Shown here in pieces: positions 1 through 64,000 of a DNA stretch of 64,000 bases. The notes beneath the pieces are model-generated. The model had not been told where the DNA came from. It searched no databases and worked only from the letters and a program-made list of their open reading frames with translations. The translations under genes were made by a program, and so were the position numbers. The stretch is from Verrucomicrobiota bacterium (lineage in GTDB: Bacteria; Verrucomicrobiota; Verrucomicrobiia; Verrucomicrobiales; DEV007). The stretch is from positions 96,509 to 160,508 of the forward strand of contig JASFYY010000037.1 of NCBI GenBank assembly GCA_045046875.1, read 5' to 3'. How positions within the stretch are numbered: the first letter of the stretch is position 1; each line of letters starts with the position of its first letter.

Positions 1-1
1 C

Positions 2-3000
2 GCAGTCATTCAAGACCGTATCAAAATTCCGGCCAGTTCGAAAAAACCCAGCGCCCGCTTACTCGAATCGCTGGAAAACGCCCTCCATCTCGGCAAAGGA
101 AAAATCACCGTTTTCCTAGGCAGCGAATCCAAATATTCAGACAACACACACGCAGCGACTCATTTTTCCACTCACTGGCATTGCGCCCCCTGCGACCTCG
201 ACCTTCAAGCACCCAGCCCCAACCTTTTCACCTTCAACAATCCACTCGGTGCCTGTCCTGAATGCCGGGGTTTTGGCCGGGTGATCGGCATTGATCTCGA
301 GCGAGCGCTGCCCGACCCTTCTCTCAGTATTCGCGAAGGCGTCGTCAAAGCTTTCCAGGGTGAACGCCATCAAGAGTGCCAGGATGACCTCGAGCGTTAT
401 GCCAAAGTCCGCGACCTCGACCTCGATACCCCCTTCGAGGATCTATCCGCCAAAGACCAAAAATGGGTCCTGCAAGGCGACCGCCCCGGCGAGGCCGAAA
501 AAGCATGGGAAGAAAGTTCATGGTACGGCGTGCGGGGATTTTTCGACTGGCTGGAATCCCGCACCTATCGCATGCACGTGCGCGTCTTCCTCAGCCGCTT
601 CCGCTCCTATACTCAATGCCAAAAGTGCGACGGCACCCGCCTGCAAGCCGCCGCGCTCAACTACCGGGTCAACCAAAAGACGCTGCCGGAAATCTGGCAA
701 CTCCCGATCAGCGAAGCGCTCACGTTTTTCCACAACCTCTCCCTGCCCGAAAATGACAGCACCGCCGAGATGCTGCATGCCGAAGTCTGCAATCGCCTGC
801 GCTACCTCGAACACGTCGGGCTCTCCTACCTCAATCTCGATCGCCCCACCCGCACCCTGTCCGGCGGCGAAACCGAACGCGTCAGCCTCACCACCTGCCT
901 CGGAGCCTCACTCACCAGCACCCTCTTTGTGCTCGACGAACCGACCGTCGGCCTGCACCCGCGCGACACCGACCGCCTGATCGACGTCATGCATGACCTG
1001 CGTGACAAAGGCAATACCCTCGCCGTGGTCGAACACGACGAGGCCGTCATCCGTGCCGCCGATCACCTCATCGACATCGGCCCCGGACGCGGAGAAGATG
1101 GCGGCGAACTGATCTTCACCGGAGCGCCCGACAAACTAGCTCAATCTAACAAAAAATCCCTGACCGCCGCTTACCTCACTGGGAAAAAAACCATCCCTAT
1201 TCCAAAAAAACGCCGTGCGATCAAAAAGCGCCAGCAAATCAAAATCCTTGGCGCCCGTCAGCACAATCTGCAAAAAATCGACGTCGAGATTCCGCTGCAC
1301 CTCTTCACCTGCGTCACCGGCGTTTCCGGTTCGGGCAAATCCACGCTCATCCACAGCGTGCTCTACGAAAACTTACAGAAAAAACTCGGGCACTCTTCCG
1401 CCAGCGAAACCGGACGCTGCAAGGGCATCCGCGGCCATCAGCACATCGACGAAGTGATCATGGTCGATCAAGCCCCGCTCGCCCGCACCCCACGTTCAAC
1501 GCCCGCCGTTTATACCGGCGTCTTTGAACTCGTCCGCAAGCTTTTCACCGACACCCCCAAAGCCAAAGATCGCCAACTGACACCTGGTTATTTCTCCTTC
1601 AACTCCGGCGCCGGACGCTGCGAACGCTGCTGGGGCAACGGCTTCGAAAAAATCGAAATGCAATTCCTCAGTGACCTCTACGTCACCTGCCCGGAATGTG
1701 AAGGCAGTCGCTACACCCCCGAAGCGCTGGAATACCAACTCAATGGGAAAAATATCACCCAGGTTCTCAACTTCACCGTCACTCAAGCGATCCAGTTTTT
1801 CTTCGCCCTCGGAGAGTCTCAAACGAAAGCGGAAACGAGCCCAAAGGCTAACAACAAACGCAAACGCCCTGATCGTCGGCCTGGACAAATCGTCGCCCGC
1901 CTGCAAACGCTGGCCGACGTCGGCCTGGGATACCTACGCCTCGGCCAGGCTCTCAACACCCTCTCCGGCGGCGAATCCCAACGCCTCAAACTTGTCGGCC
2001 ATTTACTGGAATCGCAGAGCCAACAGAAAAAACAAGGCAAGCAGCCCAACGCCCTGCTCATCTTTGATGAACCCACCACCGGCCTGCATTTTGATGACAT
2101 CGCCATGCTGCTGAAAGTCTTCGATCGGCTGGTCGAATCCGGCAACACCGTGCTGGTCATCGAGCACCATCTCGAAGTCATCAAGTGCGCTGATCACATC
2201 ATCGACCTCGGCCCGGAAGCCGGCAGCGAAGGCGGCACCCTGGTCGCCACCGGAACCCCGGAACATATCGCCAGCGTCCCCCAATCATTCACCGGACGCT
2301 ACCTAGCTCCCTTGCTCGACCAGGAAATGCAGCCCGCACTGAAAGTCGCGGAAAAACCACCTGTTTACAAAGTAGCCAAAGAAAAAGAAAAACATTTCAT
2401 CCAGCTGCACGGAGCCCGCGAACACAACCTCAAAAATATCGACCTCGACCTACCGCGCGATCAATTAGTCGTGATCACTGGCCTCAGTGGATCAGGGAAA
2501 TCAACGCTCGCTTTTGATATCATTTTCGCCGAAGGCCAGCGCCGCTTCCTCGACTCCATGTCGGCTTACGCCCGCCAGTTTGTCGAACAACTCGAACGCC
2601 CCGACATCGATCACATCACTGGCCTGCCACCCACCGTCGCCATCGAACAACGCATCTCACGCGGAGGCGGAAAATCCACTGTCGCCACCGTCACCGAGGT
2701 TTACCACTTTCTGCGCCTGCTGTTTGCCAAAACCGGCATCCAGCATTCACCCGACAGTGGCAAAGCGGTCACTAAGCAATCCGTCACCGCCATCCTCACC
2801 CGCATTCGTAAAAGACTGTGCCAAGGCAAAGTCACCATCCTCGCTCCCGTGATCAAAGCCCGCAAAGGTTTCCACACCGACGTTGCCCTCTGGGCTGAGC
2901 GCAAAAGTTACCACACCCTGCTCGTCGATGGCACTCTGATGCCCGTCAAAGGTTTCCAAAAACTCGAACGTTTCAAAGAGCACACCATCGATGTCGTGAT

Positions 3001-5044
3001 CGACGAAGTGTCGAAAAAAACCTCCCCCGCCCAATTGCGATCCGTGATCGAAGACGCTCTTCGTATCGGCAAAAACACCGCGCATTTCCGTGACCACAAA
3101 GGCGGGATGCACATCGTCTCCACCACCCTCAGCGATCCCGACACCGGACGCTCTTTCGAGGAGCCTGACCCGCGCATGTTCTCATTCAACTCCCCTCACG
3201 GCTACTGTCCCAAGTGCCGTGGTTACGGGATCGTGCCAAAAAAACAAGCCGACCAATATGTCGATCCCAATGCGGAGTCCGTGCTCGAATCCGAAATCCG
3301 GGAAGAATCCCGACGCTCAAAAGCCGACGCCACCGAGTTCGAAACCTGCTCGGATTGTCAGGGAGGACGCCTCAACGAAGTTTCTCTGCATGTCAAAATC
3401 CAAGGCCACAGCATCAGCGACATCACCGCCCTCTCCGTCGCCGACGCCCAACAGCTTTTTGCCTCGCTCAAATTCAAAGGACAAGCAGCCATCATCGCCC
3501 GCGATATTCTGCCTGAGATCAGTCAACGCCTGCACTTCATGGCCGAAGTGGGGCTCAGCTACCTGCAACTCAACCGCTCCGCCAATACCCTCTCCGGCGG
3601 CGAGTCCCAACGCATCCGCCTCGCCTCCCAACTCGGATCCAATCTGCGTGGCGTGCTCTACATCCTCGACGAGCCCACCATCGGTCTGCACCCACGTGAC
3701 AACCAACGCCTGCTCGACACCCTCACCGCCCTGCGTGACAAAGGCAATTCACTGCTGGTAGTCGAACACGACGAAGAAACCTTGCGCCGCGCCGACCACG
3801 TCATCGACCTCGGCCCCGCTGCCGGACAGTTTGGCGGCGAAGTGGTCTTTTCCGGCCCCGCTCAACAGCTTACCAAAAAACGCCTCAGCGCAGCTGAGAA
3901 AAAAGCCCTGGCTCAATCACCCACCGCCATCGCCCTGCAAAACCCGGATCAGCACCCGCTGTCCGGCTCACGCAGAAAACTGCCAGCCCTGAACAAACAA
4001 GACGCCTGGATCAAAATCAAAAACGCCAGCCGCCACAACCTGTGCAACTTAAATGCCCAAATCCCCATCCAACGACTCACCGTTGTCAGTGGAATTTCCG
4101 GATCAGGTAAATCCACGCTCATCCGCGGCATTCTCCTGCCCGCGGTCAAAAATGAACTCGACAAAAAAAGCAAACAGAAGAACAAATACCTCAAATCCAT
4201 CAGCGGCGTAAACGACAACATCACCGCCGTTTACGAAGTTGATCAATCCCCCATCGGCAAAACCTCGCGATCCACTCCGGCAACCTACGTCAAACTTTTC
4301 GACCACATCCGTAAACTTTTTGCCCAACTACCCGACTCCCGTGCGCGCGGCTACACCGCCAGTCGTTTTTCATTTAATACCGAAGGCGGACGCTGCGAAG
4401 CTTGCAAAGGCAATGGACGCATCAAACTCGAAATGAGTTTCCTGCCCACCAGTTACATCCCCTGCGAAGAATGCCAGCAGGCCCGTTACAATGCCGCCAC
4501 CCTCGAAGTCGAATACAACGGCAAAAACATCGGCGAAGTCATGAACCTGAGCATCGAGCAGGCGACTGACTTCTTCTCCGGCCATCCCAACATCCACCGC
4601 ACCCTGCAACTGATGTGCGATACCGGACTCGGTTACCTCACCCTCGGCCAACCCAGCCCCAGCCTCTCCGGCGGTGAAGCCCAACGCATCAAACTCGTCG
4701 CCCAACTCACCCGAGGCATCAACCGCTCCGAAACCGCCCGCCTAAAATCCGCCACCGGCAAACACGGCGTGCGCAATCTCTACGTCATCGAAGAGCCCTC
4801 CATCGGCCTGCACATGGCCGACGTCACCCAGTTGATCAAACTGCTGCACCGCCTGGTTGATGACGGCCACACCGTCATCGTCATCGAGCACAACCTCGAC
4901 ATCATCGCTGAAGCCGATTACATCATCGACCTCGGCCCCGAGGCCGGCCCTCACGGTGGACAGATCGTCGCCTCCGGCACTCCTGAAAAAGTGGTGCAAA
5001 ACAAAAACTCCCGCACCGCTCCTTTTCTGCGCGCTTTAATCTAG
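2..5044 (+). CDS. uvrA: Excinuclease ABC subunit A, double-length (tandem-fused) form; 5' end lies upstream of the window
   Basis: Frame is open from base 2 (…FTFNNPLGACPECRGFG…). Three Walker A motifs lie in the window (GVSGSGKS, GLSGSGKS, GISGSGKS), with four LSGGE signatures, CxxC zinc fingers and a second UvrA N-terminus (IQLHGAREHNLKNID) mid-protein. Confidence 0.95.
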   Translation, partial: AVIQDRIKIPASSKKPSARLLESLENALHLGKGKITVFLGSESKYSDNTHAATHFSTHWHCAPCDLDLQAPSPNLFTFNNPLGACPECRGFGRVIGIDLERALPDPSLSIREGVVKAFQGERHQECQDDLERYAKVRDLDLDTPFEDLSAKDQKWVLQGDRPGEAEKAWEESSWYGVRGFFDWLESRTYRMHVRVFLSRFRSYTQCQKCDGTRLQAAALNYRVNQKTLPEIWQLPISEALTFFHNLSLPENDSTAEMLHAEVCNRLRYLEHVGLSYLNLDRPTRTLSGGETERVSLTTCLGASLTSTLFVLDEPTVGLHPRDTDRLIDVMHDLRDKGNTLAVVEHDEAVIRAADHLIDIGPGRGEDGGELIFTGAPDKLAQSNKKSLTAAYLTGKKTIPIPKKRRAIKKRQQIKILGARQHNLQKIDVEIPLHLFTCVTGVSGSGKSTLIHSVLYENLQKKLGHSSASETGRCKGIRGHQHIDEVIMVDQAPLARTPRSTPAVYTGVFELVRKLFTDTPKAKDRQLTPGYFSFNSGAGRCERCWGNGFEKIEMQFLSDLYVTCPECEGSRYTPEALEYQLNGKNITQVLNFTVTQAIQFFFALGESQTKAETSPKANNKRKRPDRRPGQIVARLQTLADVGLGYLRLGQALNTLSGGESQRLKLVGHLLESQSQQKKQGKQPNALLIFDEPTTGLHFDDIAMLLKVFDRLVESGNTVLVIEHHLEVIKCADHIIDLGPEAGSEGGTLVATGTPEHIASVPQSFTGRYLAPLLDQEMQPALKVAEKPPVYKVAKEKEKHFIQLHGAREHNLKNIDLDLPRDQLVVITGLSGSGKSTLAFDIIFAEGQRRFLDSMSAYARQFVEQLERPDIDHITGLPPTVAIEQRISRGGGKSTVATVTEVYHFLRLLFAKTGIQHSPDSGKAVTKQSVTAILTRIRKRLCQGKVTILAPVIKARKGFHTDVALWAERKSYHTLLVDGTLMPVKGFQKLERFKEHTIDVVIDEVSKKTSPAQLRSVIEDALRIGKNTAHFRDHKGGMHIVSTTLSDPDTGRSFEEPDPRMFSFNSPHGYCPKCRGYGIVPKKQADQYVDPNAESVLESEIREESRRSKADATEFETCSDCQGGRLNEVSLHVKIQGHSISDITALSVADAQQLFASLKFKGQAAIIARDILPEISQRLHFMAEVGLSYLQLNRSANTLSGGESQRIRLASQLGSNLRGVLYILDEPTIGLHPRDNQRLLDTLTALRDKGNSLLVVEHDEETLRRADHVIDLGPAAGQFGGEVVFSGPAQQLTKKRLSAAEKKALAQSPTAIALQNPDQHPLSGSRRKLPALNKQDAWIKIKNASRHNLCNLNAQIPIQRLTVVSGISGSGKSTLIRGILLPAVKNELDKKSKQKNKYLKSISGVNDNITAVYEVDQSPIGKTSRSTPATYVKLFDHIRKLFAQLPDSRARGYTASRFSFNTEGGRCEACKGNGRIKLEMSFLPTSYIPCEECQQARYNAATLEVEYNGKNIGEVMNLSIEQATDFFSGHPNIHRTLQLMCDTGLGYLTLGQPSPSLSGGEAQRIKLVAQLTRGINRSETARLKSATGKHGVRNLYVIEEPSIGLHMADVTQLIKLLHRLVDDGHTVIVIEHNLDIIAEADYIIDLGPEAGPHGGQIVASGTPEKVVQNKNSRTAPFLRALI

Positions 5045-5054
5045 CCAGCCCCCA

Positions 5055-6683
5055 ATGAAAACGATCACCGCTACCGCTGCTTTGTTGTTTGCCCTATTGT
5101 TCCCCTTATCCGCTACAGATGAGGATAACGATGGAGTCACCTGGTTAGTCGAATACGATGGCCAATCACTGCCGAATGAAACCACTTGGGAAAAGAGCGG
5201 CCAATTGAACGCAACAATCACCGATGGAACCCTGCATCTCGAAGATGGCCCTGCGGCGGCAGGTAATTACCGCGCCTCTTGGAAAGCCGCTCCGGATCAG
5301 GAAATTGTGGTCGAGGCTAAAGTGGAAATGGGGGCGATGACAGGCTGGAAAAAAGGCGCAAGCTCCAAGGCCTTGTGGCCCTGGCGCGACGGAGCTCCAG
5401 TAGGTCTGCTGATCAGCGATGGACGCCATCAGGAAGGGCTGGTTTTTTACCCGGTGCAAACTACGAGTTTCACAGATCGTTTCATTCCAATGGATACCAC
5501 AAATCGATTCCATACCTACCGGCTCGTCATCCGTGGAACCAACATGAGCATATCGGTCGACGGCGTGAAAAAAGTTACCGGCCAAAATGCTTTTTGGAAA
5601 CCCGCCAGTTCACCTCAAGCCTTCATTCAGTTCGGGTCAACGGCTAAGGTAGCAAGCGGCGATGCTCATTGGGCATCAATCAGGTTGGGGGTGCGCAAGC
5701 CTAAAACTCAACCAGAAAAAAATCTCCTCAAAATCACGATCAGTGAATCATGGGAAATCCCACGCGATGACGCGCACCAAACCCGCCCTTATCTCTATGA
5801 CCTGGGACAAAACTTGCTGCTCATGAGCGTAGCTCAGGGGTCCGACGCCTTCTACGAACATTATGGCCTGCTGAAATCTACAGATGCCGGGAAATCCTGG
5901 TCACCGATCGAAGGACTTGATAAAAAATCAACCACCCCGCTGCCTGTTTTGCGCCGACCCGATGGCAGCATTCGCGCCATGTCCCGCTGGACCTGGTTGC
6001 TGAAGGATGGATCTGTTCAGGGTAAAACCTTTCACCTCGATGCGCGGGCAAACACCTTCAGCATGAGCGACAATACGATCATATTGCCTGCAAAATACAC
6101 TAACGAAATCGAGGGAGATAAATTGGTCGTCGAACGTCACATCTGGAACGATGAAGATGGAGCCATGACGATGGTGGTATGGAGCCGCAAAGCCGTGCCT
6201 ATTTCCGACGGCAGAATGAGCACCGAACGCATGTCTCATCTGGTGAAAAGCAGCGATGATGGTAAAACCTGGAACTACGTGTCAACCATCGGCCCCGGAG
6301 GTGAGCCTGCAGTTGCGAGGCTCACAGCAACCGAGTTGACCGCCGTCATTCGGGGAGCAAGAACATCGCAAATGACCCAAACTTTCTCCCACGATGGTGG
6401 AGCCACCTGGGACAAACCTATTGCGCTGGAAGTCGGCAGAGTCGCTCCCGATCTCGTATTCATGAGTAATGGCGTGCTCGCCTGCAGTTACGGACGCCCC
6501 GCCTCCTGCATCATGTTCAGTATCGATGGAGGAAAAACCTGGTGCTCGCATCGTGTCGTATCAGACTCGGTGGGTTTCAACTACTGTTCCATTCGTGAGA
6601 TCAGTCCGGGCCGCCTGTTACTCGTCCATGACGCTCCGAAAATGAATGCCGTTTATATCGACGTTCAACGCTTGGATCAATGA
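5055..6683 (+). CDS. Secreted BNR/Asp-box beta-propeller protein (sialidase-like) with N-terminal lectin-like domain
   Basis: Signal peptide; four Asp-boxes (STDAGKSW, SSDDGKTW, SHDGGATW, SIDGGKTW). Confidence 0.75.
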   Translation: MKTITATAALLFALLFPLSATDEDNDGVTWLVEYDGQSLPNETTWEKSGQLNATITDGTLHLEDGPAAAGNYRASWKAAPDQEIVVEAKVEMGAMTGWKKGASSKALWPWRDGAPVGLLISDGRHQEGLVFYPVQTTSFTDRFIPMDTTNRFHTYRLVIRGTNMSISVDGVKKVTGQNAFWKPASSPQAFIQFGSTAKVASGDAHWASIRLGVRKPKTQPEKNLLKITISESWEIPRDDAHQTRPYLYDLGQNLLLMSVAQGSDAFYEHYGLLKSTDAGKSWSPIEGLDKKSTTPLPVLRRPDGSIRAMSRWTWLLKDGSVQGKTFHLDARANTFSMSDNTIILPAKYTNEIEGDKLVVERHIWNDEDGAMTMVVWSRKAVPISDGRMSTERMSHLVKSSDDGKTWNYVSTIGPGGEPAVARLTATELTAVIRGARTSQMTQTFSHDGGATWDKPIALEVGRVAPDLVFMSNGVLACSYGRPASCIMFSIDGGKTWCSHRVVSDSVGFNYCSIREISPGRLLLVHDAPKMNAVYIDVQRLDQ

Positions 6684-6701
6684 TCAGAGAACTCCAAAGC
6701 T

Positions 6702-8192
6702 TCACTGCACCGGTGCAGCAAGGTAAGACGCCCGTGACAGCACCTTGAACCAGCTCGGCTTTTCTTCCACATCCGCCTCTGTCATCAAGCGTGAGTTGGC
6801 GAAGTCCTTTTTAAACATTTGTTCAACATCGGATACGAATTTTTCATCAACAACCAGAGCCGTCACTTCGAAATTGAGCCGGAACGAACGGTTATCGAAA
6901 TTGGCAGTTCCCACACCCGCAAGGTGATCATCGACCAGGAATACTTTTTCATGCAAAAAACCAGGCTCGTAGCGATAAATTTCGATACCCGATTTGATCA
7001 GCTCCCCCACAAAAGCATAAGCGGAAAAATAAACCATTTTGCTGTCAGGTTTTTCAGGAATGATGACTCTAACGTCCACTCCTCGCAACTCGGCCAGATG
7101 CAACGCCGCCATCACCCCCTCATCGGGCACAAAATAGGGACTGGCAATCCAGATCCGCTCGTGAGCGGAATGAATGGCCTGTTGATACATAAGGCTACAG
7201 CTCTCCAAACGGTCAGCGGGACCCGTCGGCAGAATAAGCACGCTTGCATTGCCCTCTTTGGCAGCGGTTAACTTCCAAGGCAGGTCAAGTTTTTCATTCT
7301 GCGCCCAACGCCAATCTTCAACAAAGGATAACTGCAGTTGCAAGGCTGATGGGCCTATAATCTTCATGTGAGTATCCCTCCAATCGGGAAACTTTATCCC
7401 CTTGCCAACGTACTCGTCCCCCACATTATGTCCGCCCACCCAACCCATCCTACCATCCACCACCACAATTTTTCGGTGATTACGAAAATTCAGCTGAAAA
7501 CGATTTCCACCTCCTTGGGTCGAATGAAAAGGACTCACCACTACACCGGCTTCTCGCAACCCTTTGACATACCCATCGATCTTACGCGTGCCGATTTCAT
7601 CATAAAGAAACCAGACCTTCACCCCCTGCTTTGCTCTGGCAATCAGGTGTTCCTTTAGCTTGCGCCCCAAGTCATCATCCCTGACAATATAAAACTGTAC
7701 CAGAATGTATTCCTCGGCCTCATCAATCCCCTTCAATATACTGTCAAAAGTCGCTTCCCCGTCGATCAATAATTCAACCGCATTCTGGTCAAAATAAGGA
7801 AGTTGCGCCAAACGTTCCATCGCTCGCCCACCGCCGTGTTTGCCATCAAGCACTCTGACATAAGGCTGCATCCTCTGTCGGATTTTTTCCAACTCATCCT
7901 CGGATTTAAGGGCCAATTGCTGGCGCAAAGTCACATAGCCTTGAAATTTATTACGCCCAAAAACCCAATAAGCCGGCACAGCAACCAGCGGCATCGTATT
8001 TAACGAAACAATCCAGGCGATAGCTCCCTGGGAAGTTCGGGTACTCATCAAAGCATGAAAAGATGAAATGACTCCCAGCGCATGAGCACATAACAATGCT
8101 AGAGCCATTTTTCGACTGCGAAGCCCCTGTGGTTTCTTGAAACTTTTCTCTATATCAAAATCGCTCCCTATTCGACTATGTTTTTCTGGCAT
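6702..8192 (-). CDS. cls: Cardiolipin synthase
   Basis: N-terminal TM hairpin, two HKD motifs (HRKIVVVD, HEKVFLVD), SPYFVPD, GTANFDNRSF; exact start uncertain. Confidence 0.92.
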   Translation of the reverse strand: MPEKHSRIGSDFDIEKSFKKPQGLRSRKMALALLCAHALGVISSFHALMSTRTSQGAIAWIVSLNTMPLVAVPAYWVFGRNKFQGYVTLRQQLALKSEDELEKIRQRMQPYVRVLDGKHGGGRAMERLAQLPYFDQNAVELLIDGEATFDSILKGIDEAEEYILVQFYIVRDDDLGRKLKEHLIARAKQGVKVWFLYDEIGTRKIDGYVKGLREAGVVVSPFHSTQGGGNRFQLNFRNHRKIVVVDGRMGWVGGHNVGDEYVGKGIKFPDWRDTHMKIIGPSALQLQLSFVEDWRWAQNEKLDLPWKLTAAKEGNASVLILPTGPADRLESCSLMYQQAIHSAHERIWIASPYFVPDEGVMAALHLAELRGVDVRVIIPEKPDSKMVYFSAYAFVGELIKSGIEIYRYEPGFLHEKVFLVDDHLAGVGTANFDNRSFRLNFEVTALVVDEKFVSDVEQMFKKDFANSRLMTEADVEEKPSWFKVLSRASYLAAPVQ

Positions 8193-8206
8193 TCTCTCAA
8201 TATAAT

Positions 8207-9313
8207 CTACTTCAGTTTATTGCTTACCTCGATGATGGGCTGCTCACTGTCTGTGGTAATAAATTTAATTTTTTTGGCATCGAGATCAAACTTATTGAGA
8301 TCCACCATCCGGATACTTTGATCCTCATAGGTCTTATAATAATACCTCAAATTCTTTGTATCACGAGCGGAGGTGAACATTGTGTAATCAGAGTGGACCA
8401 CTCCATCGTGCGTGGTACGAGCAGCACCTACTGGAATATCGAAGTTGTTAAGAATGTGAAACACTTGCTTGATGCCACTTTGCGCATCCTTTTCAGGGAT
8501 CGCGGAAGCAGAGAACGCAACTGCCCGAACAAATCGTGACGGCGGCGTAAAATCCCCCGGAATCCCCAACATACCATTACCTTGCCCTAATGATGAAATC
8601 TTCAAATCTTTGAAAAGCTTAAGCGTAGGCCTACTCTCGGCACTGAGCCCCAAATAATTGCGCAGATTAGTAAGATGCCAATCGAAAGAAGGTGAGTTTG
8701 ACATGGCTCCTGTCGGATTGTCATAGAGCTTGAGTCTTCCGTCGACAGGTTCAATCACCATACTCTTACCACTGGTATCCGAAACGATGAAATGAAACGG
8801 TTGAACTCCTGAAGGGAAGCCTGGTGTCTGGGCAATCCCGGAAATCGCAACCTCATTGTTTTCAATTGCTTTGCGTACTTCAGCTACTGTCGCAAACTGA
8901 GAAATCATCCACTGGGTAAAGTCCGAGGACGAGAGAGACACTTTTATATTCTCCTTTGTCGTCACAGAATACTTGGCAAAACCGGGAAAATAAAAACTGC
9001 CCACAGTGAGTCCTTTTTCATTAATTCCATCGAGGATGACTTCGTAACCAGCAATCATGACGCCGACAGACGCATATTTGGTTTTCCACCGCATGCCTGG
9101 CCCCATTGAGGTTTTCCCAGTAAACTCATATCCGCGTGGCACCACCATGCAGGATGTATCCATAAAAATTCCGAACTCCAGAGTACGGCCACTGACATAC
9201 ACGCCGTCTTTAGTCTGGATTTGAATACCTGTGCAAGCATCAATTGGAACTAGACTAACAAAAGTCACAATAGCTGTCAGCAGAGCGCACTTGTGATGAA
9301 GTGATATTTTCAT
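8207..9313 (-). CDS. Choloylglycine hydrolase / penicillin V acylase family Ntn-hydrolase, secreted
   Basis: Signal peptide ending IDA|CTG exposes the catalytic N-terminal Cys; GRTLE, DGINEKGL, SNSP, PGDFTPPSRFVR motifs. Confidence 0.9.
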   Translation of the reverse strand: MKISLHHKCALLTAIVTFVSLVPIDACTGIQIQTKDGVYVSGRTLEFGIFMDTSCMVVPRGYEFTGKTSMGPGMRWKTKYASVGVMIAGYEVILDGINEKGLTVGSFYFPGFAKYSVTTKENIKVSLSSSDFTQWMISQFATVAEVRKAIENNEVAISGIAQTPGFPSGVQPFHFIVSDTSGKSMVIEPVDGRLKLYDNPTGAMSNSPSFDWHLTNLRNYLGLSAESRPTLKLFKDLKISSLGQGNGMLGIPGDFTPPSRFVRAVAFSASAIPEKDAQSGIKQVFHILNNFDIPVGAARTTHDGVVHSDYTMFTSARDTKNLRYYYKTYEDQSIRMVDLNKFDLDAKKIKFITTDSEQPIIEVSNKLK

Positions 9314-9555
9314 AATATGTTTTTTTGCAAAGTTTTAGCGCGAATAGTCACTTGATCAAAAACAGCCTTCATTCGCCGCGACTTCGGTTCATGACTTAAT
9401 TTATTGCCTCCCAGACAATCAACAAGCCCATCCAAATACCCCTCCTTCTCCCACATTGACCTCCCTAATGTCAATCCTCATTTATCCAATTACGAAACAA
9501 TCAACCCCGTCCCCAAATCCCGCAACTCTCCCCACTGCGCCCCACGCACCTTCCT

Positions 9556-9580
9556 ATAAGTGGAGTCAGACCCCACTTAT
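9556..9580. repeat. REP-like palindrome (GGGGTCTGACCCC family); may act as terminator for the GNAT operon
   Basis: ATAAGTGGAGTC-A-GACCCCACTTAT with one mismatch; related copy at 37031-37053. Confidence 0.6.
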
Positions 9581-9588
9581 TTATTTTT

Positions 9589-10476
9589 TTAGCCGAGCTC
9601 AAATGTCGTGATCCCGTAAATGTTGCTCCACGGCAGCTGTGAGGCTTTTGCAGAAGACTCACCATAATACATTCGGGCGCAGCCAAATATTTCTTTCATG
9701 TCGCTTTGCTGCGCTAATTTCATGGCTGAGGCGTTTACTTCCGGCACATCGAGAATCAATGGTTGTCCAGCGGCACGATCCCCCAAAGCGGCAAAAAGCT
9801 GGGTAGCCAATTTTTCGTTATCGGCAAACAATGGTCCGATTTTAAAACCTTCAGCGCACTCTCTTACCACCCCGGAAGCCACCAACTTCCCTTCATCCAA
9901 GATCCCCAGCGCCCGGCCGGATTCGGGCTGAATCCATGAACGAAGGAAGCGCTCACGATCGAAACCAAAATGGCGACGATCATAGTCCGCTACCATTGCA
10001 AAAGGCAGCTCACCCAAGTCCACACAACCTTGCGACACTGCTGTTTTTGCTTTCACCCTTCTTCCTACACCTTGCATTCTCAAATTGCGATGAGCAAACA
10101 CAAAGCCACCCTTGGCATACCAATCCTGCATATCAAAAACCCCGTCCATCGCAATCGAGGCACCTGGGGCAAGACGAGCCAACAAGGCGTCCCGGCGATG
10201 AAACCACAAACGCGTTCCGATCCCCTTGCCACGCAAATCCGCGCGTACGATGAAAAAACCCATGAAGCCAAATTGCCCCCCATAGGAAACCACTGAGCCC
10301 GCAGCAACCACTTCCCCATCAAGCTCAACTCCGAGATAACCATTCGGATCTGTTTGCCAAAAAATATCGCCGTCGTGCAACCCTGGATTCCACCCTTCTG
10401 CTCCTGCCCACTTCATAACCTGCTCAAACTCAGCCCTTACCAAGGGGCGTATCTTCAACACATCCAAATCCATCAC
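9589..10476 (-). CDS. GNAT family N-acetyltransferase (two-domain, YitH-like)
   Basis: Acetyl-CoA motif LRGKGIG; EGWNPG, KIGPLFAD and C-terminal GITTFELG. Confidence 0.85.
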   Translation of the reverse strand: MMDLDVLKIRPLVRAEFEQVMKWAGAEGWNPGLHDGDIFWQTDPNGYLGVELDGEVVAAGSVVSYGGQFGFMGFFIVRADLRGKGIGTRLWFHRRDALLARLAPGASIAMDGVFDMQDWYAKGGFVFAHRNLRMQGVGRRVKAKTAVSQGCVDLGELPFAMVADYDRRHFGFDRERFLRSWIQPESGRALGILDEGKLVASGVVRECAEGFKIGPLFADNEKLATQLFAALGDRAAGQPLILDVPEVNASAMKLAQQSDMKEIFGCARMYYGESSAKASQLPWSNIYGITTFELG

Positions 10477-11838
10477 TTATTGTTTTTTCTTAGTTTTACC
10501 AATACGTGGTCGCTGAGCCGGGTTGGGCATCTTATCCAAAACCACTTTCAACCGCTGCCTTGCATTTTTGACATCCCCCGTCACATCCTCGGCGTTCACC
10601 CCCGCTTTTTCCAACTCATCCGCATTCACATCATAAAAACGCCCATCAGCGTAAAGTTTATACTGTTGATCCCGCGCAAACCTCGCTTTAACAAATTTTC
10701 CCCAACGCGGATCATAATGACAAAACACCCAATTCCGCGGATTTCCTTTTTCCCCCAGCACTTGTGGCAAAAAACTACGCCCATCCAATTCGGACTCCCC
10801 ACTGACGTCCACTCCGGCGATCTCTGCAAAAGTTTGATAAATATCCGTAAAATCCACCAAATCCTCACACATCACACCCGATGTCTTTCCTTTCCAATAC
10901 ACGATCAATGGAACATGAGTGCCCGCATTGGGTGTCGTGCCTTTCCCTCCCTGGTAATCCCTGCCATCTACCAACTTCGTGATTATGCTTGGATGGGTAC
11001 CATTGTCGCCGGTAAAAATCACCACCGTATTCTCAAGAACACCAACTTCATCCAATTTGTCCACCAACTGCCCGACGATTTTGTCGGCATACTCGACCAT
11101 TTCCTTAAAGTGACGTTTATTCCTTTTCATCCGATTCTCGGGATTTTTCCACTCAGGTGAATCCGGGGTCGGCACAAAAGGGTCATGGGTGAGCACCATG
11201 GGGTAATAGACCAAAAAAGGTTCATCCTTTTTCCTCTCAATAAAATCCAAAAGGTAGTCCCTAAAAATATCCGGCCCATATTGCCCATTCAGCTTTTGGG
11301 CAGGTTCACCATTGCGCTCGATCAACGGGTCAGCAAAACGCTCTCCTTCTTTTGTCCGCAGCTCAGTCAACTGCCACAGACACCATTCATCAAAACCGAA
11401 TGCCCGGGGTCGGCGATGATTCTTACGCAAGCTCGCCGGATACTGCTGAGGATAAGACAAGCCGTTCAACTGCCACTTGCCAGCAATCGCTGTTGCGTAT
11501 CCTGCCTGCTTCACAAGCTGTGCAAATGTTCGCTCACCGTTACGCAACAAGCCAAACTCTTCGTAATTGCGAAAATTATACTTGCCCGTCATGATCTGCA
11601 CCCTCGATGGCGTGCATAAAGGCGTTGAAAAACAATGCGTGAATCGCACCCCTTCCTTTGCCAAACGATCTAAATTCGGCGTTTGGTAATCCTTACTGCC
11701 ATTGCATCCCAAACATTCATAACCCATATCATCGGCCATGATCAGCACGATGTTCGGTTTGCCTCCGGCAAAAGTCACGCAACACCCTGCCAGCAGGATG
11801 AGGAAAACGATTCCAGTTTTATTCCAATCAATGCCCAT
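10477..11838 (-). CDS. Secreted arylsulfatase (formylglycine-dependent)
   Basis: KPNIVLIMADD, CTPSR, GKWQL, GDNG. Start reassigned to ATG 11838 (signal peptide; 11-bp overlap with upstream gene). Confidence 0.92.
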   Translation of the reverse strand: MGIDWNKTGIVFLILLAGCCVTFAGGKPNIVLIMADDMGYECLGCNGSKDYQTPNLDRLAKEGVRFTHCFSTPLCTPSRVQIMTGKYNFRNYEEFGLLRNGERTFAQLVKQAGYATAIAGKWQLNGLSYPQQYPASLRKNHRRPRAFGFDEWCLWQLTELRTKEGERFADPLIERNGEPAQKLNGQYGPDIFRDYLLDFIERKKDEPFLVYYPMVLTHDPFVPTPDSPEWKNPENRMKRNKRHFKEMVEYADKIVGQLVDKLDEVGVLENTVVIFTGDNGTHPSIITKLVDGRDYQGGKGTTPNAGTHVPLIVYWKGKTSGVMCEDLVDFTDIYQTFAEIAGVDVSGESELDGRSFLPQVLGEKGNPRNWVFCHYDPRWGKFVKARFARDQQYKLYADGRFYDVNADELEKAGVNAEDVTGDVKNARQRLKVVLDKMPNPAQRPRIGKTKKKQ

Positions 11839-12190
11839 TGTCCGACTCCTTGACATTGGGCCAAATGAACAAGCCCCCCCACCCGGCCAGAAACAATAAT
11901 CCCCCAAGTGGAGTGATCGCTCCCAACCACAGAATATTCGTCAGCGACAGAGCATACAAGCTGCCAGAAAAAACCAACACCCCCATCAAAAAACAAAATG
12001 CTACTTTCGACCGGGTCGGTGCCACATAAGCTAGGACCCAAATAGCCAGAGCATGGATCAAATGATAAAACACCGCCGTCTGCCAAGTCGACAACCTATC
12101 ATTCTCCGTCAGAATCCCCTCCAACCCGTGAGCGCCGAAAGCCCCCAGACCGATACCTAAAAGCATCAAAAGCGCTCCCGTTCGTTTCAT
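11828..12190 (-). CDS. DUF423/YgdD family small membrane protein
   Basis: GAFGAHGL, WQTAVFYHLIH, FSGSLY, GAITPLGG; start set at MKRTG. Confidence 0.88.
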   Translation of the reverse strand: MKRTGALLMLLGIGLGAFGAHGLEGILTENDRLSTWQTAVFYHLIHALAIWVLAYVAPTRSKVAFCFLMGVLVFSGSLYALSLTNILWLGAITPLGGLLFLAGWGGLFIWPNVKESDNGH

Positions 12191-12284
12191 GATTGTCCCC
12201 TCATTGTTTTTCATCTTCATCGCGATTTTAATGTTTTTTGAATCATTACGCAACTTTTGTGTGTTAATGTCGTTTCATCCACAG

Positions 12285-12734
12285 ATGAACACTCCTGAAG
12301 AACAAGATCCAAGCTGGCAATTGTTATTAAAATCCAAGCCCAAGCAAGCCAATCCGGCATTTGTTCGCGATGTCGTGCGGGAAGTGCGCAAGCTTGAAGC
12401 CGATGCTCCGAACAGCACATGGAGTCTATTTCTTTCCTGGCTCAAGCGCCCGGCCATTGCACTGCCTGTAGCCGTCGGAGCCACCGCGGCCATATTCGCG
12501 TCACTCACTCTGCTCCCAAGTTCCTCCTCTACCACAAACTCAACCGCCGCTATGATCGCGAGCGCCGACACCCTGCTCCCTGCCGATCAAATTCCAAGCA
12601 GTGCCCTCATCGAATCGAACATCACCGAAGATATCGAACAGATCGACTACATCGACGAACTCGTCACGACCGCCGACCCTGCCGACCTCGATGACGATGC
12701 CCTGGCCAGCCTTTTTGCCAGCACATCCTTCTGA
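12285..12734 (+). CDS. Hypothetical single-TM protein with acidic C-terminus
   Basis: C-rich third positions typical of + strand genes here; one hydrophobic segment; start chosen to avoid overlapping DUF423. Confidence 0.65.
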   Translation: MNTPEEQDPSWQLLLKSKPKQANPAFVRDVVREVRKLEADAPNSTWSLFLSWLKRPAIALPVAVGATAAIFASLTLLPSSSSTTNSTAAMIASADTLLPADQIPSSALIESNITEDIEQIDYIDELVTTADPADLDDDALASLFASTSF

Positions 12735-12766
12735 GCTGCTACAACCACCGGCTCTACGACACTGGC

Positions 12767-13369
12767 TTAAAACCGCACATCAAGCTGCAGCGCCGCTGCC
12801 AATTCTTCAGCGTATTGCTCCCGCGAAATCTCAATGCAGCCAAACTGCACCAGATGCGGATTGCTCCACTGGGTATCAAGCAGCACAAAACCCCGCTCCT
12901 TCAGGTGATTCACCAAATGCACCAAAGCCACTTTTGATGCATCTGTCCGCTGAGTGAACATCGATTCGCCAAAAAAAGCCCCGCCAATGGCCACCCCATA
13001 CAACCCTCCCACCAAGCTCCCTTGATACCAACTCTCTACGCTGTGAGCCCAGCCCGAATCGAACAAACGGCTGTAGCTCGCTCGAATACCGGCGCTGATC
13101 CAGGTTTCTTCCCGATCCGCACAGTTCTGAATAACCGCAGGGAATGCCGTGTCCATCCGGATCTCATATTCATTTTTTTTCAGCGCCCGTTTCAAGCCAC
13201 GAGGAACGTGGAAATCATCTAAGGGAATCACCCCACGGGGGTCGGGCGCATACCAATCAATCTGTTCCCGGCCCGATTCATCCACATCAGCCATAGGAAA
13301 CACACCCATCTGATACGCGCGCAGTAGCGTATCGGCATCAATTTCTCCGCTCATTTTATTAACCATCAC
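12767..13369 (-). CDS. aat: Leucyl/phenylalanyl-tRNA--protein transferase
   Basis: AYQMGVFPM, AHSVESW, GGLYGV, FFGESMF, DASKVAL, LLDTQ. Confidence 0.95.
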   Translation of the reverse strand: MMVNKMSGEIDADTLLRAYQMGVFPMADVDESGREQIDWYAPDPRGVIPLDDFHVPRGLKRALKKNEYEIRMDTAFPAVIQNCADREETWISAGIRASYSRLFDSGWAHSVESWYQGSLVGGLYGVAIGGAFFGESMFTQRTDASKVALVHLVNHLKERGFVLLDTQWSNPHLVQFGCIEISREQYAEELAAALQLDVRF

Positions 13370-13448
13370 CTGACTGCTAAGTCTTGAATTCTTATTGGCA
13401 AGCTCTTCATTCTAGGCCACAATAGGAACGCTTATCAAAGTAAATAAG

Positions 13449-13937
13449 ATGCAAAAAGCCATTTATCCAGGAAGTTTCGATCCCCTGCACAACGGACACC
13501 TCGACGTCATCGGTCGAGCCGCCCGCCTATGTGACTCGGTCGTCGTAGCCGTTGCCGCGAATGCCTCGAAAAACGCCCTGCTCTCCACCGCTGAACGCAT
13601 TGATATCATTAAAAACGCCACCGCCCACCTACCGGAAGTCTCAGTAACAGAGTTCGAAGGCCTGCTGGTTGATTTTGTCATCGAACAAAAAGCCGACTGC
13701 ATCATCCGCGGATTGCGTGCTATATCAGACTTTGAATATGAATTCCAAATGGCGCTGATGAACCGCCAACTGCGCTCCACGGTCGAAACCATCTTTTTGA
13801 TGCCCAGCCAGGAGCACATCTACCTCAGCTCGCGCATTATCAAAGAAATTGCAGCCACCGGCAACGATGTGCGCGATTTCATCTCCGAAAAAGCCGCCCT
13901 CGCGGTTGAAAAAAAACTGGCTCTCAAAAAAATATAA
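13449..13937 (+). CDS. coaD: Phosphopantetheine adenylyltransferase
   Basis: YPGSFDPLHNGH, IRGLRAISDFEYE, SSRIIKE. Confidence 0.97.
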   Translation: MQKAIYPGSFDPLHNGHLDVIGRAARLCDSVVVAVAANASKNALLSTAERIDIIKNATAHLPEVSVTEFEGLLVDFVIEQKADCIIRGLRAISDFEYEFQMALMNRQLRSTVETIFLMPSQEHIYLSSRIIKEIAATGNDVRDFISEKAALAVEKKLALKKI

Positions 13938-13941
13938 CACG

Positions 13942-14433
13942 ATGATTATTCGATTGGGTGACCTCAAAAGCGATCAAGCGACCTTGGAAGGTGTGCTGGA
14001 CTCCGATATTTTCCAGATAGATACGGATGGCGACGTTCGCTCCATCGGACCGATCAGCTGCGAACTTCACACCGCGATCAGCGGTGATCACCTCATCGTT
14101 GATGGAAAACTCACCGTCCCCACCCAACTTCGCTGCGTCAACTGCCTCGAAGATTTCTCCTACCAACACGATTTTAACGACTACCACGCAGAAATTAAAA
14201 TAGAAGACAACAACATGCTCGACCTGACAGAGCACATCCGCGACGATATTTTATTAGAAATCCCCCAATACCCTCATTGCACCACCGGCAGTATTCCTGA
14301 TCGAGTTTGCCCCATGACCGGCCCCTTTTCCTTTGAAAAACAAGGTACGCAGCCTCCCTCAGAGGGCACTGAAGAAAAATCTCCTGCTGATATTTGGGCT
14401 GCTTTGGAAGATTTAGACACCAAAGACTCTTAA
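13942..14433 (+). CDS. yceD: YceD/DUF177 family protein
   Basis: CVNCL, LDLTEHIRDDILL, C-terminal WAALEDL; canonical position before rpmF. Confidence 0.85.
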   Translation: MIIRLGDLKSDQATLEGVLDSDIFQIDTDGDVRSIGPISCELHTAISGDHLIVDGKLTVPTQLRCVNCLEDFSYQHDFNDYHAEIKIEDNNMLDLTEHIRDDILLEIPQYPHCTTGSIPDRVCPMTGPFSFEKQGTQPPSEGTEEKSPADIWAALEDLDTKDS

Positions 14434-14449
14434 GAACGCTTAAGTCCCC

Positions 14450-14477
14450 TTGACAAAGTTATTTTTTGACCGTTAAT
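14450..14477 (+). promoter_or_regulatory. Putative sigma70 promoter for rpmF
   Basis: Perfect TTGACA at 14450; weak -10 GTTAAT at 14472; AAGGA RBS before ATG 14500. Confidence 0.4.
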
Positions 14478-14499
14478 CCCACACCAACCAAGGATAGAT

Positions 14500-14682
14500 A
14501 TGGCAGTCCCAAAACGTAGAACTTCGAAAATGAAAAAACGCCTTCGCCGCAGCGGTCAGCGCTGGCGTATGGCTAAACTGAAAACTTGTCCGGAATGCGA
14601 TAGTGCAGTCCGTTCACATACGGCTTGCCCTTCTTGCGGCTACTACCGTGACCGTCAGGTTTTGACAATCGACACTTTCTAG
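14500..14682 (+). CDS. rpmF: 50S ribosomal protein L32 (zinc-binding CxxC form)
   Basis: MAVPKRRTSK; CPEC…CPSCGYY. Confidence 0.97.
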   Translation: MAVPKRRTSKMKKRLRRSGQRWRMAKLKTCPECDSAVRSHTACPSCGYYRDRQVLTIDTF

Positions 14683-14725
14683 TTGCTCGCCAATCATGGG
14701 GCGGCTTCCCATCTGAACAATAATC

Positions 14726-14756
14726 AGGGGCCACCTATTGCGGGTGGCTCTTTTAT
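14726..14756 (+). terminator. Intrinsic terminator after rpmF
   Basis: GGGCCACCT-attgc-GGGTGGCTC stem (G-U pairs) followed by TTTT. Confidence 0.65.
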
Positions 14757-14838
14757 TTCAAATCCGAAGCCAACACCGCCTGTCGATTGGAACGCTACAA
14801 ATCCGCTATTTTCACCACCCACATCCTCCTGAACCAAC

Positions 14839-15846
14839 ATGAAAATTGCTGTTGATGCTATGGGAGGAGACAAAGCTCCTCAATCGGTGGTCGCCGGAGC
14901 CAGGGAAGCTCTATCAGAACTGCCCTTCATCGAGCGACTCTTCCTCGCCGGTGACGAAAACAGCATCAAAGCCGAAATGGATCGGCAGCAATTCAGCCAC
15001 CGCAAAATAGAAATCGTGCACGCACCCGAAACGGTCGGCATGGAGGAAGAAGCAGTGAAATCTGTTCGCCGCAAAAAAAAATCGTCGATCAGTATTGCCG
15101 TGGACCTGATAAAAAACGGTGACTGCGAAGCCGTCGTCAGTGCAGGAAATACCGGAGCCGCCGTGGCGGCCACCACCATCAAACTGCGCACCTTGCCAGG
15201 AGTCGAACGTGCCGGCATCGCCTCTGCCCTGCCCAATGAAAACGGCCCCTGCAACATCATCGACGCAGGTGCCAATGTCGATGCCAAACCCAGCCATTTG
15301 TTGCAATACGCCATCATGGGCAGTGTTTACGCAGAACATGTGCAAGGAAAAAAGAATCCTGTCGTCGGATTGATGTCAGTAGGAGAAGAAGACAGTAAAG
15401 GAAACAGTTTCACCAAAGAAGTATTCACCCTTTTGAAAGACTCCCCGCTTAATTTCAAAGGCAATATCGAAGGCCACGACCTGTTCGAGTCCGCCATCGA
15501 TGTGGTGGTTTGCGACGGATTCATCGGCAACGTCGTGCTCAAAAGCTGCGAAGCCACTGCCAAGGTGATGTTCAAATGGCTCAAGACCGAGCTCAACATG
15601 TCCCCTTTTAGGCAAATGGGGGCACTGATGGCCAAAGGCGCGTTCATCGCTACCTTGGAGCGAGGAAATTACGAAAATTATGGTGGCAGCCCACTTCTCG
15701 GAGTAAATGGCACCTGCATCATTGCTCATGGCTCCAGTTCTCCTCTGGCGATCAAAAATGCCATTCGGGTCGCAGCGGAATCCGTAAGGCATGAAGTGAA
15801 CCCTCATATCGAAGAAAAAATTAATAAATACGGACTGATCGGATGA
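14839..15846 (+). CDS. plsX: Phosphate acyltransferase PlsX
   Basis: IAVDAMGGD, VSAGNTGA, VCDGFIGNVVLK, HGSS. Confidence 0.97.
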   Translation: MKIAVDAMGGDKAPQSVVAGAREALSELPFIERLFLAGDENSIKAEMDRQQFSHRKIEIVHAPETVGMEEEAVKSVRRKKKSSISIAVDLIKNGDCEAVVSAGNTGAAVAATTIKLRTLPGVERAGIASALPNENGPCNIIDAGANVDAKPSHLLQYAIMGSVYAEHVQGKKNPVVGLMSVGEEDSKGNSFTKEVFTLLKDSPLNFKGNIEGHDLFESAIDVVVCDGFIGNVVLKSCEATAKVMFKWLKTELNMSPFRQMGALMAKGAFIATLERGNYENYGGSPLLGVNGTCIIAHGSSSPLAIKNAIRVAAESVRHEVNPHIEEKINKYGLIG

Positions 15847-16862
15847 CAAACAAGGAAGCCTCAAACGAAAGTTTACGTGCCGTTCGGATCGCGGGCACCG
15901 GTAGTTATGTGCCGGAAAAAATCCTCAGCAATCAGGACTTGGAGAAAATAGTCGACACCTCGGATGAATGGATCACTTCCCGCACTGGCATCAAAGCGCG
16001 CCGCATTGCCGCCGAAGGTGAATTCACCAGCCATCTGGCCACTCATGCTGCCCGGCGGGCCATGCAGCAAGCCGACCTGCAAAGTGAAGACATTGACCTG
16101 ATCATTGTTGCCACCATCACCCCGGATACCCTGACCCCGGCCACCGCCTGTTACGTTCAGCAAGCACTCGGCGCTCATCGTGCTGTCGCTTTTGACATTT
16201 CCGCTGCCTGTTCAGGTTTCCTTTACGCCCTTGAGTTTGCCCGCGTTGCGATTGCCGGCGGCACTTTTAACAACGCCCTCATCATTGGCGCGGAGAAACT
16301 CAGTGCCTTTGTCAACTGGACTGACCGCAATACCTGCGTACTCTTCGGGGACGGCGCCGGAGCAGCCGTGCTCACTCCCTGCAACGATGAGGAAAAAACT
16401 GGCCGCATCCTCTCTACCCATCTGGGCACGGACGGCAAACAAACCGAAATCCTCAATATTCCCGGAGGCGGATCCGCCTGCCCCATCACTCTGGAAAATG
16501 CCGAACAGCATCTGGCTGCACTGTCGATGCAGGGTCGCGAAGTTTTTAAAGCTGCGGTCAACGCTATGCGTCGAGCATCAGAAACAGCTATCGAAAAAGC
16601 CGGGCTGAGTACTGACGACATCAACCTCGTCATCCCCCACCAGGCCAATCTGCGCATCATCGACGCCATCACCGACCGTCTCAAAATTGGTAAAGAGCGA
16701 GTATTCATCAACCTCGATAAATATGGCAATACCTCCGCCGCCGCCGTTGCCATCGCCCTCGACGAAGCTACTCGCAATGGAGCAGTGCAACCCGGCGACC
16801 GTATTTTACTGGTTGCTTTTGGCGCAGGCCTCACTTGGGCCAGTGCTGTTATTGAGTGGTAA
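15843..16862 (+). CDS. fabH: 3-oxoacyl-ACP synthase III
   Basis: AACSGF, LFGDGAGA, PHQAN, YGNTSAA, FGAGLTW. Confidence 0.97.
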   Translation: MTNKEASNESLRAVRIAGTGSYVPEKILSNQDLEKIVDTSDEWITSRTGIKARRIAAEGEFTSHLATHAARRAMQQADLQSEDIDLIIVATITPDTLTPATACYVQQALGAHRAVAFDISAACSGFLYALEFARVAIAGGTFNNALIIGAEKLSAFVNWTDRNTCVLFGDGAGAAVLTPCNDEEKTGRILSTHLGTDGKQTEILNIPGGGSACPITLENAEQHLAALSMQGREVFKAAVNAMRRASETAIEKAGLSTDDINLVIPHQANLRIIDAITDRLKIGKERVFINLDKYGNTSAAAVAIALDEATRNGAVQPGDRILLVAFGAGLTWASAVIEW

Positions 16863-16867
16863 CTGAC

Positions 16868-17680
16868 ATGTTAATCGATACCCACGCCCATCTGGCCAGC
16901 CAACAATTGTGCGACGATCTTCCCGCAGTGATCAAGCGGGCAAATGCAGCAGGGGTCACCCGCATCATCAGCATCGGCACCGATCTGGAGGATAGTCAGC
17001 AAAACATCAAAATTGCCGAACAATTTGACCAGGTTTACGCCACTGTCGGCATCCACCCGACATCGGTTCACGAAATCACGCAGGACGACTGGCTGCAGCA
17101 AATCCGAACCTGGCTCGAACATCCAAAAGTTCTCGCCATCGGAGAAATCGGACTCGACTATTTTCACCCTCCGCGGGACGGCTCGTCACCGGCCACCTGG
17201 CGGGAACTGCAAAAAAAGTTTTTTATCGCCCAACTAGATTTGGCAGCCGAGTTACAGCTCCCGGTCGTGATCCACCAACGTGATAAAAACGGTGAAAGTG
17301 AATGCCGCGACGACCTGCTCAAAATCATCAGTGATTATCAAGGCCGGGTCCAAGCTGTCTTTCATTGTTTCATCGGCTCCTTGCAACAAGCACAGCCGTT
17401 TCTAGACCAAGGGCACCTGGTCTCATTCACCGGCATCGCCACCTTTTCCAGCGCCAAAGAATTGCAAAGCTGCACCGCCCAAATTCCACAGGGACAATTC
17501 ATGGTCGAAACCGATGCCCCTTATCTGTCCCCCAATCCTTTCCGAGGCAAACGCTGCGAACCCGCTTATACCCGCCACACAGCAGAACACATCGCTACAG
17601 CAAGAGGGATTTCCCTGGAGCAACTAGCCTCTTTTACCAGCCAAACCGCAGAAAAATTCTTTGCTCTATCGGAAATATAA
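16868..17680 (+). CDS. tatD: TatD family hydrolase/DNase
   Basis: IDTHAH, GIHP, IGEIGLDY, FHCF, ETDAPYL. Confidence 0.93.
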   Translation: MLIDTHAHLASQQLCDDLPAVIKRANAAGVTRIISIGTDLEDSQQNIKIAEQFDQVYATVGIHPTSVHEITQDDWLQQIRTWLEHPKVLAIGEIGLDYFHPPRDGSSPATWRELQKKFFIAQLDLAAELQLPVVIHQRDKNGESECRDDLLKIISDYQGRVQAVFHCFIGSLQQAQPFLDQGHLVSFTGIATFSSAKELQSCTAQIPQGQFMVETDAPYLSPNPFRGKRCEPAYTRHTAEHIATARGISLEQLASFTSQTAEKFFALSEI

Positions 17681-17753
17681 AATATTGTTTGATAAATAGC
17701 TGGGCGCCACTACATTCTCCCCCCGCTCCCTTCAGTCTTCCCCCCATTTCATC

Positions 17754-17939
17754 ATGTTTTCCGTCCGCAACAGCTTTTTTCGTGAGAAAAAATTCTCATC
17801 CTCCGTGTTTGGTAATACTCTCCGGCGCAGAGAGGGAGATACGCTGACAGACAACAACGCCCTGTTCATTGCCCACCAAATGCGCAAGCAGGAGGAGCAG
17901 CGCAAAAAACGTAAATCCGGTCACCACACCGAGCGTTAA
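17754..17939 (+). CDS. Possible small basic protein (61 aa)
   Basis: Fills the gap between tatD and the convergent FecR gene; no recognisable family. Confidence 0.3.
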   Translation: MFSVRNSFFREKKFSSSVFGNTLRRREGDTLTDNNALFIAHQMRKQEEQRKKRKSGHHTER

Positions 17940-18006
17940 GATCCAGGCGCTACCAAGCGAGGAGCAAATCTTCTTGGATCAAGCACTACGCACCATCTGG
18001 CTGCTC

Positions 18007-19542
18007 TCACTCCGCTAGTCGCAGTTTCAACGTCGGCGGCGCAGCACTGGGGTGACGTTTGCTGGCAAAAGCGTGTACCAGTCCACTGCCGCGACGAATC
18101 TCCCCCGTCCGGCGCACCACCAGAAAAGTTGCCAAGCCATCATTATTGTTTTCTTGCCGTAAAAAATTCACCAAGGCATCCCCTTCCACTCCGACCTCTC
18201 CGCTATAAACCCCCTGGGGAATGAAAAAAGACCCCAATTCAATCGCCTCATCCAAATCAGCACTACCGCCGGTATGATTATTTGCCGGAGCATTCTGCCA
18301 GGTGATCTGATCACGTTGCCAAAGGTCATCGCGCACCCCATACACCACAAACTCTGCATCCGGCACAAAAGAAGCGTAACCAAAATTACTGGGTTCAACT
18401 GCCAACTTCAATTGCGCCCGTAACAGATCCCCGGAAGATAACAGGGCATCAAGATCAAAGCGCAGATAAACTTTTCTGGTATAACCAATGCCCGCATCAA
18501 ACACCTCGGAATTTTTCACCAACAACAACTGCTCCGATGTGTGTATATCAGAATCCGTAGCCTGGACATAAACATCTTCTCCCCGTCCATCAGCAGTGGT
18601 GATCACCACTTGCTTGCCCACCGCCGATGTATCCTCCACCAAAATCCTGCCATCCCCCCCCACTAATTCGAGTGGAGCTCTCTCCATGGTTTCAAACATT
18701 TCACCACTCACCCGTGACCCGTTCCCCGTAATCAAGCGCTGCACCTTGCCGCTATTTTTCTGCTCGACGTCCACAATCCCATCAAATACCACGACATTGG
18801 TTTGCCCGCCCTGCTCCCCCACATGCACCCCGAACTCAGTGCCGTGATCCACCAGTTTGGCGTTGTCCGTTTCAACCGTAAAACCCTGCGCGGGTTCAGG
18901 CACCTTTGCCACCACCGTGCCTCGATACAATCGACACAGCATCGGAGAAATCAGTTCAATATCGACCGGCGCCTCCAAAGTAAGCTCCACCCCGGAAGCA
19001 AACTTCAATCGAGCCAAACCCTGCTGCAAACGCAAACGCCCAGCCTGCAGTTGCGCCCCTTCCTCTGTAGGCAAAACCCCACCTTGCCAGGCGCAATTAG
19101 CAGATTTCACTAAGGTAGCCACAATCGGCTGCGAAGATTTTTTCTCGGCAAAGCCCCAGCCCAGCAACACCCCTCCGACCAACACCGCTGCTGCCGCCGC
19201 CATTTTACGCCAAGCCCATGGCCCTATCACCAGCTTCCCTTTTGCCCGTTCTATGTCCGCATCATCGCCAAGCCTTCCTTGCAAATGCCCTCCCCCATTC
19301 TCCTCCTCCAAGCCGGCGATCAAAGAATTAAGCGCAAGAGCCTCACTTTCCCCTGCATGCTGCCAGTACAAACCCGCGTGCTGATGCATGTATTCCACGT
19401 AGAGCTTGCGCATCCGCCCATCAGTCACCACCAGCTCCTCCAGCCGTTTCAGTTGTTCGCCATTCAGTTCCTCGCTGAGCATTTTTTCGCACAGTTCAAA
19501 AAGCTCCTCCTTCACCGCTACCTTTTGCTCATCACTCATCAT
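18007..19542 (-). CDS. FecR-domain anti-sigma factor with C-terminal DNRLRE/CBM96-like domain
   Basis: N-terminal helical anti-sigma, TM, FecR core (GFTVET…VDHGTEFGV…VFDGIV); C-terminal RKVYLRFDL, ITWQNAP, FASK…PTL. Confidence 0.85.
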   Translation of the reverse strand: MMSDEQKVAVKEELFELCEKMLSEELNGEQLKRLEELVVTDGRMRKLYVEYMHQHAGLYWQHAGESEALALNSLIAGLEEENGGGHLQGRLGDDADIERAKGKLVIGPWAWRKMAAAAAVLVGGVLLGWGFAEKKSSQPIVATLVKSANCAWQGGVLPTEEGAQLQAGRLRLQQGLARLKFASGVELTLEAPVDIELISPMLCRLYRGTVVAKVPEPAQGFTVETDNAKLVDHGTEFGVHVGEQGGQTNVVVFDGIVDVEQKNSGKVQRLITGNGSRVSGEMFETMERAPLELVGGDGRILVEDTSAVGKQVVITTADGRGEDVYVQATDSDIHTSEQLLLVKNSEVFDAGIGYTRKVYLRFDLDALLSSGDLLRAQLKLAVEPSNFGYASFVPDAEFVVYGVRDDLWQRDQITWQNAPANNHTGGSADLDEAIELGSFFIPQGVYSGEVGVEGDALVNFLRQENNNDGLATFLVVRRTGEIRRGSGLVHAFASKRHPSAAPPTLKLRLAE

Positions 19543-20078
19543 GCCATTTCCCCATCCTCTAAATTTTTATCCAGCTGCAAACTCACACAAGCATGCAACG
19601 ACTTCCGAATCCGGCTCAGCACCCGATACACCGCCCCACTCGTTCTACCCACCGCTTCCGCAATCGCTTCGATCGATTCCCCCCCTTCGTAACGCAAGTT
19701 GACAATGCGCTGATGCTCAGGATCCAACTTGGCCACACAAGATGCCAGACTTTGATAACGAGCCTCCAAATGGCTTTCATCATCTTTCAATTCTTCAGCC
19801 ACCAGTTCAACAAAACGGTCACTGAAACAAAGTCGATCCCTTTGTTTGCGCTTGCGATAAGCCAACACTTGATAAAAAGCTACCTTCCTCGCCCACGCAC
19901 CAAAATTAGTGCCCAGTTTAAAATCCCCGAAATGCCGCCACATCACCACTTTGGCCTCTTGCAGAATATCATCCGCATCCGACGCCTGGGGAGCCATGGA
20001 CATCACATACAAATACAATCCGCGCTCATGCTCGGACAACAAACGGATAAAAGCTTCAGTATCTGGGGAATCAGGCAT
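19539..20078 (-). CDS. ECF sigma-70 factor
   Basis: DADDILQE, FGAWARKVA, region-4 HTH; 4-bp overlap with the FecR gene. Confidence 0.92.
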   Translation of the reverse strand: MPDSPDTEAFIRLLSEHERGLYLYVMSMAPQASDADDILQEAKVVMWRHFGDFKLGTNFGAWARKVAFYQVLAYRKRKQRDRLCFSDRFVELVAEELKDDESHLEARYQSLASCVAKLDPEHQRIVNLRYEGGESIEAIAEAVGRTSGAVYRVLSRIRKSLHACVSLQLDKNLEDGEMA

Positions 20079-20214
20079 TACAACAATGGGGCTACTCAAC
20101 ACTCTCTCCAACTATAAAGCCGGTATCGCCTTTCTTGGACAGTAAAAATACAACTTCTCCCAATTTTGTTTCCCACAAGCCCATCTTTCCTGTAAGTTGC
20201 CACTATAAAACCAC

Positions 20215-20697
20215 ATGAAGCACTTATCCTTACTTTTCCCCATTCCTTCCCAACTAGCCTGGATTGCGATCATTTCAATGCTCGCACTATCCTCTTGCAA
20301 AACCACCATCACCTCCAGCCCTAGTAATCTGGCTTCAACTTCAACTGAAAAAAAACGACCGATTAAAAAAAGGGCTAAAAAACTCTTTCAAAAAAAACCC
20401 GGGGATGCCAGAGCGGACTTTCAAAGAGACCAGAAAGCCGGGCGTTTAAAACTCAAGCAATATGGTGCCCCCTCCGAAGTCACCCCCTATTATAATCAAA
20501 TCCTTAAAGATGACCTTGGCATCAAAACCGAAGTGATCGCTGACGGAGTCATCGACACCGCCCTGCTACGCTACGCCAAAGAATACAACGCCTTGATGAC
20601 GATGGAAATCGAGCGCAAATACGGCCCTGGCATTCTCCAAAAAGCCTATTACCGCGCCCGGGTCATGGAGCAACAAGTTCGGCAAAGCAATAGGTAA
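20215..20697 (+). CDS. Hypothetical lipoprotein
   Basis: Hydrophobic leader with lipobox LSSC. Confidence 0.65.
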   Translation: MKHLSLLFPIPSQLAWIAIISMLALSSCKTTITSSPSNLASTSTEKKRPIKKRAKKLFQKKPGDARADFQRDQKAGRLKLKQYGAPSEVTPYYNQILKDDLGIKTEVIADGVIDTALLRYAKEYNALMTMEIERKYGPGILQKAYYRARVMEQQVRQSNR

Positions 20698-20743
20698 ACG
20701 CAAACCCTCACCCTTACTTACTAAGTAAAAACTCCTCAGCTCG

Positions 20744-22114
20744 ATGATCGCCAGTCTCATCGTGCTGGCAGTTGCTCTGCCAGCTAGCGTTTATTTCATT
20801 TTCTCCAAGCGTCTGGCCCGGTCAAAAGACTGGGCAGCCACCGTTACCCCACTGGCCTCCATCATCGGTAGCGGCTTTTTAGTCTGCGCCCCACTTTTAG
20901 CTGATGACATAGGTTATTATGCTGTTTTTGGCATGGCGGCCCTCCTGCTATTGGCCTACGCAATCGGTTCAGCCTTGCGCTTTAATATTCGCCATACCGA
21001 AAAGCTATTAGAGCAGCCCCCCTCATCCAGTGCCCCCCCCCAAAGCATTCAAGCACAAAACCCACCTCAAAGGTCGGCAAAAGAATCAGCAAAAAAACCC
21101 TCGGAACACAGCCTCTTCATTGGCCACTCCTGGCGAGCGCTCCTGATTCCCCACCCTTTCTCCGATGGCTTACTTCGAAAGACAGAAACCCTTTCCCATG
21201 CGGTGCTCATCATCGCCTACCTGATCTCGGTCACCTACTACCTCCAATTGCTAGCAGTTTTTAGCCTCAGAGCTTTCACCCCAAACCCCGACGAAACTCT
21301 AACATCCATTATAACAACGGTTATCCTCACAAGTATCACTGCAATCGGTTTCACCAAAGGACTTGAAATGCTCGAACGAATCGAACATTACGTGGTCGGT
21401 TTGAAACTAGCTATGATCACCGCCTTGATTGCAGGTCTGCTCTGGCATAATGGCTGGTTAGCCTCCATTGGCGATTGGCATCTGCCCTCCATGCCCGAAG
21501 GTCACCCGCCCTGGCGAACCGCCCGGTTCCTGATGGGCATGCTGATTGTCGTTCAAGGTTTCGAAACCTCCCTCTTTCTCGGTTCGCGTCATTCCCCCGA
21601 GCAACGCATAAGAACCATGCGGCGCGCACAGATCATCTCTGCCATTATCTATATAGCCTTCCTGGCAAGCGCCACCGTTCTGTTTGACGCCATAGGCGGC
21701 TCCTCGTCATCTGAAGTCACCGCCGTGATCGATATGGCAAAAATCGTCTCCCCGGTTCTCCCTATATTATTAATCGTGATGTCGCTGAGCAGTCAGTTTT
21801 CTGCAGCAGTAGCAGACGATGCCGGTTGTGGCGGGCTCATCGAAACCATGAGCCGCAAAAAAATACCCTCACGTTACGCTTACCTTTTCATCGGAGTATT
21901 GACCATCGCCCTGACCTGGATCACCAACGTCACCGAAATTATCAGTTTGGCGTCACGTGCTTTTGCTGTTTTTTACGCCCTGCAATGCCTGGTGGCAACC
22001 ATTGCAGCCTATAAAGCCCCCGCAGTCACCTACCGCAAAGTCCGCATCGCCTTTTACCTCCTACTATCACTGATCTGCGCAACGGTTGCCCTATTGGGAA
22101 TTCCAGCAGAATAA
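20744..22114 (+). CDS. APC-superfamily membrane transporter
   Basis: About 12 TM segments; TPLASIIGSG (TM1) and VQGFE (TM6) motifs. Confidence 0.8.
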   Translation: MIASLIVLAVALPASVYFIFSKRLARSKDWAATVTPLASIIGSGFLVCAPLLADDIGYYAVFGMAALLLLAYAIGSALRFNIRHTEKLLEQPPSSSAPPQSIQAQNPPQRSAKESAKKPSEHSLFIGHSWRALLIPHPFSDGLLRKTETLSHAVLIIAYLISVTYYLQLLAVFSLRAFTPNPDETLTSIITTVILTSITAIGFTKGLEMLERIEHYVVGLKLAMITALIAGLLWHNGWLASIGDWHLPSMPEGHPPWRTARFLMGMLIVVQGFETSLFLGSRHSPEQRIRTMRRAQIISAIIYIAFLASATVLFDAIGGSSSSEVTAVIDMAKIVSPVLPILLIVMSLSSQFSAAVADDAGCGGLIETMSRKKIPSRYAYLFIGVLTIALTWITNVTEIISLASRAFAVFYALQCLVATIAAYKAPAVTYRKVRIAFYLLLSLICATVALLGIPAE

Positions 22115-22230
22115 AAACGCCTATCTTACTGACGTCATCGCGTATCCACAAAGCTTTCGTTTTTGTAACAATCTAAGCAAGCCGTGTCATAGTTTGACAG
22201 AACAACCAAGACCCTTTTTAGTCACAACGC

Positions 22231-25200
22231 ATGAAAAAATCCAATCCTCACCCCTTTCCCTCCATTGTTAAAATAGGTTTTGCCTTCAGTTTGTTATTTG
22301 CCTTTGCCTGCAACAGTCAAGCCGAGCTGAGTTTCAAAAAAGACGACCACATCGTTCTCATCGGCAATACCCTGCCCGACCGCTTTCAGCACGTCGGGTG
22401 GCTGGAAACGCTGCTGCAAGATGCGAACCCCGATCTACAACTCGTATTCCGCAACCAGGCCGTCTCCGGTGATACCGTGAGTAAAAGACCTCGCAGTAAA
22501 GGTTTCAAGCCTGTCGATGACTACCTCACTCACAGCAAAGCCGACATCATTTTCACTTTTTTTGGTTACAACGAATCTTTTGCTGGAGACAAAGGAATCG
22601 ATAAGTTCAAAAAAGACCTCGTCAGCATGGTGGGAAAATACCGTAAGCTGAAACCCAACGGTAAGTCTGCCCCCCGCATTGTTCTATTCAGCCCGATTGC
22701 CCACGAAAACCTCAACAACCCCAACCTGCCCGATGGAAAATCCAATAACGAGCGTTTGGCCAAATACACCGCAGCGATCAAAGAGGTAGCCGCACAACAG
22801 AAAACCGGTTTTGTCGATCTCTTTTCCAGCTCACAAACCCTTTATGGCGCAGCAAAAAAACCCCTCACCATCAACGGCATTCACCTCACTGAAGAAGGCA
22901 ACCGCCAACTCGCTGAAGTCATTGCCAAACAGCTCACTGGGAAAACGCTGGCCGCCACCGATAAACTCGAAGCCCTGCGCCAGGGAGTGATCGACAAAAA
23001 CTGGCACTGGTTCAACCGCTTCCGCGCCACCGACGGCAATGATGTCTGGGGCAGTCGCTCAACCCTTAAATTCTACAACGACCAAAGCAACGGTACCGTA
23101 CTGATGCACGAGCTCACCATGCTCGACGTCATGACCGCCAACCGTGACGTTCGAGTGCATGCCCTCTCCCGAGGCAGCGACATCGCCGTAGTGGACAGCA
23201 ATGTCCCCAAACCGGTTAAAGTGATTTCAAACATCGGCGGCGGCAGCAAAAGCTCCAATGCGATGAAAGAAGGTACCCTGAATTACCTCAGCGGTGAAGA
23301 AGGCGTCGCCAAACTCAAAGTGCCCAAAAATTTCAAAGTCAATCTGTTTGCCGATGAAAAAATGTTCCCTGAATTGGCCAATCCGGTGCAAATGCAAGTT
23401 GATGGCAAAGGCCGCCTGTGGGTTGCCGCTTGGAACACCTACCCCAAATGGGAACCGATGAAAAAAATGGATGACAGCATCCTCATTCTTAGCGACGAAG
23501 ACCACGACGGCGTTGCCGACAAAGTGACCACCTTCGCCAATGTCCACAACCCACTAGGTTTTGAATTCTGGAATGGGGGAATCCTGGTGACCCGCCAACC
23601 CGACATCCTTTTCTTGAAAGACACCGACGGTGATGACGTCGCCGATGTCAAAATCCGTTACCTCAACGGCATTGGCTCAGCCGACACCCATCACACTGCC
23701 AACAACCTGGTCATGGGACCTGATGGCGCCATCTACTGGCAAAGCGGTATCTTCATGCACAATAACATCGAGCACCCCTGGGGCCCCTCTCTCAGCACCG
23801 GATCCTCTGCGACTTATCGCTTTGATCCACGCCAATACACCATCAGTCACCACGCCACCAATAGCCCCAACCCGCATGGCACCTCCTTCGATTACTGGGG
23901 TTATCACTACGCCAATGACGGCACCGGCGGCCGTGCCTACCAAGTTCGCCCCGAGGGCAAAGGATTCAAAATGTTTCCTCTCTTGGACAAAGAAGTGCGT
24001 CCGGTCGCCGCCGACCAAATCATATCCAGTCAGAACTTTCCCGACGAAATGCAAGGCGACTTCCTGATCTGTAATACCATCGGATTCCTCGGCATCAAAC
24101 AATACAAACTCAATCTGGACGGTGGAGTCGAACGCAGCCGCACCGAAGGTAAGGGCGACAAAAAGAAAACGGTTAAATGGACAAGCAAACTCGGCGAAGC
24201 CTGGGGTGTTCCTTCCGGCAGCGAGTTGATCACCCACAGCATTGATCCCAAAACCGGAGAGAAAAAAGAAACCCGTAATATTGGTTTCCTGATCAGTGAA
24301 GACAAAAACTTCCGCCCCACCGACGCCGTCTTCGGCGAAGATGGAGCCCTTTACGTTTCTGACTGGCAAAATGTCATCATCGGACATATGCAGCACAATA
24401 TCCGCGACCCCAATCGCGATCACAAACACGGCCGTATTTACCGGGTCGTTAATCAAGACAAACCGCTGCAAAAGCCTGTCAAAATCGATGGGGCTTCACT
24501 GCCCGAGTTGATGACCAATCTTGAACATCCGGTTAACGGAGTCCGTCACCGCACCCGGGTTGAACTCAGCGAACGTCCCAGCAAGGATGTGATCGAGGCA
24601 TGCCAAAAATGGATGAAAAAGTTCGACCCGAAAAAGAAAGCAGACGCACATCACTTGCTTGAAGCTCTGTGGGTGCATCAGCAGCACAACGTGCGCAATA
24701 CCAAGCTTCTCGGACAAGTGCTGGTTTCACCCGAACCTCATGCCCGTGTCGCGGCGAACACCGTGCAGCACTACTGGTACAACGTAGATCTCACCAACAC
24801 CTCGGGCGAGAAATTCGAGACTCACAAAGAGAGCAAGCTGCCCAAAGGAATCATCTCCGACAGCGCTGACCTCACCGTGGTGCAAATCAATACCGTGGTG
24901 GAAAAAATGCGTTACGACGTAAAAGAGTTCACCGTAAAGTCGGGCAAAAAGATCAAACTGACCTTTACCAATCCTGACTTCATGCCGCACAACCTGATGA
25001 TCACCCTGCCAAAAAGCGCTGAAGAAGTGGCCTTGGCAGCAATGGCCATGGGCGCTGAAGGCTTCACCAAAGGCTTCCACCCCGATAGCCCGAAAATCCT
25101 CTGGGCAACCAAGATGCTCGATAATGGACAGGATGCCGTGTTAGAATTCACCGCCCCGGATAAACCCGGCGACTACGAGTTTGTCTGCACCTTCCCCGGT

Positions 25201-25242
25201 CACTACATGCTAATGCGCGGCATCATGAGGGTGGTGAAATAA
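22231..25242 (+). CDS. PVC-type secreted multidomain protein: SGNH-like + dehydrogenase-like beta-propeller + HEAT + cupredoxin
   Basis: Signal peptide; FFGYNES…NGIH (SGNH-like); FRPTD…DGALYVSDW…GRIYR propeller; C-terminal MPHN…[12 protein letters not shown] type-1 Cu site. Confidence 0.82.
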
Positions 25243-25267
25243 TAATAAGGTTTGCTTCTTGATATTC

Positions 25268-25310
25268 AGAGGGACGTGGATTGACTGCAATCCACGTCCC
25301 TCTTTTTTTT
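25268..25310 (+). terminator. Intrinsic terminator
   Basis: Perfect 16-bp stem AGAGGGACGTGGATTG/CAATCCACGTCCCTCT, 4-nt loop, T tract. Confidence 0.9.
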
Positions 25311-25423
25311 CTTAAAGCCGAGCTTACCACTCCACCGCTCTCGGCCCAGAGAGCTCCATTCCGACAGCCTCGCTGAAAGCCTCTTGCAGCCCAAGCTGAC
25401 TGGCTTATGGTTCTTTCAACCCC

Positions 25424-26431
25424 ATGAAAAAATTACTCCCCCTCATTGTTTCTGTTTGGCTATTATCCTTAATAGGCTCCCCCGCAGCACCCCTCGTTTA
25501 TGAAGGCTCCACTGGTCCCGGCAAGGACAAACACATCGTTTTCATCGCCAACGACCACAACTACCGTTCGCAGGAATCCCTGACCGCTCTCGCCCGCATC
25601 CTCGCCAAACACCATGGCTTCAAATGCACGGTGCTCTTTGGAATAGATCCCAAAACCGGCATCATTCTACCTGGAGAGTCCAACATCCCGGCAATGGAGA
25701 ATCTGAAGACCGCCGACCTGCTAGTGCTTTTTGCCCGATTTCAAAACCTGCCCCAAGCTCAGATGCAGCACTTTGTGGACTACTTGGATCGCGCAGGCCC
25801 CATCGTCGCACTACGAACATCCACTCATGCATTCAAAATCCCCCAGGATGCCCCCTTTGCCAAATACTCATACGACTATCCAAAAAAGGATTACCTTGGA
25901 GGTTTTGGGCGTCAGGTTTTAGGAGAAACTTGGAACGGCCACCATGGAAAAAACAATCAACAAAGCACCCGACTTCCCCTCATAGAAGAAAAATCCAACC
26001 ATCCTATACTCCGTGGGGTCAAAGACATGTGGGTGCCGTCAGGGGGATATTTCACCGCCCCCACCGAGGACTGCAAAATCCTAGCCATGGCACAGCCCCT
26101 GAATGGCATGCAAGCCGATTCCAAAGTGGCGAGTGAACTGAAAGCCGCACCGGGCGCTTGGACCCGAACTTATCAAGGCAAAAATAAAACACACGGACGC
26201 ACTTTTACCAGCACCTACGGTGCCTCCGATGATATTCTGAACGAGGGCTACCGCCGCATGCTGATCAACGCCTGCTTCTGGGCCGCCGGCTTGGAAGAAA
26301 AAATTCAAGCCAAAGCCGACATCAGCTTAGTAGGCCCCTATCACCCCACCTGGCTCAACGCAGCCGATCCTCACTTCGCAAAACCGGAAACTCTCAGCAG
26401 TTGGGACAGCCCTATTGGATCGTTGAAATAA
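25424..26431 (+). CDS. ThuA-like (class I glutamine amidotransferase-like fold) secreted protein
   Basis: Signal peptide; LRTSTHAF, HPILRGV, AWTR, RRMLINACFWA. Confidence 0.78.
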   Translation: MKKLLPLIVSVWLLSLIGSPAAPLVYEGSTGPGKDKHIVFIANDHNYRSQESLTALARILAKHHGFKCTVLFGIDPKTGIILPGESNIPAMENLKTADLLVLFARFQNLPQAQMQHFVDYLDRAGPIVALRTSTHAFKIPQDAPFAKYSYDYPKKDYLGGFGRQVLGETWNGHHGKNNQQSTRLPLIEEKSNHPILRGVKDMWVPSGGYFTAPTEDCKILAMAQPLNGMQADSKVASELKAAPGAWTRTYQGKNKTHGRTFTSTYGASDDILNEGYRRMLINACFWAAGLEEKIQAKADISLVGPYHPTWLNAADPHFAKPETLSSWDSPIGSLK

Positions 26432-26440
26432 CAAAAAAAC

Positions 26441-27088
26441 TCACTCCACTCTTCCCTGCACCAACTTCCCGTCCTCAAGAAAAAACTCCTTATCGGCAAT
26501 CAAGTCGGCCTCCCGCCGACTATGGGTGATATGCAATGCGGTGATCCCATGCTCCTTCACCACCGAACGGATCAACTCAACCATGCCTTCATGAGTCTCT
26601 TCATCAAGAGCGCTCAGCGGTTCATCGAGACAAATAATCTTCGGCCGCACCGCCAGGGCCCGGCCCAAAGCCACCCGTTGACGTTCGCCTCCACTCAGGC
26701 CAAAAGGCTTGCGCTCTAAAATATCTTCGATCCCCAATTCTTCAGCCAGTTCCGGCACTCGTTGCTCGATTTCCTTTTTTCCCCAGCCCTGAACCTTTGG
26801 ACCAAAAGCCAATTGTTGGCGCACCGTCATCGTCGCAAACAAAGCCCCATCCTGCGGCACAAAACCAATGCCACGCTCCCCCGCCCGCAGCCGGGTCACA
26901 TCCCGGCCCATCAAAGTGATTCGACCGCTCACCACTTCTTTCAAACCACAGATAGCTTCCAATATCGTCGTTTTGCCACATCCGGTTTTCCCCATCAACA
27001 CCCCGTGCTCCCCCGTAGGCACTTCAAAAGAAATGCCATCGATGCAAAAGTCCCCCGCTCTGACGGAAAGCTGTTCAACTGAAATCAT
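26441..27088 (-). CDS. ABC transporter ATPase, ModC/CysA-like (no C-terminal TOBE domain)
   Basis: GKTGCGKT, LSGGERQR, LDEP, ITH. Confidence 0.88.
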   Translation of the reverse strand: MISVEQLSVRAGDFCIDGISFEVPTGEHGVLMGKTGCGKTTILEAICGLKEVVSGRITLMGRDVTRLRAGERGIGFVPQDGALFATMTVRQQLAFGPKVQGWGKKEIEQRVPELAEELGIEDILERKPFGLSGGERQRVALGRALAVRPKIICLDEPLSALDEETHEGMVELIRSVVKEHGITALHITHSRREADLIADKEFFLEDGKLVQGRVE

Positions 27089-27091
27089 TTT

Positions 27092-27988
27092 TTATAATAC
27101 AAATTTTTTCCTGCTCTCCCGGCCCCACATTCTGACCGCAATCAATACCACCACCGCGATCGACACCATCATCAGCGATACAATCACCGCACCTTCCAAG
27201 TTACCAATACTGATCTCCAGGAATACTGAAGAAGACAACACTTCGGTGCGCCCTCGTATGGTTCCCGCAAAAACCAGAATCGGACCAAACTCTCCCATCG
27301 CCCGGGTCCAAGCCAATGTACCTGCCGTTGAAACCCCCCGCCAAGCTTCCGGCACCACCACCCGAATAAAAGCCTGCGCCCGGTTGCAGCCCAAAGTCAA
27401 CGCCACCTGCTCGGCACGCGGACTGATCTGATCAAAGGTATTGCGCATCGTGCGAACCGCAAAAGCTGCCGCCACGGTAAACTGGGCAAGAATCACCGCA
27501 GGCACCTTATAAGTGATACCGGCATCCATGCCTTCCGGCATGAAGGGACCAAAAATCTTGCCGAACATTTCTTCAAAACTCGGCCCGTCTATTCCCAGCC
27601 ATTCCCATGGCGGCATCTTGTTGAACAAAATCAGCAAACTCAAACCCACCACCAAGGGCGGCAACACAATCGGAATATCCAGCACCGCATCAATCAGAGC
27701 CTTGCCACGGAAATCATAACGCGACAGCAAATAGCCAATCGGCAAAGCCACCATAACCGACAACAGCGCGGTCACCGTGCAGGTGAACAAAGTCAACTTC
27801 ACCGAACTCTGAATATACTCATCTGCTAGAATCGCTTTAAATTCCTCCCAGCCCACATTGCTCACCGAATAAAACACATCCGCCATCAGCATCCCGCCGA
27901 TCAACAGCAGATACATCACGGCAATGCCGATCATTGCCGCAAAAAACGGAACATCCGAGCGGACTTTAACTGGTGAGTGATCCGCCAC
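27092..27988 (-). CDS. Molybdate/tungstate-type ABC permease (ModB-like)
   Basis: DIPIVLPPLVVG, EAA loop, RAMGEFG. Confidence 0.88.
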   Translation of the reverse strand: MADHSPVKVRSDVPFFAAMIGIAVMYLLLIGGMLMADVFYSVSNVGWEEFKAILADEYIQSSVKLTLFTCTVTALLSVMVALPIGYLLSRYDFRGKALIDAVLDIPIVLPPLVVGLSLLILFNKMPPWEWLGIDGPSFEEMFGKIFGPFMPEGMDAGITYKVPAVILAQFTVAAAFAVRTMRNTFDQISPRAEQVALTLGCNRAQAFIRVVVPEAWRGVSTAGTLAWTRAMGEFGPILVFAGTIRGRTEVLSSSVFLEISIGNLEGAVIVSLMMVSIAVVVLIAVRMWGRESRKKFVL

Positions 27989-27991
27989 AGT

Positions 27992-29524
27992 TTATTGCTC
28001 TTTTTTGCCCTCTTCTTCTTTCCCCAGTTCCCAGCGAAAACCATGTTTCATGAATTTCTTCTTACCCTGAACCGACACCGCTGCGGTGAAAAAGCGATCG
28101 AGCAAATAGCGGTGTTTTGAATTTTTAGCCACCGCATACGGTTGATGGGCAATCGCATTGGGACGATCAATACCCACAATTTCATAATCATCCACCGTCG
28201 ATTGACTGGCCATTGCGTTGCTCTTATAAACAATCACCGCATCCAAGGAGCCCGTCTTAACCTGATTGACCAAAAAATCCCCGGTGGGCGAATCCATTTT
28301 GATATTGCCCGAATCCACCACCTTTTGATACAAACCCTCTTCTTCCAACAGATACTTGGTCAGGAAACCCAAGGCCGATTTCTGCGGATGGGCAAAACCC
28401 AAACGAATCCCTTCTTTTGATAAATCCGTCAGTTTGAGAATCCCTTTAGGATTGCCCTTTTCGGTAAGAATCACCATCTCATTAGCTGAAACCAAAGTGG
28501 ATTCTAGAAAACGGTCTGCCACCATTTGCATAAACTTTACGTCGCAGGAAAAATAAGCGTCGGGTTTTTCTCCGGCTTTCATTTGCGAGACCAATACCCC
28601 ACAACCATTGAACACCGGCGTGATCGTCACCCCTTCACGTTTCTCAAAGGATTTGATAGTATCCTGAATCGCCGGACGCAACATCGCACCGCTGAACAAT
28701 AAAATATCAGGCTTCAGCGCCCACTCGTCCCCATCAACCACGTCATATCCTTCTTTCTTGAATACCGGCAAACCCTTGTCTTTGGCGCTCAAATAACGAC
28801 AGAACCTCAAAGCCTCCGTCGGTTGCTTGGAAGCCGTCAAAACCCCAATTGTGATATTTTTCCTCTCAACATCAAACTCCGGCAGATTGACAAAATCAAT
28901 TTCATCATACTGGTGAGTCAACGCGTCCCAGCAAATCACCACATCCACCGTGCCCAGTTTCAAGGCATTCGCCAATTCGTTCACTGTCGGCAACAAAACC
29001 GTTGGTTTTACATCTTTCCAAATACCATGTTTACTAAGAACCTTTTTGGTGAACTTGCCCACCGACGCCGCATCCGGGTTGGCAATGCCTATTTTTAAAT
29101 CTTTACGCGTCAAATCCGCCAGTTTGCTCAATCCTTTGGGATTACCCTTGGGCACTCCGAAACCCGCGCGCATGAAAGCCACCGGCATGGTTTCTTCCAG
29201 CAATTTTTTACCCTTGGCGATATCCGTGTAACTCGAATCGGCTGCCAGGTAAATATCGCCCGGCGCGATCTCCAAACTGCTCAACAAGGTTCCCGAACCG
29301 CCATATTGCAGTTGCACTTTCACCCCGTATTCTTCTTCATATTTTTTTGCTACCTCGACCACTGGAGCCTTTATCCCCGCTGCGCAAAACATCACCAGGG
29401 TCTTGTCCTTGCCACCTCCGCCACCACAAGCCACTAGCAAAAAAACGGACAACAAAACCACCGCAGCCTGGGTAAAGGGTTGCAGCAAATACAAAAAAGA
29501 ATTCTTAATTAAATGCATCATCAC
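27992..29524 (-). CDS. ModA-like substrate-binding lipoprotein with two tandem SBP modules
   Basis: Lipobox LVAC; duplicated motifs (KGNPKGL / KGNPKGI, YGGSG / FNGCG, DIYLAAD / DAYFSCD). Confidence 0.85.
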   Translation of the reverse strand: MMMHLIKNSFLYLLQPFTQAAVVLLSVFLLVACGGGGGKDKTLVMFCAAGIKAPVVEVAKKYEEEYGVKVQLQYGGSGTLLSSLEIAPGDIYLAADSSYTDIAKGKKLLEETMPVAFMRAGFGVPKGNPKGLSKLADLTRKDLKIGIANPDAASVGKFTKKVLSKHGIWKDVKPTVLLPTVNELANALKLGTVDVVICWDALTHQYDEIDFVNLPEFDVERKNITIGVLTASKQPTEALRFCRYLSAKDKGLPVFKKEGYDVVDGDEWALKPDILLFSGAMLRPAIQDTIKSFEKREGVTITPVFNGCGVLVSQMKAGEKPDAYFSCDVKFMQMVADRFLESTLVSANEMVILTEKGNPKGILKLTDLSKEGIRLGFAHPQKSALGFLTKYLLEEEGLYQKVVDSGNIKMDSPTGDFLVNQVKTGSLDAVIVYKSNAMASQSTVDDYEIVGIDRPNAIAHQPYAVAKNSKHRYLLDRFFTAAVSVQGKKKFMKHGFRWELGKEEEGKKEQ

Positions 29525-30276
29525 AATTTTTTACAAATTTCACAATCAGGGTTTCGCGCGATTTTCACCTTTTGCAGTTTCATCGTCAAAGTATCAAAAT
29601 AAATCAAGCGGTTCAAGTTTACCCCTGACAAGCCCGCAATCAACTTAATCCCTTCCATCGCACCAATGTTGGCGATCAAGGCCGACACCGCACCGATCAC
29701 CGGAAAACGACGTTTCCAATGAGCAGGCACTTCCGGATACAGACAAGCCAGGCAAGCGGTTTCACCTGGCACAATGGGAATCACTTGCCCCTCCATATTG
29801 AACATCGCACAATCAATCAGCGGCTTCTGCTGCAACACACACTCCCGATTCATCAAAAAACGCTCTTCGAATAAAGGCGCTGCATCAAAAACGATGTCCG
29901 CCCGCTCTACCAAATCCACTGCATTGTCCTCGGTAAAATTTTCCGCCACCGTTTCAATTTCAATATGGGGATTAAATTGACGCAGGGTCTCAGCCGCTGC
30001 ATCCACCCGGTTTTTACCCAAATAATCATGCCGCATCAATATCTGACGATTCAAATCATCCGGACGTAAATGACCGCCATGCACCAAAATCAATTTTCCA
30101 ATGCCTGCCGCCGCCAGAGACAAGGCCAATGGCCCACCCAGACCTCCTATTCTAGAAACCAGCGCCGTGCTGTTTCGCAATTTCACCTGCCCTTGTTCTC
30201 CCAAGCCAGGCACATTCAATTGCCATTCATAAATCGCCCGATCACGATCCGATAATTCATTCTCAATTTCTTCCAT
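29521..30276 (-). CDS. HesA/MoeB/ThiF family E1-like adenylyltransferase
   Basis: IGGLG, DLNRQ, CLAC and C-terminal CEIC zinc motifs. Confidence 0.9.
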   Translation of the reverse strand: MEEIENELSDRDRAIYEWQLNVPGLGEQGQVKLRNSTALVSRIGGLGGPLALSLAAAGIGKLILVHGGHLRPDDLNRQILMRHDYLGKNRVDAAAETLRQFNPHIEIETVAENFTEDNAVDLVERADIVFDAAPLFEERFLMNRECVLQQKPLIDCAMFNMEGQVIPIVPGETACLACLYPEVPAHWKRRFPVIGAVSALIANIGAMEGIKLIAGLSGVNLNRLIYFDTLTMKLQKVKIARNPDCEICKKL

Positions 30277-30306
30277 TGTTCTCGAATGACTCAGAATTTC
30301 TAATTC

Positions 30307-30588
30307 TTAACCTCCTGCGATCGGTGTCATCAGCATCAACACCTTCACTCCCTCCAGAGACAAATTTCCTTTATCCCCCGCCGCCTGTTCACCATCCAAG
30401 ACCACCAGCAAAGTCGATCGAATACGCCCCTCCCCATCAAAAACCAGTTCACCAAATTTTTCACCATACACCTCCAGGCGTCCCTTTAACACATCCGCCA
30501 CAGAATCCCCTTCAGCGACCTCAACCGCCTCCTCCGATGCTCCCACCACCGAGGCCAACTGGCCTGTGTAATCGATGGTTAAAGTCAT
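30307..30588 (-). CDS. MoaD/ThiS ubiquitin-like sulfur carrier
   Basis: 93 aa ending in PIAGG. Confidence 0.9.
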   Translation of the reverse strand: MTLTIDYTGQLASVVGASEEAVEVAEGDSVADVLKGRLEVYGEKFGELVFDGEGRIRSTLLVVLDGEQAAGDKGNLSLEGVKVLMLMTPIAGG

Positions 30589-31310
30589 CCTTCCTGCCCC
30601 TCCTTTTTCTCACCTTGTTGATCTGAAGAAATCATTTTACCTCCATCCAAATGCATCGCCGATTTCGCCGCGGCCTTGGCTCGGTCATCATGAGTCACCA
30701 TGATCACCGCTCCACCGTCATCAGCAAAGTCCGCCAAATGTTGCAGTATGATTTCCGAATTTTCCGGGTCGAGATTTCCTGTCGGTTCATCAGCCAATAC
30801 CAACTCTGGAGAATGTAATAATGCTCGGGCCAAGGCCACCCGTTGCTGTTCGCCGATACTCAATTTGGACGGCACATGATGCAGCCGGTGACCGATATTA
30901 AATTTCTCTAACAATTCGCGGGCTCGATCCCCGTTTGATTCACCGCCGGACGATCTGTTCGCCAGATCTCCTATCAATACATTATCCAACACATTGAGGT
31001 AGGGGATCAAATGAAACTGCTGGAAAACAAAACCCACGTGTTCGGCACGAAAAGCAGCCTGCCCCTCAGCTTTTAATTCATAAGGGTTTTTCCCCGCGAT
31101 TTCGATCACCCCCTCATCCGGAGATAACAAAGCTCCCGTCATCAATAACAAAGTCGATTTTCCGCAGCCACTCGGCCCATGCAAAGCGACAAAATCTCCC
31201 GCACAAATCTCAAAAGAAACGTCATTGACCGCATGTACCTCCTCCTCGGTGGTCACAAACCTTTTATGCAAGCCTTCTGCTTTTACGGCTATTGGTTGAT
31301 TATCAGTCAT
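30585..31310 (-). CDS. ABC ATPase, LolD/MacB-type
   Basis: GPSGCGKSTLL, VGFVFQQFHL, LSIGEQQR, ADEPTGNLD, VTHD. Confidence 0.92.
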   Translation of the reverse strand: MTDNQPIAVKAEGLHKRFVTTEEEVHAVNDVSFEICAGDFVALHGPSGCGKSTLLLMTGALLSPDEGVIEIAGKNPYELKAEGQAAFRAEHVGFVFQQFHLIPYLNVLDNVLIGDLANRSSGGESNGDRARELLEKFNIGHRLHHVPSKLSIGEQQRVALARALLHSPELVLADEPTGNLDPENSEIILQHLADFADDGGAVIMVTHDDRAKAAAKSAMHLDGGKMISSDQQGEKKEGQEG

Positions 31311-32583
31311 AGCGTAACACGTCTGCTGGATCTTTTTGAGCTGCCATTAATGAAGGCAACCAGGCGGACACCGCCGCCAAAACGGGAGCCGCGAGCAAAA
31401 GCCATGCACACTCGCTCACGCTGATCACCTCGGCCAAAGTGATGCCATGGAAAAAACGTTCCTTCAGCAAAGGATAAATCACGGCAAAAAACACCGCCCC
31501 CAGCGAAGCCCCCAACAAACCCGCCACCACCGCTCTGGAAAGAAAAGCCGTCAGAATAATTTTCGAACTCACCCCGATCGCTCGCAACACCCCGATCTCC
31601 GTCACCCGCTCACGCACATTCATAAACGCCAACATCGCAATCCAAGCCATCGCAAACAACAATACGATCGGCAGTAAAACACCCGCAAACCGTTCCCGCT
31701 CTGCACTCGCCTGTTTGCGGTGCTGCTTGGCCGTGGCAATTTGCTTTTGCGCCGTTGCTTTGGCCTTGGTCCGGGATTCCGCACGAGCCAAAGCCGTGCT
31801 TCCGGTTTCGGTGATTTGGGTGTTTGGCAAAATCTGCATCAACTCAGCCCGAATCTCTCCCAGGCGATCCAGCGTCGCGCAGTTGCATTCGAGCGCCTGG
31901 ATCGCATTGATCAGTCCCTTTTTACCTAACAACTCCTGACACTCAGTGAGGTTCATCCAAATCGTGATATCATCCTTACTGCCTCTTTCTGGATAAGCTT
32001 TGCTCAACTTGAACGACTTACCCTTGAACATCAACTCATCGCCCGGCTTCAAGCCCAAACTGCGGTGCAGTTCATAACCGAGCACCAACTCTCCTTTTTT
32101 CACCGGATCGATCAACGGTGATTTAGGGTCCCGATGCGCCAACGGCACTTCGCCGCGCACTCCGATCAAAATCACATTACGCTTTTTTTCCGGCCACTCC
32201 AGCTTCTGGGTCAGGCTGGGAAGCAAATGATTGACCGTCACAATTTTTGAGTTCGCTAGGATCGTCGCATACTCTTCAGGCATCGTCTTGGACGCATAAC
32301 CCTGGTCATAGACTTCACTCATATCCTGATCCTTGGGGAAAATGTAGATATTAAAACCCAGCCCCTTCATCGTTTTGCGGATATCATCCTCCAACTGCTT
32401 CATCTCCTTCTCAGTATCCGCTTCCATCTTGGCGATGAGCTCATCCGAGTTCAATTCGAAAGATCGCATCGCCGCTAAAGTTGCCAGCACACACACAACC
32501 GCCAACGCCGCGCCCAGCAAAGCGAGAAAAAAGTTCGTCTTGCGGTGAAAAATTTCCCGCAGTACCAATCGACTCAAATTCAT
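31303..32583 (-). CDS. FtsX/MacB/LolC-type ABC permease
   Basis: TM1, large periplasmic domain, then ERVTEIGVLRAIG and three further TMs. Confidence 0.88.
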   Translation of the reverse strand: MNLSRLVLREIFHRKTNFFLALLGAALAVVCVLATLAAMRSFELNSDELIAKMEADTEKEMKQLEDDIRKTMKGLGFNIYIFPKDQDMSEVYDQGYASKTMPEEYATILANSKIVTVNHLLPSLTQKLEWPEKKRNVILIGVRGEVPLAHRDPKSPLIDPVKKGELVLGYELHRSLGLKPGDELMFKGKSFKLSKAYPERGSKDDITIWMNLTECQELLGKKGLINAIQALECNCATLDRLGEIRAELMQILPNTQITETGSTALARAESRTKAKATAQKQIATAKQHRKQASAERERFAGVLLPIVLLFAMAWIAMLAFMNVRERVTEIGVLRAIGVSSKIILTAFLSRAVVAGLLGASLGAVFFAVIYPLLKERFFHGITLAEVISVSECAWLLLAAPVLAAVSAWLPSLMAAQKDPADVLRYD

Positions 32584-32584
32584 A

Positions 32585-33883
32585 TCAGTCGGCGTTCTTT
32601 TTGAGCATTACCGTTCCCGCACCGATCACCACGATCACTACACCGACAATCAATATCAAGGGCATCAACGGCATCCCTTGTTGTTCCGCTTGCTCGGCAT
32701 TTTGCTCAGAGGATTCGCCTGCTGTTCCGCCTTCAGCCTCTTGGCCGTCTTCACCTGCTTGACTACCCGCGCTTCCCCCGTCCTCAGCATCAGCCGCCTG
32801 CTCAGTCGTCACTTCCCCCAACACCGTCGCTCCGCCTTGCGGCGCTGCTGCAGCGTGACTGCCTTCCATCGAATGACTGCCCTTGTTTTTTGCCATCAAA
32901 GCCGCCGTGCCTTCCAAAGGTGGTAGCATTTTATCAATGATCACCTGACTGCCCTCCATCGCCGCGTCCCAATCCATTGCCACCAGCAAATCAATGCCCG
33001 GGTTCTGATCCTTCACCTCACAGGAACAAGCCCCCGTCAGATAAGCCGAATGCTCAATGACATTATCGTAATTAAGCCCCAGCCCGATCAAAGGCTCCAA
33101 AATCCGCCCACGACCAAAAACCGGAAACGCCATGGGTTCTTTGGAATACTCACCCAAGTCATCCTCCAGATTCAGCAACATCTGCAAAAACACTTCCTCC
33201 TCCACATCAAGCCGCGAGATCCTCAACACGGAAAAACCAATTTTCAGCGGCACATCCGATTGCAAAATATTCGCTTCATCCCCGGGACGCATCTCTTTCT
33301 GTTTCTCAGTATCATTTTTTCCCACCACTCCGTCAGGCAAAGTCAGTTTTTTCGAGGCTTTGGCAGCATGCTCAATCAAAGCCTTTTCCGCAGCATCATC
33401 CTTTTTAGGGTCGCCACTTTCCACTAACAACCATGTAGCCGACTCGCCAGTTAAAATCCGCTTGACCAATTCTTTCCGCAATGGCGATTGCACTATCTTA
33501 CCAGCGTTCTCTATCGTCGCGTCCCCGCTCCAAATAGGCTTGGTCAAAAAACCACGCATTTTGCCCGGATAAAAAAGATCCAACCGAGCCACACTGCTGT
33601 TATTCTCTCCTTCAGCATCCACCTTGACCGTTATATTGGCAGGAAAATCCTGATCGAGTGCGGCATCGCGCAAAGCTTTTAACGCCGCCTCTTCCGCAGG
33701 TTTCAACCCACCTTGAGCCGGCACACAAATCAACTCGTAAGCATCCGCCGGCCAGCGCTCCAAGGCATAGCGGAAAACCGGAACCTGACAGGCCAACAAA
33801 ATTCCCCCGGCGGTTAAGCTCAAAAGCAAAACCAGAGTGAAAAGCCTCTGGGGTGGAGTGATTGAACGGGGGGATATCTTCAT
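32585..33883 (-). CDS. Uncharacterised exported protein with Cys motifs and C-terminal membrane anchor
   Basis: Signal peptide then CQVPVFRYALERW; GACSCEVK; low-complexity linker; C-terminal TM followed by KK. Confidence 0.75.
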   Translation of the reverse strand: MKISPRSITPPQRLFTLVLLLSLTAGGILLACQVPVFRYALERWPADAYELICVPAQGGLKPAEEAALKALRDAALDQDFPANITVKVDAEGENNSSVARLDLFYPGKMRGFLTKPIWSGDATIENAGKIVQSPLRKELVKRILTGESATWLLVESGDPKKDDAAEKALIEHAAKASKKLTLPDGVVGKNDTEKQKEMRPGDEANILQSDVPLKIGFSVLRISRLDVEEEVFLQMLLNLEDDLGEYSKEPMAFPVFGRGRILEPLIGLGLNYDNVIEHSAYLTGACSCEVKDQNPGIDLLVAMDWDAAMEGSQVIIDKMLPPLEGTAALMAKNKGSHSMEGSHAAAAPQGGATVLGEVTTEQAADAEDGGSAGSQAGEDGQEAEGGTAGESSEQNAEQAEQQGMPLMPLILIVGVVIVVIGAGTVMLKKNAD

Positions 33884-34179
33884 AACAAACGCTGCGTGCT
33901 AATCTGACACCCTACCGGCTCAAGTTCAAGCGCACTTTGCAGAGAAATCTGACGCGTTCCTCCCAGTGAACCTTACTCGATTTTTCACCCAACTTCACAC
34001 CTTTCACTGAAAGAACTAACTATGCGAGGCCGCGATCGCTCTATCGATGTCCAAATCCCCCCTCCACCCACACTCGAGTGAGAACAGTGAAAATTAAAAA
34101 AAATCTATTTTTACTCACACTACATGACAAAAATATTCCAACCACAACCGGAATGCAGTGTAGATAGACGGAGTCAAAT

Positions 34180-34263
34180 TGCACTGATTATCACTGATAG
34201 AGAGGAAGCAGTAAGTTGAGAAAATATTATAACATCAGTGTTTCCTAGTGCCCATCAGTGGTT
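34180..34263. repeat. Imperfect inverted repeat (CACTGAT/ATCAGTG REP-like family)
   Basis: GCACTGATTATCACTGAT … ATCAGTGTTTCCTAGTGCCCATCAGTGG in an AT-rich intergenic gap. Confidence 0.45.
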
Positions 34264-34312
34264 AAATCCTTCAATTTTAAAAAATGTAGTATGCTTTTTT
34301 CTACATCACCCC

Positions 34313-35887
34313 TCACTTCGGGAAAATAGGAGTGAAATTCCACAACTGATTCAACAAACCCTTCGGCTGAGCCACCGCATCCTGTAGTTTCCCCTTGTAG
34401 ATCACCCGAATCACATAACCCAAATCCCGTTCAGGCTGAACCGCCCCCCCTTCCATCCGCGGCGGCAAATCATACAAAAACTCCATCACCTCAGCCTGCT
34501 CAATCGTCCAGTCAGGCAGAATCGAGATCCAATTCACATCCGGCGCCCCCGATTGGATCAAATGAACCCTCTCCGCATCCGCCAGATCAAAAAAGAACAC
34601 TTGGATCTCCACTTGGGAGGGGTCTATTTTTTCGCCTTCCTTTTTCTTTGTGACCTTCTCCTTTTCCTTGTCCTCCTCTTCACTACCACTTTTTTTGCCG
34701 CCTAGTTTCGCCCTCCTGCGCTCAATCGGCAAAACCAGACGCAGACGCCGTGTCTCCTTTTTCTCCCGCGCCGCCTCGCCTCCCTCCAAATCAATTTGCA
34801 GCGACAAATCCACTTCTCCAACCTGCAACAGCGCCTGACTGCTTTTTTCCTGGCTTTCACGCCTTTTGATCTCCGCCTCAATGAATTCCACATAACGTTT
34901 CACCCCCTCGGCCACCAACTTGGCGACCTTGGCCACATCCAACTCACGCCCCAACTCAAGCTGGATCACCGGATAGTGCGCCGCCTGCAGTGCCCGACTG
35001 CGACCAAAACGAATACCCGCATCCTTTGCCCCGGCACCCGCGACAATCTGCCCTTGAATCAGGGTCGCCAACGCCAGGTTCTCCGCATCAAACAAATTAC
35101 CCGCATAAACCGTCTGCTCACCTTTCGAAATCGAATTACCCACATGCACCGGCGCCCCCGCCGAAGCAAGGATCACCGAACGCACCTCGTCTTTGGACAA
35201 CCCCTTCGCCCCAGCCACCACCCGTAACATCAGCGAGCCTCCCACCCCTCCGGAATGGCGTTCTTTCATCGCCACCGGTTGTCCCGGCAATGTCACTCCC
35301 CACGGCCCCGACGCCGTTCCCACTCGCACCTGCACATTTTCGATCCGCAAATGCTCACGCAACAGCTCGATCAATACATCCGCATTGGCCACTCCTTCTC
35401 CCGAAGCATTTTCAATCAAAATATGCCTTACCGAACTCGGCTGCATGTGACTGGTCGGTCTGAAAATCAAATCCATCACCCCGCGCAGATCCGCTACCGA
35501 AACAATCGCCGTCCTGCCCTTGCCCTCAATCGGATACTGCAATTCATAGCGCAGCCCGTTGATTTTAAACTCCCGGCTGCCCAATTTCGCTTTCAGTACC
35601 ACCGCAGAGCTATACAGCAAAACCTGCCCGCTACGCACTTCCGTTTTACGAAAACCGTACATCTTGGCCACGTTCTCCACCGTCACATAAGGCCGGTAGT
35701 GCCTCATCACCACCCCCCACTTCGCCGTTTGATCCGCCCCCTGCGCCAGAACCGCCGCCCAACAGAAAATCAGCAGCCCTAAAAGGCCGCTTTTACGCAG
35801 GCCCAAACCAGGCCTGACACTCTTTTGGATTTCATCAAATCGAATCATCAAAGTCCATTCTACGCAGAACTTGCCTAGAACACACAA
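34313..35887 (-). CDS. Exported protein with degenerate N-acetylmuramoyl-L-alanine amidase (Amidase_3-like) domain and extra C-terminal domain
   Basis: Spacing resembles Amidase_3 (GNLFDAENLALATLIQ, DAGIRFGR, PVIQLELG) but Zn-ligand His residues are absent; true start probably downstream of 35887. Confidence 0.55.
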   Translation of the reverse strand: MCVLGKFCVEWTLMIRFDEIQKSVRPGLGLRKSGLLGLLIFCWAAVLAQGADQTAKWGVVMRHYRPYVTVENVAKMYGFRKTEVRSGQVLLYSSAVVLKAKLGSREFKINGLRYELQYPIEGKGRTAIVSVADLRGVMDLIFRPTSHMQPSSVRHILIENASGEGVANADVLIELLREHLRIENVQVRVGTASGPWGVTLPGQPVAMKERHSGGVGGSLMLRVVAGAKGLSKDEVRSVILASAGAPVHVGNSISKGEQTVYAGNLFDAENLALATLIQGQIVAGAGAKDAGIRFGRSRALQAAHYPVIQLELGRELDVAKVAKLVAEGVKRYVEFIEAEIKRRESQEKSSQALLQVGEVDLSLQIDLEGGEAAREKKETRRLRLVLPIERRRAKLGGKKSGSEEEDKEKEKVTKKKEGEKIDPSQVEIQVFFFDLADAERVHLIQSGAPDVNWISILPDWTIEQAEVMEFLYDLPPRMEGGAVQPERDLGYVIRVIYKGKLQDAVAQPKGLLNQLWNFTPIFPK

Positions 35888-35890
35888 TTA

Positions 35891-36988
35891 ATGCAAGAAA
35901 ATCCTAGACTAGCCCCTTGCTCCTTAGTAGCATTCCGCGTGAAAAACATCACCGAAATGCTCAAAGCCAATCGCTCGGATGACCTTGCTCAACAGCAGGC
36001 CGTCGTTACCGAGCTGTTTCCCGCCGAGCTGCTGGGTGATGACCTGGCGGGGATCGAAACCGCCATCGCCGATCAGGCTGAAGCTTTCGACCCTGCCGTT
36101 GCGCCGTATATTTCCTACATCTGCAATACCAAAGGCAAACGCATCCGTCCGGTGCTGACCTTTTTATCCGGGGGAGCCACCGGCGGCAATACCGAAGCTC
36201 ACACCAAGCTCGCCACTACTTTAGAGCTGATCCACATGGCCACCCTCGTCCATGACGACATCATCGACGAAGCCGAAATCCGTCGCCAGGCCCCCACTGC
36301 CAACGCCAAATGGGGAGCATCGCTCAGCGTTTTGCTTGGAGACAGCCTATTTGCGCAAGCCCTGCTGCTTTCCACCGAATTTAACGACGCTTCCATCGGT
36401 CGCTCCATCGCCCAGTCCACCAAGGACGTCTGCACCGGAGAGATCATCCAGACCCAACGCCGCTTTGACTTCCAACTTTCCCGCGAAGATTATTTCGAAA
36501 TCATCCGCTTGAAAACCGCCGCCCTTTTTGCCTCCGCGATGGAACTCGGAGCAAGGCTCAATAATCAAAGTGAAGCCGTGCAAGAGCAATTGCGTGATTA
36601 CGGCATGAAAATCGGCACCGCTTATCAGATTTACGACGACTGCCTCGACCTCACCGGGGACGAGGCCACTGTGGGCAAAACCCTGCGCACCGACCTCAAC
36701 AAAGGCAAGCTCACCTTACCTATTCTCAACCTGATCGATCAAGCCTCATCCGCACAACGAGCCAAGCTCAACAAATTGCTGATCCAAAAAGAAGCCATCG
36801 ACATCTCCACCCTAGGCAGCATCGCCGACTACGAAGGCTCAATCGAGTCCGCCGTGCAAACCGCCAAAGATCTCGTCAACGAAGCCCGCGAGTGCCTCGA
36901 ATGCCTTGAAGACAACGACTACACCGACGCCCTCGGCCAAATCACCCTCTACCTCGACGGCCTGCTCGACAGCTGCTGCGAAGGCTGA
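35891..36988 (+). CDS. Polyprenyl diphosphate synthase (IspB/HepT-like)
   Basis: GKRIRP, LVHDDIID (FARM), YQIYDDCLD (SARM); start uncertain. Confidence 0.92.
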   Translation: MQENPRLAPCSLVAFRVKNITEMLKANRSDDLAQQQAVVTELFPAELLGDDLAGIETAIADQAEAFDPAVAPYISYICNTKGKRIRPVLTFLSGGATGGNTEAHTKLATTLELIHMATLVHDDIIDEAEIRRQAPTANAKWGASLSVLLGDSLFAQALLLSTEFNDASIGRSIAQSTKDVCTGEIIQTQRRFDFQLSREDYFEIIRLKTAALFASAMELGARLNNQSEAVQEQLRDYGMKIGTAYQIYDDCLDLTGDEATVGKTLRTDLNKGKLTLPILNLIDQASSAQRAKLNKLLIQKEAIDISTLGSIADYEGSIESAVQTAKDLVNEARECLECLEDNDYTDALGQITLYLDGLLDSCCEG

Positions 36989-37030
36989 AACGCCCCCCGC
37001 CACCCCCAAATCGTAAAACAAGAACAAATT

Positions 37031-37053
37031 TAAATGGGGTCTGACCTCATTTA
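37031..37053. repeat. REP-like palindrome (GGGGTCTGACCCC family)
   Basis: TAAATGGGGTC-T-GACCTCATTTA. Confidence 0.6.
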
Positions 37054-37124
37054 CTTCATTTAAATCCTTGTGCCTCCCACAATTCAACCCGCCGCCCGAC
37101 ACAAGAATAATACTTCAATAGGCC

Positions 37125-37164
37125 TGACCCATTCTATGCCGACTTGACCCATTCTATGCCGACT
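37125..37164 (+). repeat. Perfect 20-bp tandem duplication
   Basis: TGACCCATTCTATGCCGACT x2. Confidence 0.9.
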
Positions 37165-37278
37165 CCGTTGATACCGTCCCAATCCTTTCTTATCTTATCC
37201 GCGCCCATCCCACGAAATCCTCGGTAAAAAAAACTCAAGCTCGGAACTAATCGTTTAATTCGCCTTTATCAGCGGTTC

Positions 37279-39510
37279 TCATTTCCCCCGCACATCGAGC
37301 TCCTCAAAGCCCAGTAGCCTGAACACCTGCTGCTCTCCCACCCGGAAATCATCCGCTCCCGGATCCTTTAAGCTCGGATCCAGCACCATACTGCCACGCT
37401 CCACCCCCCGTGCCCTCTGCTCGCGCAAAAATTCCTCCGCCCAATTTTTATCCGCGGAGTTGAAATACAAGTTATAATCCGATTGGCACGAACTCAAAGA
37501 AGCCGGCGCTTGCACTCGTCCTCCACGCTTCCAGCCCTTTTGATGTTCATACAAAATCACCTGCCCCGCCTCCCGCGATACAAATATATTGCGCTGCACC
37601 CGTGATCCTTTCACCGGCGCCCCGCTGAAAACCAGATATCCCCGCTGATGAATCACCGGCTTCCCCTCCGGAGTCCCCGATCTCAAATCATAAATGATAT
37701 TATTGAGAATATCATTTCTCCCTTTGCTTATAATCCCCTCCCCACACACCCGAGCGATCACATTTTTTTCGATCACCACCCCATGCTGGTCATCATCACA
37801 GCGAATCGCCGCATTCATATTCGCCGTTATCACATCATGAATAAAATTATGCCTTACCCGGTTGCCCTTACCCGTGCCTGACACATAAATCGCATTACCG
37901 TCCCCCATCACTTCCATGCAATGCGAAATATCATTGTAGGCAATCATATTAAAACGCCCATGCATCAACGGCTCTCGCTTCAACCAACTGCGTTCCTCAC
38001 CCTCCAGTAACAAATTCAACTCATCCCAGCGCACTGTGCGACTCGACTCCTTACGCCCTTCTCGATCCAGTTGAGTCCGTCCGCTCACCACGATCGCCGT
38101 ATAGGGCACATGATGAATCCGATTTCGCACGACCTGGTTCATCCCGCTTTGCCAAATGAAAATCGCCGGAGAATGTTTCCATACGCGCCCAATATGATGC
38201 ATTTCATTATCAGCAATCACATTAGCCTTATTAACGTCCTTCATCCCCAATCCATAACCCGCCATCAACACCCCCACCCCTCCAAGTTGGGAAAACTCAC
38301 AGCGCCTTACTTCATTACGCTGACAGTGCAAATCCAAGCGAATCCCAGCCGCTCCACTGTCCACAAAACGACACTGGGTAAAGCTGCAATCCTCCGCACC
38401 TCGCAGACGAACCATCGCCGAAGCTTGATCATGCATTTCCCAATCATGCTGCAAGCCCCTACCGGACTTACTCGCACCCCAGGCAAAAGCATTGGTCTGG
38501 GTAAAAGCCAAACGATGAAAACTCAATCCCTTCACCGGTCGGTCCCGTAAGTCCGTCTCATCAACTTCCCCCTCAATCAGTATCAACTGCGTCACCCGCC
38601 CCGCCATCACCTGCTTGCCCGGCTTCCCCCCTTCTATCGGCCACAAATACAGCTTCCCTTTTTTCACATCGTGAACCCATTCACCAGGTTCATCCAACAC
38701 CGCCAACACATTCTCCACCCACAAACTTCCCTCAGGAAAATAAGCGGCAGGCGGCGGCACCATTGCATAGGTCGCCGGCTCTCTCGTTTTGATCAATCCG
38801 CTTTCACCATCCACACTCTCCACCGACAGCCGATTCATAACCCATGGGTATTTGGGCACCAACTCGATCTCAGCCCCAGCAAGATTCCCCAGCTTGTTCA
38901 CCCAAGCCTTAGACAAATACAAATGCCGCTGATCAATCGCCCGCCGAAAACGATACGGCACATCAGCGGGAGGTTTGGCCAATGACTGCATCCCCTCACT
39001 GCGCGCTCGAGGCAGCATTTCCCTTCCATCAAACAGGGTCCGTATCTGCACCCATCCCTGCGGCACATCCATCTGCCAGACATTCGCCATCTCACTCTGC
39101 CTCCATTCCCCCGGCAAGGGACTTGCCCCACTCAACACGGCATTCTCTCCTGGATAACTCGCATACACCACCCGCGATCCGGCGCCTGCACTGTCTTGTA
39201 GAGAAAATACCACCGTTCTCTCCATGTGATAAGTCCCCCCACGCAGCCACACCCGGATTTCTTTCCCCTGGCCTCTGTTCACCTGCCGCACCGCATCTCT
39301 AGCCCGCTGCAAAGTAGCAAAAGGAGCCGACTCACTGCCCGCCTGCTGATCATCACCATTCACCGCAACAAAAAACTCCACCTTCTCTGCTGCCGATACC
39401 TGCCACCCGACGCCCATCATCAGGCAGCCACCGAGCAGACTCAAAAAACATCTCCCCCCTTTTCGCCCCCCCTGGCCGATCTCTTTAAACCATGAAACCA
39501 TATCCGTCAC
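37279..39510 (-). CDS. Secreted right-handed parallel beta-helix protein (GH141-like glycoside hydrolase)
   Basis: FFVAVNGDD…PFATLQRARDAVR, LRGGTY, LDEPGEW, beta-helix repeats, DGNAIY. Confidence 0.78.
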   Translation of the reverse strand: MTDMVSWFKEIGQGGRKGGRCFLSLLGGCLMMGVGWQVSAAEKVEFFVAVNGDDQQAGSESAPFATLQRARDAVRQVNRGQGKEIRVWLRGGTYHMERTVVFSLQDSAGAGSRVVYASYPGENAVLSGASPLPGEWRQSEMANVWQMDVPQGWVQIRTLFDGREMLPRARSEGMQSLAKPPADVPYRFRRAIDQRHLYLSKAWVNKLGNLAGAEIELVPKYPWVMNRLSVESVDGESGLIKTREPATYAMVPPPAAYFPEGSLWVENVLAVLDEPGEWVHDVKKGKLYLWPIEGGKPGKQVMAGRVTQLILIEGEVDETDLRDRPVKGLSFHRLAFTQTNAFAWGASKSGRGLQHDWEMHDQASAMVRLRGAEDCSFTQCRFVDSGAAGIRLDLHCQRNEVRRCEFSQLGGVGVLMAGYGLGMKDVNKANVIADNEMHHIGRVWKHSPAIFIWQSGMNQVVRNRIHHVPYTAIVVSGRTQLDREGRKESSRTVRWDELNLLLEGEERSWLKREPLMHGRFNMIAYNDISHCMEVMGDGNAIYVSGTGKGNRVRHNFIHDVITANMNAAIRCDDDQHGVVIEKNVIARVCGEGIISKGRNDILNNIIYDLRSGTPEGKPVIHQRGYLVFSGAPVKGSRVQRNIFVSREAGQVILYEHQKGWKRGGRVQAPASLSSCQSDYNLYFNSADKNWAEEFLREQRARGVERGSMVLDPSLKDPGADDFRVGEQQVFRLLGFEELDVRGK

Positions 39511-39562
39511 AATAAGCTAAACTCATTGCCGATCAGCCAAAAAAATGCCACCTTGCCCCATT

Positions 39563-40528
39563 ATGAAATCCACCCCTCAAGAATCCAACCTTTCAGCCCT
39601 CGGCCGCCGCGACCTTTTACTCTCAGCCGGAGCCATCGTCGGTGGCCTGGCCTGCGCCACAGCTCCCAGCCTACAGGCACAAAAAAAGCCTTCCACCAAG
39701 CCCTTCACCTATTGCCTCAATACCAGCACCATTCGTGGGCAGGAACTCACTATCGAAGAGGAAATTGACGTCGCCGCCAAAGCTGGTTATGACGCCATCG
39801 AACCCTGGTTCCGCAAAATCAATCCCTACATTGAAAAAGGCGGCTCACTGAAAGATCTGCGCAAACGCATCGACGATCACGGCCTGCAAGTGCCCAGCTC
39901 AATCGGGTTTGCCAAATGGATCGTCGACGACGACAAAGTTCGCGCCGCCGGCCTCGAAGAAGCCAAACGCGACATGGACACCATCGCCCAACTCGGCGGC
40001 ACACGTCTCGCAGCTCCTCCCGTGGGCGCCACCAAAGAAGCCGGCCTCGACTTACACCGTGCCGGCGAGCGCTACCGCGCCCTGTTGGAACTCGGTGACA
40101 AAATGGGTATCGTGCCCCAGGTCGAAGTCTGGGGATTTTCCAAAAACCTCTACCGCCTGTGTGACTCCGCATCCGTCGCCATCGCCGCCGACCACCCCAA
40201 AGCCTGCGTGCTCAGTGACGTTTACCATCTCTATAAAGGCGGCTCAGCCTTCGAAGGCTTGCGCCAACTCGGCCCTCAATGCCTGCAAGTCATCCACATG
40301 AATGACTACCCCGATATCCCACGTAATAAAATCGGCGATGCCGACCGGGTCTTCACCGGCGACGGCATCGCCCCTCTCGGCCAGGTCTTTGATATCTTCT
40401 CCGCCGTCGGCGCCCACCCTGTACTCTCCCTCGAACTTTTCAACCGTGACTACTGGAAAATGGACGCCTACAAATGCGCCAAAATGGGACTCGACAAATT
40501 AAAAGCCAGCGTAGCCAAATACACTTAA
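39563..40528 (+). CDS. Tat-exported sugar phosphate isomerase/epimerase (AP endonuclease 2 TIM barrel)
   Basis: GRRDLL Tat motif; AGYDAIEPW, DVYH, IHMND, SLELF. Confidence 0.88.
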   Translation: MKSTPQESNLSALGRRDLLLSAGAIVGGLACATAPSLQAQKKPSTKPFTYCLNTSTIRGQELTIEEEIDVAAKAGYDAIEPWFRKINPYIEKGGSLKDLRKRIDDHGLQVPSSIGFAKWIVDDDKVRAAGLEEAKRDMDTIAQLGGTRLAAPPVGATKEAGLDLHRAGERYRALLELGDKMGIVPQVEVWGFSKNLYRLCDSASVAIAADHPKACVLSDVYHLYKGGSAFEGLRQLGPQCLQVIHMNDYPDIPRNKIGDADRVFTGDGIAPLGQVFDIFSAVGAHPVLSLELFNRDYWKMDAYKCAKMGLDKLKASVAKYT

Positions 40529-40535
40529 TTAGTCC

Positions 40536-41684
40536 TCACACCCTCGGCGTGATCCGTCTCTTAGCGATCCCCTGAAACCTCGCTTTGCCAGAGATATCTC
40601 CCTGGCGAAAAATATTAAGCAAAATCCCTATCCCCGCCATCACCGCCATCAAAGCCGATCCGCCATAAGAAATAAACGGCAAGGGCAAACCTGTGTTAGG
40701 CAGAACCGAAGTCGTCACCCCGATATTCACCACCGCCTGCAAACTGATAAAACTCACAATGCCAACTCCCAGCATCGTGCCAAAACGATCACGTGCGTGA
40801 AAGGCAATGGTCAGCCCCGCCACAGAGATCAATAAAAAAGCAAACACCACCGCCAAGGTCACCCTCAAACCCAGCTCCTCCCCGATCATCGGAAAAATAA
40901 AATCCGTATGAGCAAAAGGCATGTACAACATCTTTAATCTGCCCGACCCCAGCCCCATACCTTCCACGCCCCCCGAACCCAAAGCCATCAAAGCCATCCA
41001 CTGCTGCAAGCCCACCCCCGAGCGATGCAAGTCCGGATGTAAAAAGGCCGTCAATCGTTCCATTTTATCCGGACGCTCTAAAACCATCAAAGTGAATGCT
41101 CCTACCGCAAGCGCACTGCTCATCGCCAGGTATTTCCAATCCGTCCCCCCCACAAACATCAACACAAAAACCACCGCAGAAAGAATCACCGTGGTTCCCA
41201 AATCCACCTCGAATAAAACCAAAGCCACCATCAGGCCCGAGATCAATCCCGGGAACAACAGCCCGGATCTGAACGGTTTGCCCTCATCAAAATAACGCGC
41301 AAACCAGTGCGCCATTACCACCACCATCGCCAGTTTTGCCAACTCGGAAGGCTGCAAGCTGAACACCCCGGCGATATTGATCCAACGACTTTCACCATTA
41401 AGCGTCTGCCCGACTCCCGGCACAAAACACAAGGCCAGCAACAGAATGCAAATCCCATAAATCAACCACACCATCTTCTGCAACAGATGATAATCAATGT
41501 TAGCCATCATCATGCAGACCATGCCACCAAGAACCACCCACACCAGCTGGCGCTTGACATCGTAATAGACATCCTCACTGGGCACATCGATACCAAACAC
41601 ACTCGTGCTCACTAACATAACGACGCCGACCCCCAGCAGAAAAACCACCGCAGCCATCATCACCTGTGCACTCCACTTAGTCAT
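40536..41684 (-). CDS. ftsW: SEDS peptidoglycan glycosyltransferase FtsW
   Basis: RWI…QPSELAK, HTDFIF, GEELG, LPFISYGGS; dcw context. Confidence 0.93.
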   Translation of the reverse strand: MTKWSAQVMMAAVVFLLGVGVVMLVSTSVFGIDVPSEDVYYDVKRQLVWVVLGGMVCMMMANIDYHLLQKMVWLIYGICILLLALCFVPGVGQTLNGESRWINIAGVFSLQPSELAKLAMVVVMAHWFARYFDEGKPFRSGLLFPGLISGLMVALVLFEVDLGTTVILSAVVFVLMFVGGTDWKYLAMSSALAVGAFTLMVLERPDKMERLTAFLHPDLHRSGVGLQQWMALMALGSGGVEGMGLGSGRLKMLYMPFAHTDFIFPMIGEELGLRVTLAVVFAFLLISVAGLTIAFHARDRFGTMLGVGIVSFISLQAVVNIGVTTSVLPNTGLPLPFISYGGSALMAVMAGIGILLNIFRQGDISGKARFQGIAKRRITPRV

Positions 41685-41741
41685 GATATCGTTATTTTCT
41701 TGAGTGAAAAAAGCCCCTTCGAAAGCAGCTTGAACAGATGC

Positions 41742-42662
41742 CTATTTAGCAGAAATTTTCAAGACCTGTCCCACTTGCAACAACTCAGGTCTGTCCAATT
41801 TGTTCAATGACATCAAGGTAGAATAACCAACCCCGGTCTTGCGGGCAATCGAATACAAATTATCACCCGATTTCACCGTGTAAGTCCCCCCCTTGTTCGA
41901 CGAAGGAACCGTATTTTTCTTTTTCACCACTACAGGTTTGGCCACGATTGCCTTCACCGGCTTACTTACCTTGGCTACATGTCCCACTTTGGGAGCCGTC
42001 TTTGTCGCTGAACTCCCGACCGGCTTTGCCTTCAGCACTTGTTTAGGCGCAGCAAAGTTATCCTTATTCACCGCATCCTTGCCATTGCCCACAACTAAAT
42101 CCTTTTTCTCAGGAACTGTCAGCCATTTGCCCGCGTAAAGTTTGTCCCCCGTATGCAGATCATTCAAACGCCTCAACTCAGCCACACTCACCCCCTGGTC
42201 ACGGGCGATACTCACCAAAGTCTCCCCATCGGAAACCCGGTAAACCGACATGCCCTGACGCGATGGGTCCGCTACGATCACAGGATTCCTGCGCTCCACT
42301 TTCAACGGCTCTTTCACCGCCTGTTTGACCGGAGCGGCATTAACTGATACCGCCAATTCCTTGGCTGCTGATTTTTTCGATTTTTCATCCAGCTGTTTGT
42401 CATCGATCCCACTGGTATCGGTTATAGCCGCTGGTGACGAAGCTTTTTCGATCATTTTGAACGCTAGAATTCCACCCACTGCAACCAAATGCAAAATCAA
42501 AACAATGGTGAAAACCCGGGTCAACTTCACTTCGGCTCCATCGAGGTACCATTCGGGTTCATCGCTCACATGCGCCGGCAAGCGCTGGGTTCCTTTAAAC
42601 AAAGATCCCATCAGTCCGCGACTTGTTGATCCTCCTCTTTTTCTTCTCTTTGTTTTTTTCAT
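41742..42662 (-). CDS. Membrane-anchored protein with two LysM domains
   Basis: TM; YRVSDGETLVSIA and YTVKSGDNLYSIA LysM repeats. Confidence 0.9.
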   Translation of the reverse strand: MKKTKRRKRGGSTSRGLMGSLFKGTQRLPAHVSDEPEWYLDGAEVKLTRVFTIVLILHLVAVGGILAFKMIEKASSPAAITDTSGIDDKQLDEKSKKSAAKELAVSVNAAPVKQAVKEPLKVERRNPVIVADPSRQGMSVYRVSDGETLVSIARDQGVSVAELRRLNDLHTGDKLYAGKWLTVPEKKDLVVGNGKDAVNKDNFAAPKQVLKAKPVGSSATKTAPKVGHVAKVSKPVKAIVAKPVVVKKKNTVPSSNKGGTYTVKSGDNLYSIARKTGVGYSTLMSLNKLDRPELLQVGQVLKISAK

Positions 42663-43996
42663 ACTTGTTCTCCTATTTGGGGTTTGATCTGTTTGACAAA
42701 ATCCTTAAAACACTCACCGCGCTCAACGTAACCACTGAACATATCGAAGGACGAAGTACCCGGCGAAAACAGCACCACCTGCCCGCTTTTTGCTGCTTTA
42801 AAAGCACTCTCAACTGCCTGCTGCAGAGAATCTGCTTTTTGACAAGGCACCCGGTCTTGCCACACAGCTAAGATCGAATCCGCCACTTCTCCAATAGCCA
42901 AGACCTGATCCACATGAGCCGTGACCCGCTCCGTGATCTCGCTATAATCCAAGCCCTTGTTCTTGCCTCCTACAATCAGCACCACTTTTTCATCCTGACC
43001 ACGCAACGAGCTCTCCAAAGCATGCAAATTGGTCGCCTTGGAGTCATTGACAAAAACCACCCCGTCGATTTCAGCCACCTTTTCACAGCGGTGGGCCGGC
43101 GCTTCATATTCCAACAAAGCGTCGTTCATATCCTCAAAAGCAATGCCCAGAGCATGCGCTGCCGCCATCGCCGCCATCATATTTTCAGCATTGTGACGCC
43201 CGTGCAATTTGCCCGACGTAAAATCCACCAGCGCCTTGCCGTGATAAAAAATTTCCCCCGCCTCATAAGTAAAGTCCGCCTGCGCACCAAAAGCGCTGAA
43301 ACGAACCGTCTGCGCGACAATCCCCTCCGGCACATCTTCCGCATTCACAATAGCCGTATCATGCGGGTTTTGATTTTCAAAAATCCGCAACTTGGCCCGA
43401 CGGTATTCATCCAGCGAGTGGTAACGATCCATGTGATCCGGAGCAAAATTCATCCACACACTCACCTGCGGACAAAAACGATCGATCTCTTCCAATTGAA
43501 AAGAGCTGACCTCCAATACCACCACATCCCAGGCATCCTCCAAAGCCACCTCCGAATAAGCCTTGCCATAATTACCCGCTGCCACCGCCCGCTTGCCATT
43601 TGCATTCAACAGATGCGTTAGCAGCTCAGTGGTAGTGGTCTTGCCGTTGGTTCCCGTGATCGCCACCACCGGACGCTCGTCGCGTTGAAACGCAAACTCG
43701 ATTTCACTGATCATCGACGCCCCCGTTGCGAGGAAACTTTTCACCAAGTCCGTCTCCCGGTCAATGCCCGGACTCACCACAATCAAATCAACATCCTCAG
43801 GTGCCTTCAAAGCCTCCGAGCCACAACACATTTCAATACCAACCACTCGCAAATCCTCTCGAGTATCAAAAAAACGCTCCGCCTCGGCAGTGTCAAAAAT
43901 ACATACCAAAGCCCCGCCGGCCAAAGCCAGACGTGCGGCGGCGATGCCACTCGCACCCCCTCCCAACACAGCTATTTTTTTGCCTTGGTCTTTCAT
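42659..43996 (-). CDS. murD: UDP-MurNAc-L-Ala--D-Glu ligase
   Basis: VVSPG, GTNGKTTT, EVSSFQL, DHMDRY, NDSKATN. Confidence 0.97.
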   Translation of the reverse strand: MKDQGKKIAVLGGGASGIAAARLALAGGALVCIFDTAEAERFFDTREDLRVVGIEMCCGSEALKAPEDVDLIVVSPGIDRETDLVKSFLATGASMISEIEFAFQRDERPVVAITGTNGKTTTTELLTHLLNANGKRAVAAGNYGKAYSEVALEDAWDVVVLEVSSFQLEEIDRFCPQVSVWMNFAPDHMDRYHSLDEYRRAKLRIFENQNPHDTAIVNAEDVPEGIVAQTVRFSAFGAQADFTYEAGEIFYHGKALVDFTSGKLHGRHNAENMMAAMAAAHALGIAFEDMNDALLEYEAPAHRCEKVAEIDGVVFVNDSKATNLHALESSLRGQDEKVVLIVGGKNKGLDYSEITERVTAHVDQVLAIGEVADSILAVWQDRVPCQKADSLQQAVESAFKAAKSGQVVLFSPGTSSFDMFSGYVERGECFKDFVKQIKPQIGEQV

Positions 43997-43997
43997 T

Positions 43998-45098
43998 TTA
44001 ACGAATCTTCAAAGTCATCAAACCCAACAATGCAAACATGATCGAAATAATCCAAAACCGAGCGATCACTTTACTCTCCTTCCACCCCATCAGCTCAAAG
44101 TGATGATGAATCGGAGCCATCCTGAAAATACGCTTGCCGGTGAGCTTGAAGCTCAACACCTGCAAAATGACCGATACCGCTTCCAATACAAACACCCCGC
44201 CTACGATCACCAACAAAATTTCCTGCTTGGCACAAATCGCGATCATCGCCAGCAAACCTCCAATCGCCAGTGAACCGGTATCCCCCATGAAAACTTGCGC
44301 CGGGTGGCAGTTGAACCACATAAAACCCAGACCCGCGCCCACCATCGCCGCACAAATAATCGTCAACTCACCCACCAGAGCCTGATGCGGCAACAGCAAA
44401 TAATTCGCCGCCACGGCATGCCCGGTCACATAAGTGAACAACGCATATGCCATCGCCGATGACAGCATGCAACCTGTCGCCAAACCATCCAGACCATCCG
44501 TCAAATTCACCGCATTGGAACTCCCAATAATAACCACCGCCATGAACAAATAAGCGAACCAGCCCATATCATTGATCACCGGTTCTTTGAAAAACGGTAC
44601 ATACAGTTGTTTCATGTGCTCCGCCGTCTCAGGATGCACCGAGAGGAAATGAATCGCAGCCACCGCTACCAAAAACTGCACCAACAGCTTCACTTTGCCA
44701 TGCACCCCCTCTGACGTTTTTTTGGTGACTTTCAAATAATCATCGACAAAACCCAAAGTTCCCAAAGCAGCACCGACAAACAGCACCGCCCAGATCATCG
44801 GATTATCGAGCCGCGCCCACAACAAAGTCGAAACAATCACCGACCCAATCAGCAACACCCCTCCCATCGTTGGTGTGCCCCCCTTGCCACCGTGCAATTC
44901 CGCCAATTTATGCACCTCGCTGGCTTGACGGATGGGTTGACCTGCTTTCAAAGAGATCAGTTTCAAAATCACCCGGTTTCCCAACAACAGGCACAACAGA
45001 AAAGCCAGCATACAAGCTCCCGCTACACGGAAAGTCTGCGACTCAAAAAGCCTCAGCGCCGAGAAATGCTCACTCCATTCATGCAAATAATACAACAT
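43998..45098 (-). CDS. mraY: Phospho-MurNAc-pentapeptide transferase
   Basis: TPTMGG, NAVNLTDGLDGL, FMGDTG, APIHHHFE. Confidence 0.97.
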   Translation of the reverse strand: MLYYLHEWSEHFSALRLFESQTFRVAGACMLAFLLCLLLGNRVILKLISLKAGQPIRQASEVHKLAELHGGKGGTPTMGGVLLIGSVIVSTLLWARLDNPMIWAVLFVGAALGTLGFVDDYLKVTKKTSEGVHGKVKLLVQFLVAVAAIHFLSVHPETAEHMKQLYVPFFKEPVINDMGWFAYLFMAVVIIGSSNAVNLTDGLDGLATGCMLSSAMAYALFTYVTGHAVAANYLLLPHQALVGELTIICAAMVGAGLGFMWFNCHPAQVFMGDTGSLAIGGLLAMIAICAKQEILLVIVGGVFVLEAVSVILQVLSFKLTGKRIFRMAPIHHHFELMGWKESKVIARFWIISIMFALLGLMTLKIR

Positions 45099-45105
45099 CC
45101 GTTTT

Positions 45106-46473
45106 TCAGTCGTTTAAAATTTTGATCACTTTTTCCATTCCCGCAGAACGGCTGCCTTTAACCAACAAAAGATCGCCCGCACTCAGGTTCTGCTGCAAAA
45201 ACAGCCCGGCCTGGTCACAATCCGCAAATTTCTTCACCTCCACTTTTCCCTCCAGCGACTCAGCCATCAAAGCAGGCAAATCCCCCACCGTCACCAACAA
45301 CACAACCCCTGCCCGCGCCACCTCCTTCGCCAAAGCACGGTGCTCACTCTCCGCATGCTCACCCAGTTCCGCCATCACCCCCAGGGCCGCACAACGCCGT
45401 CCCTCACACGGCAAAGTTGCCAGAGTTTGCAAGGCCGCCACCATCGAATCCGGATTGGCATTATAACTGTCGTCCAAAACTTCAACGCCATTTATCTGCC
45501 GTTGCTGCAATCGCCCACCCGTCAATTTTGCATCAGCAAGCCCTGTGGCAACATCCGACCAATCCACTGCCATCACCCTGGCCACCGCAGCAGCCAACAA
45601 AGCATTCACCACCATGTGACGCCCGGGCACATCAATCTGCACATCACAGCATTTGCCATCGCCATCGACGATCTCAAATCGAGTGCCACTTGCCGTTTCA
45701 ACTAAATTCTCAGCACGCAAGTCACCACAAGCGATTCCCACCGTCATCAGCGTCGCTCGACTACGTGCGGCAATGCTTGGGGTAAAAGCATCGGCCTCCG
45801 GCATGATCAAAAACCCATGCCCGGGCAAACTCTCCGCCAGCATGCCCTTCTCTTCAGCGATCGCTTCCCTCGATTTCATGTGCTCCAAATGAGCCACCCC
45901 CACGTTAGTGATCACTCCGATATCCGGCCCGGCGATCTGCGCCAACAGCTCGATTTCACCTGGATGACTCATCCCCATTTCCCACACCCCTACCCGGTCA
46001 GCGGCTGCCGTCGACAACACCGTCAACGGCAGGCCAATGTGATTATTCAAATTCCCCGCAGTCGAGCTGACCTCATGGACTTGCTGCAAAATCGACTTGA
46101 TAAAATCCTTGGTGCTGGTTTTCCCATTGCTACCCGTCACCCCCACCACTTGAAAATCACTCAAACTCTGACGATACTTCCTCGCCCATTGCTGCAGCGC
46201 CACCAGCGTATCCTTGACATGAATCACTGCTCCCGCCAGCTGCTCAGTATCAGCCGTCAACTGACTCATCAGAACTCCACTCGCTCCGTTCTGCTGCGCC
46301 TGCACCACAAAGTCATGCCCTTCAAAACTCTCCCCCGTCAAAGCCACGTAAAGATCCCCCGACGCCAACGCACGCGTATCCTTGGAAACCCCTGTCACCA
46401 AATCAGCAGGCCGCCCCTGAATCAAAATCCCGCCGCACATTGCCGCGATGTCACCTAAGGACAAAGGTCTCAT
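45106..46473 (-). CDS. murF: UDP-MurNAc-tripeptide--D-Ala-D-Ala ligase
   Basis: GSNGKTSTK, NNHIGLP, DDSYNANP, VKGSR. Confidence 0.96.
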   Translation of the reverse strand: MRPLSLGDIAAMCGGILIQGRPADLVTGVSKDTRALASGDLYVALTGESFEGHDFVVQAQQNGASGVLMSQLTADTEQLAGAVIHVKDTLVALQQWARKYRQSLSDFQVVGVTGSNGKTSTKDFIKSILQQVHEVSSTAGNLNNHIGLPLTVLSTAAADRVGVWEMGMSHPGEIELLAQIAGPDIGVITNVGVAHLEHMKSREAIAEEKGMLAESLPGHGFLIMPEADAFTPSIAARSRATLMTVGIACGDLRAENLVETASGTRFEIVDGDGKCCDVQIDVPGRHMVVNALLAAAVARVMAVDWSDVATGLADAKLTGGRLQQRQINGVEVLDDSYNANPDSMVAALQTLATLPCEGRRCAALGVMAELGEHAESEHRALAKEVARAGVVLLVTVGDLPALMAESLEGKVEVKKFADCDQAGLFLQQNLSAGDLLLVKGSRSAGMEKVIKILND

Positions 46474-48062
46474 TCTCCATCCCTCCTCTCTTCATCAAAC
46501 TTTCCGCTCTCGAACTCTTCTTCCGCCAGACGCTCCTCTTCCAAACGCTCCTGCTCGATTTCCTCCGCGCGCTCCTCCACCGTTGCCGCAATGTAGTTCC
46601 GCGCCATCTTCCTATCATCAAAGTCATGCCTCACCCCGTCGATTTCCTGATAGTCCTCGTGTCCCTTGCCCGCGATCAAAACAATATCCCGCGCTCCAGC
46701 CATATCAATAGCCGCACGAATCGCCTTGCGCCGGTCGACGATCACCTGATGCCGTCCTCGCTTCATTCCCGCCACCACCTGCTCAATGATATCTTCCGGA
46801 TTCTCACTGCGCGGATTGTCCGAAGTGACAATAGCCAGATCGCTCAACTCCGCCACCGCTTGCCCCATCTTGGGCCGCTTGTCACGATCACGATCCCCAC
46901 CGCAGCCAAACACCGTAATGATACGCTCAGGCTGCAAGTCCTTCAAAGTAAGCAAAGCCTTCTCGATCGCATCCGGAGTGTGTGCGTAGTCCACATACAC
47001 CCGGAAATTCGTCTGCCGACCGCCCACCGATTCCAAACGTCCGGGGATCTGCGGTGCATTGGCTAGATTGGCAACCGCCTCGCGAAGATTTAAATTCAAA
47101 CCCTGGGCGGCCGCCAGAGCCGCCAGAGTATTATAAACATTAAAACTGCCAATCAAAGGTGTGCGCACCAACATCGAGCGCCCCTTCATCTCCAGTTGAA
47201 AAACCGTGCCATCCAGATTGGAGCGAATATTCGAAGCTCGAAAATCACAAGCCGCCCCCATTCCATAAGTAATCACTTCCAACTTGGGGAAACCGATATC
47301 CACCAGGCGTTTGCCAAAACTGTCGTCAGCATTCACCACCATCACCGCTTGCTCACCCGGCAAATTCGAACGCCGCTGCTGGCTCATCAAATCAAACAAA
47401 GCCTTTTTCGCCTTGAAGTAGGATTCCATGTCACCATGATAATCCATGTGATCCTGGCTTAGATTAGTGAACACCCCCACCGCATAACGCACCCCGTCCA
47501 CCCGGTGTTGAACCAAACCATGCGACGAAACTTCCATCACCGCTCCGCGACACTGCTCTTCCATCATCTGCGCCAACAAGCTCTGAATCTCCACCGATTC
47601 CGGTGTGGTATGCGAAGCCGTCAACCACTGCACCCCCGTCTCCACCCCGGTCGTGCCAATCAATCCACAACGACGCCAGACACTCTTCATCAAGTGATGC
47701 AATAAATAAGCCGTGGTGGTTTTGCCGTTGGTTCCGGTGATCCCAACCACGGACAGATCTGCCGAAGGCTCTCCGTAAAACACATCCGCTGCCAAAGCCA
47801 TCGCCACCCGCCCATCCTGCACCTGCACCCACGGCACCACCGCATCCGGTGGAGGTGGATCCTCTGCCATCACCGCCACCGCTCCCGCTGCGATCGCTTT
47901 GTCGATATACAAATGCCCGTCCACATCCTCACCCCTTAAAGCCACAAACAACTGCCCGGCACCAACCTTACGGGAATCATAAGCAATCCCTGTGATATCC
48001 GTTTCCAGCACACCACTGGTGCTCTTGACAAACAAATCTTCTATTAATTCCTTAAGCTGCAT
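46470..48062 (-). CDS. murE: UDP-MurNAc-dipeptide--DAP ligase
   Basis: GTNGKTT, MEVSSH, DYAHTPD, DNPR (meso-DAP specificity), GKGHE. Confidence 0.97.
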   Translation of the reverse strand: MQLKELIEDLFVKSTSGVLETDITGIAYDSRKVGAGQLFVALRGEDVDGHLYIDKAIAAGAVAVMAEDPPPPDAVVPWVQVQDGRVAMALAADVFYGEPSADLSVVGITGTNGKTTTAYLLHHLMKSVWRRCGLIGTTGVETGVQWLTASHTTPESVEIQSLLAQMMEEQCRGAVMEVSSHGLVQHRVDGVRYAVGVFTNLSQDHMDYHGDMESYFKAKKALFDLMSQQRRSNLPGEQAVMVVNADDSFGKRLVDIGFPKLEVITYGMGAACDFRASNIRSNLDGTVFQLEMKGRSMLVRTPLIGSFNVYNTLAALAAAQGLNLNLREAVANLANAPQIPGRLESVGGRQTNFRVYVDYAHTPDAIEKALLTLKDLQPERIITVFGCGGDRDRDKRPKMGQAVAELSDLAIVTSDNPRSENPEDIIEQVVAGMKRGRHQVIVDRRKAIRAAIDMAGARDIVLIAGKGHEDYQEIDGVRHDFDDRKMARNYIAATVEERAEEIEQERLEEERLAEEEFESGKFDEERRDGE

Positions 48063-48073
48063 CTTTCTAAAAT

Positions 48074-49924
48074 TTATTCCCCTTTTGTATCAGACGACAC
48101 CAAGTCGGTCTTAGTCATCGTTGGAGGGATATTCAAATAAGTCACCGTCTCCTTCGCCAATTTGGCAAAAATCGGAGCCGCAATCGTTCCACCATAAAGT
48201 TTGATCCCGGTAGCGTGGGGGTCATCGACCATCACCAAAGCCGTGAATTGTGGATTCTCAGCTGGCAAAAATCCCATGAACGAAACCACATACTGCCCCG
48301 GCAGATAGCCCTTGCCCCCGGGAGCCGCTTTACGTGCCGTGCCCGTTTTTCCCCCCACCGAATAACCTTCCACCTTGGCTCTTCTGGCCGTGCCCTTGTC
48401 CGAGACCACTTTCACCATCGCATCCCTCATCTGCTGAGCTGTTTTTTCACTGATCACCCGCCTCAACACCTGGGGCTTGAACTCCTCAACCGTGCGCCCG
48501 TTGTGATCCTTTATCCTCCTGACCAGCATCGGTTTCATCAACTCGCCGCCATTGGCCACCACCCCCAATGCCGTCGCCATCTGTATCGGAGTGACTCCTA
48601 CCTCGTAACCACGCGACATACTGGCAAACGAAGGCCGGCTCCATCTCTCCGGAGGAAAAATACGCCCGGAAATCTCTCCGGTTAAAGTGATTTCAGTCTT
48701 TCTCCCAAAACCATATTTCTGCATATATTCAAAAAATGATTTTTTGCCCACCATTCTCGCAATTTTGTAAATCGCAATATTGCTCGACTTCATAAACGAA
48801 TCCTCAACACTCATCGTCCCGTAAGGGTGGTGATCATTGACCTGCAAACCTCCGCTATTATAAGACCCCCATTCGCAATGAATCGGCGTATGCGGGCTCA
48901 CCACTCTTTTCTCCAACGCCGCCGATAGAGCGACCATTTTAAAGGTCGACCCCGGTTCATACATGTCAGAAATAGCGATATTCTTACGTTGGCCCTCACG
49001 CGTGCTCAGATCAAAATGAGGACGGCTCGCCATCGCCAATACCGCTCCGCTGAACGGATCCATGATCACTGCTGTCATTTTTTCCGGAGTGTATAACTTC
49101 CACGCCTCCTCCACCACTTGCTCCAAACGTGTCTGCAAACCCATGTCAATCGTCAACTCGACATCCAAACCATTGCGTGGTTCCACCGTTTCACGGCGAA
49201 ATGCCAGGATCTCCCGCCCGCGACGGTCACGCTCGATATTACGATAACCGTCCTCGCCCTTCATCTGGTCATCAAAAGCCTTTTCCAGCCCTTCTTTCCC
49301 ATCCCCCTTCTCATTCACATAACCAATGACATGAGTCAGCACATGGGGGCTCGGATAAAAACGGCGTGAACTTGTTTTAAAATAAATCCCGCCCACTCTC
49401 TCACTTGTCATAACGTCAGCAATGCGCTGACGCTCATCTTCCTCCAAGCCCTTCAACAAGATCACCTCCCCTTGCTCTTTCGACCGCAACAATTGGCTCA
49501 TTTCTCTCCGCGATATCCCCAAAGGATCCGCCATCACCGAAACCAAACGCTGCAGGTACTTCTCCGTGACCTGCTCCGGAGAATACTTTTTCCGTAAGGC
49601 CCGTGGCCCCATCCCCTCCGCTTTGGCGATCCCCATGATCCCGGTGGTGTGGGAACGCAAATGGTAAGCGTCGGCATACAAAGTGTAAACCGTCTGGCTG
49701 CGTGCCAGCAATTCCCCATTGCGATCCGTGATCACTCCACGCGAAGCCGGCAATTTCTGTTGGCGCACATAAGCGCGTTCGGCGATTTCCGAATAGTGCT
49801 TGTGCTGAACCATCTGCACATACACCAGACGAAACGACAACACACTGAACAACACCGTCATGCCCGCACACACCAGAGCCATTCTGGTTCGCAATCCGGA
49901 GCTATTTGTTGTTGTAGTTTTCAC
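48074..49924 (-). CDS. ftsI: Class B penicillin-binding protein (FtsI)
   Basis: STFK (SxxK), SSN (SxN), KTG; dcw position. Confidence 0.92.
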   Translation of the reverse strand: MKTTTTNSSGLRTRMALVCAGMTVLFSVLSFRLVYVQMVQHKHYSEIAERAYVRQQKLPASRGVITDRNGELLARSQTVYTLYADAYHLRSHTTGIMGIAKAEGMGPRALRKKYSPEQVTEKYLQRLVSVMADPLGISRREMSQLLRSKEQGEVILLKGLEEDERQRIADVMTSERVGGIYFKTSSRRFYPSPHVLTHVIGYVNEKGDGKEGLEKAFDDQMKGEDGYRNIERDRRGREILAFRRETVEPRNGLDVELTIDMGLQTRLEQVVEEAWKLYTPEKMTAVIMDPFSGAVLAMASRPHFDLSTREGQRKNIAISDMYEPGSTFKMVALSAALEKRVVSPHTPIHCEWGSYNSGGLQVNDHHPYGTMSVEDSFMKSSNIAIYKIARMVGKKSFFEYMQKYGFGRKTEITLTGEISGRIFPPERWSRPSFASMSRGYEVGVTPIQMATALGVVANGGELMKPMLVRRIKDHNGRTVEEFKPQVLRRVISEKTAQQMRDAMVKVVSDKGTARRAKVEGYSVGGKTGTARKAAPGGKGYLPGQYVVSFMGFLPAENPQFTALVMVDDPHATGIKLYGGTIAAPIFAKLAKETVTYLNIPPTMTKTDLVSSDTKGE

Positions 49925-49951
49925 TTAATAATTAGTATAACACCCTGGCAG

Positions 49952-50293
49952 TCAGCGATTAGCCGCCATTGATGAAACCTTAACCTTCTCCCCCAGACGC
50001 AAAGCAACCACCTGGTTGGATTCGATCTCCCGCAACTCACTGTCATGGCGATACAACTCACGGGCCAACTCATTGCGATCCATCAATGCCGCGATCCTCA
50101 ACTCCAACAACTCAATCTCACGATCCTTGTTGCGAATCACATTTTCGTAGTTCTGAATCTCATCCCCTTTCGCCACATGGCGATTGCGGATGTAAACAAA
50201 AGACGCTCCCAAAGCTCCGAAAACAGCGAGTAAAAATACCCAGCGAACCATCGAAGCTATCTGCAGACTGTTCTGATATTGATTATTTTGCAT
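49952..50293 (-). CDS. ftsL: FtsL-like cell division protein
   Basis: Single TM plus coiled coil, located between rsmH and ftsI. Confidence 0.65.
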   Translation of the reverse strand: MQNNQYQNSLQIASMVRWVFLLAVFGALGASFVYIRNRHVAKGDEIQNYENVIRNKDREIELLELRIAALMDRNELARELYRHDSELREIESNQVVALRLGEKVKVSSMAANR

Positions 50294-51416
50294 ATCTATT
50301 CTTGTTCTGTTTTGTCACACCTTCACTTCCCAGACGAACCGCAGCCCGCAACTTGGCACTGCGCGATCGCGCATTGCACTCCAGTTCATACGCCCCCGGC
50401 ACATAGGGTTTTTTCATCGGCAACGAAAAAAAACATTGAGGATTCACCTTCGGCTCCGGCCACTCCGGACGATCCAGCATCGCCAGACTGTGCTGACGTA
50501 AAAAGCGCTTCACCATCCGGTCCTCCAAAGAGTGAAACGAAATAATCGCCAAGCGCCCGCCCGGCTTGAGACAAACTATCGTTTTTTCCAAAGCCCGTTG
50601 CAAATGGCCCAACTCATCATTCACCGCGATGCGTAAAGCCTGGAATACCTTGGTCGCCGGATGACGCTTACCGCGCCTCGGAATCACCGACTCCACCAAG
50701 GCTGCCAGTTGTCCCGTCGTCTCGATCCGCGTTTCTTCACGCGCCTTCACAATCGCCCGCACCACCGCCCGCGCCGAACGCTCCTCGCCATACTCCCAAA
50801 AAATACGCCGCAGCTCGGCCTCGTCCTCCTCGTTCACCATCTGCTCAGCCGTCAAATCCGCCGTGGTATCCATCCGCATGTCCAGCGGCCCCTGCTTGGC
50901 AAACGAAAAACCCCGCGCGCCGTCATCCACATGTTTCGACGAAATCCCCAAATCGAGAATAATGCCATCCACCCCATTTGCCTCCCCCGCCTCAGCCAGC
51001 AAACGATCCATCTGATCATAGTTGCCATGATAAGCGCGAAACTGATCCCCATAAGCCGCCAAACGCTCGCGCGCGTACACCAAAGCCGCCGGATCGCGAT
51101 CACAGGCAATCACCCGTGCTCCCGCCTGCAACAAGCGCTCACTGTGCCCTCCACCCCCCAAGGTGCCATCAAAAATAACATCCCCCTCATTCACCGCCAA
51201 AACCTGCAACGACTCATCCGCCAGCACCGACACATGATAAGTCTCCGCCCGAGCCCCTCCCGCAGAAACCTGCCCTGCACGGCCTCCTCGCGCGTGCTCA
51301 CCCCCGCCCATCTCTCCCGTCACATTGCGCCCCCCTGCTTTCAGGCCAAAACCATCCAGAGAACGAACCGCAGATCGGCCGCCTTTTCCAAGATCAGACT
51401 GGATTGAAAAAACCAT
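50283..51416 (-). CDS. rsmH: 16S rRNA m4C1402 methyltransferase
   Basis: HVSVL, DGTLGGGGHS, DLGISS, PLDMRMD, FHSLEDR, SRSAKLR; start uncertain (Gly-rich leader). Confidence 0.95.
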   Translation of the reverse strand: MVFSIQSDLGKGGRSAVRSLDGFGLKAGGRNVTGEMGGGEHARGGRAGQVSAGGARAETYHVSVLADESLQVLAVNEGDVIFDGTLGGGGHSERLLQAGARVIACDRDPAALVYARERLAAYGDQFRAYHGNYDQMDRLLAEAGEANGVDGIILDLGISSKHVDDGARGFSFAKQGPLDMRMDTTADLTAEQMVNEEDEAELRRIFWEYGEERSARAVVRAIVKAREETRIETTGQLAALVESVIPRRGKRHPATKVFQALRIAVNDELGHLQRALEKTIVCLKPGGRLAIISFHSLEDRMVKRFLRQHSLAMLDRPEWPEPKVNPQCFFSLPMKKPYVPGAYELECNARSRSAKLRAAVRLGSEGVTKQNKNRYAK

Positions 51417-51625
51417 CGATGTATCAACGACTTAGCATCCGTTAATTCGTTTTATCAGAAAAAAACAGAGCATATTTGAATTTCCATAATTAGTTAAAGC
51501 ACAACGGGGCATATTATAATCTCCATACTCCTTTATAAGCAAGCCCAAAAACTAAAGAAACCTTAATAATTTCTCACTGACACACGGAAAAACCAATCCC
51601 TCCCGTCAGCTCCGTCAGGGCAACA

Positions 51626-51710
51626 GGCCCAAGGGGCCGACGCTATGTCAGCCCAGGGCATCGCCCTGGGAACTTGCAGTTTGAACCTCTTAGTCCCACG
51701 GGACGGCCCT
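51626..51710. repeat. Cluster of GC-rich REP-like hairpins
   Basis: GGCCC-aag-GGGCC, CCCAGGGC-atc-GCCCTGGG, GTCCC-ac-GGGAC. Confidence 0.6.
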
Positions 51711-51825
51711 ATCCATCGCAAAATGTAACCGCGCCCCTTACAAACAATTCACCTCAAAGCAAAACCGATTGCCCCGGATTTGCTTAATCTGGATTAGCCC
51801 TCCTTATCGTCGCGGCGATTTATCC

Positions 51826-52680
51826 TCAGCGAACACCAGCCGGCGGCGATTCGCGATTCCCTTTCCCCTGCTCAATACGCTCCAACAAGCCTTTCACCTC
51901 GGGATCCGCCTCAATCATCGCTTTGCTCATCTCCTCCCGAATCCGATGAAACATCTGCACCCGCTTTTTACGCAACTCCTCGCCCTGCTTGAGCAAAACC
52001 TTCAGCTTTTCATTCACTTTCTGAAATTTGTCCGACTGCATCGCCTTTTCCCTGGCCGCCTGCAGACGTTTTCTCTCCTCCTCGGAAAAATCCCCGGGCA
52101 ACGCCCTGAAACCTGCCGGAGCCAGCCCACTTCCACCTCCCCCTACACCGCGATGATGCGACTTCGGCGGAGCAAAAGTTGACCCCATTTCCTCCCGTTC
52201 CCCCTTAAGCTTGCCAGGACGCCCCCCGCGTCCATCAGCTTTCGCCCCCGGCGGACGCCCCGGTCCGATATCCCCTTTCCCTTTGCTCTTACTGCGGCCA
52301 TGCATTCTAGCCACCAGCGATGCCACTCGTGGATCCTCTTTTTTCACCGCATTATTAATCGCCTGCCGAAAAGCATCCGTCGCCCGCTGCACCTCATCCC
52401 TGGCCTGCATCACCTCCGGATTTTCCCACACCGCCTGCAACGCCTTTCTCATCGCCTCCCGATCTTCCACCGACAAATCCGCCAAAGGTGGTCGCCCCGC
52501 ATGATCCTTTTTCCTCCCAGGCATCTCAACACGCCCCGATCCCTCCCCTTTAGCCTCATCTTCCCGCCCCGCCGTCACCGGCTCGGCCAAAACCACCCCC
52601 GCCAAGGGTAAAAAACCACCTAGGCAAACCGCCACCACCAAACCCTTATTTATGAATTCCTTCTTCATCTTTATTATCAT
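51826..52680 (-). CDS. Hypothetical exported alpha-helical protein
   Basis: Signal peptide; two related charged helical segments (…AVKKEDPRV / AMIEADPEV) separated by a G/P/R-rich linker. Confidence 0.7.
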   Translation of the reverse strand: MIIKMKKEFINKGLVVAVCLGGFLPLAGVVLAEPVTAGREDEAKGEGSGRVEMPGRKKDHAGRPPLADLSVEDREAMRKALQAVWENPEVMQARDEVQRATDAFRQAINNAVKKEDPRVASLVARMHGRSKSKGKGDIGPGRPPGAKADGRGGRPGKLKGEREEMGSTFAPPKSHHRGVGGGGSGLAPAGFRALPGDFSEEERKRLQAAREKAMQSDKFQKVNEKLKVLLKQGEELRKKRVQMFHRIREEMSKAMIEADPEVKGLLERIEQGKGNRESPPAGVR

Positions 52681-52975
52681 CCACGTTCTCTAACCGTATT
52701 CCCAGCAGCACCCATCCCTTCCACCACCCAGAATATAATCAATCAAAACCCAGCGCAGCAAAAAAGTTGCATTCCTCTCAAAAAAAACTCCAAGCCAAGC
52801 TCAAATCCCCCTCCGCAGCCCCCCATCCACACAACAACAAAATTGTATGAGGCCTGACCCTTTCCGTTGTTTTGCCTCAACCCCACTTTTCTTCTCAAAA
52901 AATGTAACCTTCTTTCCGTCCCCTTCGTCATCCATTAACGAGCCCGCTTTCCTGCCCTGCTCGTATCCATTCACC

Positions 52976-54682
52976 ATGACTTCTCCAGATTCTCCACCGC
53001 CAGCCCACCCGCAGCTTCCGCATCCCACCTCCAGCGCCCGCATCAGAGCCATCAACCTCTTCATCGTCGGCTTGCTCACCTTCAGCCTATCCTGGTTGAT
53101 CTGGGATCGCACCAACATCAGCCCGTCTTCCCCCAGCTCTGATCCCACTCCATCTACCAAAAAAACGCCTACCTCCCCCGCCTTCCAAACATCCGTAGAT
53201 AAAATCGACCAGGCTTTTGAAAAAAGCTGGCGACAGGCAAAAATCCCCCCCGTTGCGACCGCCTCACCGCTCACCATCGCCCGACGCCTCTCCCTCGCCC
53301 TGACCGGAACCATTCCCTCACTCGAAGAAATCCGCACCCTTGAGCAGCAGCCCGTAGCAGATCAAGTGCAAATTCATCTGTCAAAAATCTTCCAGGATCA
53401 ACGCTGGTCGGACTACGTCTCCGAACGATTTGCCCGCTCATACGTGGGAACCATAGAAGGCCCCTTCCTCGTTTATCGTCGCCGCCGGATGGTTGACTGG
53501 CTCAGTGAGCAGCTATTCGCCAACCGTCACTACGACCAACTGGTGCGGCAACTGATCACCGCAAAAGGCATCTGGACCAGTAAACCCGAAGTCAATTTTG
53601 TCACCGTGACGATTGATCCCAACAACGATGAAAAAGGCCCCAGCGAAGCCAAACTGGCCGCCCGGGTATCACGCGCTTTTTTAGGCATCCGCATCGACTG
53701 CATGGAATGCCACAACGACAAATTCGGCGATCGCTGGAAACAAAGGGACTTCCACCAGCTTGCCGCGTTTTTTGGCGAAGCCGAAATGTCCCTGACCGGC
53801 GTCCGTGACAACCATGACAACACCTACCAATACCGCTTCCGCGGGAAAAAAGAAGCCCAGCCAGTAGATGCCGTTGCCCCCTTCAGTCCCGACCTGATGC
53901 CTGCATCAGGATCACCTCGCCATCGACTCGCCCAGTGGGTCACCCACAAAAAAAACCGCCCCTTTGCCCGCAGCACCGTTAACCGCATCTGGGCCATCCT
54001 GTTCAACAAACCCCTGGTCGAACCCATCGACAACATTCCCCTCGACGGCCCCTGGCCGGAAGCGATGGAGATCCTGACCGATGAACTCATCTCCCACGAT
54101 TTCGACCTGCAACAACTGATCCGCGTCATCACCGCCAGCAAAGCCTTTCAACTCGACTCCCGCTCCAGCGACCCCAACCACCCCATAAGCAAAAAACATG
54201 AAGAACATTGGGCCGCCTTTCCACTCACCCGCATGCGCCCGGAACAAGTAGCACGCTCGGTCATCCAAGCCGCATCCCTCACCACCATCGACGCTCACTC
54301 CCATGTCATCCAACGCCTGATGCGTTTCATCCAACAGTCCAATTTTGTCAAACGCTACGGAGATCCCGGCGAAGATGAGTTTGCCGAGTTGGGCGGCACC
54401 ATCCCCCAACGCCTACTACTGATGAATGGCGAACTGGTTCGTAAACGCACCGGAGAAAACCCCTTCTTGAACGCCAGCACCCGAATTGGCATACTCACCG
54501 CCGACAACCAGAAAGCTGTCGAAATATCCTACCTCTCCATCTTCACCCGCCTTCCAGAAAAAAACGAAAAATCTTACTTCACCGAACTTCTCGCTACCCT
54601 GAAAAACAAAAACCGCTCCCAAGCCATGGAAGATCTATTCTGGGTCCTCATCAATTCCACCGAATTCTCATGGAACCACTAA
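52976..54682 (+). CDS. DUF1549/DUF1553 (PSCyt2/PSD1) domain protein
   Basis: RRLSLALTGTIP, FLGIRIDCMECH, VNRIW, DLFWVLINSTEF; start set at MTSPD. Confidence 0.88.
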   Translation: MTSPDSPPPAHPQLPHPTSSARIRAINLFIVGLLTFSLSWLIWDRTNISPSSPSSDPTPSTKKTPTSPAFQTSVDKIDQAFEKSWRQAKIPPVATASPLTIARRLSLALTGTIPSLEEIRTLEQQPVADQVQIHLSKIFQDQRWSDYVSERFARSYVGTIEGPFLVYRRRRMVDWLSEQLFANRHYDQLVRQLITAKGIWTSKPEVNFVTVTIDPNNDEKGPSEAKLAARVSRAFLGIRIDCMECHNDKFGDRWKQRDFHQLAAFFGEAEMSLTGVRDNHDNTYQYRFRGKKEAQPVDAVAPFSPDLMPASGSPRHRLAQWVTHKKNRPFARSTVNRIWAILFNKPLVEPIDNIPLDGPWPEAMEILTDELISHDFDLQQLIRVITASKAFQLDSRSSDPNHPISKKHEEHWAAFPLTRMRPEQVARSVIQAASLTTIDAHSHVIQRLMRFIQQSNFVKRYGDPGEDEFAELGGTIPQRLLLMNGELVRKRTGENPFLNASTRIGILTADNQKAVEISYLSIFTRLPEKNEKSYFTELLATLKNKNRSQAMEDLFWVLINSTEFSWNH

Positions 54683-54728
54683 TAACGGCCGCGACCCTAA
54701 GTAACTCCCCAGCTAACTTTACAGCACC

Positions 54729-55997
54729 ATGAATAGAAGAAACTTCCTCAACAGCTCCGCCACAGGACTAGCCGCCTTTTCCTGGATGACCCCTATGGCA
54801 GACTTACTCGCGGCCAACACACAAAACCCTCGAAACAAAAAACAAGGCGCCCGGCCAAAATCAGTCATCCTGCTCTGGCTCGCTGGTGGCCCCAGCCAAC
54901 TGGAAACCTTCGACCCCCACCCCGATTCCGCTACCTCCTTCGGCAGTCAAGCCATCTCCACCACGGTCAAAGGCCTGCAACTCGGCGCAGGATTGGAACA
55001 AACGGCCGAAGTCATGCAGGACGTCACCCTACTGCGCTCCGTCATCAGTAAAGAAGGTGATCATGAACGGGCTTCTTACAACATCAAAACCGGCTACAGA
55101 CCTAACCCGACCGTTATCCACCCATCCATAGGCGCGATCCTCTGCCACCAACTCCCCCAGCCTAAAATGGAGATCCCCACCCATATCTCTATCCTGCCCA
55201 ATCAATGGCCCGCCCGTGGCGGTTACATGGGAGCCAAGTTTGACGCCTTTCAAATGGGAGACCCCCGACAAGCCGTGCCCGACGTGAACTCCTACGCCAA
55301 CGAACAACGCCAGACTCAGCGCAAAAAAGGACTCTCCATCGTCGAGAGCACCTTCCTCAAAGGACGCATGGCTCAACTCGATTCACAAAAAACCTTTCAC
55401 CGCCAAAGCATGGCCAACGCCCGCCGCCTAATGGCCTCCGATCAGCTCAAAGCCTTTGACGTCAGCGAAGCGCCCAAAGAAGAACGCCTCGCATACGGTG
55501 ACACCCGCTTCGGACGTGCTTGTTTTGCCGCCGTCCGTCTGGTCGAGGCAGGCGTGCGCTGCATCGAAGTCACCCTCACCGGATGGGATACCCATGTTAA
55601 TAACCACGAAAACCAGGGCAAACGAATCAAAACCCTAGACCCCGCATTCGCCGCCCTGATCAAAGACCTCAAACGCCGGGAATTACTCGATGATACCATC
55701 GTCTTATGCGGTGGGGAATTCGGACGCACCCCCCAGCTCAACGGCGTAGAAGGCCGTGATCACTGGCCAAAAGGATTCAGCATGGCCATCGCCGGCGGTG
55801 GTTTTTCCGGTGGTCGCACTATCGGAGCCACCGACCCTAGCGGAGAAAAAGAAAGCCCCGTCAATCCCGTCCGCGTGCAAGACATCCACGCCACCATCCA
55901 GCACAAAATGGGCCTCGACTTCGAACAAGAACTGATCACCCCCGTCGGCCGCCCCATCGCCCTCAGCGAAGGCAATCTCATTCAAGAACTGTTATAG
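54729..55997 (+). CDS. DUF1501 family protein, Tat-exported
   Basis: MNRRNFL; LWLAGGPSQLETFDP, GWDTH, GEFGRTP, GRDHW. Confidence 0.92.
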   Translation: MNRRNFLNSSATGLAAFSWMTPMADLLAANTQNPRNKKQGARPKSVILLWLAGGPSQLETFDPHPDSATSFGSQAISTTVKGLQLGAGLEQTAEVMQDVTLLRSVISKEGDHERASYNIKTGYRPNPTVIHPSIGAILCHQLPQPKMEIPTHISILPNQWPARGGYMGAKFDAFQMGDPRQAVPDVNSYANEQRQTQRKKGLSIVESTFLKGRMAQLDSQKTFHRQSMANARRLMASDQLKAFDVSEAPKEERLAYGDTRFGRACFAAVRLVEAGVRCIEVTLTGWDTHVNNHENQGKRIKTLDPAFAALIKDLKRRELLDDTIVLCGGEFGRTPQLNGVEGRDHWPKGFSMAIAGGGFSGGRTIGATDPSGEKESPVNPVRVQDIHATIQHKMGLDFEQELITPVGRPIALSEGNLIQELL

Positions 55998-56059
55998 ATA
56001 GGCTCTAGCTATTTTTTTCATGAACTCTAAGCTTACAAAAAGAATCCAAGCTTACAGTC

Positions 56060-57070
56060 ATGACCTTATCCAAACTCTTCAGCCCAGTCACCGCACTTAT
56101 CGCCATCAGCCCCCTCTTGCTACTGCCTCACGCCGCCCGTAGCCAGGCCGTAGACAAAAACGGCATCGAAAGAAGCCCTGAGGAAATCAAAAAAGCCATC
56201 AGCGTCGTCGAGCAAAGACTCGAACGCCAACAAAGCCGCGTCTCCGACCTTCGCGCTGAACTGATCCGCCTCGACGGTCGTATCGAAAAAGAAGTCGACC
56301 AAATCGTCAAAGCACTTGAAAAAGTCGGCGACTCCAAAGACTCCCGCACCCGTGTCGCACAAACCAAAGGCGAAGTCATCGAAGGCCTGAAAAAAAGCAT
56401 CGGCATCTATCAACAAAAACGCTCCCAGATTCGGGCGCATCTAGTCAAACTCCGCTCCGGAATGGAAAAATCCGAACTCGAAGGCGATATGAAAAAATTT
56501 GATCAAATGTCGGAAAAACGCATCGAGCAAATCATGGAACTTTCCAAAACCCTGACCACCCACAAAGATTACAAAAAATACAACACCTACGTCTCCTCAA
56601 GCAATGACTGGGGGTGGGGATGGGGAACCGTTCAAGAAAAAAACGAAGACTACACCCAAAACAAACGAGTCACTAACATCACCGACAAAGAACGCAAAGA
56701 GGTGGTCGCGGCTTTACAAAAAAGCATCGCTGATCTAGGCACCCAGAACCGGGCTTTGAAAGCGCGTCTTGACTCCTCCAACTTCGCCAACCAGAAAGAT
56801 CTGATCCAGGAAGACATCGAGAGAAACCAACAAGTCATAGGCCGGCGCGAAGCCCAGCTCGAAAACATGTTAACTGCTCCCGCTCCCACCACCACCGCCA
56901 TCAGTCGCAGCGCCGCCCATCAAATGCAGCTCATGATCCGCGACATCGCCGACGACCTGAAACGTGACTTCGACACCCTCTTCCGCCGCTATTCCGAATT
57001 TGTAAAAGAACGTGCCCAAAGCAACGCCTTGATAGAACAGCTGGCCGATTTGAAAAAAATGCTCAACTAA
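56060..57070 (+). CDS. Secreted coiled-coil protein (paralog A)
   Basis: Signal peptide, heptad-rich; shares motifs with 57114-58100. Confidence 0.8.
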   Translation: MTLSKLFSPVTALIAISPLLLLPHAARSQAVDKNGIERSPEEIKKAISVVEQRLERQQSRVSDLRAELIRLDGRIEKEVDQIVKALEKVGDSKDSRTRVAQTKGEVIEGLKKSIGIYQQKRSQIRAHLVKLRSGMEKSELEGDMKKFDQMSEKRIEQIMELSKTLTTHKDYKKYNTYVSSSNDWGWGWGTVQEKNEDYTQNKRVTNITDKERKEVVAALQKSIADLGTQNRALKARLDSSNFANQKDLIQEDIERNQQVIGRREAQLENMLTAPAPTTTAISRSAAHQMQLMIRDIADDLKRDFDTLFRRYSEFVKERAQSNALIEQLADLKKMLN

Positions 57071-57113
57071 ACGGACTGCCCCCACCGCACCCCACACCTC
57101 ACTCTGGCAAAAA

Positions 57114-58100
57114 ATGAAACTACCTACCTTACTGATCACCGTAGTCGCCGGCTTCAGCCTGAACACGGCCACCTCACTAGGTCAGGACAGCAGCAAACCC
57201 GACCCAGCAACGGTCAAAGAAGCCATCGACATCGTCAAAACCCGACTCGAACGCCAAATGCGACGAGTCTCCGATCTGAGCGCAGAGATCATCCGCCTCG
57301 ATACCCGCATCGAACGGGAAATCGCCTACATCGTAAGTGATCTCAGCCAGGTAGGAGACTCCCGTGACTCCCGCACCGAAGTCGCCAAGCTCAAAGAAAA
57401 AGTTACCGCAGGTCTCAAACGCAGCATCGAAAAATACCAGCGGATGCGCGCGCAAGTGAACCTCGAATTGCAAAACACCCAAGCCGGTCAAACCCGGCAG
57501 GACTTAAAACAAGACCTCAAGCAGTTTGATACGCGCATTGCCAATCGGGTAGATCAAATCGTCAGCATCAGTCAATCCCTCACCACCCAAAAAGACTTCC
57601 AGGCCTACAACGACTACTTGAGGGATACCCGCTACGACCGCACCCACCACAGCGAAATCAATCGCCTGAAAAGCATGGAAAAAACCCAGAACAAACGAGT
57701 CACCCAAGTCACCGACAAACAACGCAAGGACACCATCGATGCGCTCAAACGTAGCATCGCCAGCCTGGAAAACCAAAATAAAGCGCTCGCCTCCCAACTG
57801 AATTCCATCCAATACGCTAAGCAGTCAGACATCATTCAGGAAGATATCGACCGCAACCGCCAAGCCATCATGAACCGGGACGCACAAATCAGCACGCTGC
57901 AAACTTATCAACAGAGCTTCACCATCGAGATCAGCCGGCGAGCTGCCAAAGAAAAAGAAAACCTCATCCGCGACGCCGCCACCTCCCTGAAGCGCGACGT
58001 CGACACTCTCTTCCGCTACTACACCGAGTTCCAAAAAGAGCGCAAACAACAAAACGGCCTGATGCAACAATCACAAGCCCTGCAAGCCCTACTCCCGTAA
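57114..58100 (+). CDS. Secreted coiled-coil protein (paralog B)
   Basis: Shared with paralog A: RLERQ.RVSDL, VGDS.DSRT, TQNKRVT, IQEDI.RN, LKRD.DTLFR. Confidence 0.8.
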   Translation: MKLPTLLITVVAGFSLNTATSLGQDSSKPDPATVKEAIDIVKTRLERQMRRVSDLSAEIIRLDTRIEREIAYIVSDLSQVGDSRDSRTEVAKLKEKVTAGLKRSIEKYQRMRAQVNLELQNTQAGQTRQDLKQDLKQFDTRIANRVDQIVSISQSLTTQKDFQAYNDYLRDTRYDRTHHSEINRLKSMEKTQNKRVTQVTDKQRKDTIDALKRSIASLENQNKALASQLNSIQYAKQSDIIQEDIDRNRQAIMNRDAQISTLQTYQQSFTIEISRRAAKEKENLIRDAATSLKRDVDTLFRYYTEFQKERKQQNGLMQQSQALQALLP

Positions 58101-58139
58101 AAACAAATCCCCAAATTTGCTATTACCATCCCACCACAA

Positions 58140-58445
58140 CGTGGCACGGATCGCTAGCCGAGCTGTAGCCTTCAAGTCGAAGGCAGTGCAATTTGCCGTG
58201 GCGCGGATTGGTAATTTGCCTTCGGGTAGTTTCCTTTGGACGCTACGCTCAACCCTGCTGGTTGCCTGTCTTGCTTCGCTGCGGCTGGCTCTCTCCTTTC
58301 AGTCGAGTGCGGATCCCCAACCCCACGCAAATACCATTACGTCCCACACCTCCTCCTCCCCATCGTGGCGCGGATTGGCAATCCGGCGGATCCCCCAAAC
58401 CACCCCAAACCCCACGCAATACCATTACGTCCCACACCGCCCCTC
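58140..58445 (+). repeat. Composite repeat R1 (core 58213-58317, plus an 'empty' REP copy at about 58364-58395)
   Basis: Core AATTTGCCTTCGGG…CTCCTTTCAGTCGAGTGCGGATCC is near-identical in R2-R4. Confidence 0.92.
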
Positions 58446-58477
58446 ACCTCCCCACTTCATTCTTCAGAATTCCTTGT

Positions 58478-59326
58478 TCAATTATTGCCTTCGAGTCGTA
58501 TTCTCCGACTGTCTCGCAGACTCAGCTCAACATTCCCCACCTCAACCCGATATTTCACCCCTGACCTGTGTTTTTGCTGCGCATTGTCCAAAAGTAGACG
58601 CACCCGCGTCGTTCCACTCGACGAATCTGTCACCGGACTGACAAAAGCGACTTCAGCGCTGCCCGCCTCGTCCCCCACCATCGCTCTCACCGCCACCTTC
58701 TGCCCCACTTTCAGACTTCCTACCATCTCCGCATCCACATAAATCACCAGGATCAACTGATCCAGACGCACCACCGTCATCACCAGATCCGATCCTCCGC
58801 CGACCGCCTCCGCTTCATCACGAAAAGTGCGCTCCACCACCCCATTGATCGGACTGATCAAAGTCCGCCGCTCAATCTGCACCTGGATCTGACCCACCTT
58901 CAAGCCATTCTCCTCCGCCTGCACCTCCGCCTCCATCAGGTCGGCTTCAGTGATCTCCACCTCCGCCTTGGCCCGGAACAACTCATCCGCATTCACCCCG
59001 CCTCCCTCTGAAATGCGTTCCAGTTCCGCCAAACGACGACGCTTGGTGCTCAACCTCGCCCGCGCCGCCTTTTGCTCCGCATCGCTTTTCGCCCGCAGTT
59101 GAGCGATTTTCAGCGAAACCTCCAAAATACGATTATCGAGCTTGGCCAACACCTGCCCTTTTTTTACCGTCTCCCCCTCCTTCACCGCCAGTTCCGCGAT
59201 CACCCCCGCCTCGGGGAAAGTCAAATCCACCTTCTCAACCGGCTCAGTCACCCCGATCACCTCACCACCTACCAAGCTCAACCCGGTCAACCAAAGCACC
59301 CCACAACTAACAATAAAAAACTTCAT
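58478..59326 (-). CDS. RND/ABC efflux periplasmic adaptor (membrane fusion protein), standalone
   Basis: GVIAELAVKEGETVKKGQVLAKLD, ISPINGVV, VSPVTDSSSGT; start set at MKFFIV. Confidence 0.88.
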   Translation of the reverse strand: MKFFIVSCGVLWLTGLSLVGGEVIGVTEPVEKVDLTFPEAGVIAELAVKEGETVKKGQVLAKLDNRILEVSLKIAQLRAKSDAEQKAARARLSTKRRRLAELERISEGGGVNADELFRAKAEVEITEADLMEAEVQAEENGLKVGQIQVQIERRTLISPINGVVERTFRDEAEAVGGGSDLVMTVVRLDQLILVIYVDAEMVGSLKVGQKVAVRAMVGDEAGSAEVAFVSPVTDSSSGTTRVRLLLDNAQQKHRSGVKYRVEVGNVELSLRDSRRIRLEGNN

Positions 59327-59399
59327 ATTCCTAAAAACAATTATCCCCCCCACTGTCCCAAACTGCAATAGGAAAAGCTCTCCCTACCCGCACAATACC

Positions 59400-59765
59400 A
59401 TTTACTTGTCCTCCACAGCCTGTCAGGCGATGGAGGATCCCACACTCAGCCCCTCCCCATCGTGGCATGGATGGCTTGTCCTCCATAGCCCCTAGGGCGA
59501 AGGCGGGGCAATTTGCCTTCGGGTAGCTTCCTTTGGACGCTACGCTCAACCCTGCAGGTTGCCTGCCTTGCTTCGCTGCGGCTGGCTCTCTCCTTTCAGT
59601 CGAGTGCGGATCCCCCAAAACCACCCCAAGACCCGCGCAATGCCATTACGCCCCACATCCACCAAAGCCCACCAGGCGACGGAGAATCATCCATCCCCCC
59701 CTCAAATCCCTTCCCATTCGTGTTGATTCGTGTCCATTGGTGGTTCCCCATCTCAAATCCCCCCC
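59400..59765 (+). repeat. Composite repeat R2 (core 59510-59614)
   Basis: About 250 bp shared with R3; 3' part shared with R4. Confidence 0.92.
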
Positions 59766-59769
59766 TCAT

Positions 59770-59807
59770 TTGACTCCACCTTCACCATGTATTACAATGT
59801 TTTACAT
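59770..59807 (+). promoter_or_regulatory. sigma70 promoter with overlapping palindromic operator for the AbrB-Doc TA; leaderless mRNA likely
   Basis: TTGACT(59770)-17 bp-TACAAT(59793); TGTATTACA and TGTTTTACA palindromes; ATG at 59806 with no RBS. Confidence 0.7.
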
Positions 59808-60036
59808 GACGAAGACTGTTACTAAAATTGGCAATTCCAAAGGCATTATTCTTGATTCAGCCTTGTTAGAGCTTGTCCATTGGAAGGAAGGCGACCAGTT
59901 GTCAGTAACGATGCACGACGGAGGCAGCATCACTTTTACTCCGCTAAAAGCATCTATAAAACCCGAGCAAGCCGCCGCATTGACGGATTCGATTATATCG
60001 AGCAATGATGAATTGTTCAGCAGACTTGCAAAATAA
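59806..60036 (+). CDS. AbrB/MazE-type antitoxin
   Basis: VTKIGNSKGIILD…WKEGDQL swapped-hairpin motif; TAATG overlap with toxin. Confidence 0.9.
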   Translation: MTKTVTKIGNSKGIILDSALLELVHWKEGDQLSVTMHDGGSITFTPLKASIKPEQAAALTDSIISSNDELFSRLAK

Positions 60037-60437
60037 TGCCTGCCCCCAAACACTTGAGTGTCGCTGCAGTCAAACAGATCCACTCAAGAGTGATCCATGC
60101 CCATGGCGGTGATGATGGATTGAGAGACGAAGGCCTACTGGAAAGTGCAATCGCCGCTCCACAGGCTACTTTTGCAGGTGAGGACATCATGGCCGACCAC
60201 ATTGAAATAGCGGCAGCCTACCTTTTCTACTTATGCAACAACCATCCTTTTGTTGATGGAAACAAACGCACCGCACTCGCTGCCTGCCTTGTTTTTCTCG
60301 TTTCCAATGAAGTTTTATCAGAGCAAACCGTATCTGCCTTGGATATTGATACCTGGGAAAGGCTAATCCTCAATGTTGCTTGCTCCAAAATTGACCGTGG
60401 GGAAACGACTAAAAAACTTCGTGACCTGCTAAAATAA
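60036..60437 (+). CDS. doc: Death-on-curing (Doc) family toxin
   Basis: GLRDEGLLESA; HPFVDGNKRTA Doc-type Fic motif. Confidence 0.92.
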   Translation: MPAPKHLSVAAVKQIHSRVIHAHGGDDGLRDEGLLESAIAAPQATFAGEDIMADHIEIAAAYLFYLCNNHPFVDGNKRTALAACLVFLVSNEVLSEQTVSALDIDTWERLILNVACSKIDRGETTKKLRDLLK

Positions 60438-60454
60438 ATCTGCCCCCCTCCCCC

Positions 60455-60735
60455 ACGCAATACCAAATACCATTAGCTTGCCCGCCAAAGTCTGTCAGGC
60501 GACGGAGGATTCCACATCACCCCCCTCCCCATCGTGGCATGGATTGCTTGCCGCGCCATAGCCCCTAGGGCGAAAAGGGGGGCAATTTGCCTTCGGGTAG
60601 TTGTCCTTTGGACGCTACGCTCAACCCTGCAGGTTGCCTGTCTTGCTTCGCTGCGGCTGGCTCTCTCCTTTCAGTCGAGTGTGGATCCCCCCAAACCACC
60701 CCAAGACCCGCGCAATGCCATTACGCCCCACGCCC
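60455..60735 (+). repeat. Composite repeat R3 (core 60584-60689)
   Basis: Direct repeat of R2. Confidence 0.92.
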
Positions 60736-60739
60736 CCGA

Positions 60740-60767
60740 TTGACAAAAACGCCACCTGTGGTAAATT
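60740..60767 (+). promoter_or_regulatory. sigma70 promoter for the RHH-VapC TA; leaderless mRNA likely
   Basis: TTGACA(60740)-16 bp-TAAATT(60762) with extended TGn; ATG at 60773. Confidence 0.62.
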
Positions 60768-60772
60768 ACCCC

Positions 60773-61024
60773 ATGATAAAAGCGCACGTGCAAATACCCG
60801 ACGAACTTTACCGCGCCGCAAAAAAAGTAGCCGCAAGTAAAGAGTGGTCCTTTGCTGAAATAACAAGAAGAGGTCTGGAGTATATGACGAGCGTCAATCA
60901 AGTGCCCGCTACTCAGAGTGATTGGGCGTTGCCACTGGTAAAAGTAAAAGGGGGTAGACCCGTCAGTGAAAAAGCGCTCGAAGAAGCAAAAAACGCAGAG
61001 CGGGATGCCTCATTCCTGATTTGA
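60773..61024 (+). CDS. Ribbon-helix-helix antitoxin (VapB-like)
   Basis: AHVQIPDELYRAAK…SFAEITRRGLE RHH pattern, upstream of a PIN toxin. Confidence 0.82.
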   Translation: MIKAHVQIPDELYRAAKKVAASKEWSFAEITRRGLEYMTSVNQVPATQSDWALPLVKVKGGRPVSEKALEEAKNAERDASFLI

Positions 61025-61046
61025 GAAGCTCCAACAAACAACACCG

Positions 61047-61487
61047 ATGCTGAGCATTGATACCAATATCCTTTTCTATGCCATGGTTGAAAACAGCCAA
61101 TTTCACGAAAGTGCGCGGTATTTTTTGAATCAACATGCCAGAGACACTGAAATGGCGATGTCCGAACTCGTATTGGTAGAATTATACAATCTGCTACGCA
61201 ATGACAAACTGACCGGCAGAAAAACAAGCGCCAGCGAAGCCGCGCAGTGGATACAGCAGATACGCTCGAACCGCGCATGGAGCTTAATCGAAAATGCCCC
61301 CATCATGGAAGAAGTCTGGAACATAGCAGCTCAAGCCCCCTTTGCCCGTCGCCGCATTTTCGACGTCCGCCTCGCTCTGACCCTCCACCATCATGGAGTC
61401 ACCCATTTTGCCACTGCCAATACCAAGGATTTTCAAGGCTGCGGATTCGAAAAAGTTTGGAACCCGTTGAAAAACAAAAATCCCTAA
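61047..61487 (+). CDS. vapC: VapC PIN-domain ribonuclease toxin
   Basis: IDTNIL, E in LVEL, FDVRLA, TANTKDF: conserved acidic PIN residues. Confidence 0.92.
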   Translation: MLSIDTNILFYAMVENSQFHESARYFLNQHARDTEMAMSELVLVELYNLLRNDKLTGRKTSASEAAQWIQQIRSNRAWSLIENAPIMEEVWNIAAQAPFARRRIFDVRLALTLHHHGVTHFATANTKDFQGCGFEKVWNPLKNKNP

Positions 61488-61514
61488 TCCCCAGGAAAAC
61501 TCAAATGGGCAGGA

Positions 61515-61860
61515 CTGCTTGTCCTCCTGTGGCACAAATTACTAGCCGAGCTGTAGCCCAAGGCGAAGGCGGGGCAATTTGCCGTGGCGCGGATTGGCAA
61601 TTTTCCTTCGGGTAGCTTCCTTTGGACGCTACGCTCAACCCTGCAGGTTGCCTGTCTTGCTTCGCTGCGGCTGGCTCTCTCTCCCGCGAATGCGGGATCG
61701 AGTGCGGATCCCTCATACCCCCCCCAAGACCATTACGCCCCACATCCCTCCCTCAAATCCCCTCCCATTCGTGTTGATTAGTGTAAATTTGCCTTCGGAC
61801 AGTAAGCTCCGGCTGTCTCCTTTTAGTCGGCTGTGGTTCCCCATCTCAAATTTCTCATTT
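61515..61860 (+). repeat. Composite repeat R4 (core 61599-61712, plus mini-core 61786-61832)
   Basis: Upstream part matches R1; terminal hairpin replaced by CCCGCGAATGCGGG. Confidence 0.9.
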
Positions 61861-61891
61861 TAAATCTCAATTGATTACGAAGGCCTTGCTT

Positions 61892-62104
61892 TTGACAAAA
61901 ACAACTCATATTCGATAATGGAAATCGCTACGCAGCAGGAGTAATACCATCAAAACATAATTATTATTCCTCAAAATAAGCGTATTTTAATATTTTTTCC
62001 TCAAAAAAACGGATTATCCTACGATTTATCCTTTACTAAAGCTTAAGCGATAATGTAATATTTTTTTCATACATTTCGCTTTTTTTAATAATTTTTCCTC
62101 AAAA
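61892..62104 (+). promoter_or_regulatory. Putative fic promoter plus AT-rich ~30-bp periodic repeat array
   Basis: TTGACA(61892)-16 bp-GATAAT(61914); TTCCTCAAAA at 61967, 61997 and 62095. Confidence 0.5.
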
Positions 62105-62118
62105 ATAAAGGTTTTTCC

Positions 62119-63603
62119 ATGAAGCAACTCGGTTACACATGGCTGATCTCCCACTATAAGCTCAAGGTTCGCCCTCTGTTGCACAGTTCATTCATAGGAA
62201 CACGGCAGGCCATCAGAGAGTGTGCGGACGGCACTTTGGAGGAACACTACGTCAGCCGCTACGACCCCGGAGACGATCCACTCGACCATATTGTGTTCGC
62301 GCTAAAATACGACGAGCTGGATCTTGACATCATGGCTAAGGTTTTTCAGAAGATTTCTCCGGAGAAAGTGGCTGAATTTGTGGCTCGGACTCCGACTGGA
62401 AAGTTTGCTAAGCAAATCGGATTCTGGTTCGAAATGCTGACCAGCCAGGAAGTTCCGCTACAGGGAAAACTTATCGGCAACTACACTCCCTTGCTGGACC
62501 CGCAACGCTATGTCGTTGCTTCAGGGCCGGTTCGAAATCCACGGTGGCGAATATTGAATAACGCTATCGGTGATCGACGTTTCATGCCAATCATTCGACG
62601 AACAAAGGCGATTCGCTCTATTGAGGAAACTGATTGGGAGGGACTCATCTCGGAAACCATAAGCCCTTTCTCCGATGCAGTGCTCAATCGCGCTCTGTCA
62701 TACCTCTATTTCAAGGAAACCAAATCCTCGTTCGCCATAGAACGAGAAGCACTAGGCACAAATAGAACCGAGAAGTTCGTCACCCTCCTTCATCGCGCCG
62801 GAACAGAAAATAAACCACTCAGTGAAGGGTCTCTCACTGAACTTCAGAACGACATCATGGATGCGCGTTACCAAGAGAGTGGTTATCGAACCATTCAGAA
62901 CTACGTCGGCGAAACCACGGTTAACTTCCGCGAGATAATCTATCTGATTGGCTCCCCGCCCGGCTTCCTTCGAGATATTATGGAAGGCTTGGAAGGATAT
63001 TTTACCGCGAGTGCGGGGGTTCACCCCATTTTGCGCGCCGCAGCGATCTCGTTTCCGTTTGTCTTTATTCATCCATTCGAGGATGGCAACGGACGCATCC
63101 ACCGATACATCATCCACGACGTCATGGCCAGAGGCGGAATCGGCGGCAAGGGGCTTGTCATCCCTGTGTCAGCCGAAATCTTGGCAGACATGAGAGCCTA
63201 CGACACCTGTTTGGAACAATTCTCCAAACCTTTACTCTCGGTAGCCGAATACGACCTCAACACCAAAAGTGAGATGACAGTCGAGAACCCAGCTATGATC
63301 GAGGGGTTCTACCGTTACCCGGACGTAACGCAACAGGTTGAGTATCTAGCTAAAATGATAGAACTTGCGATCCAAGAAAGCCTTCCCAATGAGTTCCGCT
63401 TCCTCGAAAATCTCGACCAAGCCCGTCAAACAATACGAGAGATTGTGGACATGCCAGACAGGAAACGGGAATCCCTGCTTATGCGGCTACATCGTAATAA
63501 GGGTAGGCTTGCCAGTAAACGTCGTGAAAGTGAGTTCAAAGAGCTCACAAACGAAGAAATCCAGAAGATTGAGCAAGCGTTTCAAGAAGCGTTCAAAGAT
63601 TAA
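62119..63603 (+). CDS. Fic family protein (large, ~490 aa type)
   Basis: Canonical HPFEDGNGRIHR motif; ETKSSFAIE; C-terminal IVDMPD helical domain. Confidence 0.92.
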   Translation: MKQLGYTWLISHYKLKVRPLLHSSFIGTRQAIRECADGTLEEHYVSRYDPGDDPLDHIVFALKYDELDLDIMAKVFQKISPEKVAEFVARTPTGKFAKQIGFWFEMLTSQEVPLQGKLIGNYTPLLDPQRYVVASGPVRNPRWRILNNAIGDRRFMPIIRRTKAIRSIEETDWEGLISETISPFSDAVLNRALSYLYFKETKSSFAIEREALGTNRTEKFVTLLHRAGTENKPLSEGSLTELQNDIMDARYQESGYRTIQNYVGETTVNFREIIYLIGSPPGFLRDIMEGLEGYFTASAGVHPILRAAAISFPFVFIHPFEDGNGRIHRYIIHDVMARGGIGGKGLVIPVSAEILADMRAYDTCLEQFSKPLLSVAEYDLNTKSEMTVENPAMIEGFYRYPDVTQQVEYLAKMIELAIQESLPNEFRFLENLDQARQTIREIVDMPDRKRESLLMRLHRNKGRLASKRRESEFKELTNEEIQKIEQAFQEAFKD

Positions 63604-63720
63604 ACATCCACCCTCACACTTCACACTTCAAACTTCCCCCTCATCTCATTTTCTCACCCCTAACTAAAACCATCTTCATCCTGCCCGTCCATGCCAGTCC
63701 CCCATCATTTCTTACCTTCC

Positions 63721-63830
63721 TTTGCCTTCGGGTTATTTCCTTTGGACGCTTCGCTCAACCCTTCAGCTTGCCTGTCTTCTCCCGCAGACGCGTGATACGG
63801 CTGGCGGGCTCCTTACCGTCGGTTGCTCTT
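63721..63830 (+). repeat. Diverged core repeat R5
   Basis: TTTGCCTTCGGGT…TCCTTTGGACGCTTCGCTCAACCC…TTGCCTGTCTT…CTCCTTACCGTCG. Confidence 0.85.
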
Positions 63831-63881
63831 CTCTGTATTCCTTCGTAGCTTCTCAAAAACAACTTGTCAAGAATTGTTGCC

Positions 63882-63909
63882 TGACCCCATTTTCGTGACC
63901 CCATTTTCG
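63882..63909 (+). repeat. 14-bp tandem duplication of a REP half-site
   Basis: TGACCCCATTTTCG x2. Confidence 0.85.
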
Positions 63910-63910
63910 G

Positions 63911-63947
63911 GTAATTTGCCTCGTGGCGCGGATTGGCAATCCGCGGA
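63911..63947 (+). repeat. R6: core 5' end plus intact REP palindrome
   Basis: GTAATTTGCCT followed by GTGGCGCGGATTGGCAATCCGCG. Confidence 0.75.
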
Positions 63948-64000
63948 TCGCCCGCTCGCCCGCTCGCCCGCTCGCCCGCTCGCCCGCTCGCCCGCTCGCC
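63948..64000 (+). repeat. 8-bp tandem repeat (TCGCCCGC)n, at least 6.6 copies, running off the window end
   Basis: Read directly from the sequence. Confidence 0.95.

Follow-up and report, generated by a model that had tools for sequence, protein, structure and literature searches.

The eight co-oriented genes g1–g8, at positions 26441–33883 of the window (the whole 64,000-nucleotide stretch of verrucomicrobial DNA analyzed here), constitute one operon that unites three modules of one envelope system: a secreted protein, a MacB/FtsX-type permease, and the ATPase of the latter (g1–g3; module A); a ModA-like importer (g6–g8; module B); and an extra pair of an E1-like enzyme and a sulfur-carrier candidate (g4–g5; module C). 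This cell-envelope system, which is rich in conserved cysteines, is widespread in Verrucomicrobiota and Planctomycetota and is undescribed. Our preferred reading, to which we assign a probability of about 0.4, is the uptake of a thiosulfate-like sulfur oxyanion via periplasmic thiols, with the sulfur being trapped as a protein thiocarboxylate.

Operon organization

The ORF coordinates (Table 1) agree with an earlier sequence-only reading, which had described eight co-oriented genes that overlap or are separated by gaps of a few bp (one of 30 bp). All eight are on the minus strand; g1 and g2 are separated by 1 bp, g4 and g5 by 30 bp, and g6 and g7, as well as g7 and g8, by 3 bp, while overlaps join g2 and g3 (8 bp), g3 and g4 (4 bp), and g5 and g6 (4 bp). 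The absence from the window of moaA, moaC, moaE, moeA, thiG, and molybdoenzyme genes, claimed in the same reading, was borne out by a Pfam scan of 54 ORFs of ≥90 aa (all of that size but the antisense ORF at 30276–30626). Of its family labels, "LolD-type" and "HesA" are best-match labels only and not memberships.

Table 1. Genes of the operon and the adjoining upstream region, with positions in the window.
Feature	Position	Strand	Description
g1	32585–33883	−	432 aa; secreted, C-terminally membrane-anchored; unnamed family
g2	31303–32583	−	426 aa; MacB/FtsX-type (type VII) ABC permease
g3	30585–31310	−	241 aa; LolD/MacB/FtsE-group ABC ATPase, partner of g2
g4	30307–30588	−	93 aa; MoaD/SAMP1-like ubiquitin-fold sulfur-carrier candidate, ends in IAGG
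g5	29521–30276	−	251 aa; ThiF/MoeB-family E1-like adenylyltransferase without rhodanese domain
g6	27992–29524	−	510 aa; tandem ModA-like substrate-binding lipoprotein, lipobox L-V-A-C
g7	27092–27988	−	298 aa; ModB/NifC/CysTW-type ABC importer permease (BPD_transp_1)
g8	26441–27088	−	215 aa; short ModC/WtpC/CysA-type importer ATPase without TOBE/Mop domain
Upstream intergenic region	33884–34312	−	Likely operon promoter region; three sigma-70-like sites at 34102–34303

The best sigma-70-like site upstream of g1 is TGGGCA-17-TATAAT with a TG extension; the number of such sites there is not above that in shuffled sequences (8 vs. a mean of 8.7), and no Rfam family was found in the upstream region. 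Further along the window, a NosD-like protein is encoded at 37279–39510; it is not conserved together with the operon.

Encoded proteins

No match to g1 was obtained in Pfam or NCBIfam; it has at least 1922 homologues, and every name among the 120 matches listed is "hypothetical protein." The protein comprises a signal peptide, Cys32 as the first mature residue (the Cys of an N-terminal A-C-x-V-P-V-F-R-Y-A-L-E-R-W motif), two thioredoxin-like domains, C286-S-C288, and a low-complexity linker (~316–403) followed by a transmembrane (TM) helix and a basic tail. Its AF2 model (pLDDT 75.7) matches thioredoxin folds among known structures (Z up to 9.2, residues 133–286), as well as PDI b-b′ (Foldseek E 8e-4). 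Cys32, Cys286, and Cys288 are invariant in all 21 aligned homologues, and g1 contains no CxxC motif. In g2, an N-terminal TM helix and a large periplasmic domain precede a C-terminal FtsX membrane domain (FtsX, 44.6 bits, above the cut-off of 25.5; MacB_PCD, 22.7 bits, below the cut-off of 27). The periplasmic domain bears a conserved A-L-E-C233-x-C235 ("ECNC") motif, the Cys-x-Cys of which is kept in 28/31 permeases and is invariant in the 16 sequences of one alignment (A2). Thus, the Cys motifs pointed out for g1 and g2 in the sequence-only reading are present, and they are conserved across homologues. The ATPase g3 (ABC_tran, 110.5 bits) has LolD as its best NCBIfam model, below the cut-off (189.3 vs. 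307.75 bits), and an ATPase of this type is the direct neighbor of the g2 homologue in 28/41 g1-centered loci. g1 is the likely partner of the g2–g3 ABC machine, and would be in physical contact with the permease.

The binding protein g6 contains two SBP_bac_11 domains (272 bits; ~42–260 and ~273–500), and its AF2 model has a pLDDT of 86.3. For the single domains, all top PDB matches are ModA, both by sequence and by fold (TM 0.76–0.87, rmsd 2.4–3.5 Å), while the best fold match of the whole chain is GlnPQ SBD1-SBD2 (PDB 6h30; Foldseek E 8e-18). G-S-G-T-L and A-N-P motifs, shared with ModA, are conserved in the first domain. In the second, Cys308 and Cys327 (19 residues apart) occupy two positions of the oxyanion pocket, where they align with the ligand-binding Thr60 and the pocket-lining Ala79 of Pseudomonas aeruginosa ModA, and both are kept in 20/21 sequences. 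The whole protein exceeds the cut-off of the ModA model TIGR01256 (114.2 vs. 62.5 bits), with per-domain scores of 68.6 and 50.2 bits; it reaches 28 bits on a sulfate-binding protein model, and, in sequence as in fold, ModA is a closer match to it than sulfate- or thiosulfate-binding proteins are. Domains of the g6 clade score 27.8–81.1 bits on TIGR01256, vs. 117.6–218.7 bits for true ModA of the same phylum. g6 has a ModA fold yet belongs to a clade separate from true ModA. The permease g7 is nearest to NifC-like and ModB models (TIGR01581, 172.9 bits; modB, 144.2 bits; sulfate permease, 143.4 bits), all below their cut-offs. The ATPase g8 (ABC_tran, 115.2 bits) matches WtpC (210 bits), sulfate (180 bits), and ModC (153 bits) models over their first ~211 positions; because the match covers positions 4–210 of the 353-position ModC model, g8 lacks a TOBE domain.

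No Pfam match was found for g4, which has two weak matches under cut-off (SAMP1, 34.3; moaD_arch, 25.6) and a C-terminal P-(I/V)-A-G-G that is kept among cluster homologues. The E1-like g5 has two CxxC pairs (C-L-A-C and C-E-I-C) and scores 181 bits on ThiF, although it falls under the cut-offs of all MoeB, ThiF, and UbaA models. We considered whether the two are plainly the canonical molybdenum cofactor (Moco) pair, and they are not: elsewhere, the genome encodes another E1, of the MoeB/MoeZ type (37% identical to g5), which exceeds two MoeB cut-offs, as well as a second MoaD-like protein (33% identical to g4). Moreover, another genome (G089) has a g5 homologue (56.8% identity) beside ThiS, and a search of that genome for MoaC, MoeA_N, and Mo-bisPGD enzymes found none. 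g4–g5 are therefore best classed, from sequence comparisons, as an additional E1/ubiquitin-like pair distinct from the Moco pair.

Conservation across genomes

Among 401 sampled genomes, related ones of which are not independent, the ModA-like type occurs in 20/29 genomes with g1 vs. 7/372 without g1. Of the 41 g1-centered loci, 29 have a g2-type permease no more than 3 kb from g1, 28 have the ATPase within 5 kb, and 13 have ModA-like genes within 10 kb. The gene set is co-conserved across Verrucomicrobiota and Planctomycetota in shuffled order, and this joint recurrence of the modules in two phyla upholds the proposal of a single, functionally linked system. The orders include g1-FtsX-ABC-ModA2BC-ThiF, ModA2BC-FtsX-ABC-ThiS-ThiF, g1-ModA2-ThiF-FtsX-ABC, and convergent forms; in Planctomycetota, they are giant-giant-g1-ModA2-x-ModB and FtsX-ABC-giant-ModA-ModA-ModB-ModC, where "giant" denotes a giant beta-propeller protein. 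Most loci have the triad without Mod genes, and two (L053 and L064) have ModA2BC alone. The ThiF/MoaD pair adjoins 7/14 ModA-like loci; it is an accessory, and not a core part of the system. Related clusters encode ThiS and ThiF, a ThiF-rhodanese fusion (L058 and L059), or TauE/SafE after ModC (L057 and L061), and the rhodanese of g1-ModA2-rhodanese operons (L060 and L063) carries a lipoprotein signal.

Substrate and function

Under the preferred reading, the system would acquire sulfur from a thiophilic oxyanion of molybdate size, for which thiosulfate or a related polythionate or polysulfide species is the leading candidate. The compound would be handled by the periplasmic thiols of g1 and g2 (and, in some genomes, by the lipoprotein rhodanese) and then be brought in by the ModA-like importer; the MoaD-like protein, adenylated by the ThiF-type enzyme, would capture the sulfane sulfur in a thiocarboxylate at its C-terminus, from which biosynthesis would be supplied. 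The substrate was reached by elimination, and we infer both the substrate and the direction of sulfur flow. The evidence for uptake of a sulfur oxyanion consists of the conserved thiols in g1 (21/21), g2 (28/31), and g6 (20/21), and the sulfur-handling accessories in related clusters (ThiS, ThiF, rhodanese, and TauE/SafE); every carrier genome needs sulfur, and NIR_SIR is encoded in 16/19 of them. Against it, g6 is nearer to ModA, no enzyme that uses thiocarboxylates, such as CysM/MetY or JAB, is encoded in the operon, the recurrent giant beta-propeller neighbors are left unexplained, and the conserved cysteines could form structural disulfides. Also, the genome encodes five SulP-type transporters, so it does not rely on this system for taking up sulfur.

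Acquisition of molybdenum or tungsten, by which g6–g8 would import molybdate, tungstate, or thiomolybdate, g4–g5 would feed molybdopterin synthesis or make Mo-S species, and g1–g3 would handle periplasmic metal, accounts for the ModA matches of g6 and the NifC/ModB affinity of g7, but we consider it doubtful. The genome of the window encodes MoaC, MoaE, and 3–4 Mo-bisPGD enzymes and has no ModA besides g6; however, neither type of ModA is present in 36/101 MoaC-positive genomes, so that lacking a true ModA says little. All clusters with ThiF beside the ModA-like importer are in MoaC-positive genomes (7/7), and in one genome (G080) a true modA-B/modC(TOBE) set directly adjoins the cluster; both observations count against a sulfur substrate. 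The pocket cysteines of g6 would fit a thiometallate, and suppression of a hesA defect by molybdate or cystine (PMC6361004) and the use of thiomolybdate by a methanogen (PMC11484787) have been reported. Conversely, of the 20 genomes with g1 and the ModA-like type, nine (89–96% complete) have neither MoaC nor a nitrogenase family, and five of these nine, when searched further, have no MoeA_N or Mo-bisPGD enzyme either, whereas all 58 control genomes with true ModA have a Mo sink (MoaC in 49, nitrogenase in nine). The low per-domain ModA scores of the clade, the absence of a Moco riboswitch from the window and 15 related loci, and the absence of an AOR-type tungstoenzyme from the genome point the same way. 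A sulfur compound is thus more likely than molybdenum as the substrate. The label "Mo/W-type importer" in the sequence-only reading reduces to family resemblance, given the separate clade and the carriers without a Mo sink, and nothing in this analysis shows the construction or export of the cofactor or metallophore that it proposed.

Alternatively, g1 and the type VII ABC pair could be a maturation machine for the many secreted giant PQQ-like beta-propeller proteins (folding, disulfide isomerization, anchoring, or release), to which the importer and sulfur carriers would be only loosely attached. These proteins (~900–1745 aa, with signal peptides and often methyltransferase-like and malectin domains) are encoded within 8 kb of g1 in 16/41 g1-centered loci, separate the ABC pair from the ModA genes in two loci (L117 and L146), and occur on at least 12 contigs of the genome of the window, and the modeled tandem thioredoxin folds of g1 are PDI-like. 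We judge this unlikely: the window's operon has no giant propeller gene beside it, a multi-copy family is expected to show some adjacency by chance, g1 has no CxxC motif, and neither the co-occurrence with the ModA-like importer across genomes nor the pocket cysteines of that importer are explained. Cys ligands might also serve to take up or detoxify soft metals or metalloids (Hg, Cu, As, Se, Te, or Cr), in which the five conserved periplasmic cysteines of g1 and g2 and those in the g6 pocket would be used; single neighbors that would fit are MerC (L053), ChrA (L016), and TerB (L121). This seems highly improbable, as a toxic ion is an unlikely substrate for an importer, SelD exceeds its cut-off in just 3/19 carrier genomes, mer, ars, and cop genes are not recurrent, and each of the three neighbors was seen once. 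Most improbable is a coincidental operon, in which an ordinary molybdate importer and the usual MoaD/MoeB pair happen to adjoin an exporter that has nothing to do with them: each module does occur alone somewhere, but the tight spacing of the genes, their repeated presence together, variously ordered, in both phyla, the co-occurrence in genomes, and the second canonical E1 and MoaD-like gene elsewhere argue for a linked system.

Comparison with known systems

Type VII ABC systems (MacB/LolCDE/FtsEX) act on periplasmic cargo by mechanotransmission. g2 resembles their permeases in its FtsX membrane domain, the large periplasmic domain after TM1, and the adjacent LolD/MacB/FtsE-like ATPase, but it falls far under the cut-offs of equivalog models (lolCE, 49 vs. 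362; MacB, 25 vs. 966) and differs in its conserved periplasmic Cys-x-Cys and in having a thioredoxin-like, three-Cys neighbor (g1) instead of a MacA-type adaptor, LolA, or an EnvC-type partner. NosDFY-NosL is an ABC machine thought to serve assembly of the periplasmic sulfur/metal site of N2O reductase, with NosY being an ABC-2 permease and not FtsX-type; the operon is without N2O reductase context, and the comparison may serve as a working analogy only.

The importer shares its SBP fold and its permease and ATPase families with ModABC (E. coli and P. aeruginosa ModA structures). It differs in having two SBP domains in one lipoprotein, Cys in place of a ligand-binding Ser/Thr and of a pocket Ala in domain 2 of g6, an ATPase without a TOBE domain, and a distribution that includes genomes without a known Mo sink. 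Two complete tandem SBP domains serving one ABC importer are also found in GlnPQ, where they form one chain with the permease and have amino acids as ligands; g6, in contrast, is a lipoprotein separate from the permease and belongs to the oxyanion-binding class.

Type 4e neighborhoods, in the part of their description available to us, combine ThiS/MoaD, E1, JAB, SirA, and sulfate assimilation genes (Iyer, Burroughs and Aravind, 2006; PMC1779556); that part lists no type VII ABC system, g1-like protein, or tandem ModA-like SBP, but it does place a sulfur-carrier pair, with an E1 lacking rhodanese, in a cluster with a sulfate/sulfite-type ABC transporter. Like MoaD-MoeB, ThiS-ThiF, CysO-MoeZ, and HcyS-HcyF, the g4–g5 pair combines a Gly-Gly ubiquitin-fold protein with a ThiF-family E1 bearing CxxC pairs, and rhodanese partners occur in related clusters. 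In contrast to these thiocarboxylate carrier systems, the operon lacks MoaE, ThiG, CysM, MetY, and JAB, all subfamily cut-offs are missed, and g4–g5 are linked to a type VII ABC system as well as to an ABC importer.

Operon Layout and Genomic Setting

The operon comprises eight open reading frames arranged head to tail on the minus strand (see the table of features). Neighboring genes overlap by 4–8 bp or are separated by 1–3 bp, and the sole larger gap (30 bp) lies between g4 and g5. The ORF coordinates and Pfam/NCBIfam matches confirm the eight-gene operon, with its families, as first described in the sequence-only reading. That reading also stated that the window lacks any Moco, thiazole, or molybdoenzyme gene; this holds for the 54 ORFs of at least 90 aa scanned with Pfam, none of which belongs to these families, the sole window ORF of this size outside the scan being antisense. 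Genes for a flanking 524-aa protein, a polyprenyl synthase, and ThuA-like and cupredoxin proteins were considered as parts of the system and rejected, being kept only in the three closest relatives; no additional unknown genes common to related clusters were found. In the intergenic region upstream of g1, Rfam matches are at chance level only, and promoter-like sites are present in a number not above that in shuffled sequence. The Rfam scan of the window gave no family above threshold, and that of 15 related loci gave only tRNA and SRP RNA.

GC skew is negative in all 32 window bins (−0.08 to −0.37; cumulative −7.78), which places the window on one replichore; the operon lies on the G-rich (minus) strand and is thus probably co-oriented with replication. 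The complete dcw cluster is of ordinary type, indicating that the window is chromosomal. Among the other genes, the UvrA-like protein far exceeds standard UvrA length; the DUF7133 + GDSL + cupredoxin and ThuA-like proteins, convergent on the end of the operon, are kept in the closest relative only; and the beta-helix protein is not conserved with the operon in annotated related loci. The Fic/DOC and PIN ORFs look like toxin–antitoxin modules. No RNA run containing the operon is listed. DNA runs labeled hydrothermal vent metagenome contain 0.21–0.28 of sampled words, from which we draw no habitat.

Operon genes and other features, with positions in the window unless a locus (L) or contig (C) is named
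Feature	Position	Strand	Length (aa)	Description
Operon g1–g8	26441-33883	minus		eight ORFs
g1		minus	432	secreted protein; without Pfam or NCBIfam family
g2		minus	426	FtsX 44.6 bits; MacB_PCD 22.7 bits, slightly below cut-off
g3		minus	241	ABC ATPase; top model LolD, 189 bits, below cut-off
g4		minus	93	Gly-Gly C-terminus; SAMP1 and moaD_arch matches weak only
g5		minus	251	ThiF 181 bits
g6		minus	510	lipoprotein signal (L-V-A-C), then two SBP_bac_11 domains
g7		minus	298	permease, ModB/NifC type
g8		minus	215	importer ATPase without TOBE domain
Antisense ORF	30276-30626			outside the Pfam scan
UvrA-like protein	281-5044	plus	1587	several ABC/P-loop segments; UvrA interaction and DNA-binding domains
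DUF7133 + GDSL + cupredoxin protein and ThuA-like protein	22231-26431	plus	1003 (first protein)	convergent on operon end
Right-handed beta-helix protein	37279-39510	minus	743	weak NosD match
dcw cluster	40536-51416	minus		MraW methylase, 113-aa ORF, transpeptidase PBP, three Mur ligases, MraY, LysM protein, FtsW
Fic/DOC and PIN region	60036-63603	plus		two Fic/DOC-domain ORFs, PIN-domain ORF, small partner ORFs
L056 extra proteins	L056:5307-6056 and 7578-8445			signal-less Cys-rich ModA-like protein, 4Fe-4S ferredoxin, family-less multi-TM protein
Planctomycete ORF	L146:18210-19547		445	signal peptide ending A-C
Rhodanese	L060:8760-9251			lipoprotein signal (..LFGC / ..LIGC in L060/L063)
Rhodanese	L063:10787-11248			as in L060
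Giant propellers of the window's genome	C118:60749-64384, C89:9905-13792, C37:49180-52995			paralogous secreted PQQ-like propellers

A Secreted Thioredoxin-Like Protein and a Type VII ABC Machine

Relatives of g1 occur at 13 loci of Verrucomicrobiota, Planctomycetota, and Bryobacterales in a scan of one genome per species, and the family has at least 1922 members (E ≤ 1e-5, among 8000 candidates scored). Among the 120 homologues listed, ‘hypothetical protein’ is the only name to appear, Pfam holds no model for the family, and a search of the ESM Atlas returned unnamed clusters only. All homologues share a common plan: an Ala-ended signal peptide, an invariant Cys, a folded region in which a C-S-C is invariant, a linker that varies, and a C-terminal transmembrane helix with a basic tail. 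The invariant Cys lies within the motif C-x-V-P-V-F-R-Y-A-L-E-R-W and is likely the first mature residue of g1. The residue at −1 is always Ala, and those at −3 and −2 include S, A, T, D, R, and Q; a lipobox appears to fit this pattern less well than a signal peptidase I site does, so the reading of g1 as a lipoprotein was dropped.

The AF2 model of g1 (pLDDT 75.7) has two thioredoxin-like domains. It has the thioredoxin fold, matching Trx2 with Z 9.2 and an rmsd of 2.6 Å over 101 residues, and PDI b–b′ matches across both domains (Foldseek E 8e-4). No CxxC, the active-site motif that opens helix 1 in this superfamily, occurs in g1; its conserved cysteines are C32 and the pair in C286-S-C288. 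A Planctomycete locus (L146) encodes an ORF in which a different motif, C-R-Y-T-V-R-D, follows the signal peptide, upstream of the row FtsX-ABC-giant-ModA-ModA-ModB-ModC (giant, a secreted giant PQQ-like beta-propeller protein); this ORF may be a distant analogue of g1.

The C-terminal membrane domain of g2 belongs to FtsX (PF02687, 44.6 bits against a cut-off of 25.5; residues 306–419), and its periplasmic core between TM1 and TM2 may be MacB-like, with a score below the cut-off (PF12704, 22.7 bits against 27; residues 19–219). Both g2 and g3 fail the LolCDE equivalog models (lolCE, 49.2 vs. 362.45; LolD, 189.3 vs. 307.75). Of 31 g2 homologues, 28 have A-L-E-C-x-C in the periplasmic domain, and the three permeases lacking Cys-x-Cys are second copies at two-permease loci; the conserved cysteines of g1 and g2 total five. 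Across 41 g1-centered loci (the 13 of the species scan plus 28 places in 401 sampled genomes of the phylum, with three further places left out), a permease lies within 3 kb of g1 at 29 and an ATPase within 5 kb at 28. The products of g1, g2, and g3 form the core of a wider system, in which we infer physical contact between g1 and g2; a complex prediction for the g2 periplasmic domain (40–300) and the g1 ectodomain (31–318) from their own alignments scored 0.01 against a mark of 0.32 and does not support it.

The ModA-Like Importer

The AF2 model of g6 (pLDDT 86.3) comprises two complete ModA-fold domains, each with a TM score of 0.76–0.87 to ModA structures, and the whole chain resembles the GlnPQ tandem. 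In E. coli ModA, the oxyanion-binding positions, with hydroxyl or amide side chains, include Ser12 and Ser39. Domain 1 of g6 keeps the Ser39-equivalent and has Gly at the Ser12-equivalent, with an additional Cys47 in 17 of 21 homologues; domain 2 has Cys at the Ser39/Thr60-equivalent position. In the model of domain 2, Cys308 follows a strand at the start of a helix and Cys327 lies in the following strand–helix loop, and both are retained in 20 of 21 homologues. By an alignment of a true ModA of the phylum to E. coli ModA, taken together with the account of P. aeruginosa ModA in PMC9171197, Cys308 maps to ligand-binding Ser39/Thr60 and Cys327 to pocket-lining Ala58/Ala79; the 19-residue spacing of these positions is identical in all three proteins. 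Every periplasmic part of the system (g1, g2, and g6) bears conserved thiols, at what are likely working positions.

Searching 401 genomes of the phylum with g6 gave 27 with a match at E ≤ 1e-20, of which 13 have the full tandem form, the window's own not counted. Near the 14 tandem loci (these 13 and the window's), g1 is found at seven, the permease at six, and a g5-type ThiF at seven, in gene orders unlike that of the window. In genome G269 and in a Planctomycete (G405), two adjacent ModA genes stand in place of the tandem protein, and a Pirellulaceae genome (G402) has the order giant-giant-g1-ModA2-x-ModB, where ModA2 is the g6-type tandem protein. The ModA-like type is present in 20 of 29 g1 genomes vs. 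7 of 372 genomes without g1, counts that overstate the statistics because related genomes are not independent; nevertheless, the shuffled orders, seen in two phyla, speak for a functional link. Outside the phylum, four of five g1 genomes carry low-scoring ModA-like genes only, three of these genomes having them in tandem or adjacent form; the remaining genome, from Bryobacteraceae, has a true ModA. The co-conservation on which the sequence-only reading had staked its proposal is therefore seen as a gene set that recurs in shuffled orders in Verrucomicrobiota and Planctomycetota, with the full eight-gene order confined to three close relatives (g1 identity 74–88%) and a variant at locus L016.

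One genome (G080) carries two full copies of the cluster (L058 and L059, on contigs C33 and C7), comprising ThiF-rhodanese, g1, FtsX, ABC, ModA2, ModB, ModC, ThiF, and ThiS. At locus L056, three extra proteins (see the table) are encoded among the ModA2, ModB, and ModC genes.

Molybdenum Sinks and the Importer

The modA model separates its matches in the phylum into two groups, true single-domain ModA (117.6–218.7 bits) and ModA-like domains (27.8–81.1 bits). The g6 domains score 68.6 and 50.2 bits; the whole protein reaches 114.2 against a cut-off of 62.5, a total that sums two domains. Both g7 and g8 fail their models (modB, 144.2 vs. 182.6; modC, 152.9 vs. 285.05), and g8 covers only positions 4–210 of the 353 in modC. 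True ModA is present in only 2 of 29 g1 genomes. MoaC was detected in 101 of the 401 genomes; among the 20 carrier genomes (those with g1 and the ModA-like type), MoaC and nitrogenase families were not found in nine, which are 89–96% complete, and five of these nine, searched further, also show no MoeA_N or Mo-bisPGD enzyme. As a control, all 58 genomes with true ModA have a Mo sink (Moco pathway or nitrogenase), namely MoaC in 49 and nitrogenase-family genes in the other 9. Thus, in this sample, a known Mo sink accompanies true ModA in every case but is often not seen where the ModA-like type occurs.

Molybdate is probably not what the importer carries, and the Mo/W importer of the sequence-only reading is not borne out: the g6-type proteins form a separate clade, and because no known Mo sink was seen in nine of the 20 carriers, a ‘ModA’ annotation in this clade should not be taken as a sign of Mo use. 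The window's genome itself encodes MoaC, MoaE, and Mo enzymes, and has no other ModA; since neither type of ModA is present in 36 of the 101 MoaC-positive genomes, this absence weighs little. No Moco riboswitch was found in the window or the 15 related loci. Tungsten is an unlikely substrate, there being no AFOR_N/AOR-type enzyme in the window's genome, and selenium was rejected, as SelD is above cut-off in only 3 of 19 carrier genomes.

The Ubiquitin-Like Carrier and Its E1

The window's genome encodes a second ThiF-family protein (contig C159), with a rhodanese domain, that passes two MoeB models (461.7 vs. 449; 302.9 vs. 266), both of which g5 fails (185 vs. 449; 166.4 vs. 266). The genome further contains another MoaD-like gene, a single MoaE, and a ThiS adjacent to thiH. 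Identity to the other E1 is 37% for g5, and identity to the other MoaD-like protein is 33% for g4. All g4 homologues in the clusters end in A-G-G, and g4 has no TIGR01682 or Pfam ThiS match and scores 25.6 vs. 49.5 on moaD_arch. The HesA model is absent among the NCBIfam matches of g5, and no JAB/DUB or E2-like family was detected among the eight operon proteins. Each of the two G080 cluster copies pairs a ThiF-rhodanese fusion with a g5-type ThiF and ThiS. In G089 (95% complete), in which MoaC, MoeA_N, and Mo-bisPGD enzymes were not found, a g5 homologue (56.8% identity) belongs to a trio of ThiS-ThiF fusion, ThiS, and ThiF; the same trio adjoins ModA2BC-TauE in another genome (G326). The possibility that g4–g5 are simply the canonical Moco pair, by which the earlier proposal would have fallen, is not upheld: given the separate MoeB-type E1 and the g5 homologue in Moco-less G089, sequence comparison indicates that g4–g5 constitute an extra sulfur-carrier system not bound to Moco.

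Proposed Function and Alternatives

We propose, with a probability of about 40%, that the system takes up thiosulfate or a similar thiophilic oxyanion of sulfur, about the size of molybdate. The proposal is reached by elimination and from the sulfur-type neighbors in related clusters, which include rhodanese fused to ThiF, a lipoprotein-type rhodanese, TauE/SafE after ModC in two genomes, and ferredoxin in one. All carrier genomes require sulfur; 16 of 19 encode NIR_SIR, and five of the nine Moco-less carriers lack SulP. We infer the substrate and the flow of sulfur as follows: the periplasmic thiols would handle the sulfur oxyanion, g6–g8 would import it, and g5 would adenylate g4, which would then trap sulfane sulfur. 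In one genus (L060 and L063), a presumably periplasmic rhodanese directly follows g1-ModA2 in operons with no ModB or ModC nearby.

The main rival, acquisition of Mo or thiomolybdate, appears unlikely in view of the Moco-less carriers. It draws on G080, in which one cluster copy adjoins a true set (a ModA-ModB fusion and ModC with TOBE), and on the finding of MoaC in each of the seven genomes that have ThiF next to the importer; both observations also count against the Moco independence of g4–g5. A further possibility is a new class of system, an ATP-driven periplasmic thiol relay in which the type VII ABC machine would act through a catalytic Cys-x-Cys together with a thioredoxin-like carrier whose N-terminal Cys is free; we regard this as quite improbable. 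The ABC machine and carrier would mobilize a thiophilic species, either sulfane sulfur or, where the habitat is sulfidic, a thiometallate (e.g., thiomolybdate), and pass it to the Cys-lined tandem binding protein for import, after which the ubiquitin-like thiocarboxylate carrier would take over in the cytoplasm. In the boldest form of such a relay, Moco-less carriers would use the imported metal–sulfur species in a non-pterin way.

A third reading, that g1–g3 are tied to the giant secreted propeller proteins, is likewise doubtful; in its favor, giants lie within 8 kb of g1 at 16 of 41 loci. The role of the giants is accounted for by none of the readings, that of sulfur-oxyanion uptake included. 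The window's genome has paralogous giants on at least 12 contigs; giants often carry methyltransferase-like and malectin domains and are recurrent neighbors of g1 in other genomes. Their assignment as tetrathionate hydrolases was rejected: the matches to PDB 6l8a and 7cqy are confined to the generic blade repeat (E ~2e-8, residues 89–166), and many other PQQ-like propellers match there as well, leaving the idea as a lead only.

Significance and Comparison With Known Systems

In two large environmental phyla, the g1 family is linked with an ABC machine and an importer, and often also with a sulfur-carrier pair. If the sulfur-oxyanion proposal is correct, PVC bacteria would acquire sulfur by an unrecognized route, and theirs would be the first type VII ABC system to bear conserved thiols in the periplasm. 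If instead a metal is acquired, the system would bear on how Mo is obtained in sulfidic habitats, an open question according to PMC11484787.

Taken singly, the type VII ABC system, the SBP-dependent importer, and the E1/Ubl carrier all belong to known kinds. A literature search, which covered journals outside subscription, found no description of the system; within the literature reached, none of the g1 family, the thiol-bearing permease domain, the Cys-lined tandem binding protein, or their conserved association is described. The nearest published neighborhood, as set out in PMC1779556, combines ThiS/MoaD and E1 with JAB, SirA, and sulfate-assimilation genes, and has only the carrier pair and an oxyanion transporter in common with the operon.

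Follow-up and report, generated by a model that had tools for sequence, protein, structure and literature searches.

The end of draft contig C37 carries an island of toxin-antitoxin and Fic genes whose gene gaps are filled with short interspersed repeats. The genome is a 5.59-Mb draft in 163 contigs, and the window (the 64-kb stretch of DNA analyzed here) stops at the same point as the 160-kb contig, within an octamer tandem repeat. Because the window end is the end of C37, the assembly truncates the array there. Genes and spacers are arranged as follows:

57114..58100, + strand: left flank gene, the second of two paralogs (328-336 aa) without a Pfam family, marking the left island border
58101..58477, + strand: spacer 1, a mosaic of repeat modules with core copy 1 and two U-type units carrying the small palindrome GCGGATTGGCAATCCGC
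58478..59368, - strand: orphan HlyD-family periplasmic adaptor, 296 aa (Pfam HlyD_3 1.9e-16, HlyD_D23 2.5e-13)
59369..59796, + strand: spacer 2, in which core copy 2 precedes module P and a promoter-like site (59770-59798)
59797-60036, + strand: MazE/AbrB-like antitoxin (Pfam MazE_antitoxin 0.0018, below the cut-off)
60036-60437, + strand: Doc toxin (Pfam Fic/DOC 1.2e-19)
60438..60772, + strand: spacer 3, which holds core copy 3 as well as a promoter-like site (60740-60767)
60773-61024, + strand: putative antitoxin, 83 aa, without a Pfam family
61047-61487, + strand: PIN-domain toxin (Pfam PIN 1.4e-9)
61488..62118, + strand: spacer 4, core copy 4, then a T-type module (61789-61850) and a promoter-like site (61892-61919)
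62119..63603, + strand: Fic-domain protein, 494 aa, with an HPFEDGNGR motif (Pfam Fic 6.6e-12)
63604..64000, + strand: spacer 5, holding core copy 5 and then a 30-nt dispersed motif (63864-63893), the start of a U-type unit at 63921-63943 and a (TCGCCCGC)n tandem tail that runs to the end of C37

The left-flank paralog is kept across the genus. Each being a small two-gene operon of an antitoxin followed by a toxin of known family, the Doc and PIN pairs are predicted type II toxin-antitoxin modules. Each of the three + strand modules is immediately preceded by a sigma-70-like site (a consensus match only, 10-11 of 12 positions), in agreement with a preliminary description of this DNA that gave the cargo its own promoters.

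The core motif and the repeats around it

A repeat search of the window returned a 58-nt family with five copies (58215, 59512, 60587, 61601 and 63721), all on the + strand, 81-100% identical and spaced 1297, 1075, 1014 and 2120 nt apart. An nhmmer profile, and likewise an unfiltered covariance-model search, found the same five strong matches in the 64-kb window, again all on the + strand; the sole further match is weak and lies within a coding region (55451-55481, E 5.5e-5). The preliminary description is borne out in placing a repeat between the genes from 58.2 to 63.8 kb, in one orientation and with one module between neighbors, and in finding none in the first 58 kb. The copies are:

58215-58325, + strand: core copy 1 (covariance-model match 58232-58275)
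59512-59622, + strand: core copy 2 (covariance-model match 59529-59572)
60587-60697, + strand: core copy 3 (covariance-model match 60604-60647)
61601-61725, + strand: core copy 4 (covariance-model match 61618-61661), with an extra CCCGC-GAAT-GCGGG hairpin
63721-63781, + strand: core copy 5, with only the 5' ~60 nt common to the other copies

The unit itself requires revision. A core of ~105 bp had been described, and it does recur, but what is conserved is a 44-nt motif (TTTGGACGCT-N-CGCT, a 6-bp hairpin, then GCCTGTCT) whose tails vary. It sits within the small palindrome that a U-type unit carries, and longer composite repeats enclose it. Identity is 91% over 267 nt between gaps 2 and 3, and 84% over 226 nt between gaps 1 and 4; a 128-nt family spans the first four copies but not the fifth. 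The supposed partial copy at 63913 is a separate module (CGTGGCGCGGATTGGCAAT...), further copies of which lie at 58196, 58363 and 61582.

Across 31 copies from six genomes, 94.6% of hairpin cells pair and five of the six pairs include a compensatory change, values that none of 500 shuffles reached. The conserved hairpin together with conserved single-stranded flanks suggests recognition by a protein. A fold test of the core copies gave no single-strand fold signal (z -1.55 to +0.44), and Rfam scans returned no match even at E up to 1.

The whole draft holds nine strong covariance-model matches to the core. Five lie within 6 kb at the island, far above an even spread, and the scatter over hundreds of sites that would have spoken against clustering is not seen. 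At E<=0.01 the same model gives 10 matches in this genome (the nine strong ones included), 19 in G001, 4 in G002, 25 in G003, 2 in G004, 3 in G005 and 10 in G036. The core is a low-copy dispersed element of the genus, with 2-25 matches in five congeners. All five island copies would fall on a single strand by chance once in 16 if placed independently. A dispersed copy on contig C87 is 85-87% identical to the island copies, as near as most of these are to one another, a closeness that would also fit transposition.

The remaining spacer sequence is also a mosaic. BLAST of the five spacers against the genome located 99 repeat clusters on 62 contigs, situated between ORFs and composed of modules joined in differing orders. 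Core sub-motifs aside, the spacer modules have about 21-50 exact-pattern copies each genome-wide; a perfect 17-nt palindrome has three. U units bear the palindromes GCGGATTG-G-CAATCCGC and GCAAT-ACC-ATTGC, and a tandem run of repeats lies at C37:75616-75982.

In a survey of 18 other repeat loci, 44 of 103 ORFs, chosen as those nearest to the repeats, were put to Pfam. The neighbors are nearly all ordinary genes (PheT, peptidase M3, Mrp/ParA, amidohydrolase and others), with a toxin-antitoxin type gene at 2 of the 18 loci. Outside the island, toxin-antitoxin genes are not enriched near repeats: 1 of 28 PIN/ParE/Fic genes lies <=1 kb from a cluster, against 4.0% of random segments. The repeats are generic rather than a toxin-antitoxin-specific site.

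Roles in 3' untranslated regions have been ascribed to REP sequences, and the repeats here might likewise be functional cis elements (for transcript ends, mRNA stability or insulation) between self-promoted toxin operons. We consider this improbable. Compensatory changes do conserve the hairpin, a U-type unit starts 3' of a co-directional ORF in 24 of the 34 cases with an upstream ORF called (by crude ORF calls), and each island copy follows the 3' end of a + strand module or precedes a promoter. Yet the core contains no terminator-like or promoter-like site and has no Rfam match at the E-values scanned; it is antisense to both neighbors on contig C50 and to Doc in G004; and the sister island described below works without it.

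Turnover of the island between sister species

A 2.9-kb flank block that includes the 57114..58100 gene is 94% identical at the DNA level to that of the sister species G005, and fixes the position of the island. In G001, G002 and G003 the flank is followed by GNAT/DUF423/Aat/CoaD genes and the island is missing; it was found in only two of the six genomes of the genus searched. Here the order is flank, adaptor, Doc module, VapC module and Fic (A-D-V-F). In G005 it is flank, a zeta-like module with a small ORF, adaptor, Fic, VapC, an ORF6N remnant, Doc and then Phd-PIN and further sequence (Z-A-F-V-O-D-P), with module orientation kept. The zeta-like module, ORF6N remnant and Phd-PIN are missing from the present assembly.

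Divergence is uneven along the island. The adaptor gene (91% DNA identity) and the Fic block (61704-63629, 94.9%) are close to their G005 counterparts, versus 82.3% for the Doc-module block (59762-60439) and 82.7% for the VapC-module block (60735-61476). The Doc protein is closer to its G004 counterpart (80% identical) than to the G005 one (76%); for a 457-aa housekeeping protein the values are 69% and 97%. Homologous toxin-antitoxin modules occupy different island positions in the two species and are far more diverged than their surroundings.

The core is absent from the G005 island, where the covariance model with filters off gave no match. Syntenic spacers there read GGGGCAATCCGCAGATCCCC, and in this genome GGGGCAATTTGCC-[core]-GAGTGCGGATCCCC. 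Homology between the cassettes of the two species begins at the -35 box, so that the promoter-like sites of the + strand modules fall inside the conserved blocks, and stops 2-40 nt from the stop codon. Each cassette is abutted by different repeat modules, and the border between cargo and repeat has no fixed position. In G004 a core-like element stands directly after the Doc cassette in the opposite orientation. Cargo turnover is real: the G005 island is reordered, has extra cargo and coreless spacers, and its divergence is uneven (82% vs 95%). The expectation that cargo order and content would prove not to be fixed is therefore upheld. That the syntenic array of G005 has its cassettes and lacks the core means that the core cannot be the site of capture.

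We also weighed whether the module order is an artefact, with contigs misjoined across repeats and the permutation unreal, and regard this as very unlikely. C37 ends inside a repeat, at least six further contigs (C6, C28, C35, C64, C77 and C128) end or start in repeat modules, and short-word contigs built from public runs break at repeats. Misjoining would, however, leave the repeats themselves unexplained; cargo content differs as well as order, each cassette-spacer junction is unique sequence, and exact repeats are short because the copies differ by 4-16%.

Relation to known systems and probable origin

The island has much in common with an integron array: single-module units in one orientation, a recurring separator, richness in toxin-antitoxin genes, and order and content that vary among close relatives, with no integrase match on C37 as far as that contig runs. 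The last feature would recall the CALIN, defined in the account of Cury et al. 2016 (PMC4889954) as a cluster of attC sites lacking an integrase; the same account reports integrons in Verrucomicrobia. An attC site was taken as an imperfect palindrome of ~57-141 nt that runs from R'' (RYYYAAC) to R' (GTTRRRY) and folds single-stranded. In 58000-64000, R''..R' pairs 55-145 nt apart occur in none of the five spacers, confirming the earlier statement that such ends are missing; the lone pair lies inside the adaptor gene (59048-59104), and shuffles give a mean of one. Island repeats are 84-96% alike over 100-270 nt, whereas attC sites are alike only in structure. Island cassettes have promoter-like sites of their own, unlike integron cassettes, which are mostly promoterless and consist of one ORF plus attC. 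The separator lies scattered next to ordinary genes, does not occur in the sister array and gives no fold signal. Integron or CALIN membership was rejected on the attC and promoterless-cassette criteria (0/5 spacers; promoter-like sites). Of the integron-like reading, clustering, turnover and the absence of attC ends survive, but the core as capture site, a genome-wide association with toxin-antitoxin genes, fixed borders and a fold signal do not.

A site-specific cassette system of another kind would treat the hairpin repeats as sites of a Y1/HUH transposase or tyrosine recombinase encoded elsewhere. Circles, each made of one cargo and one site, would insert into a resident site, leaving direct-repeat bracketing and shufflable arrays. 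This is unlikely in our view, despite several features that it would account for. The hairpin covaries beside invariant flanking bases, five same-strand copies have one module between neighbors, and the G005 order is permuted with orientation kept. At L085 of one congener, 170-nt direct repeats, 93-99% identical, bracket an AAA_14/DUF4143 gene, and at L050 of the same congener U units bracket AbiEi/AbiEii, the pattern expected from one-site integration of circles. The C146/L038 locus varies in the presence of a 777-bp antitoxin/ParE module, sited ~15 nt upstream of a repeat. The genome has 15 matches to PF01797 (Y1_Tnp) and 8 to PF00589.

Against such a system, the G005 island has cassettes and no core, cargo borders do not fall at one repeat position, most copies in the six genomes are single and beside ordinary genes, a core-like element is reversed after the G004 Doc cassette, and toxin-antitoxin genes are not associated with the repeats genome-wide. 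No recombinase gene was found near the locus on the 160-kb contig. None of the eight PF00589 matches lies on C37, which ends inside the array, and a driving recombinase, postulated in the preliminary description, could not be tied to the locus in the genome searched. An integrase lead at the end of C146 was set aside as a fossil of ~70 aa that is a fossil in G005 too. Since both assemblies break inside the island, a recombinase gene may lie just beyond. The full version, in which an HUH or tyrosine recombinase beyond the contig end drives integration of circles at the hairpin repeats, bracketing toxin-antitoxin, AbiE, ATPase and Fic genes and shuffling them between strains, strikes us as quite doubtful.

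BIMEs are mosaic clusters of REP sequences, and the spacers resemble them in combining short extragenic palindromic units with other short modules in variable mosaics, intergenic across the whole chromosome, with clusters, tandem runs and one-lineage specificity. The repeats are short imperfect palindromes, hairpin-forming and conserved across copies, as well as extragenic, dispersed and in mosaic combinations, in keeping with the definition of REP sequences as short extragenic palindromic elements (PMC3733652). They differ in number (tens of copies, versus hundreds of REPs per genome), in having no recognized GTAG or CGTC tag beside the palindromes, and in the long conserved non-palindromic flanks of the 44-nt motif. 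Like REPINs, they are non-autonomous hairpin repeats in within-genome populations in a host with Y1-type HUH transposase homologs. REPINs are described as inverted REP doublets, and RAYTs as typically single-copy and REP-flanked (PMC3116915, PMC3337134); core copies here are single or direct, the repeat search gave no inverted core pairs, and a check of one other repeat motif placed a Y1 gene close to 1 of its 17 copies. MITEs were rejected as well: neither the core nor the 267-nt unit ends in terminal inverted repeats, and the core insertion point shows no clear target-site duplication relative to G005.

The 'minimal mobile elements' of Neisseria are repeat-flanked, and here as in those elements and in hotspots, repeats offer homology for exchange. 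The island likewise resembles defense and toxin-antitoxin hotspots as characterized in PMC10250203, where a conserved flank fixes the position and content is variable and horizontally replaced. In contrast to hotspots between core genes, only the left flank is known here, and the density and variety of spacer repeats are unusual.

Overall, we propose, with moderate confidence, a hypervariable toxin-antitoxin island in which REP/BIME-like repeats are portable homology and the core was amplified locally. The segment would be the proximal end of an accessory island that is lineage-specific and changes fast, made up of self-promoted toxin-antitoxin modules, Fic and an orphan adaptor, its spacers filled by REP/BIME-type mosaic elements of which the core is one module. 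After this lineage and its sister species separated, gene conversion or unequal exchange between adjacent U units, or else targeted insertion, may have spread the core locally into five copies on one strand. Repeats could then give RecA-type recombination, whether inside the array or involving DNA taken up from relatives, the means to delete, permute and replace modules while keeping orientation. Homologous exchange is inferred here; none of the junctions seen is explicable solely by crossing-over inside a repeat. Counting against this proposal are the bracketing direct repeats at L085 and L050, the one-strand copies, and the hairpin with conserved flanks.

If the hypervariable-island reading is true, this locus is a look-alike case in which dispersed REP-like repeats make a toxin-antitoxin island resemble a cassette array, and a single sister genome suffices to distinguish them. 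The analysis contributes a family of structured 44-nt repeats, their hairpin covarying, from an uncultured genus of Verrucomicrobiales, records direct repeats around an accessory gene in three places, and bears on the movement of minimal promoter-plus-operon toxin-antitoxin units.

Layout of the array and anatomy of its repeats

The window is the final 64 kb of contig C37 in a draft genome (G000) of 163 contigs, 5.59 Mb and 51% G+C. The features of the island at its end are as follows.

58215, 59512, 60587, 61601 and 63721, plus strand: copies of a 58-nt repeat family, from a repeat search of the window
Module 1, minus strand: HlyD-type adaptor
Module 2, plus strand: MazE/AbrB-like gene and Doc
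Module 3, plus strand: 83-aa ORF and PIN toxin
Module 4, plus strand: 494-aa Fic protein
63864-63893: 30-nt motif TTGTCAAGAATTGTTGCCTGACCCC..., 17 genome copies with up to four changes allowed
63940-64000: perfect (TCGCCCGC)n tandem, extending to the C37 end

Five strong matches to the core, a 44-nt hairpin motif, were recovered in the window by an nhmmer profile and by a filter-off covariance model alike, and neither gave a strong match in the first 58 kb. Adjacent copies enclose a single module each. The preliminary description had reported both the same-strand copies with one module between neighbors and the absence of the core from the preceding 58 kb, and together with the repeat search these results bear it out; its partial copy at 63913 belongs instead to a different repeat module (family D5). 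A 128-nt repeat family spans the first four of the five copies, and the fifth (63721) has only its initial ~60 nt in common with the others. In line with the claim that the cargo carries its own promoters, a strong sigma-70-like site, as a consensus match only, lies immediately 5' of every plus-strand module. The contig stops at base 64000, within the (TCGCCCGC)n tandem; the assembly therefore truncates the array. Joining contigs through this terminal octamer was ruled out, as C37 is its sole carrier among the contigs of the draft.

Rather than standing alone, the core forms part of longer composite repeats. Spacers 2 and 3 share 91% identity over 267 nt, spacers 1 and 4 share 84% over 226 nt, and the spacers are built of modules that also recur separately elsewhere in the genome. 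These components are listed below.

Unit start, CGTGGCRYGGAT: 38 copies in the genome
Unit end, CGCAATRCCATTA: 23 copies in the genome
Small palindrome, GCGGATTGGCAATCCGC: half-site in 50 copies, perfect 17-mer in 3 copies only
Modules with a TTCG-containing start: also among the spacer components

Across 31 core copies from six genomes, the near-invariant stretch reads TTTGGACGCT-N-CGCT, a 6-bp hairpin with a 3-nt loop, and GCCTGTCT. Pairing is present in 94.6% of cells and five of the six pairs are altered on both sides, values reached by none of 500 shuffles; when partner columns are slid out of register, pairing falls to 10-40%. The hairpin is maintained through compensatory change. A cis-regulatory role of the repeats, with which a maintained hairpin would be compatible, is in our judgment unlikely. 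The fold energy of whole core copies shows no excess over shuffles. Rfam gave no known RNA family at the repeat sites, and no tRNAs were found.

Distribution of the repeats and other cassette-like loci

Of the nine strong matches that the covariance model has in G000, five fall in the island and the other four on contigs C87, C50, C146 and C68, one apiece. At E up to 0.01, the model matches 19, 25, 4, 2 and 3 sites in the five congeners, and a genome from a second genus has 10; in the remaining genera searched, matches are few and mostly weak (best E 1.3e-11). Exact-pattern scans for the G000 version of the core in public genome and metagenome contig collections, from which G000 itself was perhaps excluded, returned 0 loci each. 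The genome collection has 27 loci with the start of the U unit, a dispersed repeat type holding the small palindrome; 25 of them lie on many contigs of two Verrucomicrobia/Verrucomicrobiales metagenome-assembled genome records. Upstream of the window, two genes are separated by a tandem of ~4 U/X-type units repeating every ~97 nt (G000:C37:75616-75982).

Within G000, spacer sequences match 99 clusters across 62 contigs, and five of these fall within 6 kb in the island, a density ~fifty-fold above that of the genome. The four non-island core copies sit between ordinary genes, one of them adjoining an integrase remnant. In a Pfam check of the 44 nearest ORFs (out of 103) at 18 repeat loci, nearly all neighbors were of housekeeping type; a TA-type gene was present at two of the loci. 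Conversely, one of 28 PIN, ParE and Fic genes outside the island lies within 1 kb of a repeat cluster, compared with 4.0% of random segments. The repeats are therefore generic, with no genome-wide TA bias, and constitute a modular, lineage-specific family.

Some sites nonetheless suggest cassette behavior, among ~14 non-island sites viewed with uneven sampling. At L085, a congener locus, direct repeats of ~170 nt (56-223 and 1566-1731; 93-99% identical) contain the core motif and bracket a single 390-aa AAA_14/DUF4143 ATPase gene, with a cardiolipin-synthase-like gene adjacent; a second locus, L024, was tried as its empty site, and the spacers proved too diverged for alignment. At locus L050 (2501-4304), an AbiEi/AbiEii pair is flanked precisely by two U-type units of the same orientation. 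In the sister species (G005), the counterpart of the C146 locus (L038) holds a 777-bp antitoxin/ParE module between a recombinase remnant and the repeat, ~15 nt upstream of the latter, and this module is missing from G000. One of two strong core copies in G005 has a HipA gene 130 nt away, and the Doc cassette of another congener (G004) has on its 3' side a core-like element that points the other way. The remaining multi-copy core contexts contain ordinary genes.

Such loci would be compatible with a dedicated site-specific recombination system, an explanation that we nevertheless regard as doubtful. The tyrosine recombinase beside a partial core at the C146 end (L002 8035-8570) is a fossil, a ~70-aa C-terminal remnant that is frameshifted in G000 and directly followed by the repeat. 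The same remnant in G005 (L038 8928-9122) lies inside ordinary chromosome, so the C146 end is not the far end of the array. The 30-nt motif at 63864-63893 was also rejected as pointing to a RAYT, with just one of 17 copies near a Y1 gene. Y1_Tnp has 15 matches in G000, and a match lies within ~600 nt of a contig start or end in at least five cases (C2, C18, C109, C141 and C1).

Cargo turnover at the locus

The left flank consists of adjacent paralogous genes (56060-57070 and 57114-58100) whose proteins are 46% identical and belong to no Pfam family. The pair is kept together in four of the five congeners. In three of these (G001, G002 and G003), the genes that come next are GNAT, DUF423, Aat, CoaD, YceD and PlsX, and no island or repeats were found there. 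In G000, the GNAT-sulfatase-DUF423-Aat-CoaD-PlsX block occupies 9589-15843 of the window (G000:C37:106100-112351), on the same strand and 46 kb upstream of the flank genes, which points to rearrangement in the G000/G005 lineage. This junction was considered as a guide to the far end of the island, and no repeats were found there, so it gives no clue. A tblastn search with one sulfatase matched more than 60 G000 contigs; the genome thus has a very large sulfatase family.

Among the five congeners, only G005 carries an island at the same position, with flank DNA 94% identical. Its modules follow in the order zeta-like gene with a small ORF, adaptor, Fic, VapC module, ORF6N remnant, Doc module and Phd-PIN, the array continuing from there to the end of the G005 contig, and every module is oriented as in G000. 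The ORF6N-domain gene (L032 4598-5040) is seemingly broken by a frameshift. The cargo unique to G005 was not found in G000, where the Doc and VapC modules each occur once. Both islands are known from fragmented drafts and their module order depends on the assemblers; an assembly artefact, which would explain that order alone, is very improbable.

In DNA, the two islands are 91% identical across the adaptor and 95% across Fic, with the Doc and VapC modules at 82-83%. The G000 Doc protein is nearer to its G004 counterpart (80%), although G004 is the more distant relative, than to the one in sister G005 (76%). The cargo undergoes turnover and horizontal replacement. Cassette homology runs from the -35 box to a few bases past the stop codon, and each cassette is bordered by different repeat modules. 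The 30-nt motif lies in the adaptor-Fic gap in G005 versus after Fic in G000. The core is missing from the sister array: by the filter-off covariance model, G005 spacers have U units and no core, and against them the G000 core falls within the small palindrome of the U unit.

Public sequencing runs were compared as short-word contigs at 90% likeness. Three runs (X4, X5 and X1) cover flank, adaptor and Fic and leave the Doc and VapC modules almost uncovered; run X2 covers flank, adaptor and Doc module, with VapC and Fic uncovered. These gaps may merely reflect alleles under 90%, and missing cover was therefore set aside as evidence. Two joints offer faint hints: 58102->58355 in three runs, a bridging joint whose shorter side has just 31-42 letters, resembles the G005 flank-to-U junction, and in an 818-nt X2 contig a spacer-4-type module adjoins the Doc cassette.

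Known systems and the origin of the island

In general layout, the island resembles an integron array or CALIN. An attC or CALIN identity was rejected on the basis of an R-box scan and fold tests. No spacer contains attC-type R''/R' boxes, in agreement with the earlier remark that the repeats lack attC ends. As described in PMC4889954, integrons and CALINs are defined by attC and have promoterless cassettes; the island differs in both respects, its modules having promoter-like sites, as consensus matches only. REP/BIME-type mosaic repeats are the closest known system, with a looser likeness to REPIN populations; relative to both, the island repeats have low copy number and no inverted doublets, and the 30-nt motif gave no RAYT link.

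The cassette platform proposed in the preliminary description is supported as to cargo turnover, but the core is absent from the G005 array, the repeats are generic, and the cassettes have neither a fixed border nor attC. We lean towards a joint reading of a permissive island, repeats serving as homology, and local spread of the core. The island would be a region that gathers selfish repeats and self-promoted TA units, and the core may have spread among adjacent U units later than the G000/G005 split. The many direct repeats could then act as homology for the deletion, permutation and replacement of modules, and such exchange would keep module orientation and require no dedicated enzyme.

Follow-up and report, generated by a model that had tools for sequence, protein, structure and literature searches.

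Organization of the repeat array

The window analyzed here, a 64,000-nt stretch of a Verrucomicrobiota contig, contains five co-oriented plus-strand copies of a repeat of 94–110 nt, spanning 58216–63830. These copies, R1 to R5, occupy 58216–58309, 59513–59606, 60587–60681, 61602–61704 and 63722 to ~63830, respectively, the boundaries being motif coordinates and the 3' end of R5 uncertain; R1, which lies 3' of the GGTAAT of a host palindrome, starts with TTGCCTTCGGG and ends with TCGAGTG, and R2 serves as the reference copy. By BLAST, R1 and R3 are 96% identical to R2, R4 is 98% identical over 86 nt and the diverged R5 is 88% identical over 58 nt, and repeat detection in the window returned four copies of a 128-nt unit and five of a 58-nt unit. 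Judged from these alignments, the similarity of the five copies cannot be due to chance. A short relative, consisting of the 5' hairpin and one hairpin unit, is present on the plus strand at 61790–61832 and is missing from the otherwise homologous stretch at 59692–59758, so that a filled and an empty site are found inside the window.

The repeats separate the genes across 58478–63603: a HlyD-like gene on the minus strand (58478–59368), a MazE-like gene (59806–60036) with doc (60036–60437), an 88-aa ORF (60758–61024) with a PIN gene (61047–61487), and fic (62119–63603). These toxin-antitoxin and other small gene cassettes lie in a variable island and are flanked by the host palindrome, which occurs without the element (GGCGCGGATTGGCAATCCGGCGGATCC) at 58367–58393 and again at 63925–63948. 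Each plus-strand cassette has its own promoter-like site, located downstream of the repeat.

Hairpin architecture

The element consists of small hairpins arranged in a chain, described here on the plus strand of R2. It opens with the 5' hairpin TTGCC-TTCG-GGTAG (59513–59526), which contains two G.T pairs and a cUUCGg-type loop and reads CC-GAA-GG on the minus strand. The adjoining segment (59529–59545) carries TCC-TTT-GGA, then the near-invariant TTTGGAC, then mini-hairpin 1, GC-TAC-GC (GC-GTA-GC on the minus strand). The 5' hairpin, as CC-GAA-GG, and the TCC-AAA-GGA hairpin of the minus strand are both limited to the genus of the window. The central hairpin, CAACC(C)-TGC-(A)GGTTG (59547–59561), has six pairs, each with compensatory changes across the family. 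Mini-hairpin 2, GC-TTC-GC (59570–59576; GC-GAA-GC on the minus strand), sits atop a 3-bp stem (59565–59582) and is flanked by TC/TC in the family consensus (GA/GA on the minus strand) and by TT/TG in the window copies. The terminal hairpin, CTC-TC-CT-TTC-AG-TC-GAG (59588–59604), reads CTC-GA-CT-GAA-AG-GA-GAG on the minus strand. All three core hairpins have T-N-C triloops on the plus strand, equivalent to G-N-A on the minus strand, and the conserved unpaired stretches are TTTGGAC, CCTGTCT and CGGCTG. Every hairpin listed for the reverse complement in an earlier note on this DNA, with the central one written as CAACCT-GCA-GGGTTG, was found to be present.

The build is modular, with short and long forms and with hairpin tops replaced. 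The terminal hairpin of R4 retains its CTC-GA..GA-GAG base but has its top swapped for TCCCGC-GAAT-GCGGGA (TCCCGC-ATTC-GCGGGA on the minus strand), and the middle loop base in R5 differs in three hairpins (GTA to GAA, GCA to GAA and GAA to GTA); both observations had been made previously and are correct. In R5, moreover, a longer hairpin takes the place of mini-hairpin 2. Some long variants of mini-hairpin 2 carry GAAA or GCAA loops on the plus strand. Conservation centers on an internal block and the ends differ between subfamilies, an arrangement that is unusual for transposon ends. In copies from Chthoniobacterales MAGs and from the g3 subfamily, a 10–13 bp outer stem closes a multi-branch core with conserved junctions, much as in a compact structured RNA.

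Covariation and loop conservation

The earlier note regarded the hairpins as supported by covariation. Within the five window copies true covariation is almost nil, the R4 top swap being the single case; the support derives from 93 distinct copies collected from related genomes. Paired cells amounted to 91.9% versus 75.3% in shuffles, and cells changed on both sides numbered 167 versus 47.7, neither observed value being reached in any of 500 shuffles; slid controls were 25–36% paired. The strongest covarying column pairs belong to the 6-bp central hairpin and to the 2-bp mini-hairpin GC-TTC-GC, while GC-GTA-GC covaries weakly (one pair, two double changes). Across the three triloops, T occupies the first position in 87, 85 and 70 of 90 copies and C the last position in 74, 84 and 68, with mini-hairpin 2 gapped in 8–10 of the 90; the middle base is free. 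The data therefore support a nonrandom distribution of substitutions, in which stems covary, loop ends are fixed and loop middles are free. The pattern of a 2-bp stem with a G-N-A triloop is present on the minus strand, and both stem pairs covary; the sheared G.A pair itself is predicted from sequence. This loop conservation suggests, without proving, that the element is recognized as folded single-stranded DNA.

Insertion sites and distribution

The repeat is inserted as a discrete unit. R1–R4, four of the five copies in the window, lie at the same point, 3' of GG(C/T)AAT inside the host palindrome. In the sister genome G005, whose flanks are 94–97% identical, corresponding sites, among them those of R2 and R4, are empty. 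At the R2 site, the two flanks are directly joined in G005 (GGCAAT|CCGCAGATCC), the element being absent; at the R4 site, the host palindrome is intact at the homologous place; and the homologous junctions of G005 contig C329 are without R2 and R4. At contig C87 of genome G000, the element lies within a 369-nt composite that is absent in G005 between flanks of 96–97% identity, and at this locus the intergenic spacers of G001, G003 and G004 are merely short ones. At G000 contig C50, 125 nt correspond to 8 nt in G005, a difference that may also reflect deletion in G005, since the 8 nt retained there resemble the element. In metagenome assemblies, contigs X1 and X2 skip 58103–58354 and have thereby lost the R1 region, run X4 contains the empty form of R2, and a fusion of the R2 and R4 cores is also found.

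Neither terminal inverted repeats nor a clear target duplication were present at the filled and empty junctions compared, a mode of insertion that fits recognition of hairpins in single-stranded DNA. The left flank is GG(C/T)AAT in R1–R4 and at C146 and A/T-rich elsewhere (CAATA, TCAT, CTAA, TCCA), and copies also occur at unrelated single-copy loci without a nearby host repeat. The intergenic regions are mosaics that combine the host palindrome, a CGCAAT(A/G)CCATTA module and hairpin elements of both short and long form.

Of 134 family genomes searched with a covariance model, 52 contained the element, at 1–24 copies each; it is common in this single family of the Verrucomicrobiota, with sporadic occurrences in the rest of the phylum. 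Outside the window the copies are intergenic, in both orientations, beside unrelated housekeeping genes. A scan of 154 neighboring proteins found the neighbors to be unrelated genes and revealed no autonomous relative having the same ends and a TnpA. Between co-directional gene pairs, sense corresponds to the minus strand in 22 cases versus 10.

Evidence for the active strand

The evidence on which strand folds is conflicting. DNA nearest-neighbor energies favor the minus strand in 73 of 92 copies, and the G-N-A loops and GA/GA internal loops are further points for that strand. The plus strand is favored by G.T wobbles in two helices, the 5' hairpin and the stem under mini-hairpin 2, where 39 of the 66 copies that could be parsed, out of 93, have T.G on the plus strand (A.C on the minus); the other 27 were not parsed. 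G.T and A.C pairs in the core stems are about equally frequent (15 versus 21) and so strand-neutral. Under standard energy rules, which have no model for GNA mini-hairpins, the mean z against dinucleotide shuffles was -0.3 to -0.6 and neither strand was much more stable.

As the earlier note also stated, mini-hairpins of the d(GCGNAGC) type are extraordinarily stable as single-stranded DNA: the review PMC13037366 gives a Tm of 76.5 C, compared with 39 C for the RNA counterpart r(GCGAAAGC). The same review places such motifs in single-stranded DNA priming signals, among them the phage G4 origin and ssiA (CCGAAGG), and the minus-strand GCGAAGC, GCGTAGC and CCGAAGG of the element are alike in having loop ends fixed as G..A and a free middle base. 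The element differs in carrying the motif three to four times per copy in a dispersed chromosomal repeat, in the covariation of the motif (AC..GT, GT..AC, AT..AT, GA..TC and others), and in giving no indication of a priming function. A single-stranded DNA fold is plausible. The proposal that selection acts on a strand-specific fold of this kind read by a protein is partly supported: the nonrandom substitutions and insertion lacking terminal inverted repeats agree with it, and the strand evidence is in conflict.

Nature of the element

We tentatively favor, at somewhat less than even confidence, the reading that the repeats are small, non-coding, non-autonomous mobile DNA elements of a REP/BIME or IS200/IS605-derived kind, recognized through their hairpins as single-stranded DNA. 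Most likely, the hairpins would form in single-stranded stretches of DNA such as those at the replication fork. Combined with the invariant unpaired stretches, they would then make up the fold recognized by an enzyme catalyzing excision and insertion of the element, by analogy with systems of the IS200/IS605 or REP/RAYT type. We infer that the active form is the folded minus strand, acted upon by an HUH/Y1-type enzyme.

A search for an enzyme linked to the element found none. The genome has 15 Y1_Tnp matches, and no copies of the element were present in the flanks of eight of these loci. A multi-copy 353-aa RAYT-like gene scores 43.8 bits, below the NCBIfam family cut-off of 80, and does not adjoin copies of the element. 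At a threshold of E 1e-20, 12 of the 52 element-bearing genomes lack it, including G034 with its nine copies. Like REP/BIME sequences mobilized by RAYT (Y1 HUH) enzymes, the element is a short, hairpin-forming intergenic repeat in both orientations, often near gene 3' ends and set in mosaics with other small repeats, in a genome with a multi-copy gene weakly similar to RAYT. It is unlike them in being a ~100-nt chain of four to six small hairpins rather than one 20–40 nt palindrome, in numbering from a few to 24 copies per genome rather than hundreds, in having GTAG only in genus-level copies (GGGTAGC) and not as a conserved feature of the 93-copy alignment, and in lacking a RAYT gene with flanking copies at the eight loci. 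IS200/IS605 ends and PATEs share with it the lack of terminal inverted repeats and of a clear target duplication, hairpins near both ends, and a reused left-end site (…AAT|TTGCC); unlike in those elements, the conserved part is internal, and no tnpA- or tnpB-bearing element was seen with such ends. The distances between ends and hairpins probably also differ from those of IS608.

It is doubtful, though a substantial possibility, that the fold acts instead in RNA, co-transcribed as a 3'-UTR stabilizer, processing site or regulator, or as a small or ribozyme-like RNA, with its spread being secondary. The T.G (G.U) majority under mini-hairpin 2, the G.U pairs and cUUCGg-type loop of the 5' hairpin, the GAAA and GCAA loops, and the outer stem of the Chthoniobacterales and g3 copies are all consistent with such an RNA, as is the position of many copies 14–60 nt past a stop codon. 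However, both orientations occur directly past stop codons, the upstream flanks are unconserved, no promoter-like site was found ahead of the window copies, and R1–R4 are without a terminator-like site (one overlaps the diverged R5). Rfam gave no match at gathering score in the window and, at E up to 10 within 58000–64000, chance-level matches only, none of them on the repeats. A one-strand RNA should favor G.U over A.C, contrary to the balance in the core stems, and triloops on 2-bp stems are weak in RNA, as the melting temperatures given in PMC13037366 indicate.

Somewhat less probable is that the repeats represent a previously undescribed class mobilized as single-stranded DNA, with a recognition fold in which covarying mini-hairpins with GNA triloops are chained together with tandem G.A motifs, or that the closed-stem forms are a new structured RNA or self-cleaving motif turned repeat. 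If the former were true, this would be the first natural repeat family with the d(GCGNAGC) mini-hairpin under selection, and the mover would be an unrecognized enzyme, possibly the multi-copy RAYT-like 353-aa family.

A BIME- or BOX-like architectural repeat, acting in duplex or cruciform DNA by binding nucleoid proteins, gyrase or similar, and gained or lost by recombination or slippage with no dedicated transposase, is unlikely. The intergenic mosaics of several repeat families would suit it, as would the R2-R4 core fusion, which homologous recombination would give, and the equal frequency of G.T and A.C in stems, as would follow from a role of both strands or of the duplex. Against this, four window sites share the same host-palindrome nucleotide and two of them (R2 and R4) are seen in empty form, copies occupy single-copy loci without the host repeat, and the T..C (G..A) loop ends have a known structural meaning for a single strand only. 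The pneumococcal BOX is itself a modular intergenic repeat, and the element is like it in combining modules variously, but shares neither sequence nor loop signature with it.

Canonical integron attC sites were rejected: the ends TTGCC... and ...TCGAGTG lack RYYYAAC (R'') and GTTRRRY (R'), the sole GCTCAAC...GTTGCCT pair lies 8 nt apart inside the central hairpin, and the folds and covariation describe a chain of separate small hairpins, not one long imperfect hairpin with extrahelical bases. Non-canonical attC-like sites, on whose folded minus (bottom) strand a tyrosine recombinase would act to shuffle the toxin-antitoxin cassettes, would be in keeping with five co-oriented copies bounding small cassettes that have their own promoters, with cassettes of a type typical of chromosomal integrons, with a cassette order that differs between G000 and G005 and in metagenome contigs, and with a putative strand-specific single-stranded fold; two matches in the genome, at C117 and C27, exceed the cut-off of TIGR02249 for integron integrases, one copy in G100 lies 143 nt downstream of an integron integrase (332 bits), and another adjoins a recombinase fragment at the end of C146. 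This reading is nevertheless very improbable: besides the missing end boxes and long hairpin, 91 of the 93 copies stand alone or have ordinary genes and no recombinase as neighbors, most lie outside arrays, the G100 integrase is not followed by a cassette array, the genome's own C117 integron has a classical-looking attC (by eye) unlike the repeat, and cassette shuffling needs no element, because the cassettes and junction repeats also occur in G005, where it is absent. The integron integrases lie on other contigs, and the contig of the window ends within the array.

Repeat copies in a toxin–antitoxin island

The repeat, a chain of hairpins 94–110 nt in length, is present in five + strand copies in the window (R1, 58216-58309; R2, 59513-59606; R3, 60587-60681; R4, 61602-61704; and a diverged copy, R5, 63722-~63830; motif coordinates), which lies at the end of contig C37 in a draft genome of 5.6 Mb (G000). 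A repeat search of the window returned a 128-nt repeat four times and a 58-nt repeat five times. Every hairpin listed in the earlier note was found on the reverse complement of these copies, and inspection of the sequence bore out both the differences in the variable loop base claimed for R5 and the exchange in R4 of the hairpin top on a retained CTC-GA..GA-GAG base.

From 58.1 kb up to the contig end, the repeats separate small genes. One of these is HlyD-like and on the − strand; the others encode a MazE-like protein paired with Doc, a PIN toxin accompanied by an 88-aa ORF, and a Fic protein of 494 aa. The cassette order is HlyD, Phd/Doc, VapBC, Fic in G000 and HlyD, Fic, VapBC, Phd/Doc in the sister genome G005 (locus L146, contig G005:C329), with the toxin–antitoxin cassettes 82–83% identical between the two and the flank 95% identical. 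Window positions 58100-64000 are a fast-shuffling toxin–antitoxin island, and it is this fast-changing island that the element marks. The G005 order was also seen on one metagenome contig. An imperfect palindrome, CGCAAT(A/G)CCATTA(C/G), lies on both sides of the cassettes (58330-58350, 58415-58436, 59394-59410, 59636-59656, 60459-60480 and 60711-60731) and may be the island's true junction or site of recombination. At 63950-64000, the octamer (GCCCGCTC)n is repeated in tandem as far as the contig end; this probably interrupted the assembly, so the array may continue in another contig.

Structure and covariation

A covariance model was built on 22 copies over a 58-nt conserved block, its supplied structure being limited to the central hairpin and mini-hairpin 2 (GC-TTC-GC on the + strand). 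Aligned to it were 99 matches, of which 93 are distinct. Mutual information calculated with no structure supplied ranked both pairs of mini-hairpin 2 as the top column pairs, followed by pairs of the central hairpin. One pair of mini-hairpin 2 was GC in 45 copies, AT in 18 and CG in 12, and the other was CG in 54, AT in 14, TG in 8 and TA in 7. When the model helices were tested together with mini-hairpin 1 (GC-TAC-GC), 91.9% of 893 cells were paired versus 75.3% in shuffles, and 167 cells were changed on both sides versus 47.7, with none of 500 shuffles as high in either measure; two of the three tested helices had been fitted in the alignment, which biases these figures in favor of those two. 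Slid controls were 25–36% paired. The covariation that the earlier note had claimed for the whole hairpin chain is strong across the family for the central hairpin and mini-hairpin 2, while mini-hairpin 1, which lies outside the model, is nearly invariant and has 2 double changes in one pair. A GGAC–GTCT pairing that would span the central hairpin was dropped, as the alignment, judged by eye, offered no compensatory support.

Among 90 distinct cores, the first triloop base is T in 87, 85 and 70 in the three hairpins and the last is C in 74, 84 and 68 (mini-hairpin 2 having 8–10 gaps among the 90), and the middle base is free in all three. A TC dinucleotide stands on either side of mini-hairpin 2. 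Read on the − strand, the triloops become G-N-A and the TC flanks become GA/GA internal loops. The 3-bp stem beneath mini-hairpin 2 could be parsed in 66 of the 93 copies, the other 27 being long-hairpin variants and diverged tails; its outer pair is G-C in 48 and A-T in 11, its middle pair T.G in 39, T-A in 13, C-G in 6 and A.G in 8, and its inner pair C-G in 57. On visual inspection, several subfamilies repeat the unit NTC-TC-hairpin-TC-GRN' in their terminal hairpins. Outer closing stems of 10–13 bp, mutually unrelated in sequence, are found in copies from Chthoniobacterales MAGs and in one subfamily within the family (GGGAGGGCGAGGC...GCCTCGCCCTCCC and TTGTAGGGCA...TGCCCTACAA).

The d(GCGNAGC) mini-hairpin is a classic of nucleic-acid chemistry, with few and mostly anecdotal biological roles. 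Here, compensatory changes maintain a 2-bp stem and G-N-A loop in dozens of genomes, which is direct evolutionary evidence that the 2-bp hairpin is functional. Selection on 2-bp G-N-A mini-hairpins is a well-supported and unusual feature of the element.

Strand of the proposed active fold

The leading reading is that single-stranded DNA of the − strand would be the active fold. Counted in its favor are the G-N-A triloops, the internal loops of GA/GA, the closing of the central loop by T.G on the − strand in the window copies, and DNA nearest-neighbor energies, which favor the − strand in 73 of 92 copies. The melting temperatures quoted in a review of mini-hairpin DNA, which also speak for the − strand, are 76.5°C for d(GCGAAGC) versus 39°C for r(GCGAAAGC) (PMC13037366). 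Counted for the + strand are the predominance of T.G in the stem beneath mini-hairpin 2, and the G.T pairs and UUCG loop of the 5' hairpin. The core stems, with 15 G.T versus 21 A.C, are neutral as to strand, and mean z-scores against shuffles are weak (−0.3 to −0.6) for either strand and either parameter set. Because the strand evidence is mixed and the z-scores are weak, the − strand ssDNA fold leads but is not established.

Distribution

In G000, nhmmer detected ~10 full or partial copies: the five of the window array and others on contigs C87, C50, C146, C68 and C83. BLAST found diverged copies in 5 of 60 relatives. The covariance model matched 52 of 134 family genomes, in 12 of 30 genera and with 1–24 matches per genome, and 2 of 150 other genomes sampled evenly from the phylum. 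When one genome per species was scanned for an exact pattern, 23 loci were obtained, 21 of them in Verrucomicrobiota MAGs (Verrucomicrobiales, Chthoniobacterales/Terrimicrobiaceae, Chthoniobacter, and one labeled Akkermansia); the remaining two, in Streptomyces and a Clostridia MAG, are by our estimate about the number expected by chance. A search with the 5' hairpin allowing 3 mismatches was over-permissive, its 674 matches being mostly random. At 52847-55997 of the window, a PSCyt2/PSD1 (DUF1549/DUF1553) gene adjoins a DUF1501 gene, a pair typical of Planctomycetes and Verrucomicrobia and consistent with the Verrucomicrobiota taxonomy of the exact-pattern loci.

Proteobacteria and Firmicutes are the main groups in which structured intergenic repeats such as REP, BIME, BOX and PATE are known. 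Rfam gave no match on the repeats at the gathering score or at E up to 10, a narrow literature search on GCGAAGC in repetitive DNA found no description of such a repeat, and nothing comparable for Verrucomicrobiota surfaced in either. The element is best read as a putative new mobile repeat in Verrucomicrobiota, structured and non-autonomous and of the REP/BIME/PATE kind.

Filled and empty sites

Comparison with G005, in which flanking genes are 94–97% identical to those of G000, indicates that the element is inserted DNA. On G000 contig C87 it lies in a 369-nt composite between two convergent genes; the G005 flanks are directly joined, and related genomes G001, G003 and G004 have short intergenic spacers only. 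Contig C50 has 125 nt with the element, 11 nt past a stop codon, where G005 has 8 nt. On G005:C329 the junction repeats of R2 and R4 are kept and the element is absent (GGCAAT^CCGC(A/G)GATCC, versus GGCAAT^TTGCC...TCGAGTG^CGGATCC in the filled form in G000), with GGATTGGCAAT^CCGC as the candidate insertion target. Since these junctions exist without it, the element is a passenger of the junction repeats and not the shuffling agent. GG(C/T)AAT also precedes R1, R3 and the C146 copy. Contigs of public metagenome runs, which demonstrate existence and not frequency, include an empty R2 form (X4), forms missing the R1 region (X1, X2) and forms with the R2 and R4 cores fused (X1, X2, X5). A short relative consisting of the 5' hairpin and one unit is present at 61790-61832 and missing from the homologous stretch at 59692-59758. 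Neither terminal inverted repeats nor a clear target duplication was found at the filled and empty junctions compared. These paired sites provide clean material for working out a transposition mechanism, which would be ssDNA-based.

A separate palindromic repeat, GTGGCGCGGATTGGCAATCCGCGGATC, serves as host site for the element and is found at 58367-58393 and 63925-63948, with left arms at 58200, 59464, 60536 and 61586; GGATTGGCAATCC occurs 38 times in the genome, and some copies carry a 33-nt loop insert. The CGCAAT(A/G)CCATTA(C/G) palindrome is also present at the far end of the C87 composite.

Genomic neighbors and candidate partners

The 154 proteins encoded beside 93 copies are mutually unrelated, with citrate synthase, L17, URO-D and sulfatases among them, and include an integron integrase, an IS110 transposase and the products of four toxin genes; an apparently recurrent neighbor of ~475 aa arose artificially from truncation of the loci at 1500 nt. 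Both orientations are represented among the copies, which often lie 14–60 nt past a stop codon, and between co-directional genes the sense strand is − in 22 cases versus 10 (ORFs being mechanical calls). On G003:C36, two copies (locus L082, 64-134 and 1574-1644) whose upstream flanks are nearly identical enclose one AAA_14/DUF4143 ATPase gene in a cassette-like arrangement.

That a 353-aa RAYT-like protein mobilizes the element is a guess. Its multi-copy gene accounts for most of the 15 Y1_Tnp matches in G000 (L124, 1453-2514, and ~15 other places), encodes an N-terminal Y1_Tnp-like domain with RAYT similarity below threshold, has paralogues 67–96% identical, and occurs in 84 of the 134 genomes of the family, which have as many as 20 matches each. 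No element copy adjoined it at the eight gene loci examined, it is missing (E 1e-20) from 12 of 52 element-bearing genomes, and its co-occurrence is weak (40 of 52 genomes with the element versus 44 of 82 without, related genomes not being independent); it was rejected as the partner on these grounds.

An independent sRNA gene with its own promoter was rejected, as upstream flanks are not conserved and the window scan found promoter-like sites downstream of the repeats and none ahead of the cores. An intrinsic terminator was rejected from the same scan, which found no terminator-like site at R1–R4 and one overlapping the diverged R5. A coding role is contradicted by indels that are not in threes, and by our own reading the variable loop base would be a second codon position.

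Identity with a canonical attC site was rejected because the repeat has no R/L boxes and the attC-like site of the C117 integron differs from it. The integron integrases of G000 are on contigs other than that of the window. On G000:C117 (L046, 9000-21275), the stretch 10247-12200 holds an integron integrase gene that scores above the TIGR02249 cut-off, although a single TAG interrupts it; next in that orientation come a 211-aa ORF and a putative attC that, as read, is classical-looking, unlike the repeat. Contig C27 has a second integrase fragment at its end. No cassette array was found in the neighborhood of the intact integron integrase (332 bits) of G100:C18 (L078/L147), 143 nt downstream of which an element copy lies in the same orientation. 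On G000:C146, a truncated element copy has a recombinase fragment ~45 nt upstream.
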